Origin: Lepidodermella squamata
Lineage: Eukaryota; Animalia; Gastrotricha
Direction of reading: 5' to 3'
Length of the DNA stretch: 64,000 bases
Assembly (NCBI GenBank): GCA_047495785.1
Contig: JBLDXI010000043.1
Span: 434,001 to 498,000 of the forward strand
The notes beneath the pieces are model-generated. The model was given only the letters and a program-made list of their open reading frames with translations, ran no database searches and was not told the DNA's origin. Both the position numbers and the translations under genes were made by a program. Every line of letters starts with the position of its first letter. Positions within the stretch are counted from its first letter, which is position 1. Below, in pieces: positions 1 to 64,000 of the stretch.

Positions 1-45
1 GATTTGCTGCGATCGCGAGGAGCAAGATGTGCACAAGCTTGCTAA
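1..45 (+). CDS. 3' end of a secreted ankyrin-EGF-ankyrin gene (copy A, rest lies upstream of the window)
   Basis: Translates DLLRSRGARCAQAC*, matching the C-termini DLLRSRGARCVKKC* (ends 11252) and DLLRLRGARCAKSC* (ends 30176). Confidence 0.85.
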   Translation, partial: DLLRSRGARCAQAC

Positions 46-212
46 AGAAACAACTGACTGTAATGACCGCCAATGTGTGTCAGACTGAAATATTTAGTGC
101 TTCTATATCAAGCTGTCATAAAAGGTGGCTTATGATCGAGGCTTTGTTTTGAAGTGAGAAATGCGGTTAATCGCAGCTCGCAGGGTCTGTTTTACTATAG
201 TAATGCAGAATG

Positions 213-394
213 CAGTATATGTTCCCTCGTTAAAGGCACCCTTTTTATAAGACCGTTTCCTTATGTTTACGATCGGAAGAGGATTAGCGCCCCACTCGGT
301 GCCAATTTTTTGCTTTTTCGTAATAAATGTACGGCACCCTTGTAAAGGGAACGGGTCTGGCTCCCGACCCAGTGCTTTTATCGAGGGAGTACTG
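213..394. mobile_element. Degenerate Tc1/mariner-pogo-like MITE
   Basis: Imperfect inverted ends: cagtatatgttccctcgttaaaggcac at 213 versus the reverse complement of gtgcttttatcgagggagtactg ending at 394, followed by TA. Confidence 0.4.
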
Positions 395-927
395 TATAAT
401 ATATCACCAAGTCACAGATTTTAGCAACACTACACTGAATTGAGGCACTAATGTTTGATTGATAGAAGATCGATACCTATTTTTTTAACCTTATTTTGAT
501 TTGTCGATTAACGTCATCGATGGTTATTTTTCCATTTTGAATCCGCACGGCGCTGTTGATTCCTTTCCGGACATCAATTCCACGCGTCAAAAGGATGAAA
601 CGGAGGTATCGTTTCTTGAATTGCCAGCGCTTCCAACGACATCGTAAGAAAGTTCAAAAACAGTTTCTCATTTTTGTTTTCCAATCATCCTTCACATTTT
701 TCTCCCCAATCCGTGTCCTTCAATCGACCAACCACGAAATTGGGGAGGTAGCCCACTGCTAAATATCCCACTCCAAACATTATCATTTTCCACGGAATTT
801 TCAAACTTTTGCCACTAGATCTGATATTCATGGAAAAAACGTTGCTCCAAAAAGCATACCGACAGAAGCATAATGTGGCAATCGGTGTTCCTGATAATAA
901 AGCATAGGTAAATGTTTAGAATTTCGT

Positions 928-1539
928 TTAAAAACACAGAAGTACCCATGTGTCGTCGGTGTTGTTTTTGAAGATGACATTGAAACACAGAATTCGCAAC
1001 GGAGTTAAAAAGCGTTCACAGATTATATATTCTGGACGAATAATGGTCAATTCGGTCGTGATTACGTTGTGAGCGCCGTGGCTAGTTATTGCTTCCACGG
1101 CCTTAGCCGTCCATTCCGCAGGAGGGTTAATACCTCGCTGACGGTACATAAAACATGCAAATTCCAGTGAGCATTGGGCAAGAAGGCGAGCAAGAACCAT
1201 CAAGTTGAGCGCTGCATAATTAATGACGACGCCATATTTGTCTTTTTCATAGATGCAGGAGATGAATGAGTTTTTCCCACAGTCATAAAGCACCCAATAT
1301 GTGATGCACGAACCGAGGAACAAGTCGTTAACACCCCAGGAAGTCGATACTCGATCCTTCCATAGAGAAGCTCTCCAAGTAAGTTTCCCATGAAAAATTG
1401 CGCTAGCTGGGAAATCTATTAATTGTTTTGACAACGACATCACTTTCCGATGCTTAAGGTCTTGGGTTGAATGTAAATATAGACGAACCCGACTTTTGCG
1501 ACTGGCACTTCGTTTTTCTCTTTTCGTATTTGTGAGCAA
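928..1539 (-). other. 203-aa ORF of unknown nature (possible exon or decayed element)
   Basis: Long open frame in AT-rich DNA, with a minus-strand GTAAGT donor near 1674. No recognisable motif. Confidence 0.2.
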
Positions 1540-3201
1540 GATAAGGCAACGCTTTCCTCTTTCGTAGGAAATGCGGTTGAAGCTTTTTTACTTTCATCGC
1601 AAGGTTCTACGGAATTTTCTTTACGTTTATGCAGGACAAAAGAAAAATTCCAGGAAACAAATTTATTTACTTACTTCCCGCCCCGGAAAGAACAAGAAGA
1701 TAAGCATTATGCACCGAGAAAATATACTTGAATATCGTTAATAGTTAATATTTCAGGTGCTATAATTAGAACAAGGGGTGGTGGGTTAGTGGGAAATTAG
1801 CCCCATGCGTAAAAAGACTGTTTATACAATATGTTGATAATCAAGAAATAACAATCATATGCCATGGATGGAACTCGGCGCGGTGAAATGCTAGGCGAGA
1901 GATCGCGATCGAGATTGAACAAATATAAAATTAATGATGGCGTTTTATATGGCGTTGGGGCTCTCAGTTCACAGGCACCTTGCGGAAGACGGCCAACAAA
2001 TTTAAACGATGTATTTTGTAAATCAAGTACGGAGAACATGAGAATAGATAAATGAATACGCGAGAAGCTTCAGGGTGTTACGGTCACAGATCTACAAAGA
2101 TAATTTTCAATCGCATTTTTTCAATAACTTCATAACCATGAGGGATTTTACAAAGCGGTTTTCACCAGTCGATAGATCCCATCTGCGGTAAACCTTCAAA
2201 TTCTGTTGGGATGGGGTTCGAGAGGAAAAATTGATGACGAAAATTCTGTCCGCGTTTAAATCTCACTTTTGAAAAATGGCATGTTGCAGGATTTCAGGTT
2301 GGATGGCATCATCAGAATCGTTTTATCAGGGAATTAGCTCAATAACGCGCCATCAACCGGGAAATTTGACTTGGCGCCCACAAAGAAGGACCAACAGCGG
2401 TCTGAAATGATTTTTTGGAAATTTTTGAATGAACTGTGTCAACGTTATACAACCTTCGTGTTTGGATAGGTGTACAATGAACAATTATTGGCCCTTGTCC
2501 TTTGCAACATTATTCCGCTTTGAATGTAAAAACGTTTTTACGTGTCCAACTAAAACGGTTCAGCAGCTGTTTCACGTAGCGATTTCTCTCGCACGCGATT
2601 CTCATTTTTTAAATTCCATTCAAGAAGGACCGCAAAAAAGCCAATAACTCTTTTTATGCTTTGCTTCTAGAAGGCTATGCAAAACGTTTCTTGGATTGAT
2701 AATCACACTGCCATTGTTCGAAATTAAAGCGATTTTCTTAGGAAATTCTCTGATAAAATAATTTATTAAAATAACTTTGACTTTTCACACGGGAAATTCT
2801 TCTAGCAATTATTTTTTTAAATTAGCTCTTGAATTCAGACGGCGGATTTTTATTATGAGTTGTTCCAACACAATTTCTCATTCACTACTTGTTATTTCCA
2901 TTCAGAGTGGATGAACGATTCGACTTTACGCGAGGTTCGACACCAACCAACTAGAAGAAAACTAGTTTAATTAGCTGATTTTGTTCATATTTTTGCATGT
3001 AAATTTAACAGCCTAATTTTGGCCTCTGAATTTGAACACCATAAATTCTCAAATACAAGCCCAGGCGGCATCTCTTTTTCGGCGCTTTACGGTAAGCTAT
3101 TAAACCTCATTTTTTCTAGTGTCGTTCTTTTACTTGGGCACTGGGCTGATTCGATCACTCTCGTCATGTTATTGCTACTTTAAAAGCAGATTTTTTGGTA
3201 G

Positions 3202-6200
3202 ATGTTAATAAGTTTGTTCGCTTCAGTTTTCTTAATAGCGGTCGGCATGGTGCGATCGGATGACGTTGTTGATTTTCGAAGTGTGCTAGATCTCATGAAA
3301 GCGACAATGCAGGCGGAACCCCTCAATAGCGAGCCACTCCTTCGTGAATCCCCGACGCCTTCCAAGTCTCTTGCTTCGCCGATAAAGCTGTGGATCGGCA
3401 ACACTTCACAGCCTGGATGGACGGACCCTGGCTTCGTTGAAATAGGTTTTATGAGTATAAAATAGGAGATTTACAAATATTCAATAATTTCATCCTTCAC
3501 AGTTTCTGAATTGCGACCAGAAATCCTGAAGTTGCAGGCCTTTATGTCTAGCGTTACGTGCATACAATTTGAAAATCCAACCTCATTAACACCTGGCGAA
3601 GCAGGGTTGGTTGTTTTCGACAATATTCCAGATGCTTATAAGTATAGCTTAACATTTTTGATTTTTTCAACTTTTTTCCATGTGTTACAGAGCTTCTTTG
3701 AAGATCGAACCAGACACGGCGGTGCTGTTAATATCAACAACGCAAGATCCGGTGATCCGAGTATTAGTAAGTTTTTCACTTGTTTTATGTCTTCAACTGT
3801 CTTCGTATGGCATGCAACCATACCTAGGTTTAAACAACTTAGATTTACCTTTAAGCTCTATAACTTTACCGTACAAAATTAAGCTTAATGCTTGTCTTTC
3901 GCTGCTAGAGAAATGGGATTATCTACCGATTTTTCTTTCGATTGGGATTCAAATCGGAAGTATTGCGATCCGACTTCCGCGATTACCTGCAAGTCGACCC
4001 CGATTTTTATAGAACTCAGTAGGTTTCAACAAACCGGAATATCAGCATCGACGTATCCGTGCTTTTCTAGAATTGAACCTCTAATGCAAGAGCAAGCTAA
4101 CCTAACCTTCGGCGTGCCATTCGACTACGACTCGGGCAATCTCATACCACTTACGGACCCTATCCTCAGAGCGAATTTGCGTCCGTACGACTTGCGCTAC
4201 CTGTCGACCATCGGCCATCACAACTACATGTCGCATTACGACATACTGAAAATGAATTATATTTACAACTGCTTCGGTAAGTACTTTTCGAGTTTGCTTA
4301 GGGCATCTGTGAATATTTGTTGTCTCCTTGAATTAGCTCGATCTTATTTTGAAATAATTTTCTGATACTGTACAATACCCAGGTTGATATCATTTGGATA
4401 TATATCAACTTGGACTTGAAAGAGCAGTTTTGACCAACTACAACCATTGGCCATTATTTTTTCAGCTGATCCGACCTGCAACACCACAAAGTGCGAGAAC
4501 GGTGGCTTCCCAGATCCTACGAAGAACTGCACCGTGTGCCAGTGCCCGTTCGGATTTGGCGGCCCGCTGTGCGAAACCTTCGCGCCTGCTGTGCCACCGG
4601 GCAGCTGTGGCGCCCCTGTTGTAGTCTCGCCTTGCAACAAAAGAATCATCCAATCTCCGGCTACTTACAGCGCTGGCAGAAGTTGTTCATGGCTCGTTTC
4701 GACCGTTCGTTCATTTTTAACATTTTCGAAAACAAGATTTACGATATCGATTTCTACATGCAAATGGCAAAATGTTGCTGTCATAAGAAAATGGAATTTC
4801 TATTTAATTGAATGATTTTAGTAAACTTTTCAAAGTTCGATTCCTATAGTGAACTGTCGATGTTACACATTCAAGTGCCGTGATGCACTATGACTTCTTC
4901 TCATATGTTAACAGGAAGCAGATAGCGGCTTGATTTTTGCCTTCGAGAAAAGGCCCAGCCTGCAATGTAACAACGGTAAGACCAATCTTGATTGGTATAC
5001 ATTCAAATAATCACTGATTGCCTATTGATTACAGTATACAAAACTTGCGACGATTTCGTCCTTATTCGCGATCTTGGCGGTGCTGAAAGCTACCCTGGAT
5101 TCAAGTAAGTTTTGTTAGGTGCTATTACTCGTAACATCAAAAATCGGTAGACAATTGATGGACATGATAAGAATTTAGAAAGATGAATTTGACCGTTATT
5201 ATCATTTCAGATTTTGCGCGTGTGGTGTCAGCAGTGGGCGAGCTTTTGTCACAGACAAGCCACAAGCTATGGTGCACATGCAGACCATTGTCGGGCAGCA
5301 ATCGCCGGATCAAGGCTTCAAACTCGTCGTCTACGCAACTTGCAAGGGTGTTAAAGCTTCGAATCTGTCCAAAGAGATCATCCTCACCTCAACCGGTTAC
5401 GACTACGAAGGCACGGCTGTGAAAACAACCGTCGCAAATGAGACCTGCAGCCCCTGGACAGAGCAAGCCGTTTACGACGAACTGGACTTCCCAGGTGGCA
5501 GTCTCAACGCATCGGTGAACGCCTGTCGTAATCCTAACTCAGGGCCTGGCCTGTCTTGCTTTGTCGGCAATTCGACTACCCTGTCAAGCTGCTCGGTTCC
5601 TGAACTCCCTCGTAAAACGTTTGCATTTGCTCCTAATGCTTAAATTGCTTTCTTTCCTAGCGGTTATAATTGAACCTCCGGCAATTCGTTTTTTCCGCTG
5701 CATCAACACTCTGACTGGCGAATTCGTTGGTTGTCGCCGGAATAAGTGCCGAGCAGGCGAAACCTCCCTTAATTGGAAAGCTAATAGGAAAACCTGCATT
5801 CGAGGCGTAAGTTTCAAGCGCAAGAATCTTAACTATTCTGAGCTTTTCAAACACCTTATTGCTGTAACTACTAACCTGAGCTTAGTCCAATTTGTAAGGC
5901 CTAAAATCGCCCAAAGTTGGGATTCTAAGTATCTCAAATAATTTATTTGCCTTTACTGATCGGTTCATCAAAACCAGGTTGCAAAGCGTTGCTATACGGC
6001 AAATCAATTCCGTTGTGTTGCCAATAGCATGAAGTGCGACAAGCCCGGTGAAACTGAGGTGAGTTGTATGAAATGAAAGCCAGAATATTCTGCTATTTTC
6101 CGACTTAGAACATAACAACTGGGCTATTCAAAACTTACCGCTTCTTCACCCGCAATTGGCTCGCTTGCCAACACGTCGAAGGCATGGTATTTCACTGTCT

Positions 6201-6428
6201 TTGAGCTCAAGTTGATTTTTTTGAACTCTGACATTTTGTAGGAGTATTTTCAGTGCTTCAAAAAAGACTTCGTCGACTGTCGCCGTTATGAATGCCGCGC
6301 TGATGAAGTGAGTAACTGCTTGCCTTCTGCCTTCATTTTCAATGTAACTTCGTATTCATTGTTTTCATCAGACATCTGCTGGTCCTTTTTGGACCCCGGA
6401 AAGTTGCTATGCGGATAACTGGGAATAG
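3202..6428 (+). CDS. Secreted catalytically dead astacin-like protein with EGF, CUB, kringle and Cys-rich C-terminus (copy A, 14 exons, about 657 aa)
   Basis: Exons 3202-3445, 3503-3641, 3691-3766, 3909-4018, 4071-4276, 4466-4704, 4915-4975, 5035-5104, 5211-5611, 5661-5806, 5978-6058, 6109-6186, 6242-6307, 6372-6428 splice GT-AG into one frame. Signal peptide MLISLFASVFLIAVG. Astacin hallmarks TCIQF, LGFxxExxRxDxxDY, FGVPFDYDS, SHYDILKMNYIYNC. EGF CENGGFPDPTKNCTVCQCPFGFGGPLC. CUB CGAP...SCSWLV...CDDFVLIRD. Kringle GYDYEG...TCSPW...NACRNPN. Confidence 0.85.
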
Positions 6429-7363
6429 CTGAGCTGCCGTTTCGGAGAAAACTGCATTAAAATACAGACTTTTGTGATTGCTATCGTATGATCTATTCCT
6501 CTGTTTTTGGCAGAGCAAATTTAATTTATGTTATATTTTGTGGCGCGTTTTGCGCTGATTTCTTAATAATTTAGAGTTTATTGCGGAATAAATCAGGACC
6601 GAATGAAACAAACCGGAATAAGAGTGAGAAAAATGCCCGGTGTGTGTTAGCGAAATCTATAGTGCAAGAGCACGAATCATTCAGAAAAGCGAACTTATAT
6701 TTTCTCGAAGCTGGGAGTCGAATCTGGGACGGAAATCTTGAAACAATTAACAAGCGAGGTCACTAACGGGATCATGTTCTCTAGCCTAGTGAATTTGAGA
6801 GAACGATTCAAAGAAGCTCTGCGCCTCTGATTGATTGATTCGATATATTCACAGAGCGATAAAGGTAGTATTCAACCCTTCTGGGTATTCAAGAGCTTAG
6901 TTAAGGTAAAGGTAGGGAGGATGTTTATTGAAAACTAAATGATTCAGATGGAATGTGGAGCGTATGCGCCAATAGAGCATGACATAAAATTATGATTCAA
7001 CAACAAAATTAATTGAAAAAAACGGAATGTGGAATAAATTACCCTTGCGTTGTTTGGTTGTCAACAAATAAAGAGTGGTATTTTTCTGTGAATTACTTGC
7101 TGTTATTTGTTTAATGGCGGATGCTACGTGTTAGCTCTCCAAGGTAATAAGCCTATGAGTTTATCGAAGTTTCGGCGGTGCAAATGTTGATGACTCAAAA
7201 ATGATACCAAATAGTTCTTCAGCTTCTGAGCGGTTGCTGTCGTCACGAGGCTTTTCTCAGACTTTTTACTAGCCGTTTAATCGTCGTTACTATCCATTGA
7301 AATCCCTATGGATTCCATTCTCGCATTATTTCTTTCATAGATAAGCTGGTGCTTAATTTCAAA

Positions 7364-7470
7364 ATGTACCTTTCAACATCAATAACATTTGCTGTTCTAG
7401 CGTTAAGTTGCGGGGGAAATACGGTAGATGTGTTGCAAAGCCGGTCATTAACATCAACAAATGGTGCCAG
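7364..7470 (+). pseudogene. Degenerate 5' fragment (signal-peptide region) of the ankyrin-EGF-ankyrin gene
   Basis: MYLSTSITFAVLALSCGGNTVDVLQSRSLTST resembles MYTSASITFALLTLCCSGNAVLGWRSSRSLAYT at 7951. Similarity ends after about 35 codons. Confidence 0.6.
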
Positions 7471-7950
7471 TATCCCTATCCTAAGAAATAGCGGCGTAAG
7501 TCAAGCACTTCTCGAAGGCCTCCAGATGACTTCAAACAGTTTTCTCACCTTTTCAATTGAAGCCTTTCACAGTTCTGCAGTTTCTAAGCTCTACTGTAGC
7601 TGCAATGTGGGAAGGTGAGAGTCTAAAAATCGCAGTCTCCTTTTTTCGCTGAGGCAACAAGTTCGTTGATAGCGTTCTTCTATGGTATGCTCATTGGATA
7701 TTCAAATTAAAACAGCCATCGGTTCAATTCCGACGGTTCAAAACTGTTTCTGAACTGTGAACTTTTGGGCGGATTCAACTTTTGCAACTGTAAAGTTGCT
7801 TTCAAATTGTTGTGAATTCGTAATACTCGTCCAACGTTGTTAGTAGTTGGCATCAATCCTGAGTGAATGCATGGATGCATCGATAGCTGATTCTTTCAAA
7901 ATCTTGTATCTATTTATTCCTTAGACAAGCTAAGACATAATTTTTTGAAA

Positions 7951-10900
7951 ATGTACACTTCAGCCTCAATAACGTTTGCTCTTCTAACGTTATGTTGCAG
8001 TGGAAATGCAGTCTTAGGATGGCGAAGCAGCCGTTCACTTGCATACACAAAGGTTTCTGGAATCGAAGCACTCTTTGAAGCAGTCACACTGGACAATGTC
8101 GCAGAAGTAGACGCGATCATCGAAGAACACTTCCAAGGCATCCATCTGGCTGAAATTCGCAACGCTTCCGGATGGACCTTGCTCCACCAAATCGCCCTAT
8201 CTGGCAGCACGAAGGCCTTCGAACACTTCCTTCCTATGCAGCCAGAATCTGAGAAGGCCGTGAGCGATAATGTGAAGGCGATAATTGAAGCCGTGGATGA
8301 TCACAGCCGTACGGCTATTTTCTACGCCACTGCAAAGACGCTTCTTATTGACTACTTTGCGAACACCTCGCGACTCGATGCAGACGGGATGCCGCTGAGC
8401 CATTTTTTGGTTAAGCAGAAAAACTACGAAGCACTTTCTAACCTTTTCAAACTTCGAAACATCGGCCTGGATGTTTTCGAAGGAAGACTTCTATCGCATT
8501 CAGCAGCTGAATGGGATTTCCCGGAATTTCTCGGATTTGAGGGCTACTTCAATGCCTCTGTCCACGACAATCATGGCCAGATTCCAGCATGCTGGGCGGC
8601 CATCAAGGGAAGCCTCAATTTCGCTCGAGAAATGGTGGAAAGATCGTATACAATAACCGATGGTCGTTGTTTGTATGGTAACAGAAGCTTGGGCTCGCCT
8701 CTTCACGCAGCTGCTTTCTATCGACATGGGGCCTATGTTAAGCTGCTACTAGCCCAGGCAGCTGATGTTATGGCCAGAAGCGAGCCGAATTCAGAAACCC
8801 CTCTGCATTCGTTGGTTGAAGGAAGCTGCGAAGAATGGAAAGATGCTGATACAGAAATCGCTGCCATGTTGTACGACGCATCGCGCATCGCATGATATCA
8901 TTGAAAGCCGTGATTCGCGAGGTCTGACGCCGTTTCTTCGTGCTGTGCCTTCATCGTGTCCGAAAACACCCCGGGCATTGTATACGAAGTTCTCAGCCGA
9001 TCATAGAGTTGTTGATAACAATTTCTATGGGCCTTTCCATCTGGCTACTGAGACACTGGCTGCCGATCTGATCACGTTGCCTTTTGTTAACGTGAACGCT
9101 AAAACAGAGAACACAGGCCTTACACCTCTACATGTTGCAGTCATACAGCGTAAAAGCGTTAAATTTATCAGATTTCTGTTGAATCACGGGGCTGAGAGAA
9201 ATGAAGTCGACAAATCGCTCAATTCAGCAGTTCATCACGCTGTTATGGAAGATAACTCCGAGGCGCTGAATTTATTTCTGAGAGATAGCAAATTCGACTT
9301 CAGACTTCGGAATTTACAAGGAATGACGCCTTATCTCCTCGCCATTGAGCTGGAGCGACCGAGCTTGGCTGAACAGATTTTCGTTACTCTTGGCCAGCTT
9401 TTGATTGGTGATTCGATGATTGACACCAACAACTCTGCGCTTCATCTAGCTGTTCAGAAGAATTGGACCAAACTGATGGATATGATGTTGAAATTCGCCC
9501 CAGACGATCTGCCGAACTCCGCTGGCGAAAATCCACTTCATACGGCTGTAAAGCTTGAAAGACTTGAAATCGTCCGATTGATTCTAGCGCAGAAGCCGGC
9601 TTGGCTATCGGGTAAAGACATTTACGGCAGAACGCCGTTGCATATTCTGGCTTTGAACTGCGGCAATCGGGAAACACAGGCTATGGCTCTCCTTCTGAGC
9701 GATCGATTCGTAAGGTTTGAGAAAGAACGAGATTTATTTGATGAAACACCGTTAGAAACGGCAATCAAGCGGAACTGTGTGAACCTGGTGAAAGTCATGC
9801 TGGAGAAGAGCTCGGATGGCGTTTGTAAGGCGTTGAACACTCGCGAAGGCTATTCGCCGCTCCGCGTTGCCAAAGTGCTGGCTCTCGATGGTATGGTGGA
9901 AGTGATGGTCGAGTCAAACAAATGCAGCATGGATCAGATGGACGCTTCTAAAAGAAAAGTCCGAGATGTCAGCGCGCTGGAAGAAGTTTCGATGCCAACT
10001 TTAAAAGAACGTAGGTTATTACTTTGGGGAAATTCGGCCTATTTAATCCCATTTTATTAGAAATGGAAAAACTGCAATCAGCGAATAATGCAGGTAGGCT
10101 TTCCTTACACTCAACGCCGTAAGTCATTACAAATAACAATTTCCCATAGCGAATAACAATTTGAACTCGGGGGATCAAATTACTACGTATGGGTTTGCAT
10201 TTTTGAATTTTATTAGAACTGGCAAAACTGCGGTCTGCTGATTCTGCAATATTAGAAGGTGAGAGTTTTTACTGCTGCTGAAATATAGCACATCTTTTTA
10301 TATCTCTCTTTAGAACTGATAAAGCTCAGATCCGCTGTTGATGCGTTAAATAAAAGACGTAAGTGACCGCCTTTCATGGTGCTAGACCTCTTAGACAAGG
10401 CTAATAATGGCATCATTTCAAGCTTTTTGCGAGCAGGGATGCATGAATGGAGGCTTCTGCTTCGCCCACAATGAATGCAAGTGTACACGTGACTGGGCCG
10501 GGTCAAACTGCGGAATACCGGTAATTATTTGAACTCGGTTTTTACCCTCATCGATACTTCTTGTTGAACTAATCGAACGTGTTGGCAAAAATATTACTAT
10601 TTTTTTAGTAGATAGGCGAGATCTTCCAAATATTCATAAATTCTGCCGAAATACAACTGATATGTAACATTTCGCCCAGATTCGACCGATTTACGAGCAA
10701 TTGTGGACTGCGTGTGGCGAAACAGCTGACTTGTCGCGAGTGAAGCGACTTGTGGCGGAGATCGACGCGGCCACTGGCGGCAACTTTGACCCCAACTGGC
10801 GCGATCCTAAGGAATACACCTCATGCCCGTGGCACGTAAAGAACGGCACGCTGCTTCATCGCTTGACGGCGTGTGGTGGACAACCTGACCAACGGCTAGC

Positions 10901-11252
10901 TATAGCCCAGCTGTTTTTGGACCGCGGCGCTGATGTAAATGCTACAGATGATCATTATAACTGCAAGGCCTTGATAATGTCAGCGTATCATGGTAACGTC
11001 GAACTTGTGCGGCTGCTGTTGGGCCGCCACGCCGATATCGAGGCCCAGGCAAACGGCGGCTGGGTGGCGTTGATGCAGGCGGCCTACTTTGGGCACATCG
11101 AAGTTGTGCTGCTGCTGCTCGATAGGGGAGCAAATACACAAACTACAAGTAACATCGGATATACAGCACTCGATTGGGCAATTAACAATAGCAAAATTGA
11201 CGTGGCCGATTTGCTGCGATCACGAGGAGCAAGATGTGTGAAAAAATGTTGA
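7951..11252 (+). pseudogene. Ankyrin-EGF-ankyrin secreted protein, copy B, frameshifted in exon 1
   Basis: Exons 7951-10010, 10061-10093, 10217-10258, 10314-10358, 10423-10520 (EGF), 10680-11252. A 7-nt tandem duplication gcatcgc (8878-8891) shifts the frame relative to intact copy C, splitting exon 1 into ORFs 7945..8895 and 8765..10060. Confidence 0.8.
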
Positions 11253-11919
11253 GAAACCAAGACAAACGACGCAGCGGGCTCCCATGTCCCATGCCGTAAA
11301 AACAGTCACGGTGGGTCAGACAACAGACAACATATCCAGTTATGTATGTATATACTTTGAATCATCCATCACCCGTGAAATGAAATTGTTTCCGTTCAAG
11401 TGAAAAGAATTGAAGTAAAGCGTGAAAGCTCACACATAAGATATGAGTGGATTTTCAGTTTAATAGATTAACCCTATTAATAGATTATTATTATTATTAT
11501 TAATAGATTTAATAGATTAATAGATTTAAAAGTTTTTCAGCTCTGAGTGAAGATTTCACTCGCACGCGATTCAAATTTTCACAAAAATTCCATTCAAAAA
11601 ATGGCCGTAGCAAAAACAGCAATAACTATTATTACACTTTCATTTGAGGTGGCTGTAAAAAATGGGTCTTCAATTGATAATCGCAGCACCGCAGTTGAAA
11701 ATTATTGCTTTTCTTGCGGACGATTCCAAATGTAAACGAATCAATTATAGCTGCCCGTCTTTTCAAAGCTAATTCATCAAGCACTTTCATTATTTATAAT
11801 AGGATCTCCTTCTGAATCATAGAGTTGATCAAGGATTTGACTCTCGCAAAGTTCATCACTATAACCTCAGCCGCTGTCGATCTATTTTTATTTTTCCTCG
11901 GTTGACGTGATCACTTTAC

Positions 11920-12389
11920 CACTTTAACTGCCGAAAATAGACTGCGAGATCCGATATTTGGGTCCAAATCCTGGGTATGTCAACAAGTCCTTTATCGGGT
12001 CAACAATGCGTCGCAGGGCAAAATGTCTGACGGCAAAGTGTAGGTCATGGTCCGGCGGGGTCTCAAGGTCTGAGCAGGGTCTTTGAGAATGACAGTGAAA
12101 TAGCGTCGAAATTTTGGATTAGAGCCAAAAGTCAGACCCAAGAATTGAACCTAATTATTAGACCCAGATAATCGAAATTTCACTGTTTTTACAAGTTGAT
12201 TTCTGTGCGATCCTTGAAGTCCTTGGCCCCAAAACTGGTGTCAAAAGAACGGCCGGACCATGGCCTACACTTTGCTGTCAGACATTTTGCCCGACGACGC
12301 ATTGTTGACCCGAAAATAGGACTTGTTGACATACCCATGATTTGGACCCAAATATCGGATCTCGCAGTCTATTTTTTGCAGTTAAAGTG
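11920..12389. mobile_element. piggyBac-like MITE with about 135-bp terminal inverted repeats
   Basis: cactttaactgccgaaaatagactgcgagatccgatatttgggtccaaatc... is mirrored at the right end. Right flank is TTAA, left flank TTAC. Confidence 0.8.
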
Positions 12390-12431
12390 TTAATCGTGTT
12401 GTTGCTTCACATGCAACATTCAATTTTTTAT

Positions 12432-15400
12432 ATGCCAAGTAGCTTGGTTGGTTTTGTTTTCTTACTCGTCGTCAGTATGGCGGGTTCGGATGATGGCCCT
12501 GCCGGAACCTACTTTGCAAGTTTGCTAAATTACCCGGAATCGAATTTGCAGACGGAACCCCTCGATACTGAGCCAATCCTTCGTGATTCCCCGACGCCTT
12601 CCAAATCTCTAGCTTCGCCGATCAAGCTGTGGATCGGCAACACTTCACAACCTGGGTGGACGGATCCTGGTTTCGTCGAAATAGGTAGGATTACTTCAAA
12701 ACGCGGTTCACAAATTCAATGATTTCATCCCCAACAGTTTCGGTTGTGCGAGCAGAAGTCATGAAGCTTCAGGCCTTCCTGTCCAGCGTTACGTGCATTC
12801 AATTCGAAAATCCAACCTCATTAACACCTGGAGAAGTAGGAGTGGCAATTTTCGACAACATTCCAGATGCTTACAAGTACAATTTTAATTTATTCAGCTC
12901 TTTCCATATGTTGCAGACCTTCTTTGAAGATCAACCCAGACACATCGGTGCTGTTGTTATCGACAACAAGAGATCCGGCACTCCAACAATTTGTAAATTT
13001 GCAATTTGTTTTTGCGTGGTTTATTGCTTGAAAACCCAAGTGATTTGGAAGAAGTATAAAGAAAATTGGCAATGATACAAATTTTCTTAAAACTAACCGG
13101 TATAAATGGCATGCCTAGTTCATTCATCACCTAAACCTAACTAAAACCATTTACCTTGAATTTTTTGTGATTTCTAGTTTGTAATTTCTAAGCTGATATC
13201 ATTAGGAATGCATTTTGTTGAAATATTGACAAATATTGGCTTCGTATCTATGAATTCCACATTATCGCCATTTCCAGAGCTGAAATGGGGAGAATATCGT
13301 CAGCTTGAGCTCGCTTCGCTCGCGGTTGACTAATTTTTTACGAAGTGAACATAGGGAAACGTATTATTGGTCCTGTGTGGTCAGTTATTCTTGAAAGTGA
13401 AGGTGAGGTCCATTTAGGATTTCAGAGTAAGGCTTGATAAGGGTAATTTTGATATGGTTTCTGGGCTGCAAGATGCGTTGCAGCACGAAATCATTCACGC
13501 ATTATTTCGATTCAAATTTAGACTATTTTCAGCCAAAATTATAAAAACATACCGCTAGCTAAAGCCGCCGGGCTTGGGCCGGGACTTGATACAGTTATCA
13601 GGTTGGGCGTTGGTTATAGGATGACCCGAGCCCGGCGACCCAAGCCCCGCGGTGTCCAATTTATGACATTGCTTAAAAATTCATTACAGGGCTTTTGGAA
13701 ATTTTGCAAATTTCAGTATTTTGGGAATTTTCAGCATGAAATCACATTTTTTACTAGATATTTCGACGATTAATTCGTCGCAGGTCATTGTTTTTTCTGC
13801 TTCCTTCAAGCTCCTCTCGTAGCTAGTAAATTCGTAAAATGTGTGCTGGGGACTAATTTATGCTCGATTTTACGCTTTATCTATGGCTTTACCAGACAAA
13901 AATATACGTAATGCCTGTCTTTCGCTGCTAGAATAACGGGGTTGCCTACCGATTCTTCTTTCTATTGGGCTTCAAATCGGAAATATTGCGATCTGACTAC
14001 CACGACTACCTGCAAATCGACCCCGATTTCGATAGAACTCAGTAGGTTTCAGCAAACCGGAATATGTATCATCGACGTATCCGTGCTCTTCCTAGAATTC
14101 AACCTCTACTGCAACAACAACCTGACCTAACCTTCGGCGTGCCATTCGACTACGACTCGGGCACCATAATACCACTCACTGACCCAAACATCAATGGATT
14201 GATAAAGCCGTACGACGCGCGCTACATGTCGACCATCGGCCATCACAACTACATGTCGCATTACGACATACTGAAAATGAACTACCTTTACAACTGCTTT
14301 GGTAAGCAATTTTCGAAATCTCATGATAGTCATGCGTTTAGGGTGACTGCGAATTCCTGGCTCCGCGAACTCGAGATTTATTATTTTAAACGAAGTTCTA
14401 AGTTTTGAAAGTCATTTTTCAGCTGATCCGACTTGCAACGCCACGAAATGCGAGAACGGTGGCTTCCCAGATCCAGCGAAGAACTGCACCGTATGCCAGT
14501 GCCCGTTCGGCTTCGGAGGCCCGCTGTGCGAAACTTTCGCGCCGGCTGCACCACCAGGCAGCTGTGGCGGCCCTGTTGTAGTCTCGCCCTGTAGCAAACG
14601 GGTCATTGAATCTCCGGCTACTTACAGCGCTGGCAGTAGTTGTTCATGGCTCGTTTCGACTGTTAGTTTCTTTCTAAATTTTCGAAGGGATTTGCTCTTT
14701 CTATTTCTACATGAACATGACTTGGGAAAGTGGAATATATAATAAGATATTCTCATCATAATTATTAATCATCAATATCCTCATAATTTGCTAATAGGAA
14801 GCAGATAGCGGCTTGATTTTCGCCTTCGAAAAAAGGCCCGGCCTGCAATGTAACTGTAAGACTAATCTAATATTGATTGGTAAATTCAAATCCTCACTGT
14901 TTATTTTTTGTTCACAGTATTTAGAGTTTGTGACGATTTTGTCCTCATTCGCAATCTTGGCGATGCTGAAAGCTACCCTGGATTCAAGTGAGTCTTTTTT
15001 GACGCAAGTCGCAAATGAAGGATGTAAATTGGTGGGCCAAATAGGAACTCAAAGAACGCGCTGATGAAAGGAAATAATTATTTTAAATAAATACAATTTC
15101 AGATTTTGCGCGTGTGGTGTCAGCAGTGGGCGAACTTTTGTCACAGACAAGCCCCAAGCTATGGTGCACATGCAGGCGATAGTCGGGCAGCAATCGCCGG
15201 ATCAGGGCTTCAAACTCGTTGTCTACGCAACTTGCAAGGGCGTTAAAGCTTCGAACCTATCGAAGGAGATCATCATCACCTCAACCGGTTACGACTACGA
15301 AGGCACGGCCGTGAAAACAACCGTCGCAAATGAGACCTGCAGCCCCTGGACAGAGCAAGCCGTTTACGACGAACTGGACTTCCCAGGTGGCAGTCTCAAC

Positions 15401-16331
15401 GCATCGCTTAACGCATGTCGCAGTCTCAACTCGGGGCCTGGCCTGTCTTGCTTTGTCGGGAATTCGACTACGCTGTCAAACTGCTCCATTCCTGAGCAAG
15501 CACGTAAAAACCTCGCATTTTCTCCTAAATCCTAATAAAATTATTTTCTCATGCAGCGGTGAAAATTGAATCTCCGACGACTCGCTTTTTTCGCTGCGTC
15601 TACGCTCTGACCGGCGAATTCGTTGGCTGTCGCCGGAATAAGTGCCGAACGGGCGAAACCACTCTTAATTGGAAAGCTACTAGGAAAGCCTGCATTCGAG
15701 GCGTAAGTTTCAAGCGCAAAAATCTGAGCTATTGCCGTAATTACTAACCTGAGCTTAGGTAAATTTAAAACGCCAAAAATCGCCCTAAGGTTGGCTTCTA
15801 TTTTAGGGCAGGGTAATACATACAATTAGAGCTCAAGTATTACGATTGTCTTTACTGATCAGCTCATCCGATTCAGGTTGCAAAGCGTTGCTATACGGGA
15901 GATCAATTCCGTTGTGTCGCCAATAGCATGAAGTGCGACAAGCCCGGTGAAATTGAGGTGAGCTGTTTGATATGAAAGCTGCGCTATTCTGCTATTTTCC
16001 GACTTATAGAACAAAACAATTGGGCTATTCAAAACTTACCGCTTCTTCACCCGCAGTTGGCTCGCTTGCCAACACGTCGACGGCATGGTACTGCACAGTC
16101 CTTAGGGCTCAAGTTGCTTTCATTTAAGAGTTTGCATTTTGTAGGAGTATTTCCGGTGTTTCAAAAAAGACTTCGTCGACTGTCGCCGCTACGAATGCCG
16201 CGCTGAAGAAGTGAGTTACTGCTTGCCTTTTGCCTTCATGTTCAATGTAACTTGGTGTTCATTGTTTTCTTCAGACTACTGTGGGTCCTTTTTGGACGCC
16301 GGAAAGTTGCTATGCCGATAACTGGGAATAG
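12432..16331 (+). CDS. Secreted catalytically dead astacin-like EGF-CUB-kringle protein (copy B)
   Basis: Same exon series as copy A (starts MPSSLVGFVFLLVVSMAG, ends GPFWTPESCYADNWE*). Motif exon from 13932 reads NNGVAYRFFFLLGFKSEILRSDYHDY. Third intron is expanded to about 0.94 kb. Confidence 0.8.
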
Positions 16332-17826
16332 CGGAGCTGCTATGACTGAGAAAACTGCATTAAAATAGAACTATCTTTCGTGATTCATTATCGCTTGATA
16401 TATAATCGTATGTATTTTCGACAGAGCAAGTTAACTTAATCTTATTTTCTGACATTCAATTTTGTGGTGCGTTTTGTGCTTATTTAAAAGAAAATGTTAT
16501 TTTATTTTCCGAATAAATCAGGATCGATTGAAACACTTTTTAAAACTTTAAACAGGAGGATTAAAATGGAGGAATGCTCATATGTTGGCAACATTTTTGG
16601 TAAGTACAAGAGTGCGATGAATTCAGAGAGGCGAACTCGCTGTTTTATATTGATGGTATCTAAGATTTCGGACGTGTCAGTCCGAAAATTCGACCCCGAG
16701 CTTAAATTATTCTCTAAAAGAGGGCCGAATTCCAAGATCAGTGTTTGATGTCCCATATTTCGTACGTCGCTTCCTCTTTGTAATACGCCGAAAGTTTCTA
16801 AAACAAATGACCCCCTGGTTTTTTGCATTTTTACACGTTTCAGATGGCCCTGATTCCGATTTTAAAGGAGTGGCAATTTACAAGGCTGCGAAGCCAACGA
16901 ACAACATCGGGATTTGACTTGGCTGACCTCGTTTGAAGTTTGGATAATTGCTGCTTGAGATGCGTAGCTTGCGACAGCCTTAAAATAAGTTGTTCCTGCT
17001 TTCGTTTCCGTGTCATGCAGTCGTAAATAATCGAGAGCCCTTGTTAAAATGGATCAGTCCTTGGCTCGGTGAACTCTCTGCTCGTTGCTCCATGGAGCCT
17101 TCGGTGACTGGCTCGGACTTGATGTAGTCTCGCGTTGAGAGAGCTAGAATTCAGGTCTTTTTCAAGTTCTCTAACTCTGAGCCGGATGACTGGATCCGAA
17201 GATAGCAGAACAGAAAAAATACAGTAAGGAAATTTGAGACAAATTTAATAAAGTACGGATGATAATTTCTTTGCCTCGAATTTTTTCAATAACTCCGTAA
17301 CCATGAGGAATTTTTTGGAGCGGGTTTCACCAGTCGATAGATCTAGTCTGTTATTTTCTTGGGATCTTCTTTTCTGGGGATAAAAAATAATGGCTAAAAA
17401 TGAAAAAAAATAAACCCTGTTACTCAAGATATGGCTTTAGACGGATACTACAGCGCTATTGCTTTTCAAGCCTCATCTAAATCGATTCTGCTATCCCATT
17501 CGTGAGAAAATCAACACAGCATCTCCCAAAAAAATTGATCTCGAGCTTTCAGAGGTTTTGAATTTTTTGCCTTCGACGTGGCTCAAATCACGCAATGTCC
17601 CTATCAAATCCTAATTTTCGCTGTCTACATCAACCCCAGCTGCCGTCCCTAATGAGATTTTCGAACGAATTTAACGGCGATTCGTTCATCGGTCTTGAAT
17701 TCAAGCGAACAAGAAATTTCGGCACGCAACCGCCTTTGCAGTCGTAAAAAATTCCCGCGATTTATTTCTCTGTAAAAAAGGGAATTTAACTATAGACCTA
17801 GAAAAAGCGATATTTTTTTCAAAAGG

Positions 17827-20800
17827 ATGCGAGCGGCAAACTTCGTCGCGATTCTCATCCTTGTTGCAGCTCTCCAAGGTAACTTTTCAGCCTTATTTAT
17901 TAATCATCTTGGTTGGAAAAAAATATTTAAAAAATGTTGCGAAATTCTTGAAATTCTCAAAATAATCCTCTTGTAAACTACTAGAAATCTGATATTTAAA
18001 ATGTTCGATGATTTTTCAACGAGTCAACGAATTTCGGCAGTTTGGTGATTGAAACAGAAAGAAATTATGCAAAATTGTTTCTACTATTTTCATAAAATTG
18101 TGAAAATTCATGGACAATTATTTGCTTTAAGGAATATTAATAGGGTCAGATACGTAATAAATCCTAATATTTCTCCAACCCCAGCTGACGCTTGATTCCT
18201 GTAAAGTGAAGCCTGACTCTATCAACCCTTGGTTTTCGATCTGACTCAACTTTCATGAACGGTAAAGGTAAATAGCCTCAAAGATGAGTTATTATTTCTG
18301 GCAACAGGTACCTTGGTGTAACTAGATTTCGTCAATTATGCATTCCTTCCCTAGCGCTGATATTTTGGATTAATCCAGTGATCTGAGATCGAGGGTTAAG
18401 GATGGGTAGACGATCCTAATCGTCCTAAGTAATCCATTAGGATCCCTGGACGATTGGCAAGCTTAGCTTGGATCAAAGACTTCCATTTGAGATCTGTTTT
18501 CCAGGCCGAAACCTAAAAATCTAAGAAATCACCTAATCCTTACTCCCTATAAAGCTTACAGCTCTGAAGTTAGGAAAAGGCCATTTTGTGAAGTTCGAAT
18601 TTTTCATAATATTATTGTTAAACCAAAATAAATCTAAAAGTAAACGAAGCTCAACCTAACCCATCACTTCGCATCGAAATATAACGAAAATTCGATCAAA
18701 TTTACGAAAATTCAAGAAATTGTAACTGATGAATTGTTGAAGCATCTAATCTTACCTGATGTGTGTTTTCGATGATTTCAGAGCTGTCAACAGCGCAAGA
18801 CGGCAGCAAGCCGTTGTCGGCGAACCGGAACATCAAAAAGTGGGCGATCCGCGGCAAGCTGCTGTTCCTCGGCGCCATGCAGGACGACTGCCTGAAGGAC
18901 GGCACCGAGTGCCCGAACGGCTTCGGCCTCGAGCTGTGGATCTCCACCGGCGGCTCCACTGGCTACCTGGTCTCCAATGGTGGCCAGTCGTCGAAGACCA
19001 ACGGCTTCTACGTCCGTAAGCCTGTCAATGGCGAGTACGAAGTCGGCGTGGCGCTGCAGAAGAACTTGTGGCGGCAGTTTGTCTACCTGAAGGCGAACAA
19101 GACCGTGCACTTGGGCTTCACGTGGGACAAGGCCAGCGGCATGAAGATCTACGTCGATGGTCTCGTTGCCAAGCAACAACGCCAGTCAGAAGGGTGAGTA
19201 GCATTTTCTTAGCTATTTTCGCGACTCTAATCTCTCATCGCTTTTCCACTTATTACGCAACAGCGACAAATAATTTTTCCGATAATTGAGCTTGATCAAT
19301 TTCAAATGAAAATTCGAGAATCCTCGCTCGTAATGAAATATAAAATTGGACGGTACTTTTGGCCGCAGCAAATTTTCACTCTTTTCCGCAGCAAATTTCC
19401 ATTTATTCAATCATGGACGCCAGGTTACGTTTGATAAGAAGCTAATCACGACGCCAGTTGATAGCGGGGTTCGAGGGCTATCGATTGGCACTAATGTTGC
19501 CAAACGAACCCTTTTCAAGTTTCACCAATAGTGTGATTTGTGAGACAAAAGTATGATGACTTCGGACTTTCCATCATATCCCCAAATTAGTCAATCTTTT
19601 ATTAATGAGTTAGGGCTTTTTCGACAGCCCTAATCCTCCTCTATCAGAATAAGTGAGAATCCCAAGATTTGGAGAAAAATTGGAGATGCTGGAAAGAAAA
19701 TAAAGAAATTTGCTGCGGAAAAGAGTATGAATTTGCTGCGGGTTAAAGTATTTTTCAATATAAACGGGACAGTGCCACCGATCTTGCCTCGAAAGTTCCG
19801 CTGCCTAAATATTTGCCCCGCTAAAATGAATTAGGGTTCCAGCACAAAAAAGTTTCCGATTTTTGACAATTTCGGCATTTTCCCCCCGATATTGATGCCT
19901 CATAGATAGTTGCTAAGTTCTCAGACTGATTATATCACAAAAATCACGAATATTCGAAATCGATCGGACTTGGAACTCAAAGAGGCATGTTTTGAGGTAA
20001 TCTAGTGCTGAAGCGTCATAGCTACCAAATCCTAACTTCAGGACGAAGATTTAGCATACCGATGTATCGATGTAAGAGATACATGATCCATCCACTGGAT
20101 TTCTCATGATTCGGTTTATTTTGTTATTTCCCTCGCTTCTCATTAATTTCCTCATTTTAATCGCTGTGTCAATTTCCCGATTTTTCCGATTTTTAGGAAC
20201 CTATGTAACTTTAGTCCGCAAAAACCTGATGATGATACATGGGAATACCTGATGTATAGGCACATTTTCCGGCCCGCCGGTGTTTCCTCCGCGCGCGCGT
20301 TCCTATTGGTTGGCTCGTTTTACGCGTAAATACGCCTCGCTCGCATTTATTGCGCAACAAATAATTGCAGCCCTCCCTCGCGCGCGCGCGCAAGAAAATG
20401 TACAAGTCCGAAATTCAGGAGAATAACGGCGCGCTAGGGGTTGGATATGCGTGGTGGGTGGCATAAAAAGCGAAATTTTCGTATTTTCGCTTTTTTTCAT
20501 TGGTATTTCAAGTTTATTTTAAATTTGAACAGAATTTTTCCCTAAAATAGCCTAAAATAGCGCGCCTAAAATGGCTATTTCCGGTTTATTTTTTTTTAAT
20601 TTTATAATTTTTCATAAAAAAGCGTGTTCTTCGAAAAAAATACATCACATCCTTTCTCTTAAATCAATTTTTATATTCTTATGGCCGGTGTTTTTGGATA
20701 CGAAGAGATAAGTCATCAAATAAAGAGGTGTAGGCCGCCAAGATGCATTCAATTTTGTTGTCGTATTAACAATTCCAAACATCCTTTTCAAGGGTGAGCT

Positions 20801-22904
20801 TATATCTTTGTTGGAAAGCATGCAGCATGCTTGTCTCAGACTTAGCAAACTGACTTGGACTTAGCGCACGGGCGCTCAGGGCGCGTTCGAGTGCGCGCGC
20901 GCGGGGGTAGGCTATAATTATCTTGAAAAGTTGCGCAATAAGCCCCAACCAATAGGAGCGCGCGCGCGGAGGAAACACCGGCGGGCCGGAAAATGTGCGA
21001 TGTATAGAGCTCTTATCGAGGTTTGAGGCTTGTTTTACTTGAAAATTTCCAGCTAGATGAAAGTCGATGGGTAATTCTACTGTAGTTTTTGCATGATTTC
21101 ACAGAATTTCATCGCTACGTAGCAATGAATTGCCGACCCTGTCCATCCTTTGAGTTTTCAATCTTAGAGAATCTTCTTGATGATTTTCTCCTAACTTCCG
21201 TTCTGGAATGGGAACCTGCATATAATTCTCAAACTGGTTAACTGATTTCTCAAATTCCTGCAAATTTTGGGATTTTTCATATTATTTCATACATAATATC
21301 TAATTTGAAATTCGCAGAAACCTCAAGATTTTACTCGCCAAGTGTTCTATTTCAACTCGGTTTTAAACTTCAGCCTCTAGTGGACTTCTCATTTTCCTCA
21401 TGACTGTTTGAATTTTCCTTTCTCTATTTCTTTGAAGTATCGATATCGAAACTAATTTGATCTTTCGCAAATCACAAAGTTGAATAGTTCAGAAATTCCC
21501 TTTTTCGATAAACTTTCGAATTAATTCCGAGAATTGTTTCGCGAACCGACTGCAGCCTTATCCGCTGCATTCTAATTTGTCAACTTCTTCTTCAGACGTG
21601 ACTACTCGAGCGTTGGCGTTGATGCAACAGACTCCGTCAACTACCTGATCGCAAACGGCGACTCGACCCGCTTCCACGATCTATTCGACGACAACAACCA
21701 GCCGAAACCCGGCGCCGAGCTCTTCGAAGTCGTCAACATGACCTACTACTACACGAGCCAGGACAGCGTTGTCCGCGAAATGACCAAAGACATGGACGAC
21801 CGGCTGCTCGTCGCCTGCTACAACAACGTCCCAAGCCAGTACTCGCGAGCCCCCATCCAAATGCCAGCGCCATCCCCCAACAACAACGTAACCTACCTGT
21901 ATTACCTGTGCCGAAACGGCTGTGCTGGTTCGTCGAGTGCTGGAGCTCAGGTTTGGGTGCCGAAAGCTGCTGTAGTCGATAAAACCGGCAACTGCTTCTG
22001 CTCGCCAAGCCCGAGTGGAGCCACTGCCGCGAGCTGCCAAGACCCGGCCACACTACGAGCCCTGTGGACCACCGTCTCCCTCTCAGACCCGTCCTGGAAC
22101 CCAGTCCAGGAACCCGGCCTCCAGGTCATCAGCCCAAAACCAACATGGCGGGTTAATGTTTCGTCGGAAACTGGTAACTTCAGCGTGCCCCAAGCTGCTG
22201 TTTCGAACTCATCATCGAACGTGACTGTTAGTATGCAATTTCTGACTACGGCCAGCAATCCATTCAGCTACTCAGACTCGGCTTCTCAGGTTAAATCTGG
22301 CGTCGTGTCATACACCAACCCTGACGGAAGTCCAATGGCTGTCGACAACACTAGTGCCCGGATTGACATCAGACTGAAAGGAGCCGGCGAAAAGGGACCT
22401 CAGCCTGTGAACTACACAGTTTTCGCACCGATCGCTGACGTTCAAAAACTTCCAATCAACTACCATCGAATCGATCTAGCTGAGAATGACTCTTCGATCC
22501 ATATCGTCGTAAAGCCTATGGATGAAATCACTCAGTTCCAGGTCTACATTCGCAAGGCTGGTTTCCCGAACGAAACTCTATACAACTTCACGCAAGCGCT
22601 GCCGAATGACAACTTCACAAAGTCGCTGAAAGACCCGAAAGTTTCCGACGAGTTGCGCTGGAGTGTTTTCCCACCGCCCACTTTGACCAGGTACAACGGG
22701 TCTTACTACGTCGGTATCAAAATCATCGGAGCTAAGATTGAGCTGCCGTATGTTGCCCATATCTACACCTACAACATGCGGATGTTCACTTCGGGCTGCC
22801 GTTCCTGGGACGAACAAAACGAAACTTGGGATGCCCACCGGTGCCAGGTCGGTCCTATGACCACTGTCTACGAAACCCAGTGCCTTTGTACATTTCCTTG
22901 GTAA
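17827..22904 (+). CDS. Truncated, internally deleted polycystin-1-like paralog (about 590 aa, no transmembrane part)
   Basis: Exons 17827-17878, 18782-19193, 21596-22904 splice in frame and are near-identical to the full gene. A junction near 22158 fuses PTWRVN to SSETG. Ends CQVGPMTTVYETQCLCTFPW*. Could be a pseudogene. Confidence 0.65.
20260..20998. mobile_element. Mutator/MULE-type non-autonomous element (MITE) in intron 2 of the truncated polycystin copy
   Basis: Perfect TIR gcacattttccggcccgccggtgtttcctccgcgcgcgcg at both ends. Exact 9-bp TSD gatgtatag at 20251-20259 and 20999-21007. Confidence 0.9.
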
Positions 22905-23863
22905 TGAATTTGTGCATTCTTCGAAAACTGTGTCATTTCGGTACGCAGCAAGATGTTTGTAACATTATTCCGTCCGATAATTTCGAGATGTTGGCTACAG
23001 AAATGAGTCAGCCAACAGCGCACCATGATAGAATGATGTTGTAATCTCATCCTAATTGTTTGAATTTATTACCAATTTTGTGTGTTCTGAATTTATGGGG
23101 GTGTGATGTTTTCAGTAGGTACATATTGTTCTGAGTTGTTCTAGGAACGCACTAAAATAACTAGTTGCTTTGCATGAGACGCTTCCAAAATTCGGCCGGC
23201 CGAATTTCGGAAGTGGCCGAAATTAGGGCGAGGTCCTCTGCTATTCGAACCAATCGAAAATTGATAACAGTTGAGCGAACATTCCTCTGGAATTTCTGTC
23301 CAGATGCAGACAATGTTGGTCACGAAAAAACAATCGGAGGACTGCCTTCAAACTTTAACTCACTCACTAATCTGCTCCTACGCAGGTGTGACGATGGACA
23401 CCTAGAATGAAATCGTGGTTTTTTCCAAATCATTACATTCTGGGCCAATTTTTCTTCTTCTAGCGACCCTTGCCCTTTGTCCTAAAAATTTTATTCGTCT
23501 TTGAATGTAATAACACCTTTTCGTGTCTGAATACAATGGTTTAGTAGCCCCTTTACGTGTTTTCTAACTCTGAGTGACGAATTCGCTCGCACGCGATTTG
23601 AATTTTTTGCAAAAATTCCATTCAAAAAAGGACCGTAGCGAAGTAGGATCCGGGAGCTGAGGTGTTTTCTAGCATGTTTCTAGCACCCAGCCGAAGAAAC
23701 CAAATGGTTTTTTTAGCTTTCCTCTGTTTGGAATCCCGGAGCTGGGGTACGCGACACCCCAGCACCCCTGTACTTCGCACCCTGGCTGATATCATTTGGA
23801 TATTAACTTCTAACTTGGAAGAGCAGTTTTGACCAACTACAGCCTTTGGCCATTATTTTTCAG

Positions 23864-24002
23864 CTGATCCGACCTGCAACACCACAAAGAAGTGCGAGAA
23901 CGGTGGCTTCCCAGATCCTGCTAAGAACTGCACCGTATGCCAGTGCCCGTTCGGATTCGGCGGTCCGAAGTGTGAAACCTTCGCGCCAGCTGTACCACGA
24001 GG
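23864..24002 (+). pseudogene. Orphan EGF exon fragment of the astacin-like gene
   Basis: ADPTCNTTKKCENGGFPDPAKNCTVCQCPFGFGGPKCETFAP, preceded by intron sequence shared with about 4385-4465. No upstream exons. Confidence 0.75.
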
Positions 24003-24198
24003 CACACTTACTTTTCGAAATCGCATTACAGTTAGAGCGTTTTTGAATTATTGGCTCCGTGAAGTCAGTAGTTTCAGATTCAGTAGTTTGAAATAGGTTT
24101 CGTGTACGGATTATACAATATGCGGGTTGATATCATTTGGATACTAACTTGGACTTGAAAAAAACGTTTTCACCAACCCCGGCCATTAATTTATTCAG

Positions 24199-24437
24199 CC
24201 GATCCGGCTTGTAACTCCACACAATGCGAGAACGGTGGCTTCCCAGATCCTACGAAGAACTGCACCGTGTGCCAGTGCCCGTTCGGATTTGGCGGCCCGC
24301 TGTGCGAAACTTTCGCGCCTGCTTTACCACCAGGCAGCTGTGGCGGCCCTGTTGTAGTCTCGCCCTGCAAAAAAACTATTATCGAATCTCCGGCTTATTG
24401 CAGCGCTGGCTGCAGTTGTTCATGGCTCGTTTCGACT
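24199..24437 (+). pseudogene. Second orphan EGF/CUB-start exon of the astacin-like gene
   Basis: Complete copy of exon 4466-4704 with both splice sites. The downstream CUB and kringle exons are absent. Confidence 0.75.
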
Positions 24438-24666
24438 GTTCGTTTATTTTTTTTCTAAATTCCCGAAGGAATGTGTAATATGTCTTTATGCACACGGTAA
24501 CATTTTATGATAAATGTTAATAACTTTAATAAACAGTAACACGTTCTACAGCTTGGTTAAACAACTTCTGTTGCTGCATTTACTAAATAGAGTCTATGTT
24601 GCTAATGCAGTTGTCTGCGCCGAAAAATCACGACAGGTTCCAATTTAGCAAGGAAACGACATAATA

Positions 24667-24782
24667 CAGGGCGTTCGCGTAATAATACTCTTCTAAAAAT
24701 AGCTTTGCTACTTTTTGCATGCATTTTAGCTTTTTTGTAGCTATTTTTAGCTCGCTCAGAGTATTATCACGCGAACGCCCTG
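24667..24782. mobile_element. Tc1/mariner-type MITE
   Basis: TIR cagggcgttcgcgt(a/g)ataatactct at both ends, flanked by TA on each side. Confidence 0.8.
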
Positions 24783-25352
24783 TACATTTGAAAAACCGAG
24801 CGCGCAATAATATATTCGCGCATTGTTTGGCTGTTAGTTAAAAGTGTTCCGCTGTGCTTCAAATATGTGCAATCTCAGAAGTGCATGATAGGTAAAATTT
24901 CGATTCAACAATAGAAACGTTGTATTAAAAAAAAACGGAAGAGGAATAGATTATCCATCCATCGCTTGGAGGGTTTTTTCAACACAGCAGAATTTATAAT
25001 GAGAGGTGTTCCGCTGTGCTTCCGCTGCTATTTTTTAGATGGCGGATGCTACCAGTGTTCTCTGGTATGCCTATTAGATATTTGAATTTAAAAGTTCTTC
25101 GGTTCAAATTTCGATGTTTCAAAAATGTTATTCATCTGAGCTGTTAGCTTTCGAGCGCTCGCTTTCATTATTTATTTTTTGTATCGCGAAATGTCATCAA
25201 ATTCGAAATATCTTATTTCGCTTTCGAAATTGGAAGTTTTTGAAGTCTGTAATAATTGTCAAACTGATCCATAAAGCATTAGTTTCTTTTATTCATTTTA
25301 CCTCCCGCATTTACTCACTCCATAGGCAGGCTTTAGACAAAATTTGAATAAA

Positions 25353-28300
25353 ATGTACACTTCAGCCTCAATAACGTTTGCTCTTCTAACGTTATGTTGC
25401 AGTGGAAATGCAGTCTTAGGATGGCGAAGCCGTTCACTTGCATACACAAAGGTTTCTGGAATTGAAGCGCTCTTCGAAGCAGTCTCATTGGACAATGTCG
25501 CAGAAGTAGACGCGATCATCGAAGAACACTTCCAAGGCATCCACCTGGCTGAAATTCGCAACGCTTCCGGATGGACCTTGCTCCACCAAATCGCCCTATC
25601 CGGCAGCAAAAAAGTCTTCGAACACTTCCTACCAGCGGCAAATCGACCGCAATCTCAAGGGGACCTGAGTGATACTGTGAAAGCGATAATTGAAGCTGTG
25701 GATGATCACAACCGTACGGCTATATTCTACGCCACTGCAAATATTCAGACGCTTCTTATTGACTACTTTGCGAACACCTCGCGACTCGATGCAGACGGCA
25801 TGCCGTTGAGCCATTTTTTGGCCAAGCAGAAAAACTACGACGCCCTGTCTAACCTCTCCAAGCTTCGAAACATCGACCGGGATGTTTTCGGAGGCAAAAG
25901 TCTGTCGCATTCAGCAGCTGAATGGGATTTCCCAGAATTTCTTCAGCTTCAGGGCTACTTCAATGCCTCTGCCATCGACAATCATGGCCGAACCCCGACG
26001 TGCTGGGCTGCCATCAACGGAAGCCTGAATTTTGCTCTAGAAATGGTGAAGCGTTCGCATCCAGTAATCGAAGGTCGGTGCTTGTATGGTAACGGAAGCA
26101 TCGGTTCGCCTCTTCACGCAACTGCTTTCTATCGATATGGGGCCTATGTTAAGATGCTACTAGCCCAGGGAGCCGAGGTTATGGCTAGGAGCGAGCTTAA
26201 TTCGGAAACCCCTCTGCATTCGTTGGTTGAGGGAAGCTGCGAAGAATGGAAGGATTCTGATTCGGAAATTGCCGCCATGTTGTACGACGCATCGCATGAC
26301 ATCATTGAAAGCCGTGATTCGCGAGGTCTGACGCCGTTTCTTCGTGCCGTGTCTTCATCGTGTCCTAAAACACCCCGGGCATTGTATACAAAATTCTCTG
26401 CCGATCATAGAGCTGTTGACAACAATTTCTATGGACTCTTCCATCTGGCTACTGAGACACTGGCTGCCGATCTGATCACGTTGCCTTTTGTCGACGTAAA
26501 CGCAAAAACAGAGAACACAGGCCTTACACCTCTGCATGTTGCAGTCATGCAACACAAAAGCATTAAATTCATCAGATTTCTGTTGAATCACGGGGCAGAA
26601 AGAAATGAAGTTGACAAATCGCTCAATTCAGCCGTTCATCACGCTGTAATAGAGAATAACTCCGAGGCACTGAACTTATTTCTCAAAGATACTAAAGTCG
26701 ACTTCAGATTTCGAAATTCACAAGGAATGACGCCATTTCTCCTCGCCATTGAGCTGGAGCGACTGAGCATGGCGGAACAGATTTTCGGTGTCCTTGGCCA
26801 GCCTTTGATCGCTGATTCGATGATTGACACCAACAACTCTGCGCTCCATCTAGCTGTTCAGAAGAATTGGACCAAACTGATGGATATGATGGTGAAATTC
26901 GCCCCAGACGATCTGCCGAACTCCGCTGGCGAAAATCCACTTCATACGGCTGTAAAGCTTGAAAGACTTGAAATCGTCCGATTGATTCTAGCGAAAAAGC
27001 CGGATTGGCTATCGGGTAAAGATATCTACGGTAGAACGCCTTTGCATATCTTGGCTTTGAACTGCGCTAATCAGGAAACACAGGCTATGGCTCACCTCAT
27101 GAGCGATCGATTCGTAGATTTTGAGAAAGAGCGAGATTTATTCGATGAAACGCCGTTAGAAACGGCAATCAAGCGGAATTGTGTGAACCTAGTAAAATTC
27201 ATGCTCGAGAATAGCTCGGAAGGTGTTTGTAAGGCGTTGAACACTCGCGAAGGCTACTCCCCGCTTCATGTTGCCAAGGTGCTGGCTCTCGATGTCATGG
27301 TGGAAGTGATGGTCGAATCGAACAAATGCAGCATGGATCAGATGGACGTTTCTAAACGAAAGGTCCGCGATGTCGGCGCGCTGGAAGAAGTTTCGATGCC
27401 AACTTTAAAAGAAGGTAAGTATTTATTTTAGGGATATCAGACCGATCGTAAATACCGAAGTATAAGTGAGGACCTAAAAAGAAGGGAGGGCCGATTTAGT
27501 AGAGAGGGCTGCGAGGCATTAGTTATAATTTAACAGAGGAACTAAATTGTAGAGAGTGTCTGATGCCATCACGCTTGACGCCCGCCACCTGGAAATGCGT
27601 GCGCGGGTAAAAATTAGCTGTTCACCTTAATCCTTCTAAATTTTGTTTACATACAGCTTAAGCGAAACTCGAAGGAAAGGTGGCCCGAGTACCTGGTGCA
27701 AGGCATCATCGATATGAAAATCCTCTCATTTGAAGGTGATTAGCGGCATTTTATGTGATGCCCAAGTATTGGGCTGAGAAAAAATAATAGGGTAGGCCTA
27801 AATAAAGGAATTGAAGAAAGGGGTTTTCGGACCGTTTGAAAAAAATAGTAGGGAGTCCTTCATATTCCGGTTAGAGATGTTTTTTTAGAGATCGCAAAAC
27901 TGCAATCAACGAAGAATGCAGGTAGGCTATCCTTATTCATAGCAACGTAAGTAATGACATGCAAGTTTGAAGCTCTAACAAACGAAGCAGAATGAATTTC
28001 CCATAACGAATACACTTTTGAACTCAGGGATCAAGTGACTTTGTACTTACACATTGTTTGAATTCTTTAACTCGATTATTAGAACTGGTAAAACTGCGGT
28101 CTGCTGATTCTGCAATATTCGAAGGTGAGAGTTTTCCAGCTGCTAAAATCAAACTCTGTCCATCCCATCTCACCCAAATAACGAAAAATGGTGCTCGCCC
28201 TCTCAAGCGCGCCCTCCTCAAACGTGTTTCACCAATCGTAGTACTTAGTACTAGTCCCGCTTGAGACTAGAATGTCATACGGGTTTCGTGTCTTGGACTC

Positions 28301-30176
28301 GTCAGTGAGGCCGTTCATCTAGTTTTATAAATTGTCCAGTTTTTTAACAGTTAGCCAGTAAAAGCTCTAGAAGCCCCAGCAGACCTTATTTTTCCATCTG
28401 CTGCTTCAGACTAGAAGCAATTTTTCAATATCGGTATCGACCTTTTTCATCAATTTGAATGTCGTTCATTAGAACTGGCAAAACTGCAGTCTGCCAATTC
28501 TGCAATGTCAGAAGGTTGGAGTTTTTCCAACTGCTATAATTCAGCTAATCTTTTTATATTCATCTTTAGAACTGATAAAGCTCAGATCCGCTGTTGATGC
28601 GTTAAATACAAGACGTAAGCCCGCCTTTCATGATACTAGACATCTTAGACGAAACGAATAATGTCATCATTTTCAGCTTTTTGCGAGCAGGGATGCATGA
28701 ATGGAGGCACCTGCTGGGCACCCAATAAATGCAAGTGTACAAAAGACTGGTACGGGTCAAACTGCGGAATACCGGTAATTTTTTGAGCTTGTTTTCTACC
28801 CTGTAAACTTGCGCATCGTCGATATTTCTTGTTGAACTGATCGAACTTCAAACTTGTTGGCAAAAATATTACTAGGGTAAGGTAATCTGAACCTAAACTG
28901 CATACCCACTCAATTTGTGTCCTATTGGCCTTAGACTTTGTGGATTTATAAAAATGAAGCATGCTAAACAAGTCGGAACCTATTAAAAATTCAGACAGCG
29001 AAATCAAAATAAAATGGCTGAAAGTAATGAGGTATAATAGCCATTGCTTAACTCCTAAATCTAACGCCGAATGCAGGCGAAAGCGAATCCTGCTGTGATT
29101 TTTCTTACACTACCTAATTTCATGATGCCGAACCCGAATATGGCCACAGAATAAGCCATCTATTCAGCCCCGCTAACTACACAGTCACCAGCACATGCTC
29201 GCTCCGCTCGCATGGTAATGATTGATTGGTAATAATCGATTGATCAGAATTAGTAATCCGGGATTGGTAATCCTCCGAGTCGCTATATAGGGAGACGGGA
29301 GGATTAGTAGTAATTAGTAATCTAGGATTGTTAATCTGTGATTGTTAATCCAGGATTAATAATGCGACCAAATATCACGACTTTCTGTACGGCAAATAAG
29401 CCAAAATATGAGCCAGAAGAACCTCATGGTTATGGAATGACAAGCTTTAAAAATTTTTTATGCAGATTTAGGTAACCTTACCCTATTTTTTCGTTGATAT
29501 AGACGAAATCTTTCAAATATTCATAAATTCTGCCGATGAATCTTTGTAAAATAATGTTAATGCTCGATCCTGACGAACTAAAAGTGAGTTGTAATATTTC
29601 GCACAGGTTCGAACGCTTTATGTGCAATTGTGGACTGCGTGTCTGAGAGCTGACTTGTCGGGAGTGAAGCGACTTGTGGCGGAGATCGACGCGGCCACTG
29701 GCGGCAACTTCGACCCTAACTGGCGAGATCCTAAGCGATACAGCTTTTGCACGTGGCATGTAAAGAACGGCACGCTGCTTCATCACTTGACAGCGTGTGG
29801 TGGGCAACCTGACCAGCGGCTAGCAATAGCTCAGCTGTTTTTGGACCGCGGCGCTGATGTAAATGCTGCAGAGGATCACGATAACTACAAGGCTGTGATA
29901 ATGACCGCGTATCATGGTAACGTCGAACTTGTACGGCTGCTGTTGGACCGCAACGCAGACATCGAGGCCAAGAATAGCAATGGCTTGACGGCGTTGAACC
30001 TTGCGGCCTTAAGTGGCCAGGTGGAAGTTGTGCGGCTGCTGCTCGACAGAGGTGCAAACACACAAGTAGAAGATAAATGGGGATATGCAGCACTCGATAA
30101 CGCAATTTCTAAAGGCCATGCTGCCGTGGTCGATTTACTGCGATTACGAGGAGCAAGATGTGCGAAGTCTTGTTGA
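25353..30176 (+). CDS. Secreted ankyrin-repeat / coiled-coil / EGF / ankyrin-repeat protein, copy C, intact (about 963 aa, 7 exons)
   Basis: Exons 25353-27414, 27889-27921, 28083-28124, 28473-28514, 28570-28614, 28677-28774, 29607-30176 total 2892 nt in one frame. Signal peptide MYTSASITFALLTLCCSGNAVLG. Many TPLH-type ankyrin repeats (GWTLLH, GSPLH, ETPLH, GLTPLH, GRTPLH). EGF CEQGCMNGGTCWAPNKCKCTKDWYGSNC. Terminal ankyrin module with LLDRGADVNA-type motifs. Confidence 0.85.
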
Positions 30177-30922
30177 AAAACGACTCAACTTAAAGACAGT
30201 AACGGTGGGTCAGACAGTCAGTTGTGCGCTGCATGTATTAATCTATCTATGCATCTGCTTCGAATCATCACCCTTGACATAGACTTTTTCCAAATTAAAA
30301 AGATGGGGATTGAAGTATGAGAGAAGATGAGAGAAAGCTCACATAAGATGATTTTTCAGTTTTATTTACAGTTCTTGATTATTAACAGGCTCCGATTGTA
30401 ATGAAATAGAAGATAAATTTTCCCTTCCCATTCGTGAGGAAATCGACACATCAGCTGTCGAAAACATTGATCTCGAGCTTTCAGGGGGTTTGATTTTTTC
30501 CCTTCGACGAGGCTAAAATCACGCAATGTCCCTATCAAATCCCAATTTTCGCTGTCTACATCAACCCCAGCTTGGAGTCCCTAATGAGATTTTCGAACGA
30601 ATTTAACGGCGATTCGTTCATCGCTCTTGAATTCCACCGAACGAGAAAGTTCAGCACGCAACCGCCTTCGCAGTCGTAAAAAATTAAGACTGCCATGGTT
30701 GGAGTGGTTAATAATTAACGCAGTGCTTACCTCATCAGCCCGGTTGCCGTGGCCGGGGACGCCGCTTGGGATTGCGAGAACGCTCGATCGCGTGATGTCG
30801 GCTCTGCGCGTCTGCTTCCTCGCCAGGTGACCGAGAAAATTCGGCCATTCCCGCGATTTATTTCTCTGTAAAAAGGGAATTTAACTATAGACCTAGAAAA
30901 AGCGATATTTTTTTCAAAAAGG

Positions 30923-33900
30923 ATGCGAGCGGCAAACTACGTCGCGATTCTCATCCTTGTTGCAGCTCTACAAGGTGAATTTTAAGCCATATTTATATAC
31001 ATTCTTCTTGCAAAAATATTTGAAAATATGGATGAATTCTCAAAATTCTCACAATAACCATTTTGCAAACTTCTGGAAAATAAGGTGATATGTGAAAACG
31101 TCGACGATTTTTCCGAAGTCAAGGAAAACAGAATTTGAAACCCTTTGAAATCAGCCTATTTAAGGGCAGTTTTCCAGAATAGAAACCACCTTCTAAAAAA
31201 ATTTAAGAAATTCTTCAAAAATATTCATAACGCCTATAAATTATATTTTCGATATCGGCTATGCAGGAGAGATTCGAAGGAAACTCGAAAATCCTCATTT
31301 AGGGAAAATCTCTTGCTGCTGTAACTTCGAATTATAGTCGTAAAATCATCTCAAGCAGCCTTATTTTGCCCTTAAAGCAGAACTGTACAAAGATTTGATT
31401 TGATTTTCGGCTAAAAATCAATCAATTTCACATTTCGAATTTTGATATAAAATCACAAAAATCGTCAATAAATCGCAATAGGCTGGCAGTAAGACTGGCT
31501 AAACCTGAATCACCTAATTATTGCTTCTTATAAAGCTTTCTTTGTTGGCAAACGGTTTTTTGTGAAGTTAGAATTGTTCTCAATTTTATGTTTAAATTAA
31601 AATCGATCTAAATTAAACGAAGATCGGCCTAAATCAATCACTTCGCATCGAAATTGGGAAAATTAGGATAAAAACCCAACAAAATCGAATGAACACAAAA
31701 ATTCAAGAAATTATAACTAATAAATGATTGAAGACTCTAACCTTAATGTGTGTGTTTCTATCGCTGCTTTCAGAGTTGTCAACAGCGCAAGACGGCAGCA
31801 AGCCGCTGTCGGCGAACCGGAACATTAAAAAGTGGGCCATCCGCGGCAAGCTGCTCTTTCTGGGCGCCATGCAGGACGACTGCCTGAAGGACGGCACCGA
31901 GTGCCCGAACGGCTTCGGCCTCGAGCTGTGGATCTCCACCGGCGGCTCTACGGGCTACCTGGTCTCGAACGGCGGCCAGTCGTCGAAGACGAACGGCTTC
32001 TACGTCCGCAAGCCCGTCAATGGCGAGTATGAAGTTGGCGTGGCGCTGCAGAAGAACCTGTGGCGGCAGTTTGTCTACCTGAAGGCGAACAAGACCGTGC
32101 ACTTGGGCTTCACGTGGGACAAGGCCAGCGGCATGAAGATCTACGTCGATGGCCTGGTGGCCGGGCAACAGCGCCAGTCAGAAGGGTGAGTAGAACTTTT
32201 CATAGTTCTTTTCACGATTTAGATATGTTTCTCACTCTTCCACTCATTACGCAACAACAACAAATTATTTTTCCGGTAATTGCGTTTCAGCAATTTCGAG
32301 AAAATTCGAGAATCCTCACTCATAGTGAAATATAAACGGGACAGTGCCACCAATCTTGCCTCGAAAGTTTCGCTGCCTAAATATTTGCACCACCAAAATG
32401 AATTACGGTTCCAGCACAAAATTTGAGCGTTTCGGCGATGAATTTTTCCGATTTTTTGACAAATTCGGCGTTTTCCACTCGATTTTGATGGCCCATGAAC
32501 GTGGGATTTCCTATTGTGGTCACCTCGTAGCGTCCGATAGATAGTTGAAATCACGAAACATCACGGACTTGGAACTCGAAGAGGCATAATTTGAGGTCTC
32601 TAATGCTGATCTATAGTGCTGAAGTCTCATAACTATCTAGCTCTTGAATCCATTTTCGAGGTTTTAAGGCTTGCTTTACTTGAAAATTCCCAGCTAGATG
32701 AAAGTCGATGGATAATTCTTCTGTAGTTTTCCACAGAATTTCCCCACTACACAACACTGATTTGCCGATCCTGCAAAGTCCATCTTGAGATTTGAATCTC
32801 AGAGAATCTTGTTGATGATTTTCTCCTAACTTTCGTTCCCCTTTTTCGCCAAAGCTTAATCTTTACTTTGAAGTGATTCATGGGTGTATAGGAAAAATGG
32901 GCAACTTTAGATACAACCATTTTCTCGAATTTCTGGAATCGGAACCTATAAATAATTCCCAAACTGATTAAATGATTTCTCAAATTCCTGCAAATTTTGG
33001 GATTTTTCACATTTCTATCTGGTTCTTGCTATCTTAGCCCAGCCTTTATCGGGACATTCATTCGTCGGGTTATAACAGTCGCCAATTCCCAATTCCTAAT
33101 TCGAAATTCGCAGAAACCTCAAGATTTCTTAACATTTGACTCGCCAATTTTTCTATTTCAATTCACCAAAAATGAGCTGGTTGTAAACTTCAGCTTCTAG
33201 TGGACTTCTCATTTTCCTCATAATTTTTAGAATTTTCTTTTCTTACTTCTATGAAATATCGCTACTAACTTGATCTTTCGCAAATCACAAAGATGAATAG
33301 TTCAGAAATTCCCTCATTTTCGATAAACTTTCGAATTCATTCCGAGACTGGTTCCGCGAACCGACTGCAGCCTTATCCGCAATATTTTTCAATGGAAATT
33401 CCAACTTTCAAATATTTTGTCATTTGACATTTCAATATTTAGTCTTTTTCTTTCATTAGACGTGACTACTCGAGCGTTGGCGTCGATGCAACAGACTCTG
33501 TCAACTACCTGATCGCAAACGGCGACTCCAGCCGCTTCCACGATCTGTTCGACGACAACAACCAGCCGAAACCCGGCGCCGAGCTCTTCGAAGTCGTCAA
33601 CATGACCTACTACTACACGAGCCAGGACACCGTTGTCCGCGAAATGACAAAGGACATGGACGACCGGCTGCTTGTCGCCTGCTACAACAACGTCCCAAGC
33701 CAGTACTCACGCGCCCCCATCCAAATGCCAGCGCCATCCCCTAACAACAACGTAACCTACCTGTATTACCTGTGCCGAAACGGCTGTGCTGGCTCGTCGA
33801 GCGCTGGAGCCCAGGTTTGGGTGCCGAAAGCTGCTGTAGTCGACAAAACCGGCAACTGCTTCTGCTCGTCGAGCCCGAGTGGAGCCACGGCCGCGAGCTG

Positions 33901-36900
33901 CCAAGACCCGGCCACGCTGCGAGCCCTGTGGACCACCATCTCCCTCTCAGACCCGTCCTGGAACCCGGTCTTCACCCTCCAGGTCATCAACCCGAAACCA
34001 ACATGGCGGGTCAATGACGAAATTACCCTGATGGTCACTGGCATCAGCGATGATGTCATGTACCAGTTCGATTTCGGCGATGGTTCCATGTTCCTACCTG
34101 GTAAGGACTCGACAGCAACTTACGCCTATAAAAAGCCCGGAACCTACAACCTAAAACTCACTATGGAGTACGGCCATCGAGCTTACAACAACGAATCGCT
34201 GATTACCTTCAACGTTATCGCAAACCATGTCGGCAAACCACCGGCTGATTTCATAATTCTAAGCTCCACCCTGCAACCAGCGAACGGGTCGATGGCGGTC
34301 AAGGTTCAGTTATCGGGCGAGGATGACTTCAAATGCCGGTATAACGTAAACCCAACTGGTTTGAACGAACGGATCCGCGAAAAGGGCGGCGCGGACCCGA
34401 GCAACTACCAATTCGTTGCGCCTCAGGAGATGACGAGAATCGATCGGGAGCTCGTTGTCTACAACTTAGGTCCAGGCGCCTACGACCTAGTCGCTACCTG
34501 CAGTAATAAGTACGGAAATATGACTAAGGCCAGGCAGTTCGTTATCCCGTATAGCAAGGAACTTGCTACTACCCAACAAAAGACGGTAGATTCGTACGAA
34601 ATCCCAGCTTTGAATATGGCCAGCCTTACCAGCCCGGCTACAGCCCAGATTCGAACTTCGAAGAAATCTATCCCTGTCACAGTAAGCGGGACTACTGGAA
34701 TCAAACTCGGCCAGTTAGACACACTGCTCGAAGTTGGGAATAACACGATTGACGTTACCGTTAATGGCAAACCATTCTGCGTTGTCTACATCTTCGTTTT
34801 CCGACCTGCTGGTAACATGAGACTATCAACCTCGGCGCCTTTTGTCCCATACCCTAAGGGCTACCCGATCAACTTCAACCTATTCGTTGAGACCGGCGAT
34901 GCGATCCAGGGAACCCTGGATTTCGGCGATGGCTCTCCGAAAGAGACGATCCCACGCTTCACAACCGCCTGCCCTTGCAATTACTCCGGGACCCACATCT
35001 ACGGAATGGTTGGCGATTTTGTTATCAACGCTGCTCTCAGCTCAGCAATTGGCGGCGAACCATTCGCAGTTCAATCGCCTTCATTCAAGGTCGATTCTGC
35101 CGCGATTGGCGATGCTAAGGTCGACATGACGCCGGCTGACGGAAAGGTCTATGCTGGTGAACAAGTCGCCTTCGAAGTTTCGGTAACATCCGGATTCTCC
35201 CTCGGCGGTACCATCGACTACGCGGATGGCAGTGTCGAGCCGTTCCGCTTCGATGCGCTGACCTGCCCTTGCACGAAACGCTTCCTCCGCAAGTACAATG
35301 TCCCGAATTCCGAGAATACGATCGTTGTCCAGATTCGAGGCAACTACTCTGAGGCTTCGAAAACTATCCGATCCACGGTCCTAGTCCTCACTGTCCCGGT
35401 TGGTAACGCTAAGTTGGAAATCGCTGATCCACCGAACATGCGATACCTCCCCGGTGATGCTGTTACCTTCAAACTATCAGTCGATTCCGGCGAAAATGTT
35501 GCTGGCAGCATCAATTTCGGTGATGGAACTCCGAATCAAGTCGTTACCTTCGCCCAACCCGTCTGCCCTTGCTCGAAGACCTTTCGTCGCAACTACACCG
35601 ATGTTTCGAACTACACAATCTCGGCGAATGTGACCAACATCGCTGGAACAGCTCGAGTCCCGTCTTTGATCATCCCTTTCACCCAGCAACCGGTTACTGA
35701 CGGGTTCTTGCGGCCAGTTACCGGCTCGAACGCGCATATGTTGCTCGGGGACGAGTTGCAGCTCGAATTCGGTGCTAACGACGGCGAGCAAGTTTCGCTG
35801 GCCGTTGATTTCGGAGATGGAACTTCGATCTTCAAGCAAGATCTCTACAACACGGTCAGACGCCGTTGCCCATGCACCGGGACCGTTGAAAAGCATGTCT
35901 ACGACAAGCCCGGCTTCTACATGATCACTGCGACCTTCAGAAACAAAATCTCGTTCAAGGTCGTTCAAATCCCGGTGAGTGTCAACTTCAAAATCGCGTC
36001 AGTTACCGTGAAAGCCTCTACAGACCGAGTTGTGACCATCAACGCTGATCCTGTGACCTTCACTGTTGAAGTCAATGCCGAGGGTGACCAAACAACCCAA
36101 CCTGGACCAATTTTTGTCGACTGTAATATGGGCGATTATAAGGAAACCAAATTCATCCAGAATCTCAACCCTGAAAAAGACATTGTCACGTTTTCGTACG
36201 TTTTCCCGCGTTTCAACGCGTTCACCATCACCTGCACTGCGAGGAATAACATTTCGACTGCGGTAACTGATGGTTCGACGATTGTGAGAGTTGGCACGCC
36301 TATGAGTCGACTTTTTGTCTATGCACTACGAACCCGAGTCGCGGTTAATGAGGTAATTCCATTCACGATCGCCCTACTCCAAGGAACAGGCGCGATTTTC
36401 GATATCAGCTTTGTGACTCAGGACGAAATGGAGACTACAGCGAAATCTATGTCCGTCTCCCAGGATGTTTTTGGTAGCCCTGAGGTGACTAATCTCAAGA
36501 ACGTGAGTCTCCCAACTCCTGGGACTTACCTGATCAACGTCGTCGCGAAGAACGCGTTTGGATCCTTGACCGTTCGGACCTGCCAGGCTGTCACCGTTGT
36601 AACCCCTGCTGCCCCTGGCCCAATGCAAGGCGAGGAGTCTTGCTCCAACTTGGCGCTGAAATTACCAACTGATGCCCCGAAGATCTTCCAATCCTACGGC
36701 GCGAATATTTCTTTCGGACTTCAGACCGACTGCCGGCGAGGTATGGTCGTCACAGCCCAGATTTTCCGCAAATCAAGTGGTGCGGAAAATGCGGTATTGG
36801 TACCGACCAGTGCCCAGCTATGCTCGACATCCATGGTCCAGCCATACCCGGTTAATGACACTAATATCTACACGAACATCCCACCAGGCCGCATTGGAAT

Positions 36901-39900
36901 GGGCCGATACGTCGCTAAGGTTGAGGTCACCTTAGAGTCCTATCTCGAGGGCGTAGTCGTGAACTACGATGTCCCGTTCGAAATCATCGCCTCCCCACTT
37001 CAAGCAATGTTCACCTCGAAAGAGGAAGTCCTTATGGAAAATCAGAACTTGATCCTTGACTTCGAACCCTCGGGTGATTTGGACGTTGGCTACCTGGAAA
37101 ATACCGGACTGAGCTTCGACATTTTCTGCGCTCGCAAGACAAAGGCCCCGTCGAACATGAGCTATTCCGAGATTAAGTCGGTTTCCTACAACATCACTGA
37201 ATCCGAACAATGGGCAACTCATCTTTTCGACTTCAACAACACCTGCGGAATGGTGAACAAGTCGTTGGAAATCGAAATTTCGTTCCGAAAGATCACTTTC
37301 CTAACCGAGGGCATTATGGAAAACAACGTCCCATACTACATGACCCTCTTCGTCCACAAAATCGGCCGCGAAACTCCAGGCCGAGTCGTTCTACCAGTTC
37401 GAGTCTCACCAGGTAACATGTCGACTGATGAGGCGATTGACCGGATTGAAAATCTCCTGGCTAAGGGTGACAAGAGCGCGGCTTTGAGCGCGATCAACGC
37501 CGTTTCTCAGGTTTTGAACAAGCAAGGCAATGATACAGCTGTTGACAACCGGGCTCGAGCTCGTGAGAGGATTCTCGGTATTTTGGACAATGTCTCGTCA
37601 AGCTTGGACAATTTCAACCAGCTTCAGAACACCGGCTCGGCCTTGAAGACTATCACGGCCTCGAGGAATGAAGTTAACGATGGCGCGAAGATGCGGGCTG
37701 GTAATGCTTTGGCTAATGTTGGCAACGCCACGAAAGGATTCGCAACGGCCCCGGTTCAGGCTATCACTGATGTTGCTGGTTCGATTGTGAACGCTGTCAG
37801 CAACGTTTTGCCAACTAAATCTGAGCAAGACTCGGAGAAAAGTTTATTTGAAGGTAAGAATTTCTCATTCATGAAAGATCGTATGAAATAAGATGGATTA
37901 TTTTCAGGGAAGTTACCGAAAATAAATGGTACGACAGTGAATTCAACCATCTTCCGTACCTTGAGCCCTTCGACTCCATACTTGCCATCTCTAACCACCG
38001 TCCTTCCAACTTCAGTCGTGCAGCACATCATGGACATTGCTCATACTGAGTCGCCTGAAGCTGTTCGCCGCCTTGCTCGCGAAGCCGTTCATGACAGCAT
38101 GACAACCACACCTGCTGCCCTGATCACCACAACCCTGGTCAACCAGGAAAAGCGAATGGTCACCTGGGAAACTGTGCGCTACTACGCTACCACCATGGCA
38201 CCAAACTACAACCAAACAGTTGAGGACACGAATTCGACAAACAGCAATGACACGTCTGCTATCGCTGAGTTGAAACGAGCTCTTGCTGCCTTGGGTGAAT
38301 CCGAGTCCCCCGGAGCTAGAACGATCCGAAAATGCATCGAATGTGGCTTGCCGCCAGACTTCGATATCAACAAAGAAATCAGGGCACTGAGCAAGGAGAA
38401 GTCATTCTTTACTCGGCGCGAGATCACATTGATTGAGGCGTGTGCCTTATACCGAAACATTGACGCTCGTTGCTTGTTCTTCTATGAAGATCCGTCGGAA
38501 ATGAGACAGTTCTTCCGAAGCTGTAAGTATCCTTCTTAGCTTTTATCTCCCAAATCCATCCCAAATTTTTAAACTAAACTTGAGTCAAACTCGGACTAAC
38601 CCCTTAAATGTTTCAGGTCTGGACGAAGAAGCTAAAATTTTGGCTGAGAAGAGGAAGCGAGACAAAGCTCTCACCAAGAACACCGTCGGAGCTATCGATG
38701 CTGTCTCAGGTGTCCTGCTGAGCAAACAAGAGTCTGGCTCAGGAATCAGCCTGGCTAGCGAGCAACTGACCTTGAAACTGTTCAAAGTCAACGCTTCAAA
38801 CCAAACCGATTCACCTCACGCTTTGTCCTCGGAAACTGGTAGCTTCAGCGTGCCACAAGCTGCTGTTTCGAACTCATCATCTAACGTAACCGTTGGTATG
38901 CAATTCCTGACTACAGCTAGCAATCCATTCAGCTACTCAGACTCGGCTTCTAAAGTCAAATCTGGCGTTGTGACCCTGTCATACACCAACCCTGATGGAA
39001 GCCCGATGGCTGTCGACAACACAAGCGCCCCGATTGACATCAGACTGAAAGGAGCCGGCGAAAAGGGACCTCAGCCTGTGAACTACACAGTTTTCGCACC
39101 GATCGCTGACGTTCAAAAACTTCCGATGAACTACCATCGCATCGATCTAGCTGAGAATGACTCTTCTATCCATATTGTTGTGAAGCCAATGGATGATATT
39201 ACTCAGTTCCAGGTCTACATCCGCAAGGCTGGTTTCCCGAACGAAACTCTATACAACTTCACGCAAGCGCTGCCGAATGACAACTTTACCAAGTCACTGA
39301 AAGACCCGAAAGTTGGTGACGAGTTGCGCTGGAGTGTTTTCCCACCGCCCACCTTGACCAGGTACAACGGGTCGTACTACGTCGGTATCAAAATCATCGG
39401 AGCTAAGATTGAGCTGCCGTATGTTGCCCATAACTATACCTACAACATGCGGATGTTCACTTCGGGCTGCCGTTTCTGGGACGAACAAAACGAAACTTGG
39501 GCTACCCGTGGGTGCCAGGTCGGTCCTATGACCACAGTCTACGAAACCCAGTGCCTCTGCACCCATTTGACCAGCTTTGGGTCCGACTTCGCCCAACCAC
39601 CTAATGCCATCGACTTCAACACAGTCTGGGCTAAATTCGACGCGAAAAATGCCACTGTCTACTCGGTTATGATTGCCCTATTGGTGCTGTACTTCATCGG
39701 CGTGGTTTTCGCCTATCGGGCTGATAAGAGCGATCTGCACCGGTGGGAACCTAGGCCGTTGATGGACAACCTCCCGACTGATCGATACTTCTATCAGGTC
39801 AGCATTTTCACGGGTTGGAAGGCTCAGGCTGAGACTCAGTCAAAGGTTCGAATGATCGTAGTTGGCGCCAAGGGTGATACCGGCGTCCGATGCATTCAAC

Positions 39901-42900
39901 CGGCTCGCCAATCGAAGGCTTTCATCTTCAAGCATGGAAGCATCAACCACTTCATCCTAAGCACTGAACAGCCATTGGGTCAGCTCTCCTACCTAAGAAT
40001 CTGGCACGACAACTCTGGAAAAGGTCGTTACAGGTCGTGGAATCTGGAGCAGATTCAAATTTCCGACCTGCAATCGGAGCGGAAGTACTACTTTGTCGTC
40101 GATCGCTGGTTGGCTGTAGATCACGATGACGGAGCTGTCGAGCGGGTTGTTCCAGTCGCTAGCCTGCCTGATTTGATCACGTTCAAGTACCTGTTCACGA
40201 AGGACATCCGCCGCCGCTTTGGCGATGAACATTTGTGGATGAGCTGCGTCACCCGGCCCACGAGATCGGTTTTCACTCGTGTCCAGCGCCTGACCGTTTG
40301 CCTGTCGCTACTTTTCACGACCATGCTGGCTAACGCAATGTTCTACCAAGGCGCGGCTGAGGCACCGGTGCATGACGACTACAACCCGGATGACGACGGT
40401 GTTGGCAAGTCAGGAATCATCCGTCTCGGCCCGATTCAAATTTCGAAACGCGAATTGTGGGTTTCGGTCGTTTCCACCCTAATGGTCGCCCCGATTCATG
40501 CCCTGGCTGTTTTCATCTTCAAGCACTGCAAGCCTAGCAGATCTACGGCTCGAGTTGGCCAGGAAGGCATTTCGACTGTCGTGAAATCGACCCCGCGTTG
40601 GAAGCCTGTCGACGATAAAGTCTTGGCTGAGTTCGATAACGCTGATGAGTTGCGAAACCGAAGAACTGGCCTGCGCGGATTCTTCAACCGAGCCGGCGAG
40701 AAGATCAACGGAATGTTCGGTAAACAAGAACCGGGCAACACCTACGAATCTGAGGAGTCGAAACAAACGCGAAGAGTGTTCAAGAAGAAGGGAGCGAAGA
40801 AACATTTCATGCTGCCATCCCGCATGGTTTTCGTCGCCTATGGCATGTTGGGTCTCTGCATTCTGACTTCGACCTTCTTCCTACTCCTATACTCAATGTC
40901 GTGGGGCATTGAGAAGTCGAACAAATGGATGGTTTCGTTCGTTTTGTCATTCCTCGACCACTCTCTTATCGTCGAGCCGTTGAAGATTATCGGAATTGTC
41001 GTGATCTTGTCTTGCATTCTGAAACGTCATGCCAGAGATTCGTCTGAGGAACAGCAAATCGACGCGACTAAGGATGAGGTTGAAAAGTGGGTTGCTGAAA
41101 ACCGAGGCAGACTCACCCGAGACGAATTCGACGACATCTCCCGCCGTCGCCATAGCAAACCGGCCGATCTCATGCCGCCAGACCGTGAAAGCCTGGCCGA
41201 GGCGAGGAAACAACGCCTTCACGAGTTGGAGATGGAAAATGTCATCCGTGACGTAGTTGTCTACTTCCTATTCGTGATCATCGCTATGCTGCTAGCCTTC
41301 ACAATCCGAGGCCATGCTTCTTACACAATGTACACGGAAATCAACAATCTGATGTCGCCGAACTTCACTGACATCACCACGCCGCAGAGCTATTGGGACT
41401 GGATTTACAACGTGACGATCCCGGCTTTGTACCCGACGAAAGATTGGAAGGACCAGTGCTTGGGTTGGCGAGATGCTCAGCAGATCTCGGACTTTGCGAA
41501 CTTGCGAATCGGAGTGCCTCGACTGCGCCAATTCAGGGTCCGAGAAAGCACTTGCGTCGTGGACAAACGACTCGGAAAAGCTTCGAATGGCGATCGCTGC
41601 ATCGACGAGTATGACTGGACCACCGATGATACCAGCCCGTACCTACCCGGCTGGAACCCTCTGACTACAGACAACGCAAAGGCATTCGGGGCTGATTTGG
41701 ACAACTTGACCGATCTGTCGAATGTCCCACTTCTGAGGAACTCGCCGTGGATCTACCAAGACTCGTTGAAGTTGAAGGGTGTCTCTTACACTGCAAACCA
41801 CTTCACGTACAAAGGCGGTGGCTACGTCGCTGAGTTAAAACGGACCCGCCACGAAACCATGCGAGTTCTGAACCATCTCTACACCCGAAATTGGATCGAT
41901 GAACGAACCAGGGCGGTGTTCTTGGAGTTTTCGACCTACAACCCCAACGCCAACCTCTTCACCGCACCAATTTTCGCGATGGAGTTCATGGCTAGTGGCG
42001 ATACGAGCCCGAGAATGGACATCAAGGTGTTCAGCATCTACGACGATGCTGGAGCTATGCAGCTGGTCATATACGCTTTCGGCGTCATTTTCCTGGTCTA
42101 CACCATCATGTACGCCAGTATTGAGTACAAACGCATGAAAGCGGCCGGGTACAAGGAGTATTTCAAGGAGTACTTCAACATCATCACCCTGCTCATGCTC
42201 ATCTTCTGCTTCATCTCGGTGATTTTGTACATTGTGAGATTCATCATGGCTCGAGTTGCTGCTAAGGCCTTGGTCGGTGCTGGTTCTGAGGTTTTCGTCA
42301 ACTACGGCGCGTTGGCTACTCAGAACGAAATTCTGATGGTTTTCGTTGGCTTTGCGTCATTCTTCGCCATGCTGAACTTTTTGAAGATCTTAAACTTCAA
42401 CCGACGCCTTGCTATGCTTGGCATGGTCCTGTCGATTGCGATGAAGGACTTGAAGCCGTTCGCCATCGTTTTCCTCGGTGTTTTCTTCGCCTTCGCCCAG
42501 CTCTACTACTTCGCTCTGGGTACCGTTTTGGAACCGTATCGGTCAATTATCCAGACCATCGAGACCCTTATGGCTGCTTCTCTCGGCGTTTTTGATTTCG
42601 TCAAAATGAGGGTATAATTTCGCTTATTCTTTGGATTTTGAATTATTTTATTTGCGATTCTAGGATGCATCGCCTATCCTCGGCCCCATAGACAATGATG
42701 TACCATCATTGTCTATGCTCGGCCCATTTGGCTTCGTGCTGTTCCTGTTCATTGTCATGATCACCCTCATGGGCATGTTCGCCGTTATCATGGAAACAGC
42801 CGCTGCCATCCGAAAGCAACTTCGAGAGGAGCATAACCAGAAAAGCGACTACGAGACGATGATGTTCCTGTGGCGCAAGACCAAGGCCCTGTTCGGATTT

Positions 42901-42921
42901 TACGACGACGACAGAAGATGA
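30923..42921 (+). CDS. Polycystin-1-like (PKD1/REJ family) receptor-channel, about 3241 aa, 6 exons
   Basis: Exons 30923-30974, 31774-32185, 33460-37853, 37908-38522, 38617-42611, 42664-42921 total 9726 nt in frame. Signal peptide, LamG/ConA-like domain, WSC-like Cys pattern, PKD repeats (DFGDGS/T), REJ-like region, Thr-rich stalk, GPS CRFWDEQNETWATRGC...CLCTHLTSF, PLAT domain (LRIWHDNSG, DRWLAV), HLWMS...FTRVQRL, LRQFRV, WIDERTRAVFLEF and a polycystin channel domain. Confidence 0.95.
42679..42725. mobile_element. 31-bp hairpin insertion with 8-bp target-site duplication inside the last polycystin exon
   Basis: ctcggccc [catagacaatgatg tac catcattgtctatg] ctcggccc: perfect 14-bp stem, 3-nt loop, net +39 nt. 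Confidence 0.85.
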
Positions 42922-43617
42922 GGAGCTATACCGGTTATCTGGCCGTGACATTTGATATTCACGAAATGTTATGATCTTCTATTGGATAATCGAAAAATGA
43001 GAAAAGACATTTTTCCTGACCAATTTTAATTTGTGATGACGATGAATTTCGGAGCTAGCCGAATTCTGAAATTATTTTATTTAATTAACCGTGACGACCA
43101 CTGGAAATAAAGGCAAATTTAAAATCAGTTTTCATAAAGCTCCAGATTTAAATCCTCCTTGGTCATTGAGATCTTCAAGCTCCCAATTCCCTCGTCAAAG
43201 CACGTCATCTAAATTCGGGGCGTTCTTTTTCCTTTTCTGGTCCCGCAGATTTTCATCAGAAAGTACGCGCGGTTATACGCGTTGTTGCACGAATTTCAGG
43301 GTCGTCCATTAGCTATTTGTCACTGATTAGGTCCTGAAACCTGAAACTGGAAACACCTCCACCTGTACATTTCTATTTAAGAAAATCATACAGATCACGA
43401 ACTTGTGCTCCATGAGAGACCGTATTTAATGTTAAAATGACGGTCGATGAGCTTTCAATGTATTGTTTAAATCAATTCAAGCCATAAACAATTTGTTCTA
43501 TTGGGTTCAAACCACGGCTTTTCGACCGTTGTTCGAGGTTACAATCCATTTCTTGCGGATGGTCTCCATCGATACAGGACATAGAAGGGTAGCGATATCA
43601 AAGCGATATCATACCTA

Positions 43618-45163
43618 TCATACCACCTCTGTCAACGAAACGCCCGGTACAGCCGTTAGCAACAATACCATTATGCAAATGGCATTGGCAGCCAACAGTA
43701 CATACGTTGCCATGTCTTTGATGTTCGCCATATCATTGCCTAAGGTTCCGACTTTTGATTGTTTTTTTGCTTTGACAACATCCAGTTCGGTAGAGATCCT
43801 CTGAATCTCCGTTGTCAAAGTATCTATCTGAGCGATGGCCTTGCCCATGAGTTCCGCGTGTAATCTTTCTTTCGCTTTCATTTCCTCTACTTCGGCGGCG
43901 AACTTCTGAAAATTCCCCTTCAAGACATTGGTTTGAGCAGTTGCCATGTCCATAGCTGCTGCTTCATATTTCCTAACCCGGTGGCGCAACGTTTCGACGT
44001 GTAGCACATCAGTTATGGTTGCTCGCTCTTCTGGATCTGCCACAAGCATCTTGCTGTCGATAAGGCCTCGAAACTTGCCGTGTATTGCTGGTATTTCAGG
44101 TCTTGGCGTGTTTTGATACACAGAAGGATACTTTTCGGTGGCAAAAATCACTCAAGTAAATTTCAAATGTTATTAAAAATTACCGGTAATTGTAATGCTA
44201 AAAGTTCGAACGCGACGACTCCCAACCCGTATCAACAGTTTTCAGTATCACGTAGGATGAAATATGCTAATGAGCACTTTTCATTGTGATTTCACGCACT
44301 GAACAATGAAAAGTGCTCATTAACATATTTCATCTTACGGAATACTGAAAATTGTTGGTACGGGAATGACCAGATATCAGCTTTGTAAGAGTAAGATAAT
44401 GGGACTTGATTCAAAATTTCTGGCGCTTTATGCGTAAGTGTGCCAGCATTCGTACCAACCGAACCTGATGAGCTGAAACACCAAAGATGTCAACTAAAAC
44501 ACCTGGGGCGAACTGACAAACCGCTAAACTTACACTGGCAACAACCGGGATAACCCGAAATCGCCGAGTTTTAAGACCTTCGACCTGAGATCACTCGCTG
44601 GGTAATGGCAGTCAGTTGTCGCACTCCGAAATACATATATTTTGGGACTTGATGTCACGATGCATGATTTTCCTATCGTGTAGCCAACAAACCGCAGAAG
44701 CAAGCTGAGTCAAAGATTTGCTGATCTCACTGCTCGAGAAGTACGGATCCTGTTCGCCATTCCCGGTGCAATTCTTACGAGCCTGGATAGCCTGCCCGTC
44801 GCAATACTCCATAACAATGTAGAACAGCTAGCCCACTTGAAACCAAGCAAAGGCCCTGACGATGTTATTGTGATCCTGAAGCTTTCGCATCAACAACGGC
44901 TCGCGGTAAATCATGTCCTGCATTCGCTCCACTTGGCTCTCATTTGTGTAGCGCTGAATGTGTTGCTCGATATTGACTTGTTTCAGGACAAACTTTCGCA
45001 TGCCATTCAGGACGATGCCAGCTTGAGACTCCTTCGGCTGTACAAGGAATGCCTTGCCGAAACCTGATTCTCCGATTCCGAGGCGATTGAGTTCCGTGAA
45101 ATCATTTACAGAAACCTGTCTTGCGAACACATCAGAATCAAAAGAGAATATCGGCGTCATCAT
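43618..45163 (-). pseudogene. NEK-like Ser/Thr kinase pseudogene with coiled coil and hydrophobic C-terminal tail
   Basis: FVLKQV, HRDIKSQNI, LKLGDFG present. In-frame TAG at 44828-44830, loss of GDLH, a frameshift before YPASDLRSK and a MITE within ADIWSLG. Confidence 0.85.
44226..44364. mobile_element. 139-bp fold-back MITE inserted in a kinase exon
   Basis: cccgtatcaacagttttcagtat...atactgaaaattgttggtacggg with about 60-bp imperfect inverted arms, CCC/GGG ends and a 2-bp AA duplication (CACTA/Mirage-like TSD length). Confidence 0.8.
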
Positions 45164-45848
45164 TTCCTGCCGTACATACGTGGACTGAACTGATTAATAT
45201 AATGCTCAGAAATAAAGCGAAAATAAAGCTACTACCCTGGTTCAACGAATGAGATAAGGCGTTGCTTTAATCATCAACATCCTCTTTATCACAGTGCACC
45301 GCAATTCTATTGATAAATAATGGAGGTCCAAAAGTTTGGTTCAGCTAAAACAGCTAAAATGGGACACATGCAGTCCCATTTTAATTCCCAACTTTATTCG
45401 GTTTCCAATTCCAATATCATTATATGGGTTCATAAAATGAGGGTGCATACAAATGCGTCGAGGTGAATATATTGCTGAATAGAGCAATTAATTGAAAAGC
45501 AGAACGCGGCGAAAATTGCCAGAAATCGTGTTATTCTGTCCATCCTAACGACTGGAAGGACCAGCGTTTAGGATGGAGGGACTTTGCGGATTTGCGAATC
45601 GGAGTGCCTCGATTATGCATGCCAATTCGGGTAAGCACTTAGGATGCACTTAGGATGAACGACTCGGCAAATCTGCCAATGGCGATCGCTGTATCAGCGA
45701 GCACGACTGGACCACGCATGATACCAGACCTTACATTTCTTGAGGTTGAACTTATTGAACATGTTGAACTTCACGACAAAAGATGAAGGATTACCAATTA
45801 TTTGGCCGTGACATTTCTGAAATTCACGAAATGCTATGATCTTTTAAT

Positions 45849-46584
45849 GAATGATTCAACTCACCCCAACGGAAAATACCCATAGCACCATATCCCCAAC
45901 GCGCTGTTGCGTTCTCCAACACACACAAGGAAACTCGCGCGCAGGCAGGCAGGCGACACAGATGACCTGATGACACAGAGTCCGCGGGACCTGGTTGAAG
46001 CGTTTTCAAATCTGTGAATGGAATGTTCAAAGACACTGCATTCGAACGAACAACGGCGTCGAAGGGTGGCATCACCGCATGAACGTGGTCGCTAATCATC
46101 GCAAGCACCCTGCTATTTGGTTTTTCATTGAGTCTATCCAAAAAGAGGAGGCCGAAGCGGCTATCAAAATGGCCAAATTCGAAAAGCAGGGCAAGCCGTT
46201 GTGCAAGTCGAAGAAGAACCAGTGTTTAAAAAAGTCAAGCCTTAATTAATGTCGAAAAAGCATTTAACGAAAATTTGGGTCACCTAGCCGCCTCTCGGGA
46301 CCCGTTGAAGCATAAGAAAAAAAAATGATTTGCTCATTGAATTTCTTGATAACGTCTCAAAATTGTTGAAGAACAAAATATTAGAAAATCTGTTGAAATT
46401 TCTATTTGTAACTCGTAATTTGTTGTTGCTTTGTTGTTTGGTCTTTTCTTTTTACTTTTCGTTGTTGTGGCTTGAATACAGTTTTTTTACTCGGTGCGCA
46501 TTAATTTTGGGGGGCGCGCGCACGGGGATAATCACATTGGGTGCGTTACTTCGGGTAATTTCCGTTGGGGAGAGTTGAATATAC
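45849..46584 (+). mobile_element. Internally deleted MULE element carrying a transposase C-terminal fragment
   Basis: TIR attcaactc(a/t)ccccaacggaaa(a/t)tacc and 9-bp flanks (t/g)cttttaat. ORF 45995..46249 has RTNNGVEGWHHRMN...HPAIWFFIESIQKEE, typical of animal MULE transposases. Confidence 0.75.
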
Positions 46585-46598
46585 GCTTTTAATTGATA

Positions 46599-46803
46599 TA
46601 ATAATAATAATAATGGCTTTATTTATACTCCTTACGACTAAACGTCTCTAACGGTTTCCCGTTTTGAAGGAGTGGGCATTTTACTGCCTAACACAGATAC
46701 AGGAATCATGCGCACACACAGGCTTTGCATGTCCAGGTCCGGGAGCTGGGGCGAAGCGACTTGCTCAAGGCCGCAACACTTTTTGGTGTTGCTCTGTGGG
46801 CAG
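46599..46803 (-). mobile_element. SINE or L2/CR1-type 3' fragment
   Basis: (ATA)n tail at the left end, an aagcgacttgctcaaggccgcaac motif, and a 13-bp direct repeat cttttaattgata at 46586-46598 and 46804-46816. Confidence 0.55.
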
Positions 46804-47398
46804 CTTTTAATTGATAATTGAAAAAATGAGAAAAGACTTCCGACAATATGATTCTGATTTTATTGACGACCACTGGTAATAAATGCAATTTAAAATTCCT
46901 TCTTAGCAGTTGAAACGTGAATTAGAGTTGGCAGTAGAATTATATTTTGAGCTTGGGGGAGGGGGGGGGTGATTTAATACATATAAAGTTTAACCTGGGG
47001 CGCATTCTGGGCATTCTGGGGCGCTTAAACCTAGTTAGGAATTCCACCTAGTCATCGGCGTTGATATACGAGCCATATGTTGTTTGTTTATCTAATCTTC
47101 GGGGTCCTTGGCGCCCGTTTTTGAAGGAAAAGAACCCATCATACCCCACGAACACACCGTATTTTGCTCATTGTGACGCCGTATTTGCGTCGCAAGATAA
47201 AATCTAACAATAGAGCAGCCTGCAGGTCCTACAGGCTGAATTATTGCATTCGAGGATGGTTTGGTAAATGAGGACAGTAGGCGAAAAATGAGCCGGTTTT
47301 GCTGCAGGAAGTTGTGATATTCAGATTTTTCTTGAGACGCAATTTCGGCGTCACAATGCTCAATAATCTAATTCATTCAAGTGTTCGGTTCTGCAGCT

Positions 47399-49025
47399 TT
47401 ATTTTTTTCCCGCCGCTTTATGCATTGCCGTGGATGCCTTCAGTATAGCTGGCAAGGCATTTTCATCTTTGAAGCGTTTTACATCCGCTTTCAGGGCATC
47501 CATATCTTTTTTAACCATTGCTCTGATTTCAGCCAGTTCTGAGGCCAGCTGCCGATGACCGGTCTTCAAGGCGTTAATTTCTTCCCTAGCCTTGTCCATG
47601 GCTGCGGCCTCCACTCTTCTCACGCGATCCTGCAGCAGCTCGTCGGCAAGCACATCAGCTATAGTTGCTCGATCTTTTATGTCGACAACCATCATTTTCC
47701 GTTCAATAAGTGGCCGAAACTCGGCGTGAATCTCAGGGATTTGGGGCCTTGTAATATCTTGGTGATATACATGCGGGTACTAAGCAAGGTTATAAACGTA
47801 AAGTATTAAGGCAAAGATGGCAATGTAAGTGTCCTACGGGAAGGAATAGCGCCGCAAGCTCGAACGCAACCACTCCCAACGACCAGACGTCGGATTTGAG
47901 TGAGTAGAATGGCTGGTCCTGCAACCTCTCAGGCGCTAAGTGCGTCAAGCTGCCGGGATTCGACCTCAACGAGGCTGATGTGCTGAAACGAATAGAACGG
48001 GCATCAGATTCAACAGATTATTGAAAAAGAAAGAAGTGCAACTTTCAGTTATTTTTGGAAAAGATGAAAGAAAAGTCGTTGAGTATGGGTCGATCTAGGC
48101 CTTATTTGATGTTAACCCTATGCATAATGCGCATAGGTTTATTCAAAATTTGGCTGGGTTTTCTCATTATAAAAAAAGCAGGAATCCGCTGAGCGTGAAC
48201 CGAATGGGAAGTCATTTTGTAAAACAAGTAATTTCTGCCCTCAATTCTGCTCAATTATTTGATTTTTGCTAGGAAACTCCTTTCGGCCTTTCAGATATGT
48301 TTTGGGACAAGGCAATTCTGCGTACTCATCTCAATATCTGAAAAGCTTCAGCTCTCTCATTTCGCAGCGGTCATGAGAAAAACAGAAGAATTTTCCCGTA
48401 TGCTGGCTTACTTTGGCATTACCCGTGACACCCCGAAATCGCCGAGTTTTAAGACCTTTGATCGCAAATCGTCCGCAGGGTAGCTGCTTGGGCCGTTGGC
48501 CTCGTACAGGAAAATGTTGTTAGACTTGATATCGCGGTGCATGATTTTTCTGTCATGCAGCCAGGAAACAGCCGATCCGAGCTGAGCTAGGGACTGGCTT
48601 ATTTCTCGCGACGAGAAAAACGGATCCTCTTGCCGATTCTTACGAGCCTGGACAGCTTGATAAAGGTCTCCGCCCTCGCAGTGCTCCATCACAATGTGGA
48701 ACGTCTGATCGACCTGGAACCAAGCAAAGGCCTTGACAATGTTGTTATGGTCCTGGAGTTTTCGCATAAACAGCGGCTCTTGGTAAATCATTTCCTGCAA
48801 CCGCTCCACTCGGCTGTCGCTTCTGTCCTGAATTTGTTCAAGGATGTCGACTTGTTTCAGCACAAAGTTCTGCATGCCATTCAGAACGATGCCGGGCTGC
48901 TTCACCTGCACGAGAGACGCGATGCCGAAACCTCCACCTCCGATGCGTTTCGACACCTCGAAATCGCTTTTCGAAACCTGGCGCGCGAATACATCGGGAT
49001 CAAAAAAGAATAACGGAGACTCCAT
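47399..49025 (-). CDS. NEK-like Ser/Thr kinase with C-terminal coiled coil (3 exons, apparently intact)
   Basis: IGGGGFG, FVLKQV, MEHCEGGDL, HRDIKSNNIF, LKLGDFG. Exon 2 (about 47982-47837) has GSLTHLAPE and SDVWSLG. Exon 3 (about 47779-47399) ends in a heptad-rich tail. Confidence 0.85.
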
Positions 49026-50495
49026 GTATAATGTATAACTGAATCGGGTGTGAGATGTGCAATTTATCAAATTCAAGCAAGTACTCGCGACATATACGGC
49101 AGAAAAACAAAGTAGCCAATTTTATCACAATGTAGCACCGATAGGAAAAAACACGCAGGTCAAAGTTGTACAAATGAGCCATTCAGTCTCATTATAATTA
49201 TATCTGTAAGAATCGTCTGGGCAGCGAAAACTCGATGATAAGTTTTATCATCACATGTGAGACAACGCGTGAGGTGGTTTGCCGAGGCTACCCGAGTCAC
49301 AATTTGGTTCAGATAAAAATGGTTTCAGAAAAAACTACGATCCGAAAAATCAGCTGCGTCAATAAGCAGACAACGATTGGAAAGATGTAATGATGCCTCG
49401 CTGTGGCAAAATTAACGCGTTACTTTTTAATTGGAAAAATAAAGAACAAGAAGGCGTGTAGAAGGACCGGTAGAAAGCAATTAGTACAAAAGGAGACATC
49501 GGTGCGTCCGGCTAGCAGCTAGCAGTACCCCCGACAACCCGATTTTCAAAGTTAACCCTTTCACGGCGAAATTTCTTTTCAGCCAAGCAAAAATCGAATT
49601 TTCGAATTTTCCAGCAAAGTGAGGAAGGAATCGGAAAATCGACAACCGCGTATATGCTGTGGACGGATGCGCATATTTCCCACAAGTTTCTGATTTTACT
49701 AAATTTTCAATCCTGCTATTTTTTCGAGATCGAAGATATTGTAGACTCATCCGCATGAATTCATAGAAATTGTCAGCCATGTTTTCAGTTGTTCATGAAA
49801 ACAGAAAATCAAAATAGGTAGTCGATTGGACCCTGCCGGACAAGCCTGTGAAGTCAGATAGAGCAGGAAAATACCCAAGATATCGATTTACTCGATTGAA
49901 AAAAATAAGAAAACCGTGCATCGGTTTGAAATTTCAAAATTAATAGTATTCCGAGAAGGGAAAATATAAGAAAATTTGAGTTTCAGATTCTCGCTGTAGG
50001 CAACATTCGAAAGTACTACTGTATTTCGCCAACGGGTGTAAATAAATTCGTTATTGTGAGTTACCAAAGTCGACATTCCGAATTCGCCCTTCGGTTTAAG
50101 GAATTCGGTTTAAATAACAGTATGCAACCAGTTTTTTATACTTCCTCATGGCATGCACGATATCGGCGTTGGACGCTGCTCGGATCTCGTCTGGAACATT
50201 ATTATATCATGGCAAGATAATTAAAAATTAGGTGTTAACAATAAATGACATTCGATCAACTACCCAATTAGATTTATGAATTTTACAAGTCATGAGGTTC
50301 TCACACTTTTATTCATACCTAAGCATTATTGAACACGTTAAAACCAAAAAACACGATGCAACCAACATTGAAGAGTTTAAATGCGGAAATACTGCCACTC
50401 TGGCAACACGCTACACGCTGGTGAACATGTTGGTGTACAACGCTTCATTGATGAAACTGGAGAATTCTACATTCATCTTTTATTAATGACCAGAA

Positions 50496-52276
50496 ATGCG
50501 CTTTTTATCATTAGTCACCTTGCTTGAGATTGTTTTTGGGAATGTCCAGGCACAAGACTTGGAATGCGGTGTGGCAAGACCTGACTTTTCACAAATGCCG
50601 AAACTTACCGGTCCGGGCAGCCAAGAAGCAGTTCCTCACGAATTTCCATGGATGGTGAGCCCAAGTCTCAAAGAAAGGCATTCTTACTTCAGCTAAAACC
50701 TGTCTAGGTCCGGCTAGAGATGCGTTACAGAGGCGATAGTGAGCCCTCGCATTGCGGAGCTTCAATAATCTCAAAAAACTGGCTCATCACTGCCGCTCAC
50801 TGCGTTGACCAAAGCGGAATTCAGCCTACTTCGTAATAGACCAGCGTATCAAAATTAAGTTTACCATCGCTTTCTCTACGTAGAATCAAAGCTCAGCTCG
50901 GGCGACATAACACAAGTCTGAAATCTGAGCATGGTTCGGACGAAATCGCAGTCATCTTACCAGCGATTGTTCACAGTCGATACATCGGGAGGCAAAACCT
51001 ATACGACAACGATTTTGCATTGCTACAACTTGCAAGCTCCATTCCGCAAAACTCATCGACAATACGGCCGATTTGCCTGCCGGACGCAAGCTCGATGTGT
51101 CGCAATAATTCATTCACTGTTAATTCGACCGATGGCTGTGAGTCAGCAGTCATTGCCGGCTGGGGATATTACAAATACAGTAAATGAAGTAAACACCCAA
51201 ATCACAACATATATTATATCCTTTTTTCTCACACTTCAGCTCGTACGTCCGATGTGTTACGAAAACTTGACCTTCAGGTCCGATCTCACGATACCTGCTC
51301 GCGTGAGTGGTCTCGCGATCCTGAACGTCCATTCACGCCGAGCGATGCCCAAATTTGCATGGTTGGCAACGGCGACGCTTGCTACGGCGATTCTGGTGGT
51401 CCTTTGATGTGCTCGAAATTAGGGCGCACGTTTCTACTTGGCATAACTTCCAACGGTGATGATACGTGTACCGGGCGGCTTCCAGGCATCTACAGCCGTA
51501 TTTGCCGTGTTTTAGATTGGATCTCGGAGAAGATGGTTAGCATCCAAGCCCGACGTAATGAATCGTGCTTAATACCGAATCTTGCCAACGGTTTTGTGAC
51601 TCGTGTTGATCCTGAAACTTCAAAGGACACTGGTGAAGTTATGGAAAGTGGCACTATGTTGGAAAGAGGCCTTATTGTGAATGTTAAATGCAACCCTGGT
51701 TACAAATATTCGTCTTCAATTTCTGTGGCTTCCTGTTTCCCTCCTCTACGGCCCGCATTAAGTGGAAGCTGTATCCCGATAAGTAAGAAAGAAATCCAAT
51801 TAAGCAGAGAAATTTGAGAAATTTCTTCCTATAGGCTGTGGAACTGTGCCTGAAATTGCTAATGGGTATTTAACGAGTTCAAACAGATCTGCCGCAACTT
51901 TGACATTGGTCTGCAATCAGGGCTATAGAGTTGTTGGACGGGGAATAAGTGAATGCCAAGCTAGCGGCAGCTGGTCTCCTCCCGGGAACTGCGCTACAAC
52001 TGGTGAGAAAATGAACTTCTGAAGTATTAACTTTAATTTTCTCGAAAAGATTGCGGAGAGCCTCCTTTAGTCCAGAATGGCCTCGTTTCGCCTGGACTGT
52101 CGAAAATCGGGGCAACGCGAAATGTTACTTGCAACCAGACGTTCAAGATTCAAGGAGATCGCATGATTAACTGCCTTGCCAACTCGACGTGGTCGAAACC
52201 TGGGAACTGTGGGCGAGATATCGAAGGGGGCGGTTCCGCATGGATCCTACTGGAGCAATTTCTCAGCCGGTTATAG
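50496..52276 (+). CDS. Secreted trypsin-like serine protease with three C-terminal CCP/sushi domains
   Basis: Signal peptide, ECG linker, PHEFPWM, HCGASII, TAAHC, DNDFALL, RPICLP, DACYGDSGGP. Then three C-x-x-P-x-x-x-NG...C...C...C modules. Six exons, stop at 52274-52276. Confidence 0.9.
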
Positions 52277-52669
52277 TGCTACAAATACTGATCTAAGCTT
52301 ATTCAAGCCCATTAGCACCTTAGGGCCTACCTCAATTTCGAAGCTCTAACCTTGTCCCAAAGCTAAAATTCGCTTGAATAACAAAAATTCATGAGTAACT
52401 CAAATAAACTAGTTTTTGGAAAGAGGCTCTGCAGTTACGGTCGAGCACTAGCAGTTCAATTTCTTAGCGTTGACGTGGTATAATACTACAGACCAAATGC
52501 CAGTAAAGTTCAATGACTTGAGTTCACTACTTCATGAAAACTTCAACTGAGAAAAGGCATTCTTCGAAAATTGTATGATTTTATTCTAGCTGTGACGACC
52601 GAAGACCAATAATGAAATCTAAAAATAGATTTCAGAGAAGATTCTCTAACAAGTGATGAATCACGGCTA

Positions 52670-55318
52670 CTAGTTGCATGACGCATATCCCATCTTTCTA
52701 AGATGTCCTTTTATGTCCTCACTCTTTGTCAAGCTGCACGGAAACTTGCCGTCTTCGTCCTTCGTGTCCAGGCCAGACATTCGTTTCGGCGTTAGCTTGT
52801 CCCCGAAGGCCAATATAGCTTTGACAACTTCGAAATTGTTGGTCTCGCAGGCGTAGTGCAGGGCCGTTCTCTTGCGACGATCTTTCGCCTCGATGAAGCC
52901 TTTCGCCGCTTCCAAGGCACTTCGTTCGGACAAGCCGTTGATCAGCTTCTCCCACTTGACCTTGGCGCTCAGTATGTTGTCGACGATGTTCGCTGGGTTG
53001 ATCGTTTCCTTTGACTCGCTCAATTCATGCAGCGGTGTTTCGTTGCAGACTGTTCTTCTATTGATCAAAGCTAGCGGATTGCATTCCTTTCCTGATAACA
53101 GCTCACCAACAGTCTCCAAGTCGCCCGTCAAACATGCGTTCAAAAATTCCTGTGTAAAAAGTTTGAAAGGCAATGTTAGCGATCTCCTAATCACGTTCAG
53201 CTCTAAAAGGTTCAGAAACTTAGGTATTATTTCTATCCTGAAATCTAAGGATTCAGTAATCTTAAATGTATCTTACACCATACTGCTCCGTTGTCGGATC
53301 CTTGGACAACTTCGTTTTCGCTTCACCGCATTCTGACGTGGCCATCTGAAAATCCGCTGCTAGGGCATTAATTTTAGCAACAGCCCGATTCAACGCTTCA
53401 GCTTGCAAAGCTTCTCGCGCTTTGATACCCTCCAGTTCTGCGTTGACCCTTCGAAATTCCGCTTTCATGGCCTTGATTTCATTCTTAGCCGTATCCAATG
53501 CTTCAGCCTCCAGTCTCCTCACGCGATGCTGCAGCAAATCGTCGCGAAGCACGTCAGTTATGGAAGCTCGCTCCTCCGGGTCGACAACCAACATTTTCGC
53601 GTCGATTAGTTGCCGGAACTTGCTGTGAACTTCAGGTATTTTAGGCCTTTCGATTGTCGCTTGATACACTACTTTGTACTGTTTGAGGAAACAAAAGTCG
53701 CGGAATGAATTAAGCAAGCTTAGATGAAAAAATGAACCTACAGGCATGACCAGCGCTGCCAGCTCGAACGCGACCACTCCCAGCGACCAGACGTCAGACT
53801 TGTAAGTGTAGGCTGATCCTCCATGCAAAGTTTCCGGAGCCATATTCGGTATTGTTCCGCAGTTTGACGCTTGGCATTCGGATGAGCTATGAATGGTATC
53901 AAGAGTAACAGATTCATACGGAGAATTGAAACAAACTTCGAAAATCGATTTTTTAAAATGCCGGGTAACCTCAATGTTGATAATTTGTCAACATTGCGTC
54001 TGAACGCCAGTTTACGCATATCAACTTGAATAATTTCATAAAATTATACCAATAATTTCGCCACAAATTGTACGCATGTTCTAATTTTGTTGAAATTTGT
54101 AATTCATCAATGCCAGCCTTTTATTTTATACTGAAAATACGAGGAAAATCTGAAAAATAAAATCAGAAAATTTCATTTGAAAAGATGCTGGTTGGCTGAT
54201 TTTGAATTTTCAGAACAAACTTAAAATTTTGATTATCCTTTCAATAATCATAGCAAAATTCCAGTCAGTAAGCCGAATTTAATCACTAAAATTAGCCCAA
54301 AAATACCTTTTAATGGTTTCGAAAATTTCATTATCAATTTCAAATTTCGCAAATTTTTAAAAGATCCCAGGCAATTTCTCAAATTATCACTGTCTAGTAA
54401 AAATTCCATTTTTTCAGTATTTTTTCAGAATTTCAAATTTTCAAAATTTGTGATTTTTTCGTATTTTAGGAGACAAAATGTGAGTGCTTGCGAAAAAGTG
54501 CCATAACCTATTTTTTCTAGCATGAAATATCGCTTAAAGATTTTTCAGGCCGTTGAAACGATATTTAAAAAAGCGATGCCATGTTTGAATACCTCACCCA
54601 TTATTTTTACAAATATGTTAACAAAAAAAGCTAAATTGTCAGCCAATTTAGCAAATCGAAGCAATTTAGCGCAGGTTACTCACGTGATCAACGGCCGGGA
54701 CAGCCCGAAATCGCCGAGTTTCAGGACCTTGGATCGCAAATCGTCCGCAGGATAATTGGCATCGCGTTTCCAAGTCAGAAAAATATTTTGGGACTTGATG
54801 TCACGATGCATGATTTTTCTATCGTGTAGCCAACAAACCGCAGAAGCAAGTTGAGCCAAAGATTTGCCGATTTCACCGCTCGAGAAAAACGGATCCCTGG
54901 CCCGCTTCCTACGAGCCTGGACGGCCTGATGAAGGTCCCCGCCGTCGCAATACTCCATGACAATGTAGAACAACATGTCGACCTGGAACGAGGCGAAGGC
55001 CTTGACAATGTTGTTGTGGTTCTGTAGCTTTCGCATCAACACCGGCTCGCGGTATATCATATCTTGCATTCGCTCCACTTGGCTCTCGTTTCTTTGGCGT
55101 TGAATGTGTTGCTCGATATTGACTTGTTTCAGGACAAACTGCCGCATGCCATTGAGAACGATGCCAGCAACTACTGACTGCTTTTTCACCGCGACGAGAT
55201 AGGCCTTGCCGAAGCCTGATTCGCCCTTGCCGAGGCGTTGCTTGAGCTCCGTGAAATCATTAACGGCGACTTGCCTAGCGAACACGTCAGGATCAAACGA
55301 GAATATAGGATTCTCCAT
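52670..55318 (-). CDS. NEK-like kinase - coiled coil - ankyrin repeat protein (4 exons)
   Basis: Exons 55318-54684, 53886-53742, 53678-53277, 53149-52670 splice in frame. HRDIKSQNIF, GDFG, CGTIPNMAPE, SDVWSLG. Final exon has ankyrin motifs NETPLH and RTALHYACETNNFEVVKAIL. Confidence 0.85.
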
Positions 55319-58300
55319 TTTCTGAAATAAATATGGATAGATACGTCAACAGTACATACTATAATGTAGCCTTACCCGCAAGCAAATGCTCAGAGCTGAT
55401 AAGTATACAATAAATTGATGATATATCGCATAGATAGAAAAGTAATAAATAATACGCAAAAAACAATCTTTCAATGGAGTAAATTAATTCGAGCTAGCGT
55501 GGCACGCTTCCAATTTTTTTGCACTATTTGTGTATTCCAACGCCTTGTCCGCCAATAATAAATTTATTTTTTCTAAAAATTAAGAAAGCAAATATGGGCA
55601 GCTTGGAAGATTTGAGTTTGCACAGGTAAATACTAGATTTTTCGTTCTATCGAACGATTCCAGATGTGCATCGCTAGCTCGTTGAGTCACTGTGCAATAA
55701 TTTATCGAAAATAGGTAAAATTAGCTATATCTATATAAAAATTGCTCTTCTTCAGCAGCGGTTGGCTTAAACAAAGATTTTTTAAATCCAAGATAATTCC
55801 GAGGCCCGTGCTCAGACATTTCTTTATCCAGCGATATAAAATTTTACTGGTAATAAATTTCGTAAATTCTTGAAATCAGGCACGATGGTTTATTTTAGTT
55901 TGGTCTTTGTAATCTCAAAGAAACTTTGCCCTCTGCCTCGATTTTGAACCTCTAACTTGGCCTTTGATGACCTTCTTCAAACTTGGGCAATTGTTTTGCT
56001 AAACTCATGAACGACCGGAAAAGGCGACGATCATAGACATATTTTTGTTTTCCGGAAAATTTCCAAAAATCACAGCTTCGAAAATCAGCCTCATTTCGGG
56101 TTCAGCCATTGTATTTCTAAAATTCGACATATTCGGCTTCTTCAAATCACCTTTATAGATTCAATTTCAGCTCATGCGTCGCCTCAAAAAACCGACAAGT
56201 CCTAATAAAAGCCAGAGGAAGGGTTTTTCTCAACTCCCACCTTGCTCAATGCATGAAACTCCAGGTTTTTTTCATTATTTGGTTTTTATTTCGTTAAATA
56301 TTCCTGAAGCCTGAGGGTCAATTCAGAAAAAAGCAACAACTACAAAAAATAACAATTTTGTAAAAATAAAATGAAGAGGACGAAGGTTCATTTTATTGTT
56401 GAAATATCGCTTAAATCATAGATAAATAAATGAGACGTGTCGTATGGTAGTCACCTTAATTGTGTGACACGACGGAAACTACAAGGTCGCTTTTCATACG
56501 GCGCGACTCAAATACAGCGCCGGGATGTGTGTGCCGGGATGATTCATCACCATTTTATGCTTTTTTCGCGCGATCGAAGAAATCACTTGGATTAAAGTAA
56601 TAGTCAATGTACGATGAAAAAGTGCTCAGTGATCAGGCGAAAAAGGTAACTTATGTAACATTCAAATCATATAGCTTCATCTTCGATTTGGCTGAAAAAA
56701 TCCACGGAGACTTGGATTATGATCAGCTTCAATTAAATATGTTTTATTGAGCCGACTAATTTTCCAATTATTAAAACCCCCAGCCAAAATAATTTAATTT
56801 TGCTCTAAAAATATATTAAATCCATATTTCTATCCAAAAATGAACGCATCAAAGAATTTCCAATCCAGCATGCTTGAATTCGATTGTCAAATTAGGCGAC
56901 ATTTCTCGGTTGGTAACTGCATCTTTTTTCATTACTTGATCTATTATTATTTCGCCACGCTAAAAATAGCCTTTGGCACCAGTTACGAAGAAGAGCAACA
57001 GAAGCAACAAAAGCAAAAACGCAGCTCAAATCGCAATATTCAATTCGACTGGCGACCCCGGTATTAACATGCTACACGTTTTTTTCTCGAGCTTTTTCTC
57101 CTCAGTTTGATAAGAAATTCCGGCAAATTTTGTTGACAAATTCAAAATTCAAAAAATAATAATTGCAAACATTGTCTAACATTTTTTAGTTGAAATAATG
57201 AAGGGAAAATGTCAGGAAAATTACCCCAAATTCCTTACCTTTTCATCATGTAGGCGAAGTTATTCCTGAAGATTTTACGGCAAATCTTAAAGTTTTTCTA
57301 TTTTCACCTGAATTATTGGAGCAATTTAAAATGCGTCTGGCTAACTTCGGTATCTTTCGTTTTTGAATAAAACTGTTTTTTATTAATTTCAAGCAATTAC
57401 ATCGTTCTGCAGTCGATAATTTCTCGATTTTCCACGCGAACGTCCGCAGCTGATTGAGATACGAAGGGATCCCAAATATCGACGGCGTTTAATATTTCTT
57501 AGAAGTTCAAAGTCTTATTTTGGATTCTTCAATGCGCCTGAAAACACTTTTGCAAGCTTTCAAGGATGTCATGATTGATCAGCATAATTCAAAATAAATT
57601 ATCTTTAAATTCAACGTAAAATTCTGTAAATGACACATTCTTTAAAATAGAATTCACAGGGGGTTGTGATCGAAGAGTGCATAATTTAGGTCATTTTTTA
57701 CCTTTTTCGAACAAATTATACCTTTTTGAAACAAATTTGTTTCAGATTTGCACCGCGCAAAATGAATGTTTTCTTCAAGGTAAAAGCAAAACTTTTCACA
57801 CTGCCGTGTTGCGTAATAGAGCTAAATGGCGTAACAATGCCGAGGCTGATCATAGAGACTCATTTTTTAGCATTGTGGGCTCGCGAATAACGATGAGTCA
57901 ACACTTCAAAGCCTCTCGAATTAAAAAATGGCGCATCTCACTTGAAATCTCACTTGAAAAATTATTTTGAAAAAAATCGAACTAAAGCGGTTCAAGATCT
58001 AAATCAGGTGTCTACATGATCGTCTCGGCTTGATTAATGATTCGGTTTCAAAAGGTCGTTGTTCGATTTCACCTTAGTTTCAAGAGTACACCGCTTCAAA
58101 AAGTCACGGTCGAAAAAGGATTTTATTATCTCTAAGGAGGCTGATACTTAATAGGCTAATAGCAGAGGAGACATTCGTCAGTTCGCTTGCCCTAAAATTT
58201 GCTACCGTATAATACCGAATTATAAAGCGGGACCGAAATAATGGGCAGGGTGCAGGGTTAGACCCTCCTAAGAATTTAATGTCTGTTTTACATCGATCTC

Positions 58301-59725
58301 CTGCTCTCAGGTGAGCACTTCATTTTTCTTAGAATGTCCTTCAAAACGTAGAGGACCGTGCCTAATAATTCGGCATTCATGGTGATCAATTCTCACCTTA
58401 TCTACCACTAGCGATTTTCTAAAAAATGGGACAGCATCGGAAGTCGGAATGGAAGCGATCTAGTTCTATTGTAGCAGGTATACCATTTTAGCGATCGTGT
58501 GGATTCAGGTGTTTAGACAGACTCGAGGAGTTTCAAGAGAAATTAATTATATTTCTATTGTTCGCGTGAATCATCCATCAAAAGCACCATGATTTTACTA
58601 TTTCTGGGGGTAATTTGGGGGTCAAATTGTTTCACATTTGTCACGATATTCCAATGATTTGAGAAGAAACATCACTTATTTCAGTGAGTAAACAGATACT
58701 ATAAGATACTTCGAATTACTTCTGAGAGTAAACGTGAAATTCGCGTAAAATTGTGAAAAAATCCCTTCGATCACCTCATTTTTGGGCAAAATTTTAACTA
58801 TTCCGTAATAATTCAGATGTATTCCCAGACAAAGTGAAACAAACTGAAGCAAAGCTCGAACATTTCGAAAAAATTTGATGCACCTTTCGATCACAACCCC
58901 CACAATTTGCCTTAATTTCGTAGAAATATTCGAAAATCGACCTTATTGAGAGGTTCCGCTTCAGTCCAATTTGGTTCCGCTAAAAGATATTCTGATTTTT
59001 ATACCCCAAGTATCAGTTGAGTCTTTTCAAGGACTGTTACGGAAAATATCCGATTTTCCTTCAATTTCCTTCAATCAGTGATGTCTTGGTCCGTTTACCG
59101 TTTACCATTAGGATTTTCAGAAAAAAACTCAAGACGAAATGTTGCCAGCACAGCACTCTTTATTTGATCGTTGAGTATGAATAAAAAGGATCGAAACGGC
59201 TCGACAACTGGCAGTGCTCATCAGCTGTTGTTGTTGTTGTTGGTTGCAAGCTATGATGATCCCTCAAATCATACATGAACATAATAACAAGGCAGTGTAA
59301 CATAGCAGGGCGATATAATAACGGCGCGACCTACTAATTAAGCAGCGCCTTAATATAGATTAATTACAGAGACTAGACCGTCATCATTTAGCACCAAGAC
59401 ATCGCATCAATTTGACACCATCATCATCATCATTTGGAAACACAATTATTGCTGCTACGCAATTACCATATAACATCTATTAACATCAACGCACATCGTC
59501 CAATCGCCAACGCAAAAAATATAGGGAAGATTTCAGTGAGAGTGAGTGAGAATGACAGTGAATGACATAGGATGAGGTAATTAGGAATAAGGAATTTGGG
59601 CGAGGCAAAGCGTTAGGAATTTCTTTTTATCGAGACCCGGCCGTCGTGACACAACTAGGTCAGTCATTTTCAATTGCAAGGGTCAATAAATAGTTGTCGA
59701 GTTGTCAATCGATCGATCAATCGAT

Positions 59726-62700
59726 TTAACGACCCGATGGCGTGGTGGCGCGGGCAGCCGACGTGCCGCGGGCCTGCAGGCGCAGCTTGGCAACGGACTG
59801 CTCAGCCTGGTCGGCGCGCTCGGTCGACTCCTCGAGCTCGGCCTGCACCTTGCGGTACTTGGCCAGGTTGACGGCGGCGAGTTCCTCCGCCTCCTCCACC
59901 TGCCGCTTGTACACCTTCAGTTTCTGCTGCAGCTGCCCGACCATGTCCTGGAGGCGGGCCTGCGACTTGTGCTCCTCCTCGGCCTGCAGGATGACCTCCT
60001 TCAGGCGCTGCTCGGCGCGACGGGCCACCTTGGCCGTCTCCTGGTGGGCGCGCTGTTCGGCGTCCAGCTCGGCCTCGACCTCGCGGATGCGCTGCTCGAC
60101 CTTGGCCAACTGGCGCTTGCCGCCCTTCATCGCCGAAGCCTCGGCTTCGTCGACACGGGCCTGCATCTCCTTGACCTGGCCCTCGAGCTGCTTGCGCAGG
60201 CGCTCGATCTGCTGGCTGTGCTCCTGCTCGGCGCGCAGCTCGTCGGCGAGACGCGCGGCTTCGGCCTGGGCACGCTTCGACTTCTCCTCGTTCGACTTCA
60301 GCTCGTTGATGGCATCATCCAGATCGCTCTGAAAAATTTAGATAGAAATTATCATCGATTTTAGTGATTGATTGATTATCGATTATCGATTCAAACGAAT
60401 GATTGGTATTCAATTATAAGTAATTCAATCAATTTCAATGAAGGATTGATTTTTATATTGAGTATCGATAGTCGATTTTCGAGGCCAATTATCGATTATC
60501 GATTTTGGTGATTGATCATCAATTATGAATTTTAGCAGTTCATTATCAATTATCGATTTTGTTGATTGATTATCGATTATCGATTTTGGTTGATTACAAA
60601 TTGTATATTGTAATTGTATATCAAACTTACGCTGAGCGCCTGGAGGTCGGCATCCATCTTGCGCTTGGCGCTGGCCAGTTGGCTGTTCTGCGACTGCAGT
60701 TCAGAGACGCGTTCGGCGGCTTCGTGCAGTTCGCTCTCGGCCGACTTGCGGACGCGCTCGGACTGTTCGAGAGCGGCGCGCAGCTCCTCGACCTCGCCGT
60801 GAACACCGGCGGTGCGGCGCTCAATGGCGGCCAGTTGTTCGCGCAGCTCGTCACGCTGGCGCGACTCCTCGTCAACACGAGCCTGCAGCTCGGAGACCTG
60901 CTGCTGGAAGCTGGAAAAGCCGAAAAAATCGATTAAAATCGATATAAGAAAATATCAACAAATCTTACCGCTTGGAGTTCTTCTCCAAGTCGGCACGAGC
61001 ACGGTTCGAGGCATCGAGGGCGACCTCGAGCTCGTTGACGTCGGCCTCGAGCTTCTTCTTCGACTTGAGGGCGTCGTTCTTGGAGCGCGACTCGGCCTCG
61101 AGGCTGGCCTGCAGCGATTCGAGCATGCGCTGCATGTTCTTGCGGCCCATCTCGTTCTCCTCCTCCTTCTCGGCGATGCGCTTCTCGACATCGCTGCGCA
61201 CCTGCGACAGCTCGATCTGCAGACGCTGCTGCTTGGCAGTTTCGTTCTCGATGGCGGCTTCAGCCTCCTCGAGAGCGGCCTGCAGTTCTTGCTTCTCGAC
61301 TTCGAGACGACGGCGAGTTTTCTCGACCTCGTGAACAGACTTGCCACCTTCCGAAAGTTGGTCCATCAGTTCGCGGATCTCATCTGCAAAAAAATATTTG
61401 CATAAATTTGCATAAATTTGCATAATTAGTCAAATTTGCACGAATTATCGAAATATTCATGAATTATAGAAATTTGCATAATTATGCATAAATGTGAAAA
61501 TTTGCATAAATTATCCAAATTTGCATAAATTTGCATAAATCTCGAAAATTCAGAATTGTTCAATTTTCAAGTTATTTTGAATGTTTTTATCAAATTACCT
61601 GAGAGGTTTTTATTCTCGCGGCGAAGTCCCTCTTGAACGTCATGAGACTCTTCGAACTGTGCCTTGAGTTTGTACAACTCGGCCGAAAATCCGCGCGATT
61701 CACGGTGGGCCTGTTCCAAGTCAGCGTTCAAGCCGTCGATCTTAGCCTGGTACTCGGCGATGATCTTGTCCATCTGCTTCTGCTTCTTCTCCGTCTGCGA
61801 GGCGAGCGACTGCGCGCGCTCGGCTTCGACGGTCACGTCCTCGAGTTCAGCCTGCAGCTTGTGCTTCTGCTTCTCGAGCGTCGCGACCTTCGACAGGGCC
61901 GATTCGATCTGGGCCTCGGCTTCCTGCAGTTTGGCCTGGAACTTGCGCTTGACGTCATCGCTAGGTTCGCCAGAGCCGAATTCACCAGCAGCGGCGCGGG
62001 CCTGCGATTTGAAAAAAATCAAAAATCTATCAAAATATTGAAATTTCGAATTACCTTCAGCTGCTGCATCTCCTGGGTAGCCTTAGCAAGGGCGCGTTGC
62101 AAGTTGGCCTTGGACTCAGCCTCCTCCTCGAACTGCTCGCGAGCACGCTCGAGGTCGGCGGCCAAGTTGCGGGCCTCAGCCTGGAACTTGGCGCGGCCGC
62201 GGGCTTCCTCGTCGAGGTTGCGCTTGGCCTCATCCAGCTGAGAGGCGAGCTGCTGCTTGGCCTTGGCCAAGCCGTTGAGTTGAGACTCGGCTTCCTCCAA
62301 CTGGCGCTGCAGATCCGCACCTTCCTGGCCGGCGCGGGCGCGTTGGCCTAAGTAGAACAAAATCATAATTAGATCATATTTATAAAATTTTAGAAAATTT
62401 CAGAAAGTTTTAAAAATTTAAGAAAATCCTCTTATTATTCATGAGATAGCGTGCCGATTTTCAAAAATCTTCATAATTCAAATGTAAAATTTCAACATTT
62501 TAGTGAATAAATAGATCAAAATTTGATCACTAAATGGCTGATTTCAGCATTCGGCTGACGAATTTTTACCTTGAAGATCGGCAGCAACGCGAGCGGCCTC
62601 GTCGAGCTTGGCCTGCAGGTCGCCGTTCTGACCCTCGAGCTGCTTGATGACCTTTTCGGCGTTGGCCTTGGCCTTGGACAGGACCTCCAGCTGGCCGTGA

Positions 62701-64000
62701 AGATCGTCGACCTCAGACTTGAGCTGGGCCTTCTCCTTCTCGACCTTCTGGCGGTTCTTGTTCGCGGCATCAACAGCCTCGGTCAACTCGTTGACAGCGT
62801 CCTGGTTCTTCTTACGAAGAGCGGCCAGGGCCTGTTCGCTCTGCAGGCGCTGCTCGTCGGCGTCGTGGCGCAGCTTGGCGAGTTCCTGCTCGCGGCGCTT
62901 GTTCAGGTCGGCCTGGGCAGCAGTGGCACCGCCGGCCTCGTCCAAACGCACGCTCAGGTCCTCGAGTTCGCGCTGCAGTTCGGCGCGCTGCTTCTCGACC
63001 TGATTTTAATCGAAAAAAATTATATTAAACAATCATCATTTTCATCGATTTCACATTTCAATCAAAAGCAATTTAGTCGGAGACAAATTTGCAATATTCG
63101 CGAAAAACGCCTTTGCGAACAATCAGCATTAGTGCGCGCGCATTCAATAAAATCACTTCAGTGCGCACGCTCATTACGCGCGTAATAATTGCCGCGCACT
63201 CTCATTGGTCGCAATAAGTGCGCGCACAAACGAATAGCAATAAAACTAGCAAATTTAATGAGTCCGCGCACTAATGCCACGAAATTGAGCATAAATGAAT
63301 ATGCAAATTGAGCGCGCAGAATAATACGCTGAATAACTTTATTAATGGGGCTGATTTATGGGGAGTTGCAGTGATCGCGGTCTTCTGGACTTTTTGTTAT
63401 GAGAGTGTGATAAGTTACCTTGACGCGGTTGCCGCGCTCAGCCTCGAGTTCTTCCTCGAGCTCGTCGATGCGGCGCTGCTGGTCCTTGATCTTCTTCTGC
63501 AGCTGCGCGATGAGCGAGGCGTCCTCCTCGAGCTTTCCGTTCAAGTTGTTAATGTCGCCGTCACGCTTGCGAACGACGTCCTCGAGCTCGTGGCGCACGC
63601 GCTCCAGCTCGGCGACGGCGTCCTGGGTGACCTTGAGGTCGCCCTCCAGCTTGCGCTTCGCCTTCTCAACATCGCCGCGGATCTTCTTCTCGCGGTTCAG
63701 GTTCTCTTCCAGCTCGTCGAGGGCAGCCTCCAACTTCTGCTTGGTCTTGCCAAGTTGGCTAACCTAAAATAACGAAAAGACAGAAATGAGAATTTTTCAT
63801 TTTCATTCAAAAAACGTAAAAAAATTGAATTTTAAATTTAAAAAAATTTCTGAAATTGTGTGAAAATCTTAAAAATGCTTACCTTGTCCTCTTCGGCCTG
63901 GAGATCGGACTGGGTCTTCTTGAGGTTCTCCTCGAGCGACTTCTTCTCCTTGGACAGCTTGGCAACCGCCTGGTCCTGGCCGGCGAGGTCGTCCTGCAGC
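59726..64000 (-). CDS. Mhc: Muscle myosin II heavy chain, rod/LMM region (5' part beyond the window)
   Basis: Eight exons encoding LQAEEDK, EKKIRGDVEKAKRKLEGDLK, RLDEAGGATAAQ, RRENKNLSDEI, KLKVYKRQVEEAEE, NLAKYRK. These are conserved striated-type myosin rod motifs. Confidence 0.95.
60330..60625. repeat. ATCGAT/ATTGAT-rich low-complexity intron
   Basis: At least nine ATCGAT hexamers plus GATTGAT variants in about 300 nt. Confidence 0.7.
61396..61540. repeat. Tandem (AATTTGCATA)-like repeat containing seven octamer motifs
   Basis: ATTTGCAT at 61396, 61406, 61416, 61472, 61500, 61519 and 61529. Confidence 0.75.

Follow-up and report, generated by a model that had tools for sequence, protein, structure and literature searches.

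Positions 25326 to about 30320 of the window analysed here, a 64,000-nucleotide stretch of Lepidodermella squamata DNA (contig JBLDXI010000043.1, 434,001 to 498,000), hold a single expressed gene of six exons on the + strand, hereafter gene A, and a paralog, copy B, lies on the same strand. The features are as follows, in window coordinates.

7951-11252, + strand: copy B, a paralog whose exon 1 is 90% identical at the nucleotide level.
7951-10010, 10061-10093, 10217-10258, 10314-10358, 10423-10520 and 10680-11252, + strand: exons of copy B, with ag/gt sites.
25326-25352, + strand: 5' untranslated stretch, opening at the start of X1 record 1.
25353-27414, + strand: exon 1 of gene A, 2062 nt, ending in phase 1 (Pfam, AlphaFold2, RNA coverage; donor between 27414 and 27415).
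25353-25412, + strand: start codon and predicted signal peptide, aa 1-20, MYTSASITFALLTLCCSGNA/VLG (Kyte-Doolittle, paralogs, pLDDT).
27889-27921, + strand: candidate 33-nt heptad micro-exon with ag/gt sites, in phase and homologous to copy B 10061-10093.
28083-28124, + strand: micro-exon, 42 nt, phase 1-1, encoding ELVKLRSADSAIFE, two heptads (RNA joints 27412>28081 and 28122>28471, GT..AG).
28473-28514, + strand: micro-exon, 42 nt, phase 1-1, encoding ELAKLQSANSAMSE (RNA contig).
28570-28614, + strand: micro-exon, 45 nt, phase 1-1, encoding ELIKLRSAVDALNTR (RNA contig).
28677-28774, + strand: EGF exon, 98 nt, phase 1-0, encoding six cysteines, CEQGCMNGGTCWAPNKCKCTKDWYGSNC (Pfam, RNA joints).
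29607-30176, + strand: last coding exon, phase 0 (Ank_2 match; RNA to 30189; stop codon 30174-30176).
30177-30320, + strand: 3' UTR (RNA depth zero before 30348; ATTAAA at 30294-30299), with the poly(A) site probably near 30320.

An earlier, sequence-only reading of this stretch had joined two ankyrin open reading frames, of 695 aa (25344-27431) and 184 aa (29622-30176), into one gene. The public run X1 contains precisely such a join, a spliced contig of 2033 nt (record 4) that runs from exon 1 through the last exon in the blocks 26194-27412, 28083-28124, 28473-28514, 28570-28614, 28677-28773 and 29606-30189, bridging five introns with GT..AG at every joint. X1 depth is zero in the introns and flanks of gene A, so we take X1 to be RNA; the RNA support consists of contigs of this single run, whose type is surmised from depth. 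Exon-only depth tracks exon length (13.1 for 42 nt, 27.7 for 87 nt, and 30.2 for 98 nt). Record 1 spans 25326-26048, no single X1 contig covers the full 25326-30189, and none was seen over 26154-26193. A processed retrocopy was rejected as the origin of the spliced contig, as the joint between exon 1 and the micro-exon has no intronless match in the genome.

The transcript also corrects the model first predicted, which had seven exons, four of them micro-exons, and 963 aa. In the RNA contig, exon 1 and the last exon are connected by micro-exons of 42, 42, and 45 nt and by the 98-nt EGF exon. Because the 33-nt exon 27703-27735 (+) is absent from this contig, the product has 952 aa encoded in six exons, over which the 952-codon frame is uninterrupted. 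This 33-nt exon would keep the frame, but we rejected it as a constitutive exon; it has a weak acceptor and no counterpart in copy B, where the first intron measures 50 nt. A 79-nt version of it (27657-27735) introduces stops. Compared with the genome, the allele seen in the transcript carries 11 differences in its last exon, which alter 7 residues, and none over 1219 nt of exon 1. At its 5' end the RNA starts at 25326, immediately 3' of an acceptor-like 'catag' (25321-25325), so that an upstream non-coding exon or a spliced leader is likely to precede this position. The element '(c)atag' is conserved 23-27 nt 5' of the ATG in gene A, copy B, and the paralogous loci L013 and L014, in phases that differ, and L014 has an in-frame TGA, from which the sequence upstream of the ATG at 25353 reads as untranslated and this ATG as the predicted start codon.

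Exon 1 encodes the predicted signal peptide, an uninterrupted solenoid of ankyrin repeats over aa ~35-655 (head 1), and a linker. The 695-aa frame matches Pfam Ank_2 (E 1.6e-43, 147.6 bits, cut-off 27.3), and when exon 1 is cut into five sub-pieces all five match ankyrin models. In the AlphaFold2 model (pLDDT 77) the array forms one solenoid of about 17-18 helix pairs, the first at about residue 35, whose best Foldseek matches are the 24-repeat domains of AnkB and AnkR, with latrotoxin ankyrin parts at ranks 12, 13, 19, and 28.

Between this array and the EGF exon, the three micro-exons encode a heptad region, in which the exon at 28473-28514 is a duplicate of that at 28083-28124 and is missing from copy B, and the 45-nt exon has homologs of 39-45 nt in L013, L014, and L016. 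In the best register the a positions read LDLNLV and the d positions LILMLL, alternate a positions being Asp or Asn, and the 3.5-residue periodicity is weakly significant (Fourier, against shuffles, P 0.05-0.12). The candidate 33-nt exon at 27889-27921 is skipped by the main contig, with an X1 depth of 0.33 in its bin, and is unused or rarely used.

As previously read, the 98-nt exon codes for an EGF-like module with six cysteines, and it is included in the RNA contig. Its profile scores are 20.2 bits for PF00008 (cut-off 21.5) and 24.6 bits, E 2.5e-5, for PF23301 (cut-off 37.5). The spacing C-x3-C-x5-C-x5-C-x-C-x8-C is invariant in gene A, copy B, L004, L013, L014, and L016, the motifs NGGxC and CxCxxxWxGxxC occur in the EGF exons of six genes, and we take the spacing to fit the PROSITE EGF_1 pattern, C-x-C-x5-G-x2-C.

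The last exon, whose 184-aa frame matches Ank_2 (E 2.8e-36, 124.4 bits), encodes a 189-aa cassette (head 2), in which an N-cap specific to the family is followed by two internal repeats and by a C-cap whose last residues are ...RCAKSC. Its AlphaFold2 model (pLDDT 77) has a DARPin-like fold, and the best Foldseek matches are DARPins. The family to which this cassette belongs counts more than 200 matches across the 121-Mb genome at E <= 1e-10. Members start as a phase-0 exon at the N-cap (V/I)R..Y.QLW...LVAEID..TGG.FDPNWR and share a Cys pair, an N-x-S/T-LLH sequon, repeats of the form ...RLLLDR.A, and a C-cap LLRSRGA...SC followed by a stop, all of which gene A shows in its last exon, as do 20 further members. 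Among 21 cassettes, 19 have the Cys pair, both cysteines being lost jointly in the close paralogs L009 and L011, and 17 retain the sequon ahead of LLH, its middle residue varying. Over 77 family repeats, entropy peaks at positions 2, 3, 4, 6, 11, 14, 15, and 17, on a nearly invariant framework; we take these positions to be the target-binding face randomised in DARPin libraries, the positions which Binz and colleagues reportedly randomised in 2003. For gene A against copy B, exon 1 has a dN/dS of 0.21 and the cassette repeats one of 0.95, a contrast that comes from this one pair, of which copy B is frameshifted; head 1 appears to evolve under purifying selection.

Several features point to the secretory pathway. 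The N-terminus gives the top Kyte-Doolittle window of the whole protein, AlphaFold2 pLDDT is below 50 over residues 1-32, and six of six paralogs begin with Met and a 10-12 residue hydrophobic core, followed by a small-residue cleavage motif such as GNA/V. The signal-peptide-like N-terminus that had been noticed from the letters is thus present throughout these paralogs and looks cleavable, with a predicted n-region that has no basic residue and a cleavage site placed by the -3/-1 rule. The absence of a transmembrane segment also holds, since no 19-residue window outside the signal peptide exceeds 1.6 on the Kyte-Doolittle scale; the sole other high window, at 636-654, scores 1.45 and corresponds to a pair of ankyrin helices in the AlphaFold2 model. 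The last EGF cysteine is four residues from the C-terminal ankyrin module, and this spacing, together with the lack of any other spanning segment, would place all parts of the protein on one side of the membrane. The protein contains 12 N-x-S/T sequons where 6.6 are expected (P 0.02), those at 70, 120, 141, 247, and 435 being retained in most paralogs, and all eight mature cysteines of exon 1 are retained in paralogs wherever the region exists; the mature chain has 19 cysteines, an odd number. The even-numbered conserved cysteines, the co-loss of the Cys pair, and the conserved sequons are consistent with a secretory protein. Taken together, the RNA join, the start codon, the N-termini, the topology, the EGF-ankyrin spacing, and the cysteines and sequons support a wholly extracellular or lumenal protein with two ankyrin modules and no membrane span, as the sequence-only reading had proposed. 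The data show the structure of the gene, the lack of a membrane span, and the membership in the cassette family; from the sequence we infer secretion, glycosylation, disulfide formation, and oligomerisation of the 952-aa protein.

We consider it probable that gene A encodes a 952-aa soluble secretory-pathway glycoprotein, made of an ankyrin superhelix, an oligomerising stalk, an EGF module, and a variable ankyrin head, which acts as a multivalent extracellular adaptor or binder. The signal peptide (aa 1-20) would be cleaved, and the mature chain would open with the conserved superhelix of about 620 residues, followed by a 44-residue amphipathic heptad stalk from the three duplicated micro-exons, probably a coiled coil that would make the protein oligomeric. 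One EGF module would come next, in a nearly linker-free fusion to the short DARPin-like cassette, a member of the lineage-specific cassette family. In this arrangement the variable head 2 would recognise a variable ligand, and the conserved head 1 would hold a constant partner or the matrix. The purifying selection on head 1 and the binding-face variation of head 2 make a multivalent extracellular adaptor or binder the most likely mode; we infer an oligomeric extracellular binding protein, and its binding function is our conjecture.

Alternatively, the protein might be a secreted structural or adhesive one, whose superhelix serves as an elastic spring or scaffold in a matrix, mucus, glue, or secretory organelle, cross-linked via the stalk and free cysteines, and whose cassette variation reflects neutral drift in a young duplicate. 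The array does look like those of AnkR/AnkB and NOMPC, which are spring-like, the chain has an odd number of cysteines with the terminal Cys kept across the family, the stalk and EGF layout recalls oligomeric matrix proteins, and the cassette dN/dS is about 1, not clearly above. Nevertheless, a near-invariant framework with hypervariability confined to the binding face in 77 repeats is a signature of selection on binding and not of drift, and the purifying selection on head 1 also counts against this alternative, which we consider rather unlikely.

An intracellular protein, in which the N-terminal stretch is not a signal peptide and the six-Cys module is a cytosolic Cys-rich linker, would agree with the established, overwhelmingly cytosolic location of ankyrin repeats and with an EGF match marginally under the Pfam cut-off. 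This is improbable given that the six cysteines are invariant and the two EGF motifs recur in six genes, that the hydrophobic N-terminus persists in paralogs of only about 50% identity, and that sequons are kept despite their varying middle residue and the Cys pair is lost as a pair.

The other copies bear on whether gene A is functional at all. In copy B the layout described by the sequence-only reading is found in part: it has three micro-exons (33, 42, and 45 nt) as well as the EGF exon of 98 nt and the last exon, all with ag/gt sites, whereas the second 42-nt exon is missing and exon 1 is frameshifted by a 7-nt insertion, CGCATCG, at 8877-8883. The order of signal peptide, ankyrin array, heptads, EGF, and cassette occurs at gene A, copy B, L013, L014, and L016 on three contigs (five loci or more in the genome), where the number of heptad micro-exons ranges from one to three and the EGF exon is always 98 nt long; at the paralog L015, EGF-ankyrin exons were not found within 4 kb downstream. 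This architecture is not unique, being one variant of a large secreted-ankyrin family in the same genome. The frameshift of copy B, the differing number of micro-exons, and L015 would all suit a gene that is transcribed but has no function, left over from exon shuffling in a cluster that duplicates fast, and heading to the state of copy B. We give this alternative little credit, as the reading frame is intact over six exons, dN/dS in exon 1 is low, the splice sites are all canonical and used, and the architecture is retained in paralogs of about 50-79% identity.

Few protein-binding modules are as common as ankyrin repeats, which textbooks place inside the cell; their extracellular use is known mainly from engineered DARPins and spider latrotoxins. 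The latrotoxins of widow spider venom resemble gene A in having long animal ankyrin arrays, in acting outside the producing cell, and in their weak fold matches, and differ from it by a large N-terminal helical pore-forming region and by the lack of an EGF module, a classical signal peptide, and a second ankyrin head. That gene A encodes a latrotoxin-like secreted toxin, whose ankyrin arrays oligomerise and form a pore, is very improbable despite this precedent, because its helix pairs begin at about residue 35, some 15 residues after the signal peptide, which leaves no room for the pore-forming wing and body domains, because a protein search with exon 1 found no specific latrotoxin similarity beyond generic ankyrin repeats, and because latrotoxins have no EGF module. 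The ankyrin effectors of bacteria, poxviruses, and bracoviruses are also exported from their producer, but they act in the cytosol of the target cell and have no eukaryotic signal peptide, EGF module, disulfides, or glycosylation sites. Like gene A, Notch has EGF-like modules in the same polypeptide as an ankyrin domain; there, a transmembrane helix separates the EGF modules from the cytosolic ankyrin domain, whereas in gene A they are four residues apart with no span. Gene A further differs in having a single EGF module and an additional ankyrin array N-terminal to it, and Pfam gives only ankyrin and this one EGF module, with no LNR, NOD, RAM, or tandem EGF found.

The unfamiliarity of the architecture, claimed from the sequence, agrees with our literature search on secreted or extracellular ankyrin proteins, which returned only work on effectors of bacteria or oomycetes, on latrotoxin, and on the engineering of DARPins; a preprint about HGT chimeras names ankyrin merely as a filter. 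Exon 1, searched against 5.8 billion proteins, gave only generic ankyrin proteins at 30% identity or less, and the best two (P0001 and P0003) read as generic proteins of ankyrin repeats alone, which lack an EGF module and do not match the N-terminus of gene A. For the cassette, the N-cap from a family member of 588 aa gave no match in a word-indexed protein search, and an exhaustive phmmer comparison of the 90-aa N-cap with 1.84 billion representatives gave 305 matches, all confined to residues about 54-90, the generic half-repeat. The proteins P0167 and P0245, whose N-cap matches reach further, are unrelated ankyrin proteins; no cap homologs outside the genome were found in these searches.

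The cassette shares with DARPins the cap-repeat-repeat-cap organisation, consensus-like repeats, and coinciding variable positions, and differs from these synthetic, cysteine-free proteins by its own N-cap (VAEID..TGG.FDPNWR), Cys pair, sequons, and C-terminal Cys. As a functional analogy only, the VLRs of jawless fish are also extracellular repeat binders with an invariant framework, a hypervariable concave face, and Cys-containing caps; they are LRR proteins assembled somatically, whereas the diversity here is germline-encoded in hundreds of ankyrin cassettes, and an immune role is analogy only. Going beyond the adaptor or binder reading, we tentatively suggest, as a possibility that we would not call likely, that gene A is an adaptor-type member of a germline extracellular recognition repertoire of 'natural DARPins', in which hundreds of hypervariable cassettes are exon-shuffled behind EGF and other modules and exported, the stalk giving multivalency and the 17-18-repeat array coupling a constant partner.

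The RNA shows an animal gene with two ankyrin modules, a predicted signal peptide, and an EGF module in one chain with no membrane span, and the conserved cysteines and sequons lie on the ankyrin modules as if these were adapted to the oxidising secretory pathway. Ankyrin repeats, normally a module of the cell interior, should here work outside the cell. If secretion is true, ankyrin binders that work outside the cell, stabilised by disulfides and glycosylated, arose independently in nature, the hypervariable cassettes are a candidate new kind of recognition repertoire, and they could serve as natural templates for secretable ankyrin scaffolds. If the repertoire reading also holds, an animal would have a set of binders comparable to LRR-based VLRs or Ig-based receptors, made from a scaffold regarded as restricted to the cytosol.

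A short heptad region directly N-terminal to an EGF module is also found in the secreted thrombospondin/COMP and tenascin, and this placement suggests oligomerisation of the arms in gene A. In contrast to these proteins, the arms of gene A are ankyrin arrays and its coiled coil is weakly supported, and Pfam gives no matches to TSP type-3 repeats, the C-terminal domain, FN3, or the fibrinogen globe. Gene A is, in addition, a clean case of micro-exon duplication setting the length of a stalk.

The two ankyrin ORFs recovered by the ORF listing, of 695 aa (25344-27431) and 184 aa (29622-30176), both match ankyrin repeats in Pfam (E 1.6e-43 and 2.8e-36, respectively) and belong to a single expressed gene, gene A, as a previous sequence-only reading had claimed. 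The RNA evidence consists of assembled contigs of X1 (2015), one of two public runs that contain the stretch; X1 behaves as RNA, its depth being zero in introns and flanks. In bins holding only small exons, depth is proportional to exon length, with 42, 87, and 98 nt giving 13.1, 27.7, and 30.2, respectively. X1 contigs mapping onto the gene include the following.

Record 1: 25326-26048, depth similar to that of record 4
Record 4: 26194-27412, 28083-28124, 28473-28514, 28570-28614, 28677-28773, 29606-30189, 2033 nt, depth 59.5

All five joints of record 4 are GT..AG, and the introns of the window genes are likewise GT..AG, with lengths of 50-830 nt. A retrocopy was ruled out as the origin of record 4, since a sequence search of the assembly (121 Mb, 151 contigs) found the first joint, between exon 1 and the following micro-exon, nowhere in intronless form. 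Record 4 is therefore a spliced transcript and, because it links both ankyrin ORFs, these form one gene.

The proposed seven-exon, 963-aa model was right in the frame in which its exons join, but the RNA contig skips the first micro-exon, 27703-27735, which is thus rejected as a regular exon. Also skipped is a better candidate, 27889-27921, the homolog of the 33-nt exon of copy B, a paralog at 7951-11252. Since both skipped exons are multiples of three, the frame is held and the main product has 952 aa. The low X1 depth in the bins of these exons (1.27 and 0.33, respectively) leaves room for rare isoforms or pre-mRNA containing either. Within the last intron, the DNA run X2 piles up at 29200-29590 to a depth of about 1600-fold, compared with about 100 outside it, and shows numerous loose ends. 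The piled-up stretch is rich in 'taatc'/'gattggtaat' motifs, and the pile-up points to a high-copy short repeat inside the intron, perhaps a mobile element.

At the 5' end, the RNA contig starts at 25326, directly after 'catag'. An acceptor-like '(c)atag' (25321-25326 in gene A) lies behind a pyrimidine-rich run, upstream of the ATG by 27 nt in A, 26 nt in B, and 23 and 24 nt in the paralogs L013 and L014, respectively. Because the phase between motif and ATG differs among paralogs, and L014 has an in-frame TGA upstream of its ATG, we assign the upstream stretch to the 5' UTR and the start codon to the ATG at 25353. The motif suggests that the 5' UTR is spliced to a non-coding upstream exon or to a spliced leader; a common spliced leader would also account for the contig ending exactly at this motif.

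Searches and folding analyses, done on separate parts of the spliced product, gave the following anatomy.

Residues 1-20: predicted signal peptide, MYTSASITFALLTLCCSGNA, exceeding every other window of the protein in hydrophobicity, -3 and -1 being small residues
Residues ~35-655: one continuous ankyrin solenoid, model pLDDT 77
Residues 688-731: heptad stalk of 14-residue repeats, encoded by three micro-exons, ELVKLRSADSAIFE, ELAKLQSANSAMSE, and ELIKLRSAVDALNTR
Residues 732-763: EGF-like module, 98-nt stretch 28677-28774, six cysteines, domain match slightly below the PF00008 cut-off
Residues 764-952: ankyrin cassette, cap-repeat-repeat-cap, with DARPins as best structural matches

The structure model is disordered up to residue 32. 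The solenoid best matches the 24-repeat domains of AnkB/AnkR, followed by NOMPC, TRPA1, and the ankyrin parts of latrotoxins. In the stalk, the best heptad register places LDLNLV at a and LILMLL at d, and the 3.5-residue periodicity is only weakly significant; a coiled coil is no more than plausible.

We conjecture that the gene A product is a multivalent extracellular binder. The stalk would oligomerise the chain, the conserved long array would hold a constant partner or the matrix, and the variable DARPin-like head would bind a variable ligand. A structural or adhesive protein is an unlikely alternative to such a binder. The likeness to coiled-coil/EGF matrix proteins is confined to the stalk-EGF junction. 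Notch has a membrane span and LNR/RAM, all lacking here, which sets the product apart by the defining features of that protein. The previous reading did not recognise the order signal peptide, ankyrin, EGF, ankyrin, and the literature searched yielded no animal secreted ankyrin-EGF protein. In protein database searches, exon 1 showed only generic ankyrin similarity outside this genome (at most 30% identity), and the cassette N-cap, its first, family-specific part, had no match outside it.

From its sequence, the product is best read as a soluble glycoprotein, either secreted or lumenal. The hydrophobic N-terminus noted earlier is kept, with Met and a hydrophobic core starting six of six paralogs, the most distant of which is only ~50% identical. 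The predicted lack of a transmembrane segment also holds: outside the signal peptide, no 19-residue Kyte-Doolittle window of the 952-aa product reaches 1.6, the next-highest (636-654, 1.45) being an ankyrin helix pair in the structure model. EGF modules require the oxidising secretory pathway, and only four residues separate the last EGF cysteine from the first cassette helix, so module and cassette share a compartment. The product carries 12 N-x-S/T sequons versus 6.6 expected (P 0.02). Six exon-1 paralogs retain all eight mature exon-1 cysteines (4+4), except where the region itself is missing, and mostly retain the sequons at 70, 120, 141, 247, and 435. The N-cap cysteine pair is present in 19 of 21 family cassettes; both cysteines are missing in L009 and L011, probably through a single event, as these are close paralogs. 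Of the 21 cassettes, 17 retain the sequon that precedes LLH while its middle residue varies (G, C, S, A, F), which suggests that selection acts on the sequon as such. Beside these features, a cytosolic protein seems very improbable, and we infer that the product is secreted, glycosylated, disulfide-bonded, and oligomeric.

Complete family cassettes (L001-L037) always end in Cys (...KSC or ...SSC, followed by the stop). Cassettes outside the EGF subfamily have an odd number of cysteines, which may indicate an intermolecular disulfide or a bond to the preceding module.

A genome search with the cassette gives more than 200 hits at E <= 1e-10. Those examined share a phase-0 acceptor, the start motif (V/I)R..Y.QLW...LVAEID..TGG.FDPNWR, and the end ...LLRSRGA...SC-stop, with 2 to ~15 consensus repeats in between. 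About seven paralogs of exon 1 exist. Five loci on three contigs (A, B, L013, L014, and L016) carry, after exon 1, 1-3 heptad micro-exons, then the 98-nt EGF exon, which is invariant, and lastly a cassette; the architecture is thus recurrent, and stalk length varies with the number of micro-exons. The most complete exon-1 paralog, L015 (G000:C30:449400-456000), has a 720-aa ORF, 63% identical, with its donor site kept; no EGF or cassette exons were found within 4 kb downstream. PAN/apple-like Cys-rich ORFs follow its exon 1 (positions 4120-4700) and may be an alternative fusion partner of the long ankyrin array.

The A-B comparison gives dN/dS values of 0.21 for exon 1, 0.42 for the cassette N-cap, and 0.95 for the cassette repeats. 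Compared with the assembly, the X1 transcript has 11 differing sites in the last exon (29607-30176), which change 7 residues, and none in 1219 nt of exon 1; diversity within the species appears to lie mainly in the cassette, the variable head. In a set of 77 repeats from the family, the framework hardly varies (T7 A8 L9, A12 A13, G16, R22, L23-R27, A29), and entropy peaks at positions 2, 3, 4, 6, 11, 14, 15, and 17, the target-binding face randomised in DARPin libraries. Set beside this pattern, a functionless product of shuffling has little probability. A toxin is the least credible reading: latrotoxins are defined by an N-terminal pore domain, which the gene A product lacks.

At 25773-25793, an X1 contig shows five differences within 21 nt, with one residue change, N141D, that removes a sequon. 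As the differences do not match copy B, the cluster is not a simple conversion from B; it may represent an allele, or conversion from a paralog other than B.

Copy B, said to have the same layout, has it only partly: exon 1 is disrupted, and the other exons and splice sites look intact. Exon 1 of B is 90% identical to that of A with three in-frame indels, and its frame is split by a 7-nt insertion, CGCATCG (8877-8883), which looks like a tandem duplication. Copy B is either a recent pseudogene or affected by an assembly error. Gene A lies within a duplicated, rearranged block (3500-23000 versus 24000-42600), and the window (C43:434001-498000) also carries a myosin-II gene; its gene content as a whole is that of an animal. 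The first three features below come from the ORF list, the last two from ORF translations only.

4447-4815 and 24267-24458: putative astacin-like remnant, upstream of the ankyrin gene
18763-19197 and 31728-32189: ORF downstream of the ankyrin gene, hydrophobic over an N-terminal stretch
21738-22904 (truncated) and 33602-42617: large ORF, putative PKD/REJ-type polycystin
43600-55400, minus strand: two ORF groups, NEK-type kinase-like, with coiled-coil segments
52670-53194, minus strand: ORF resembling ankyrin repeats
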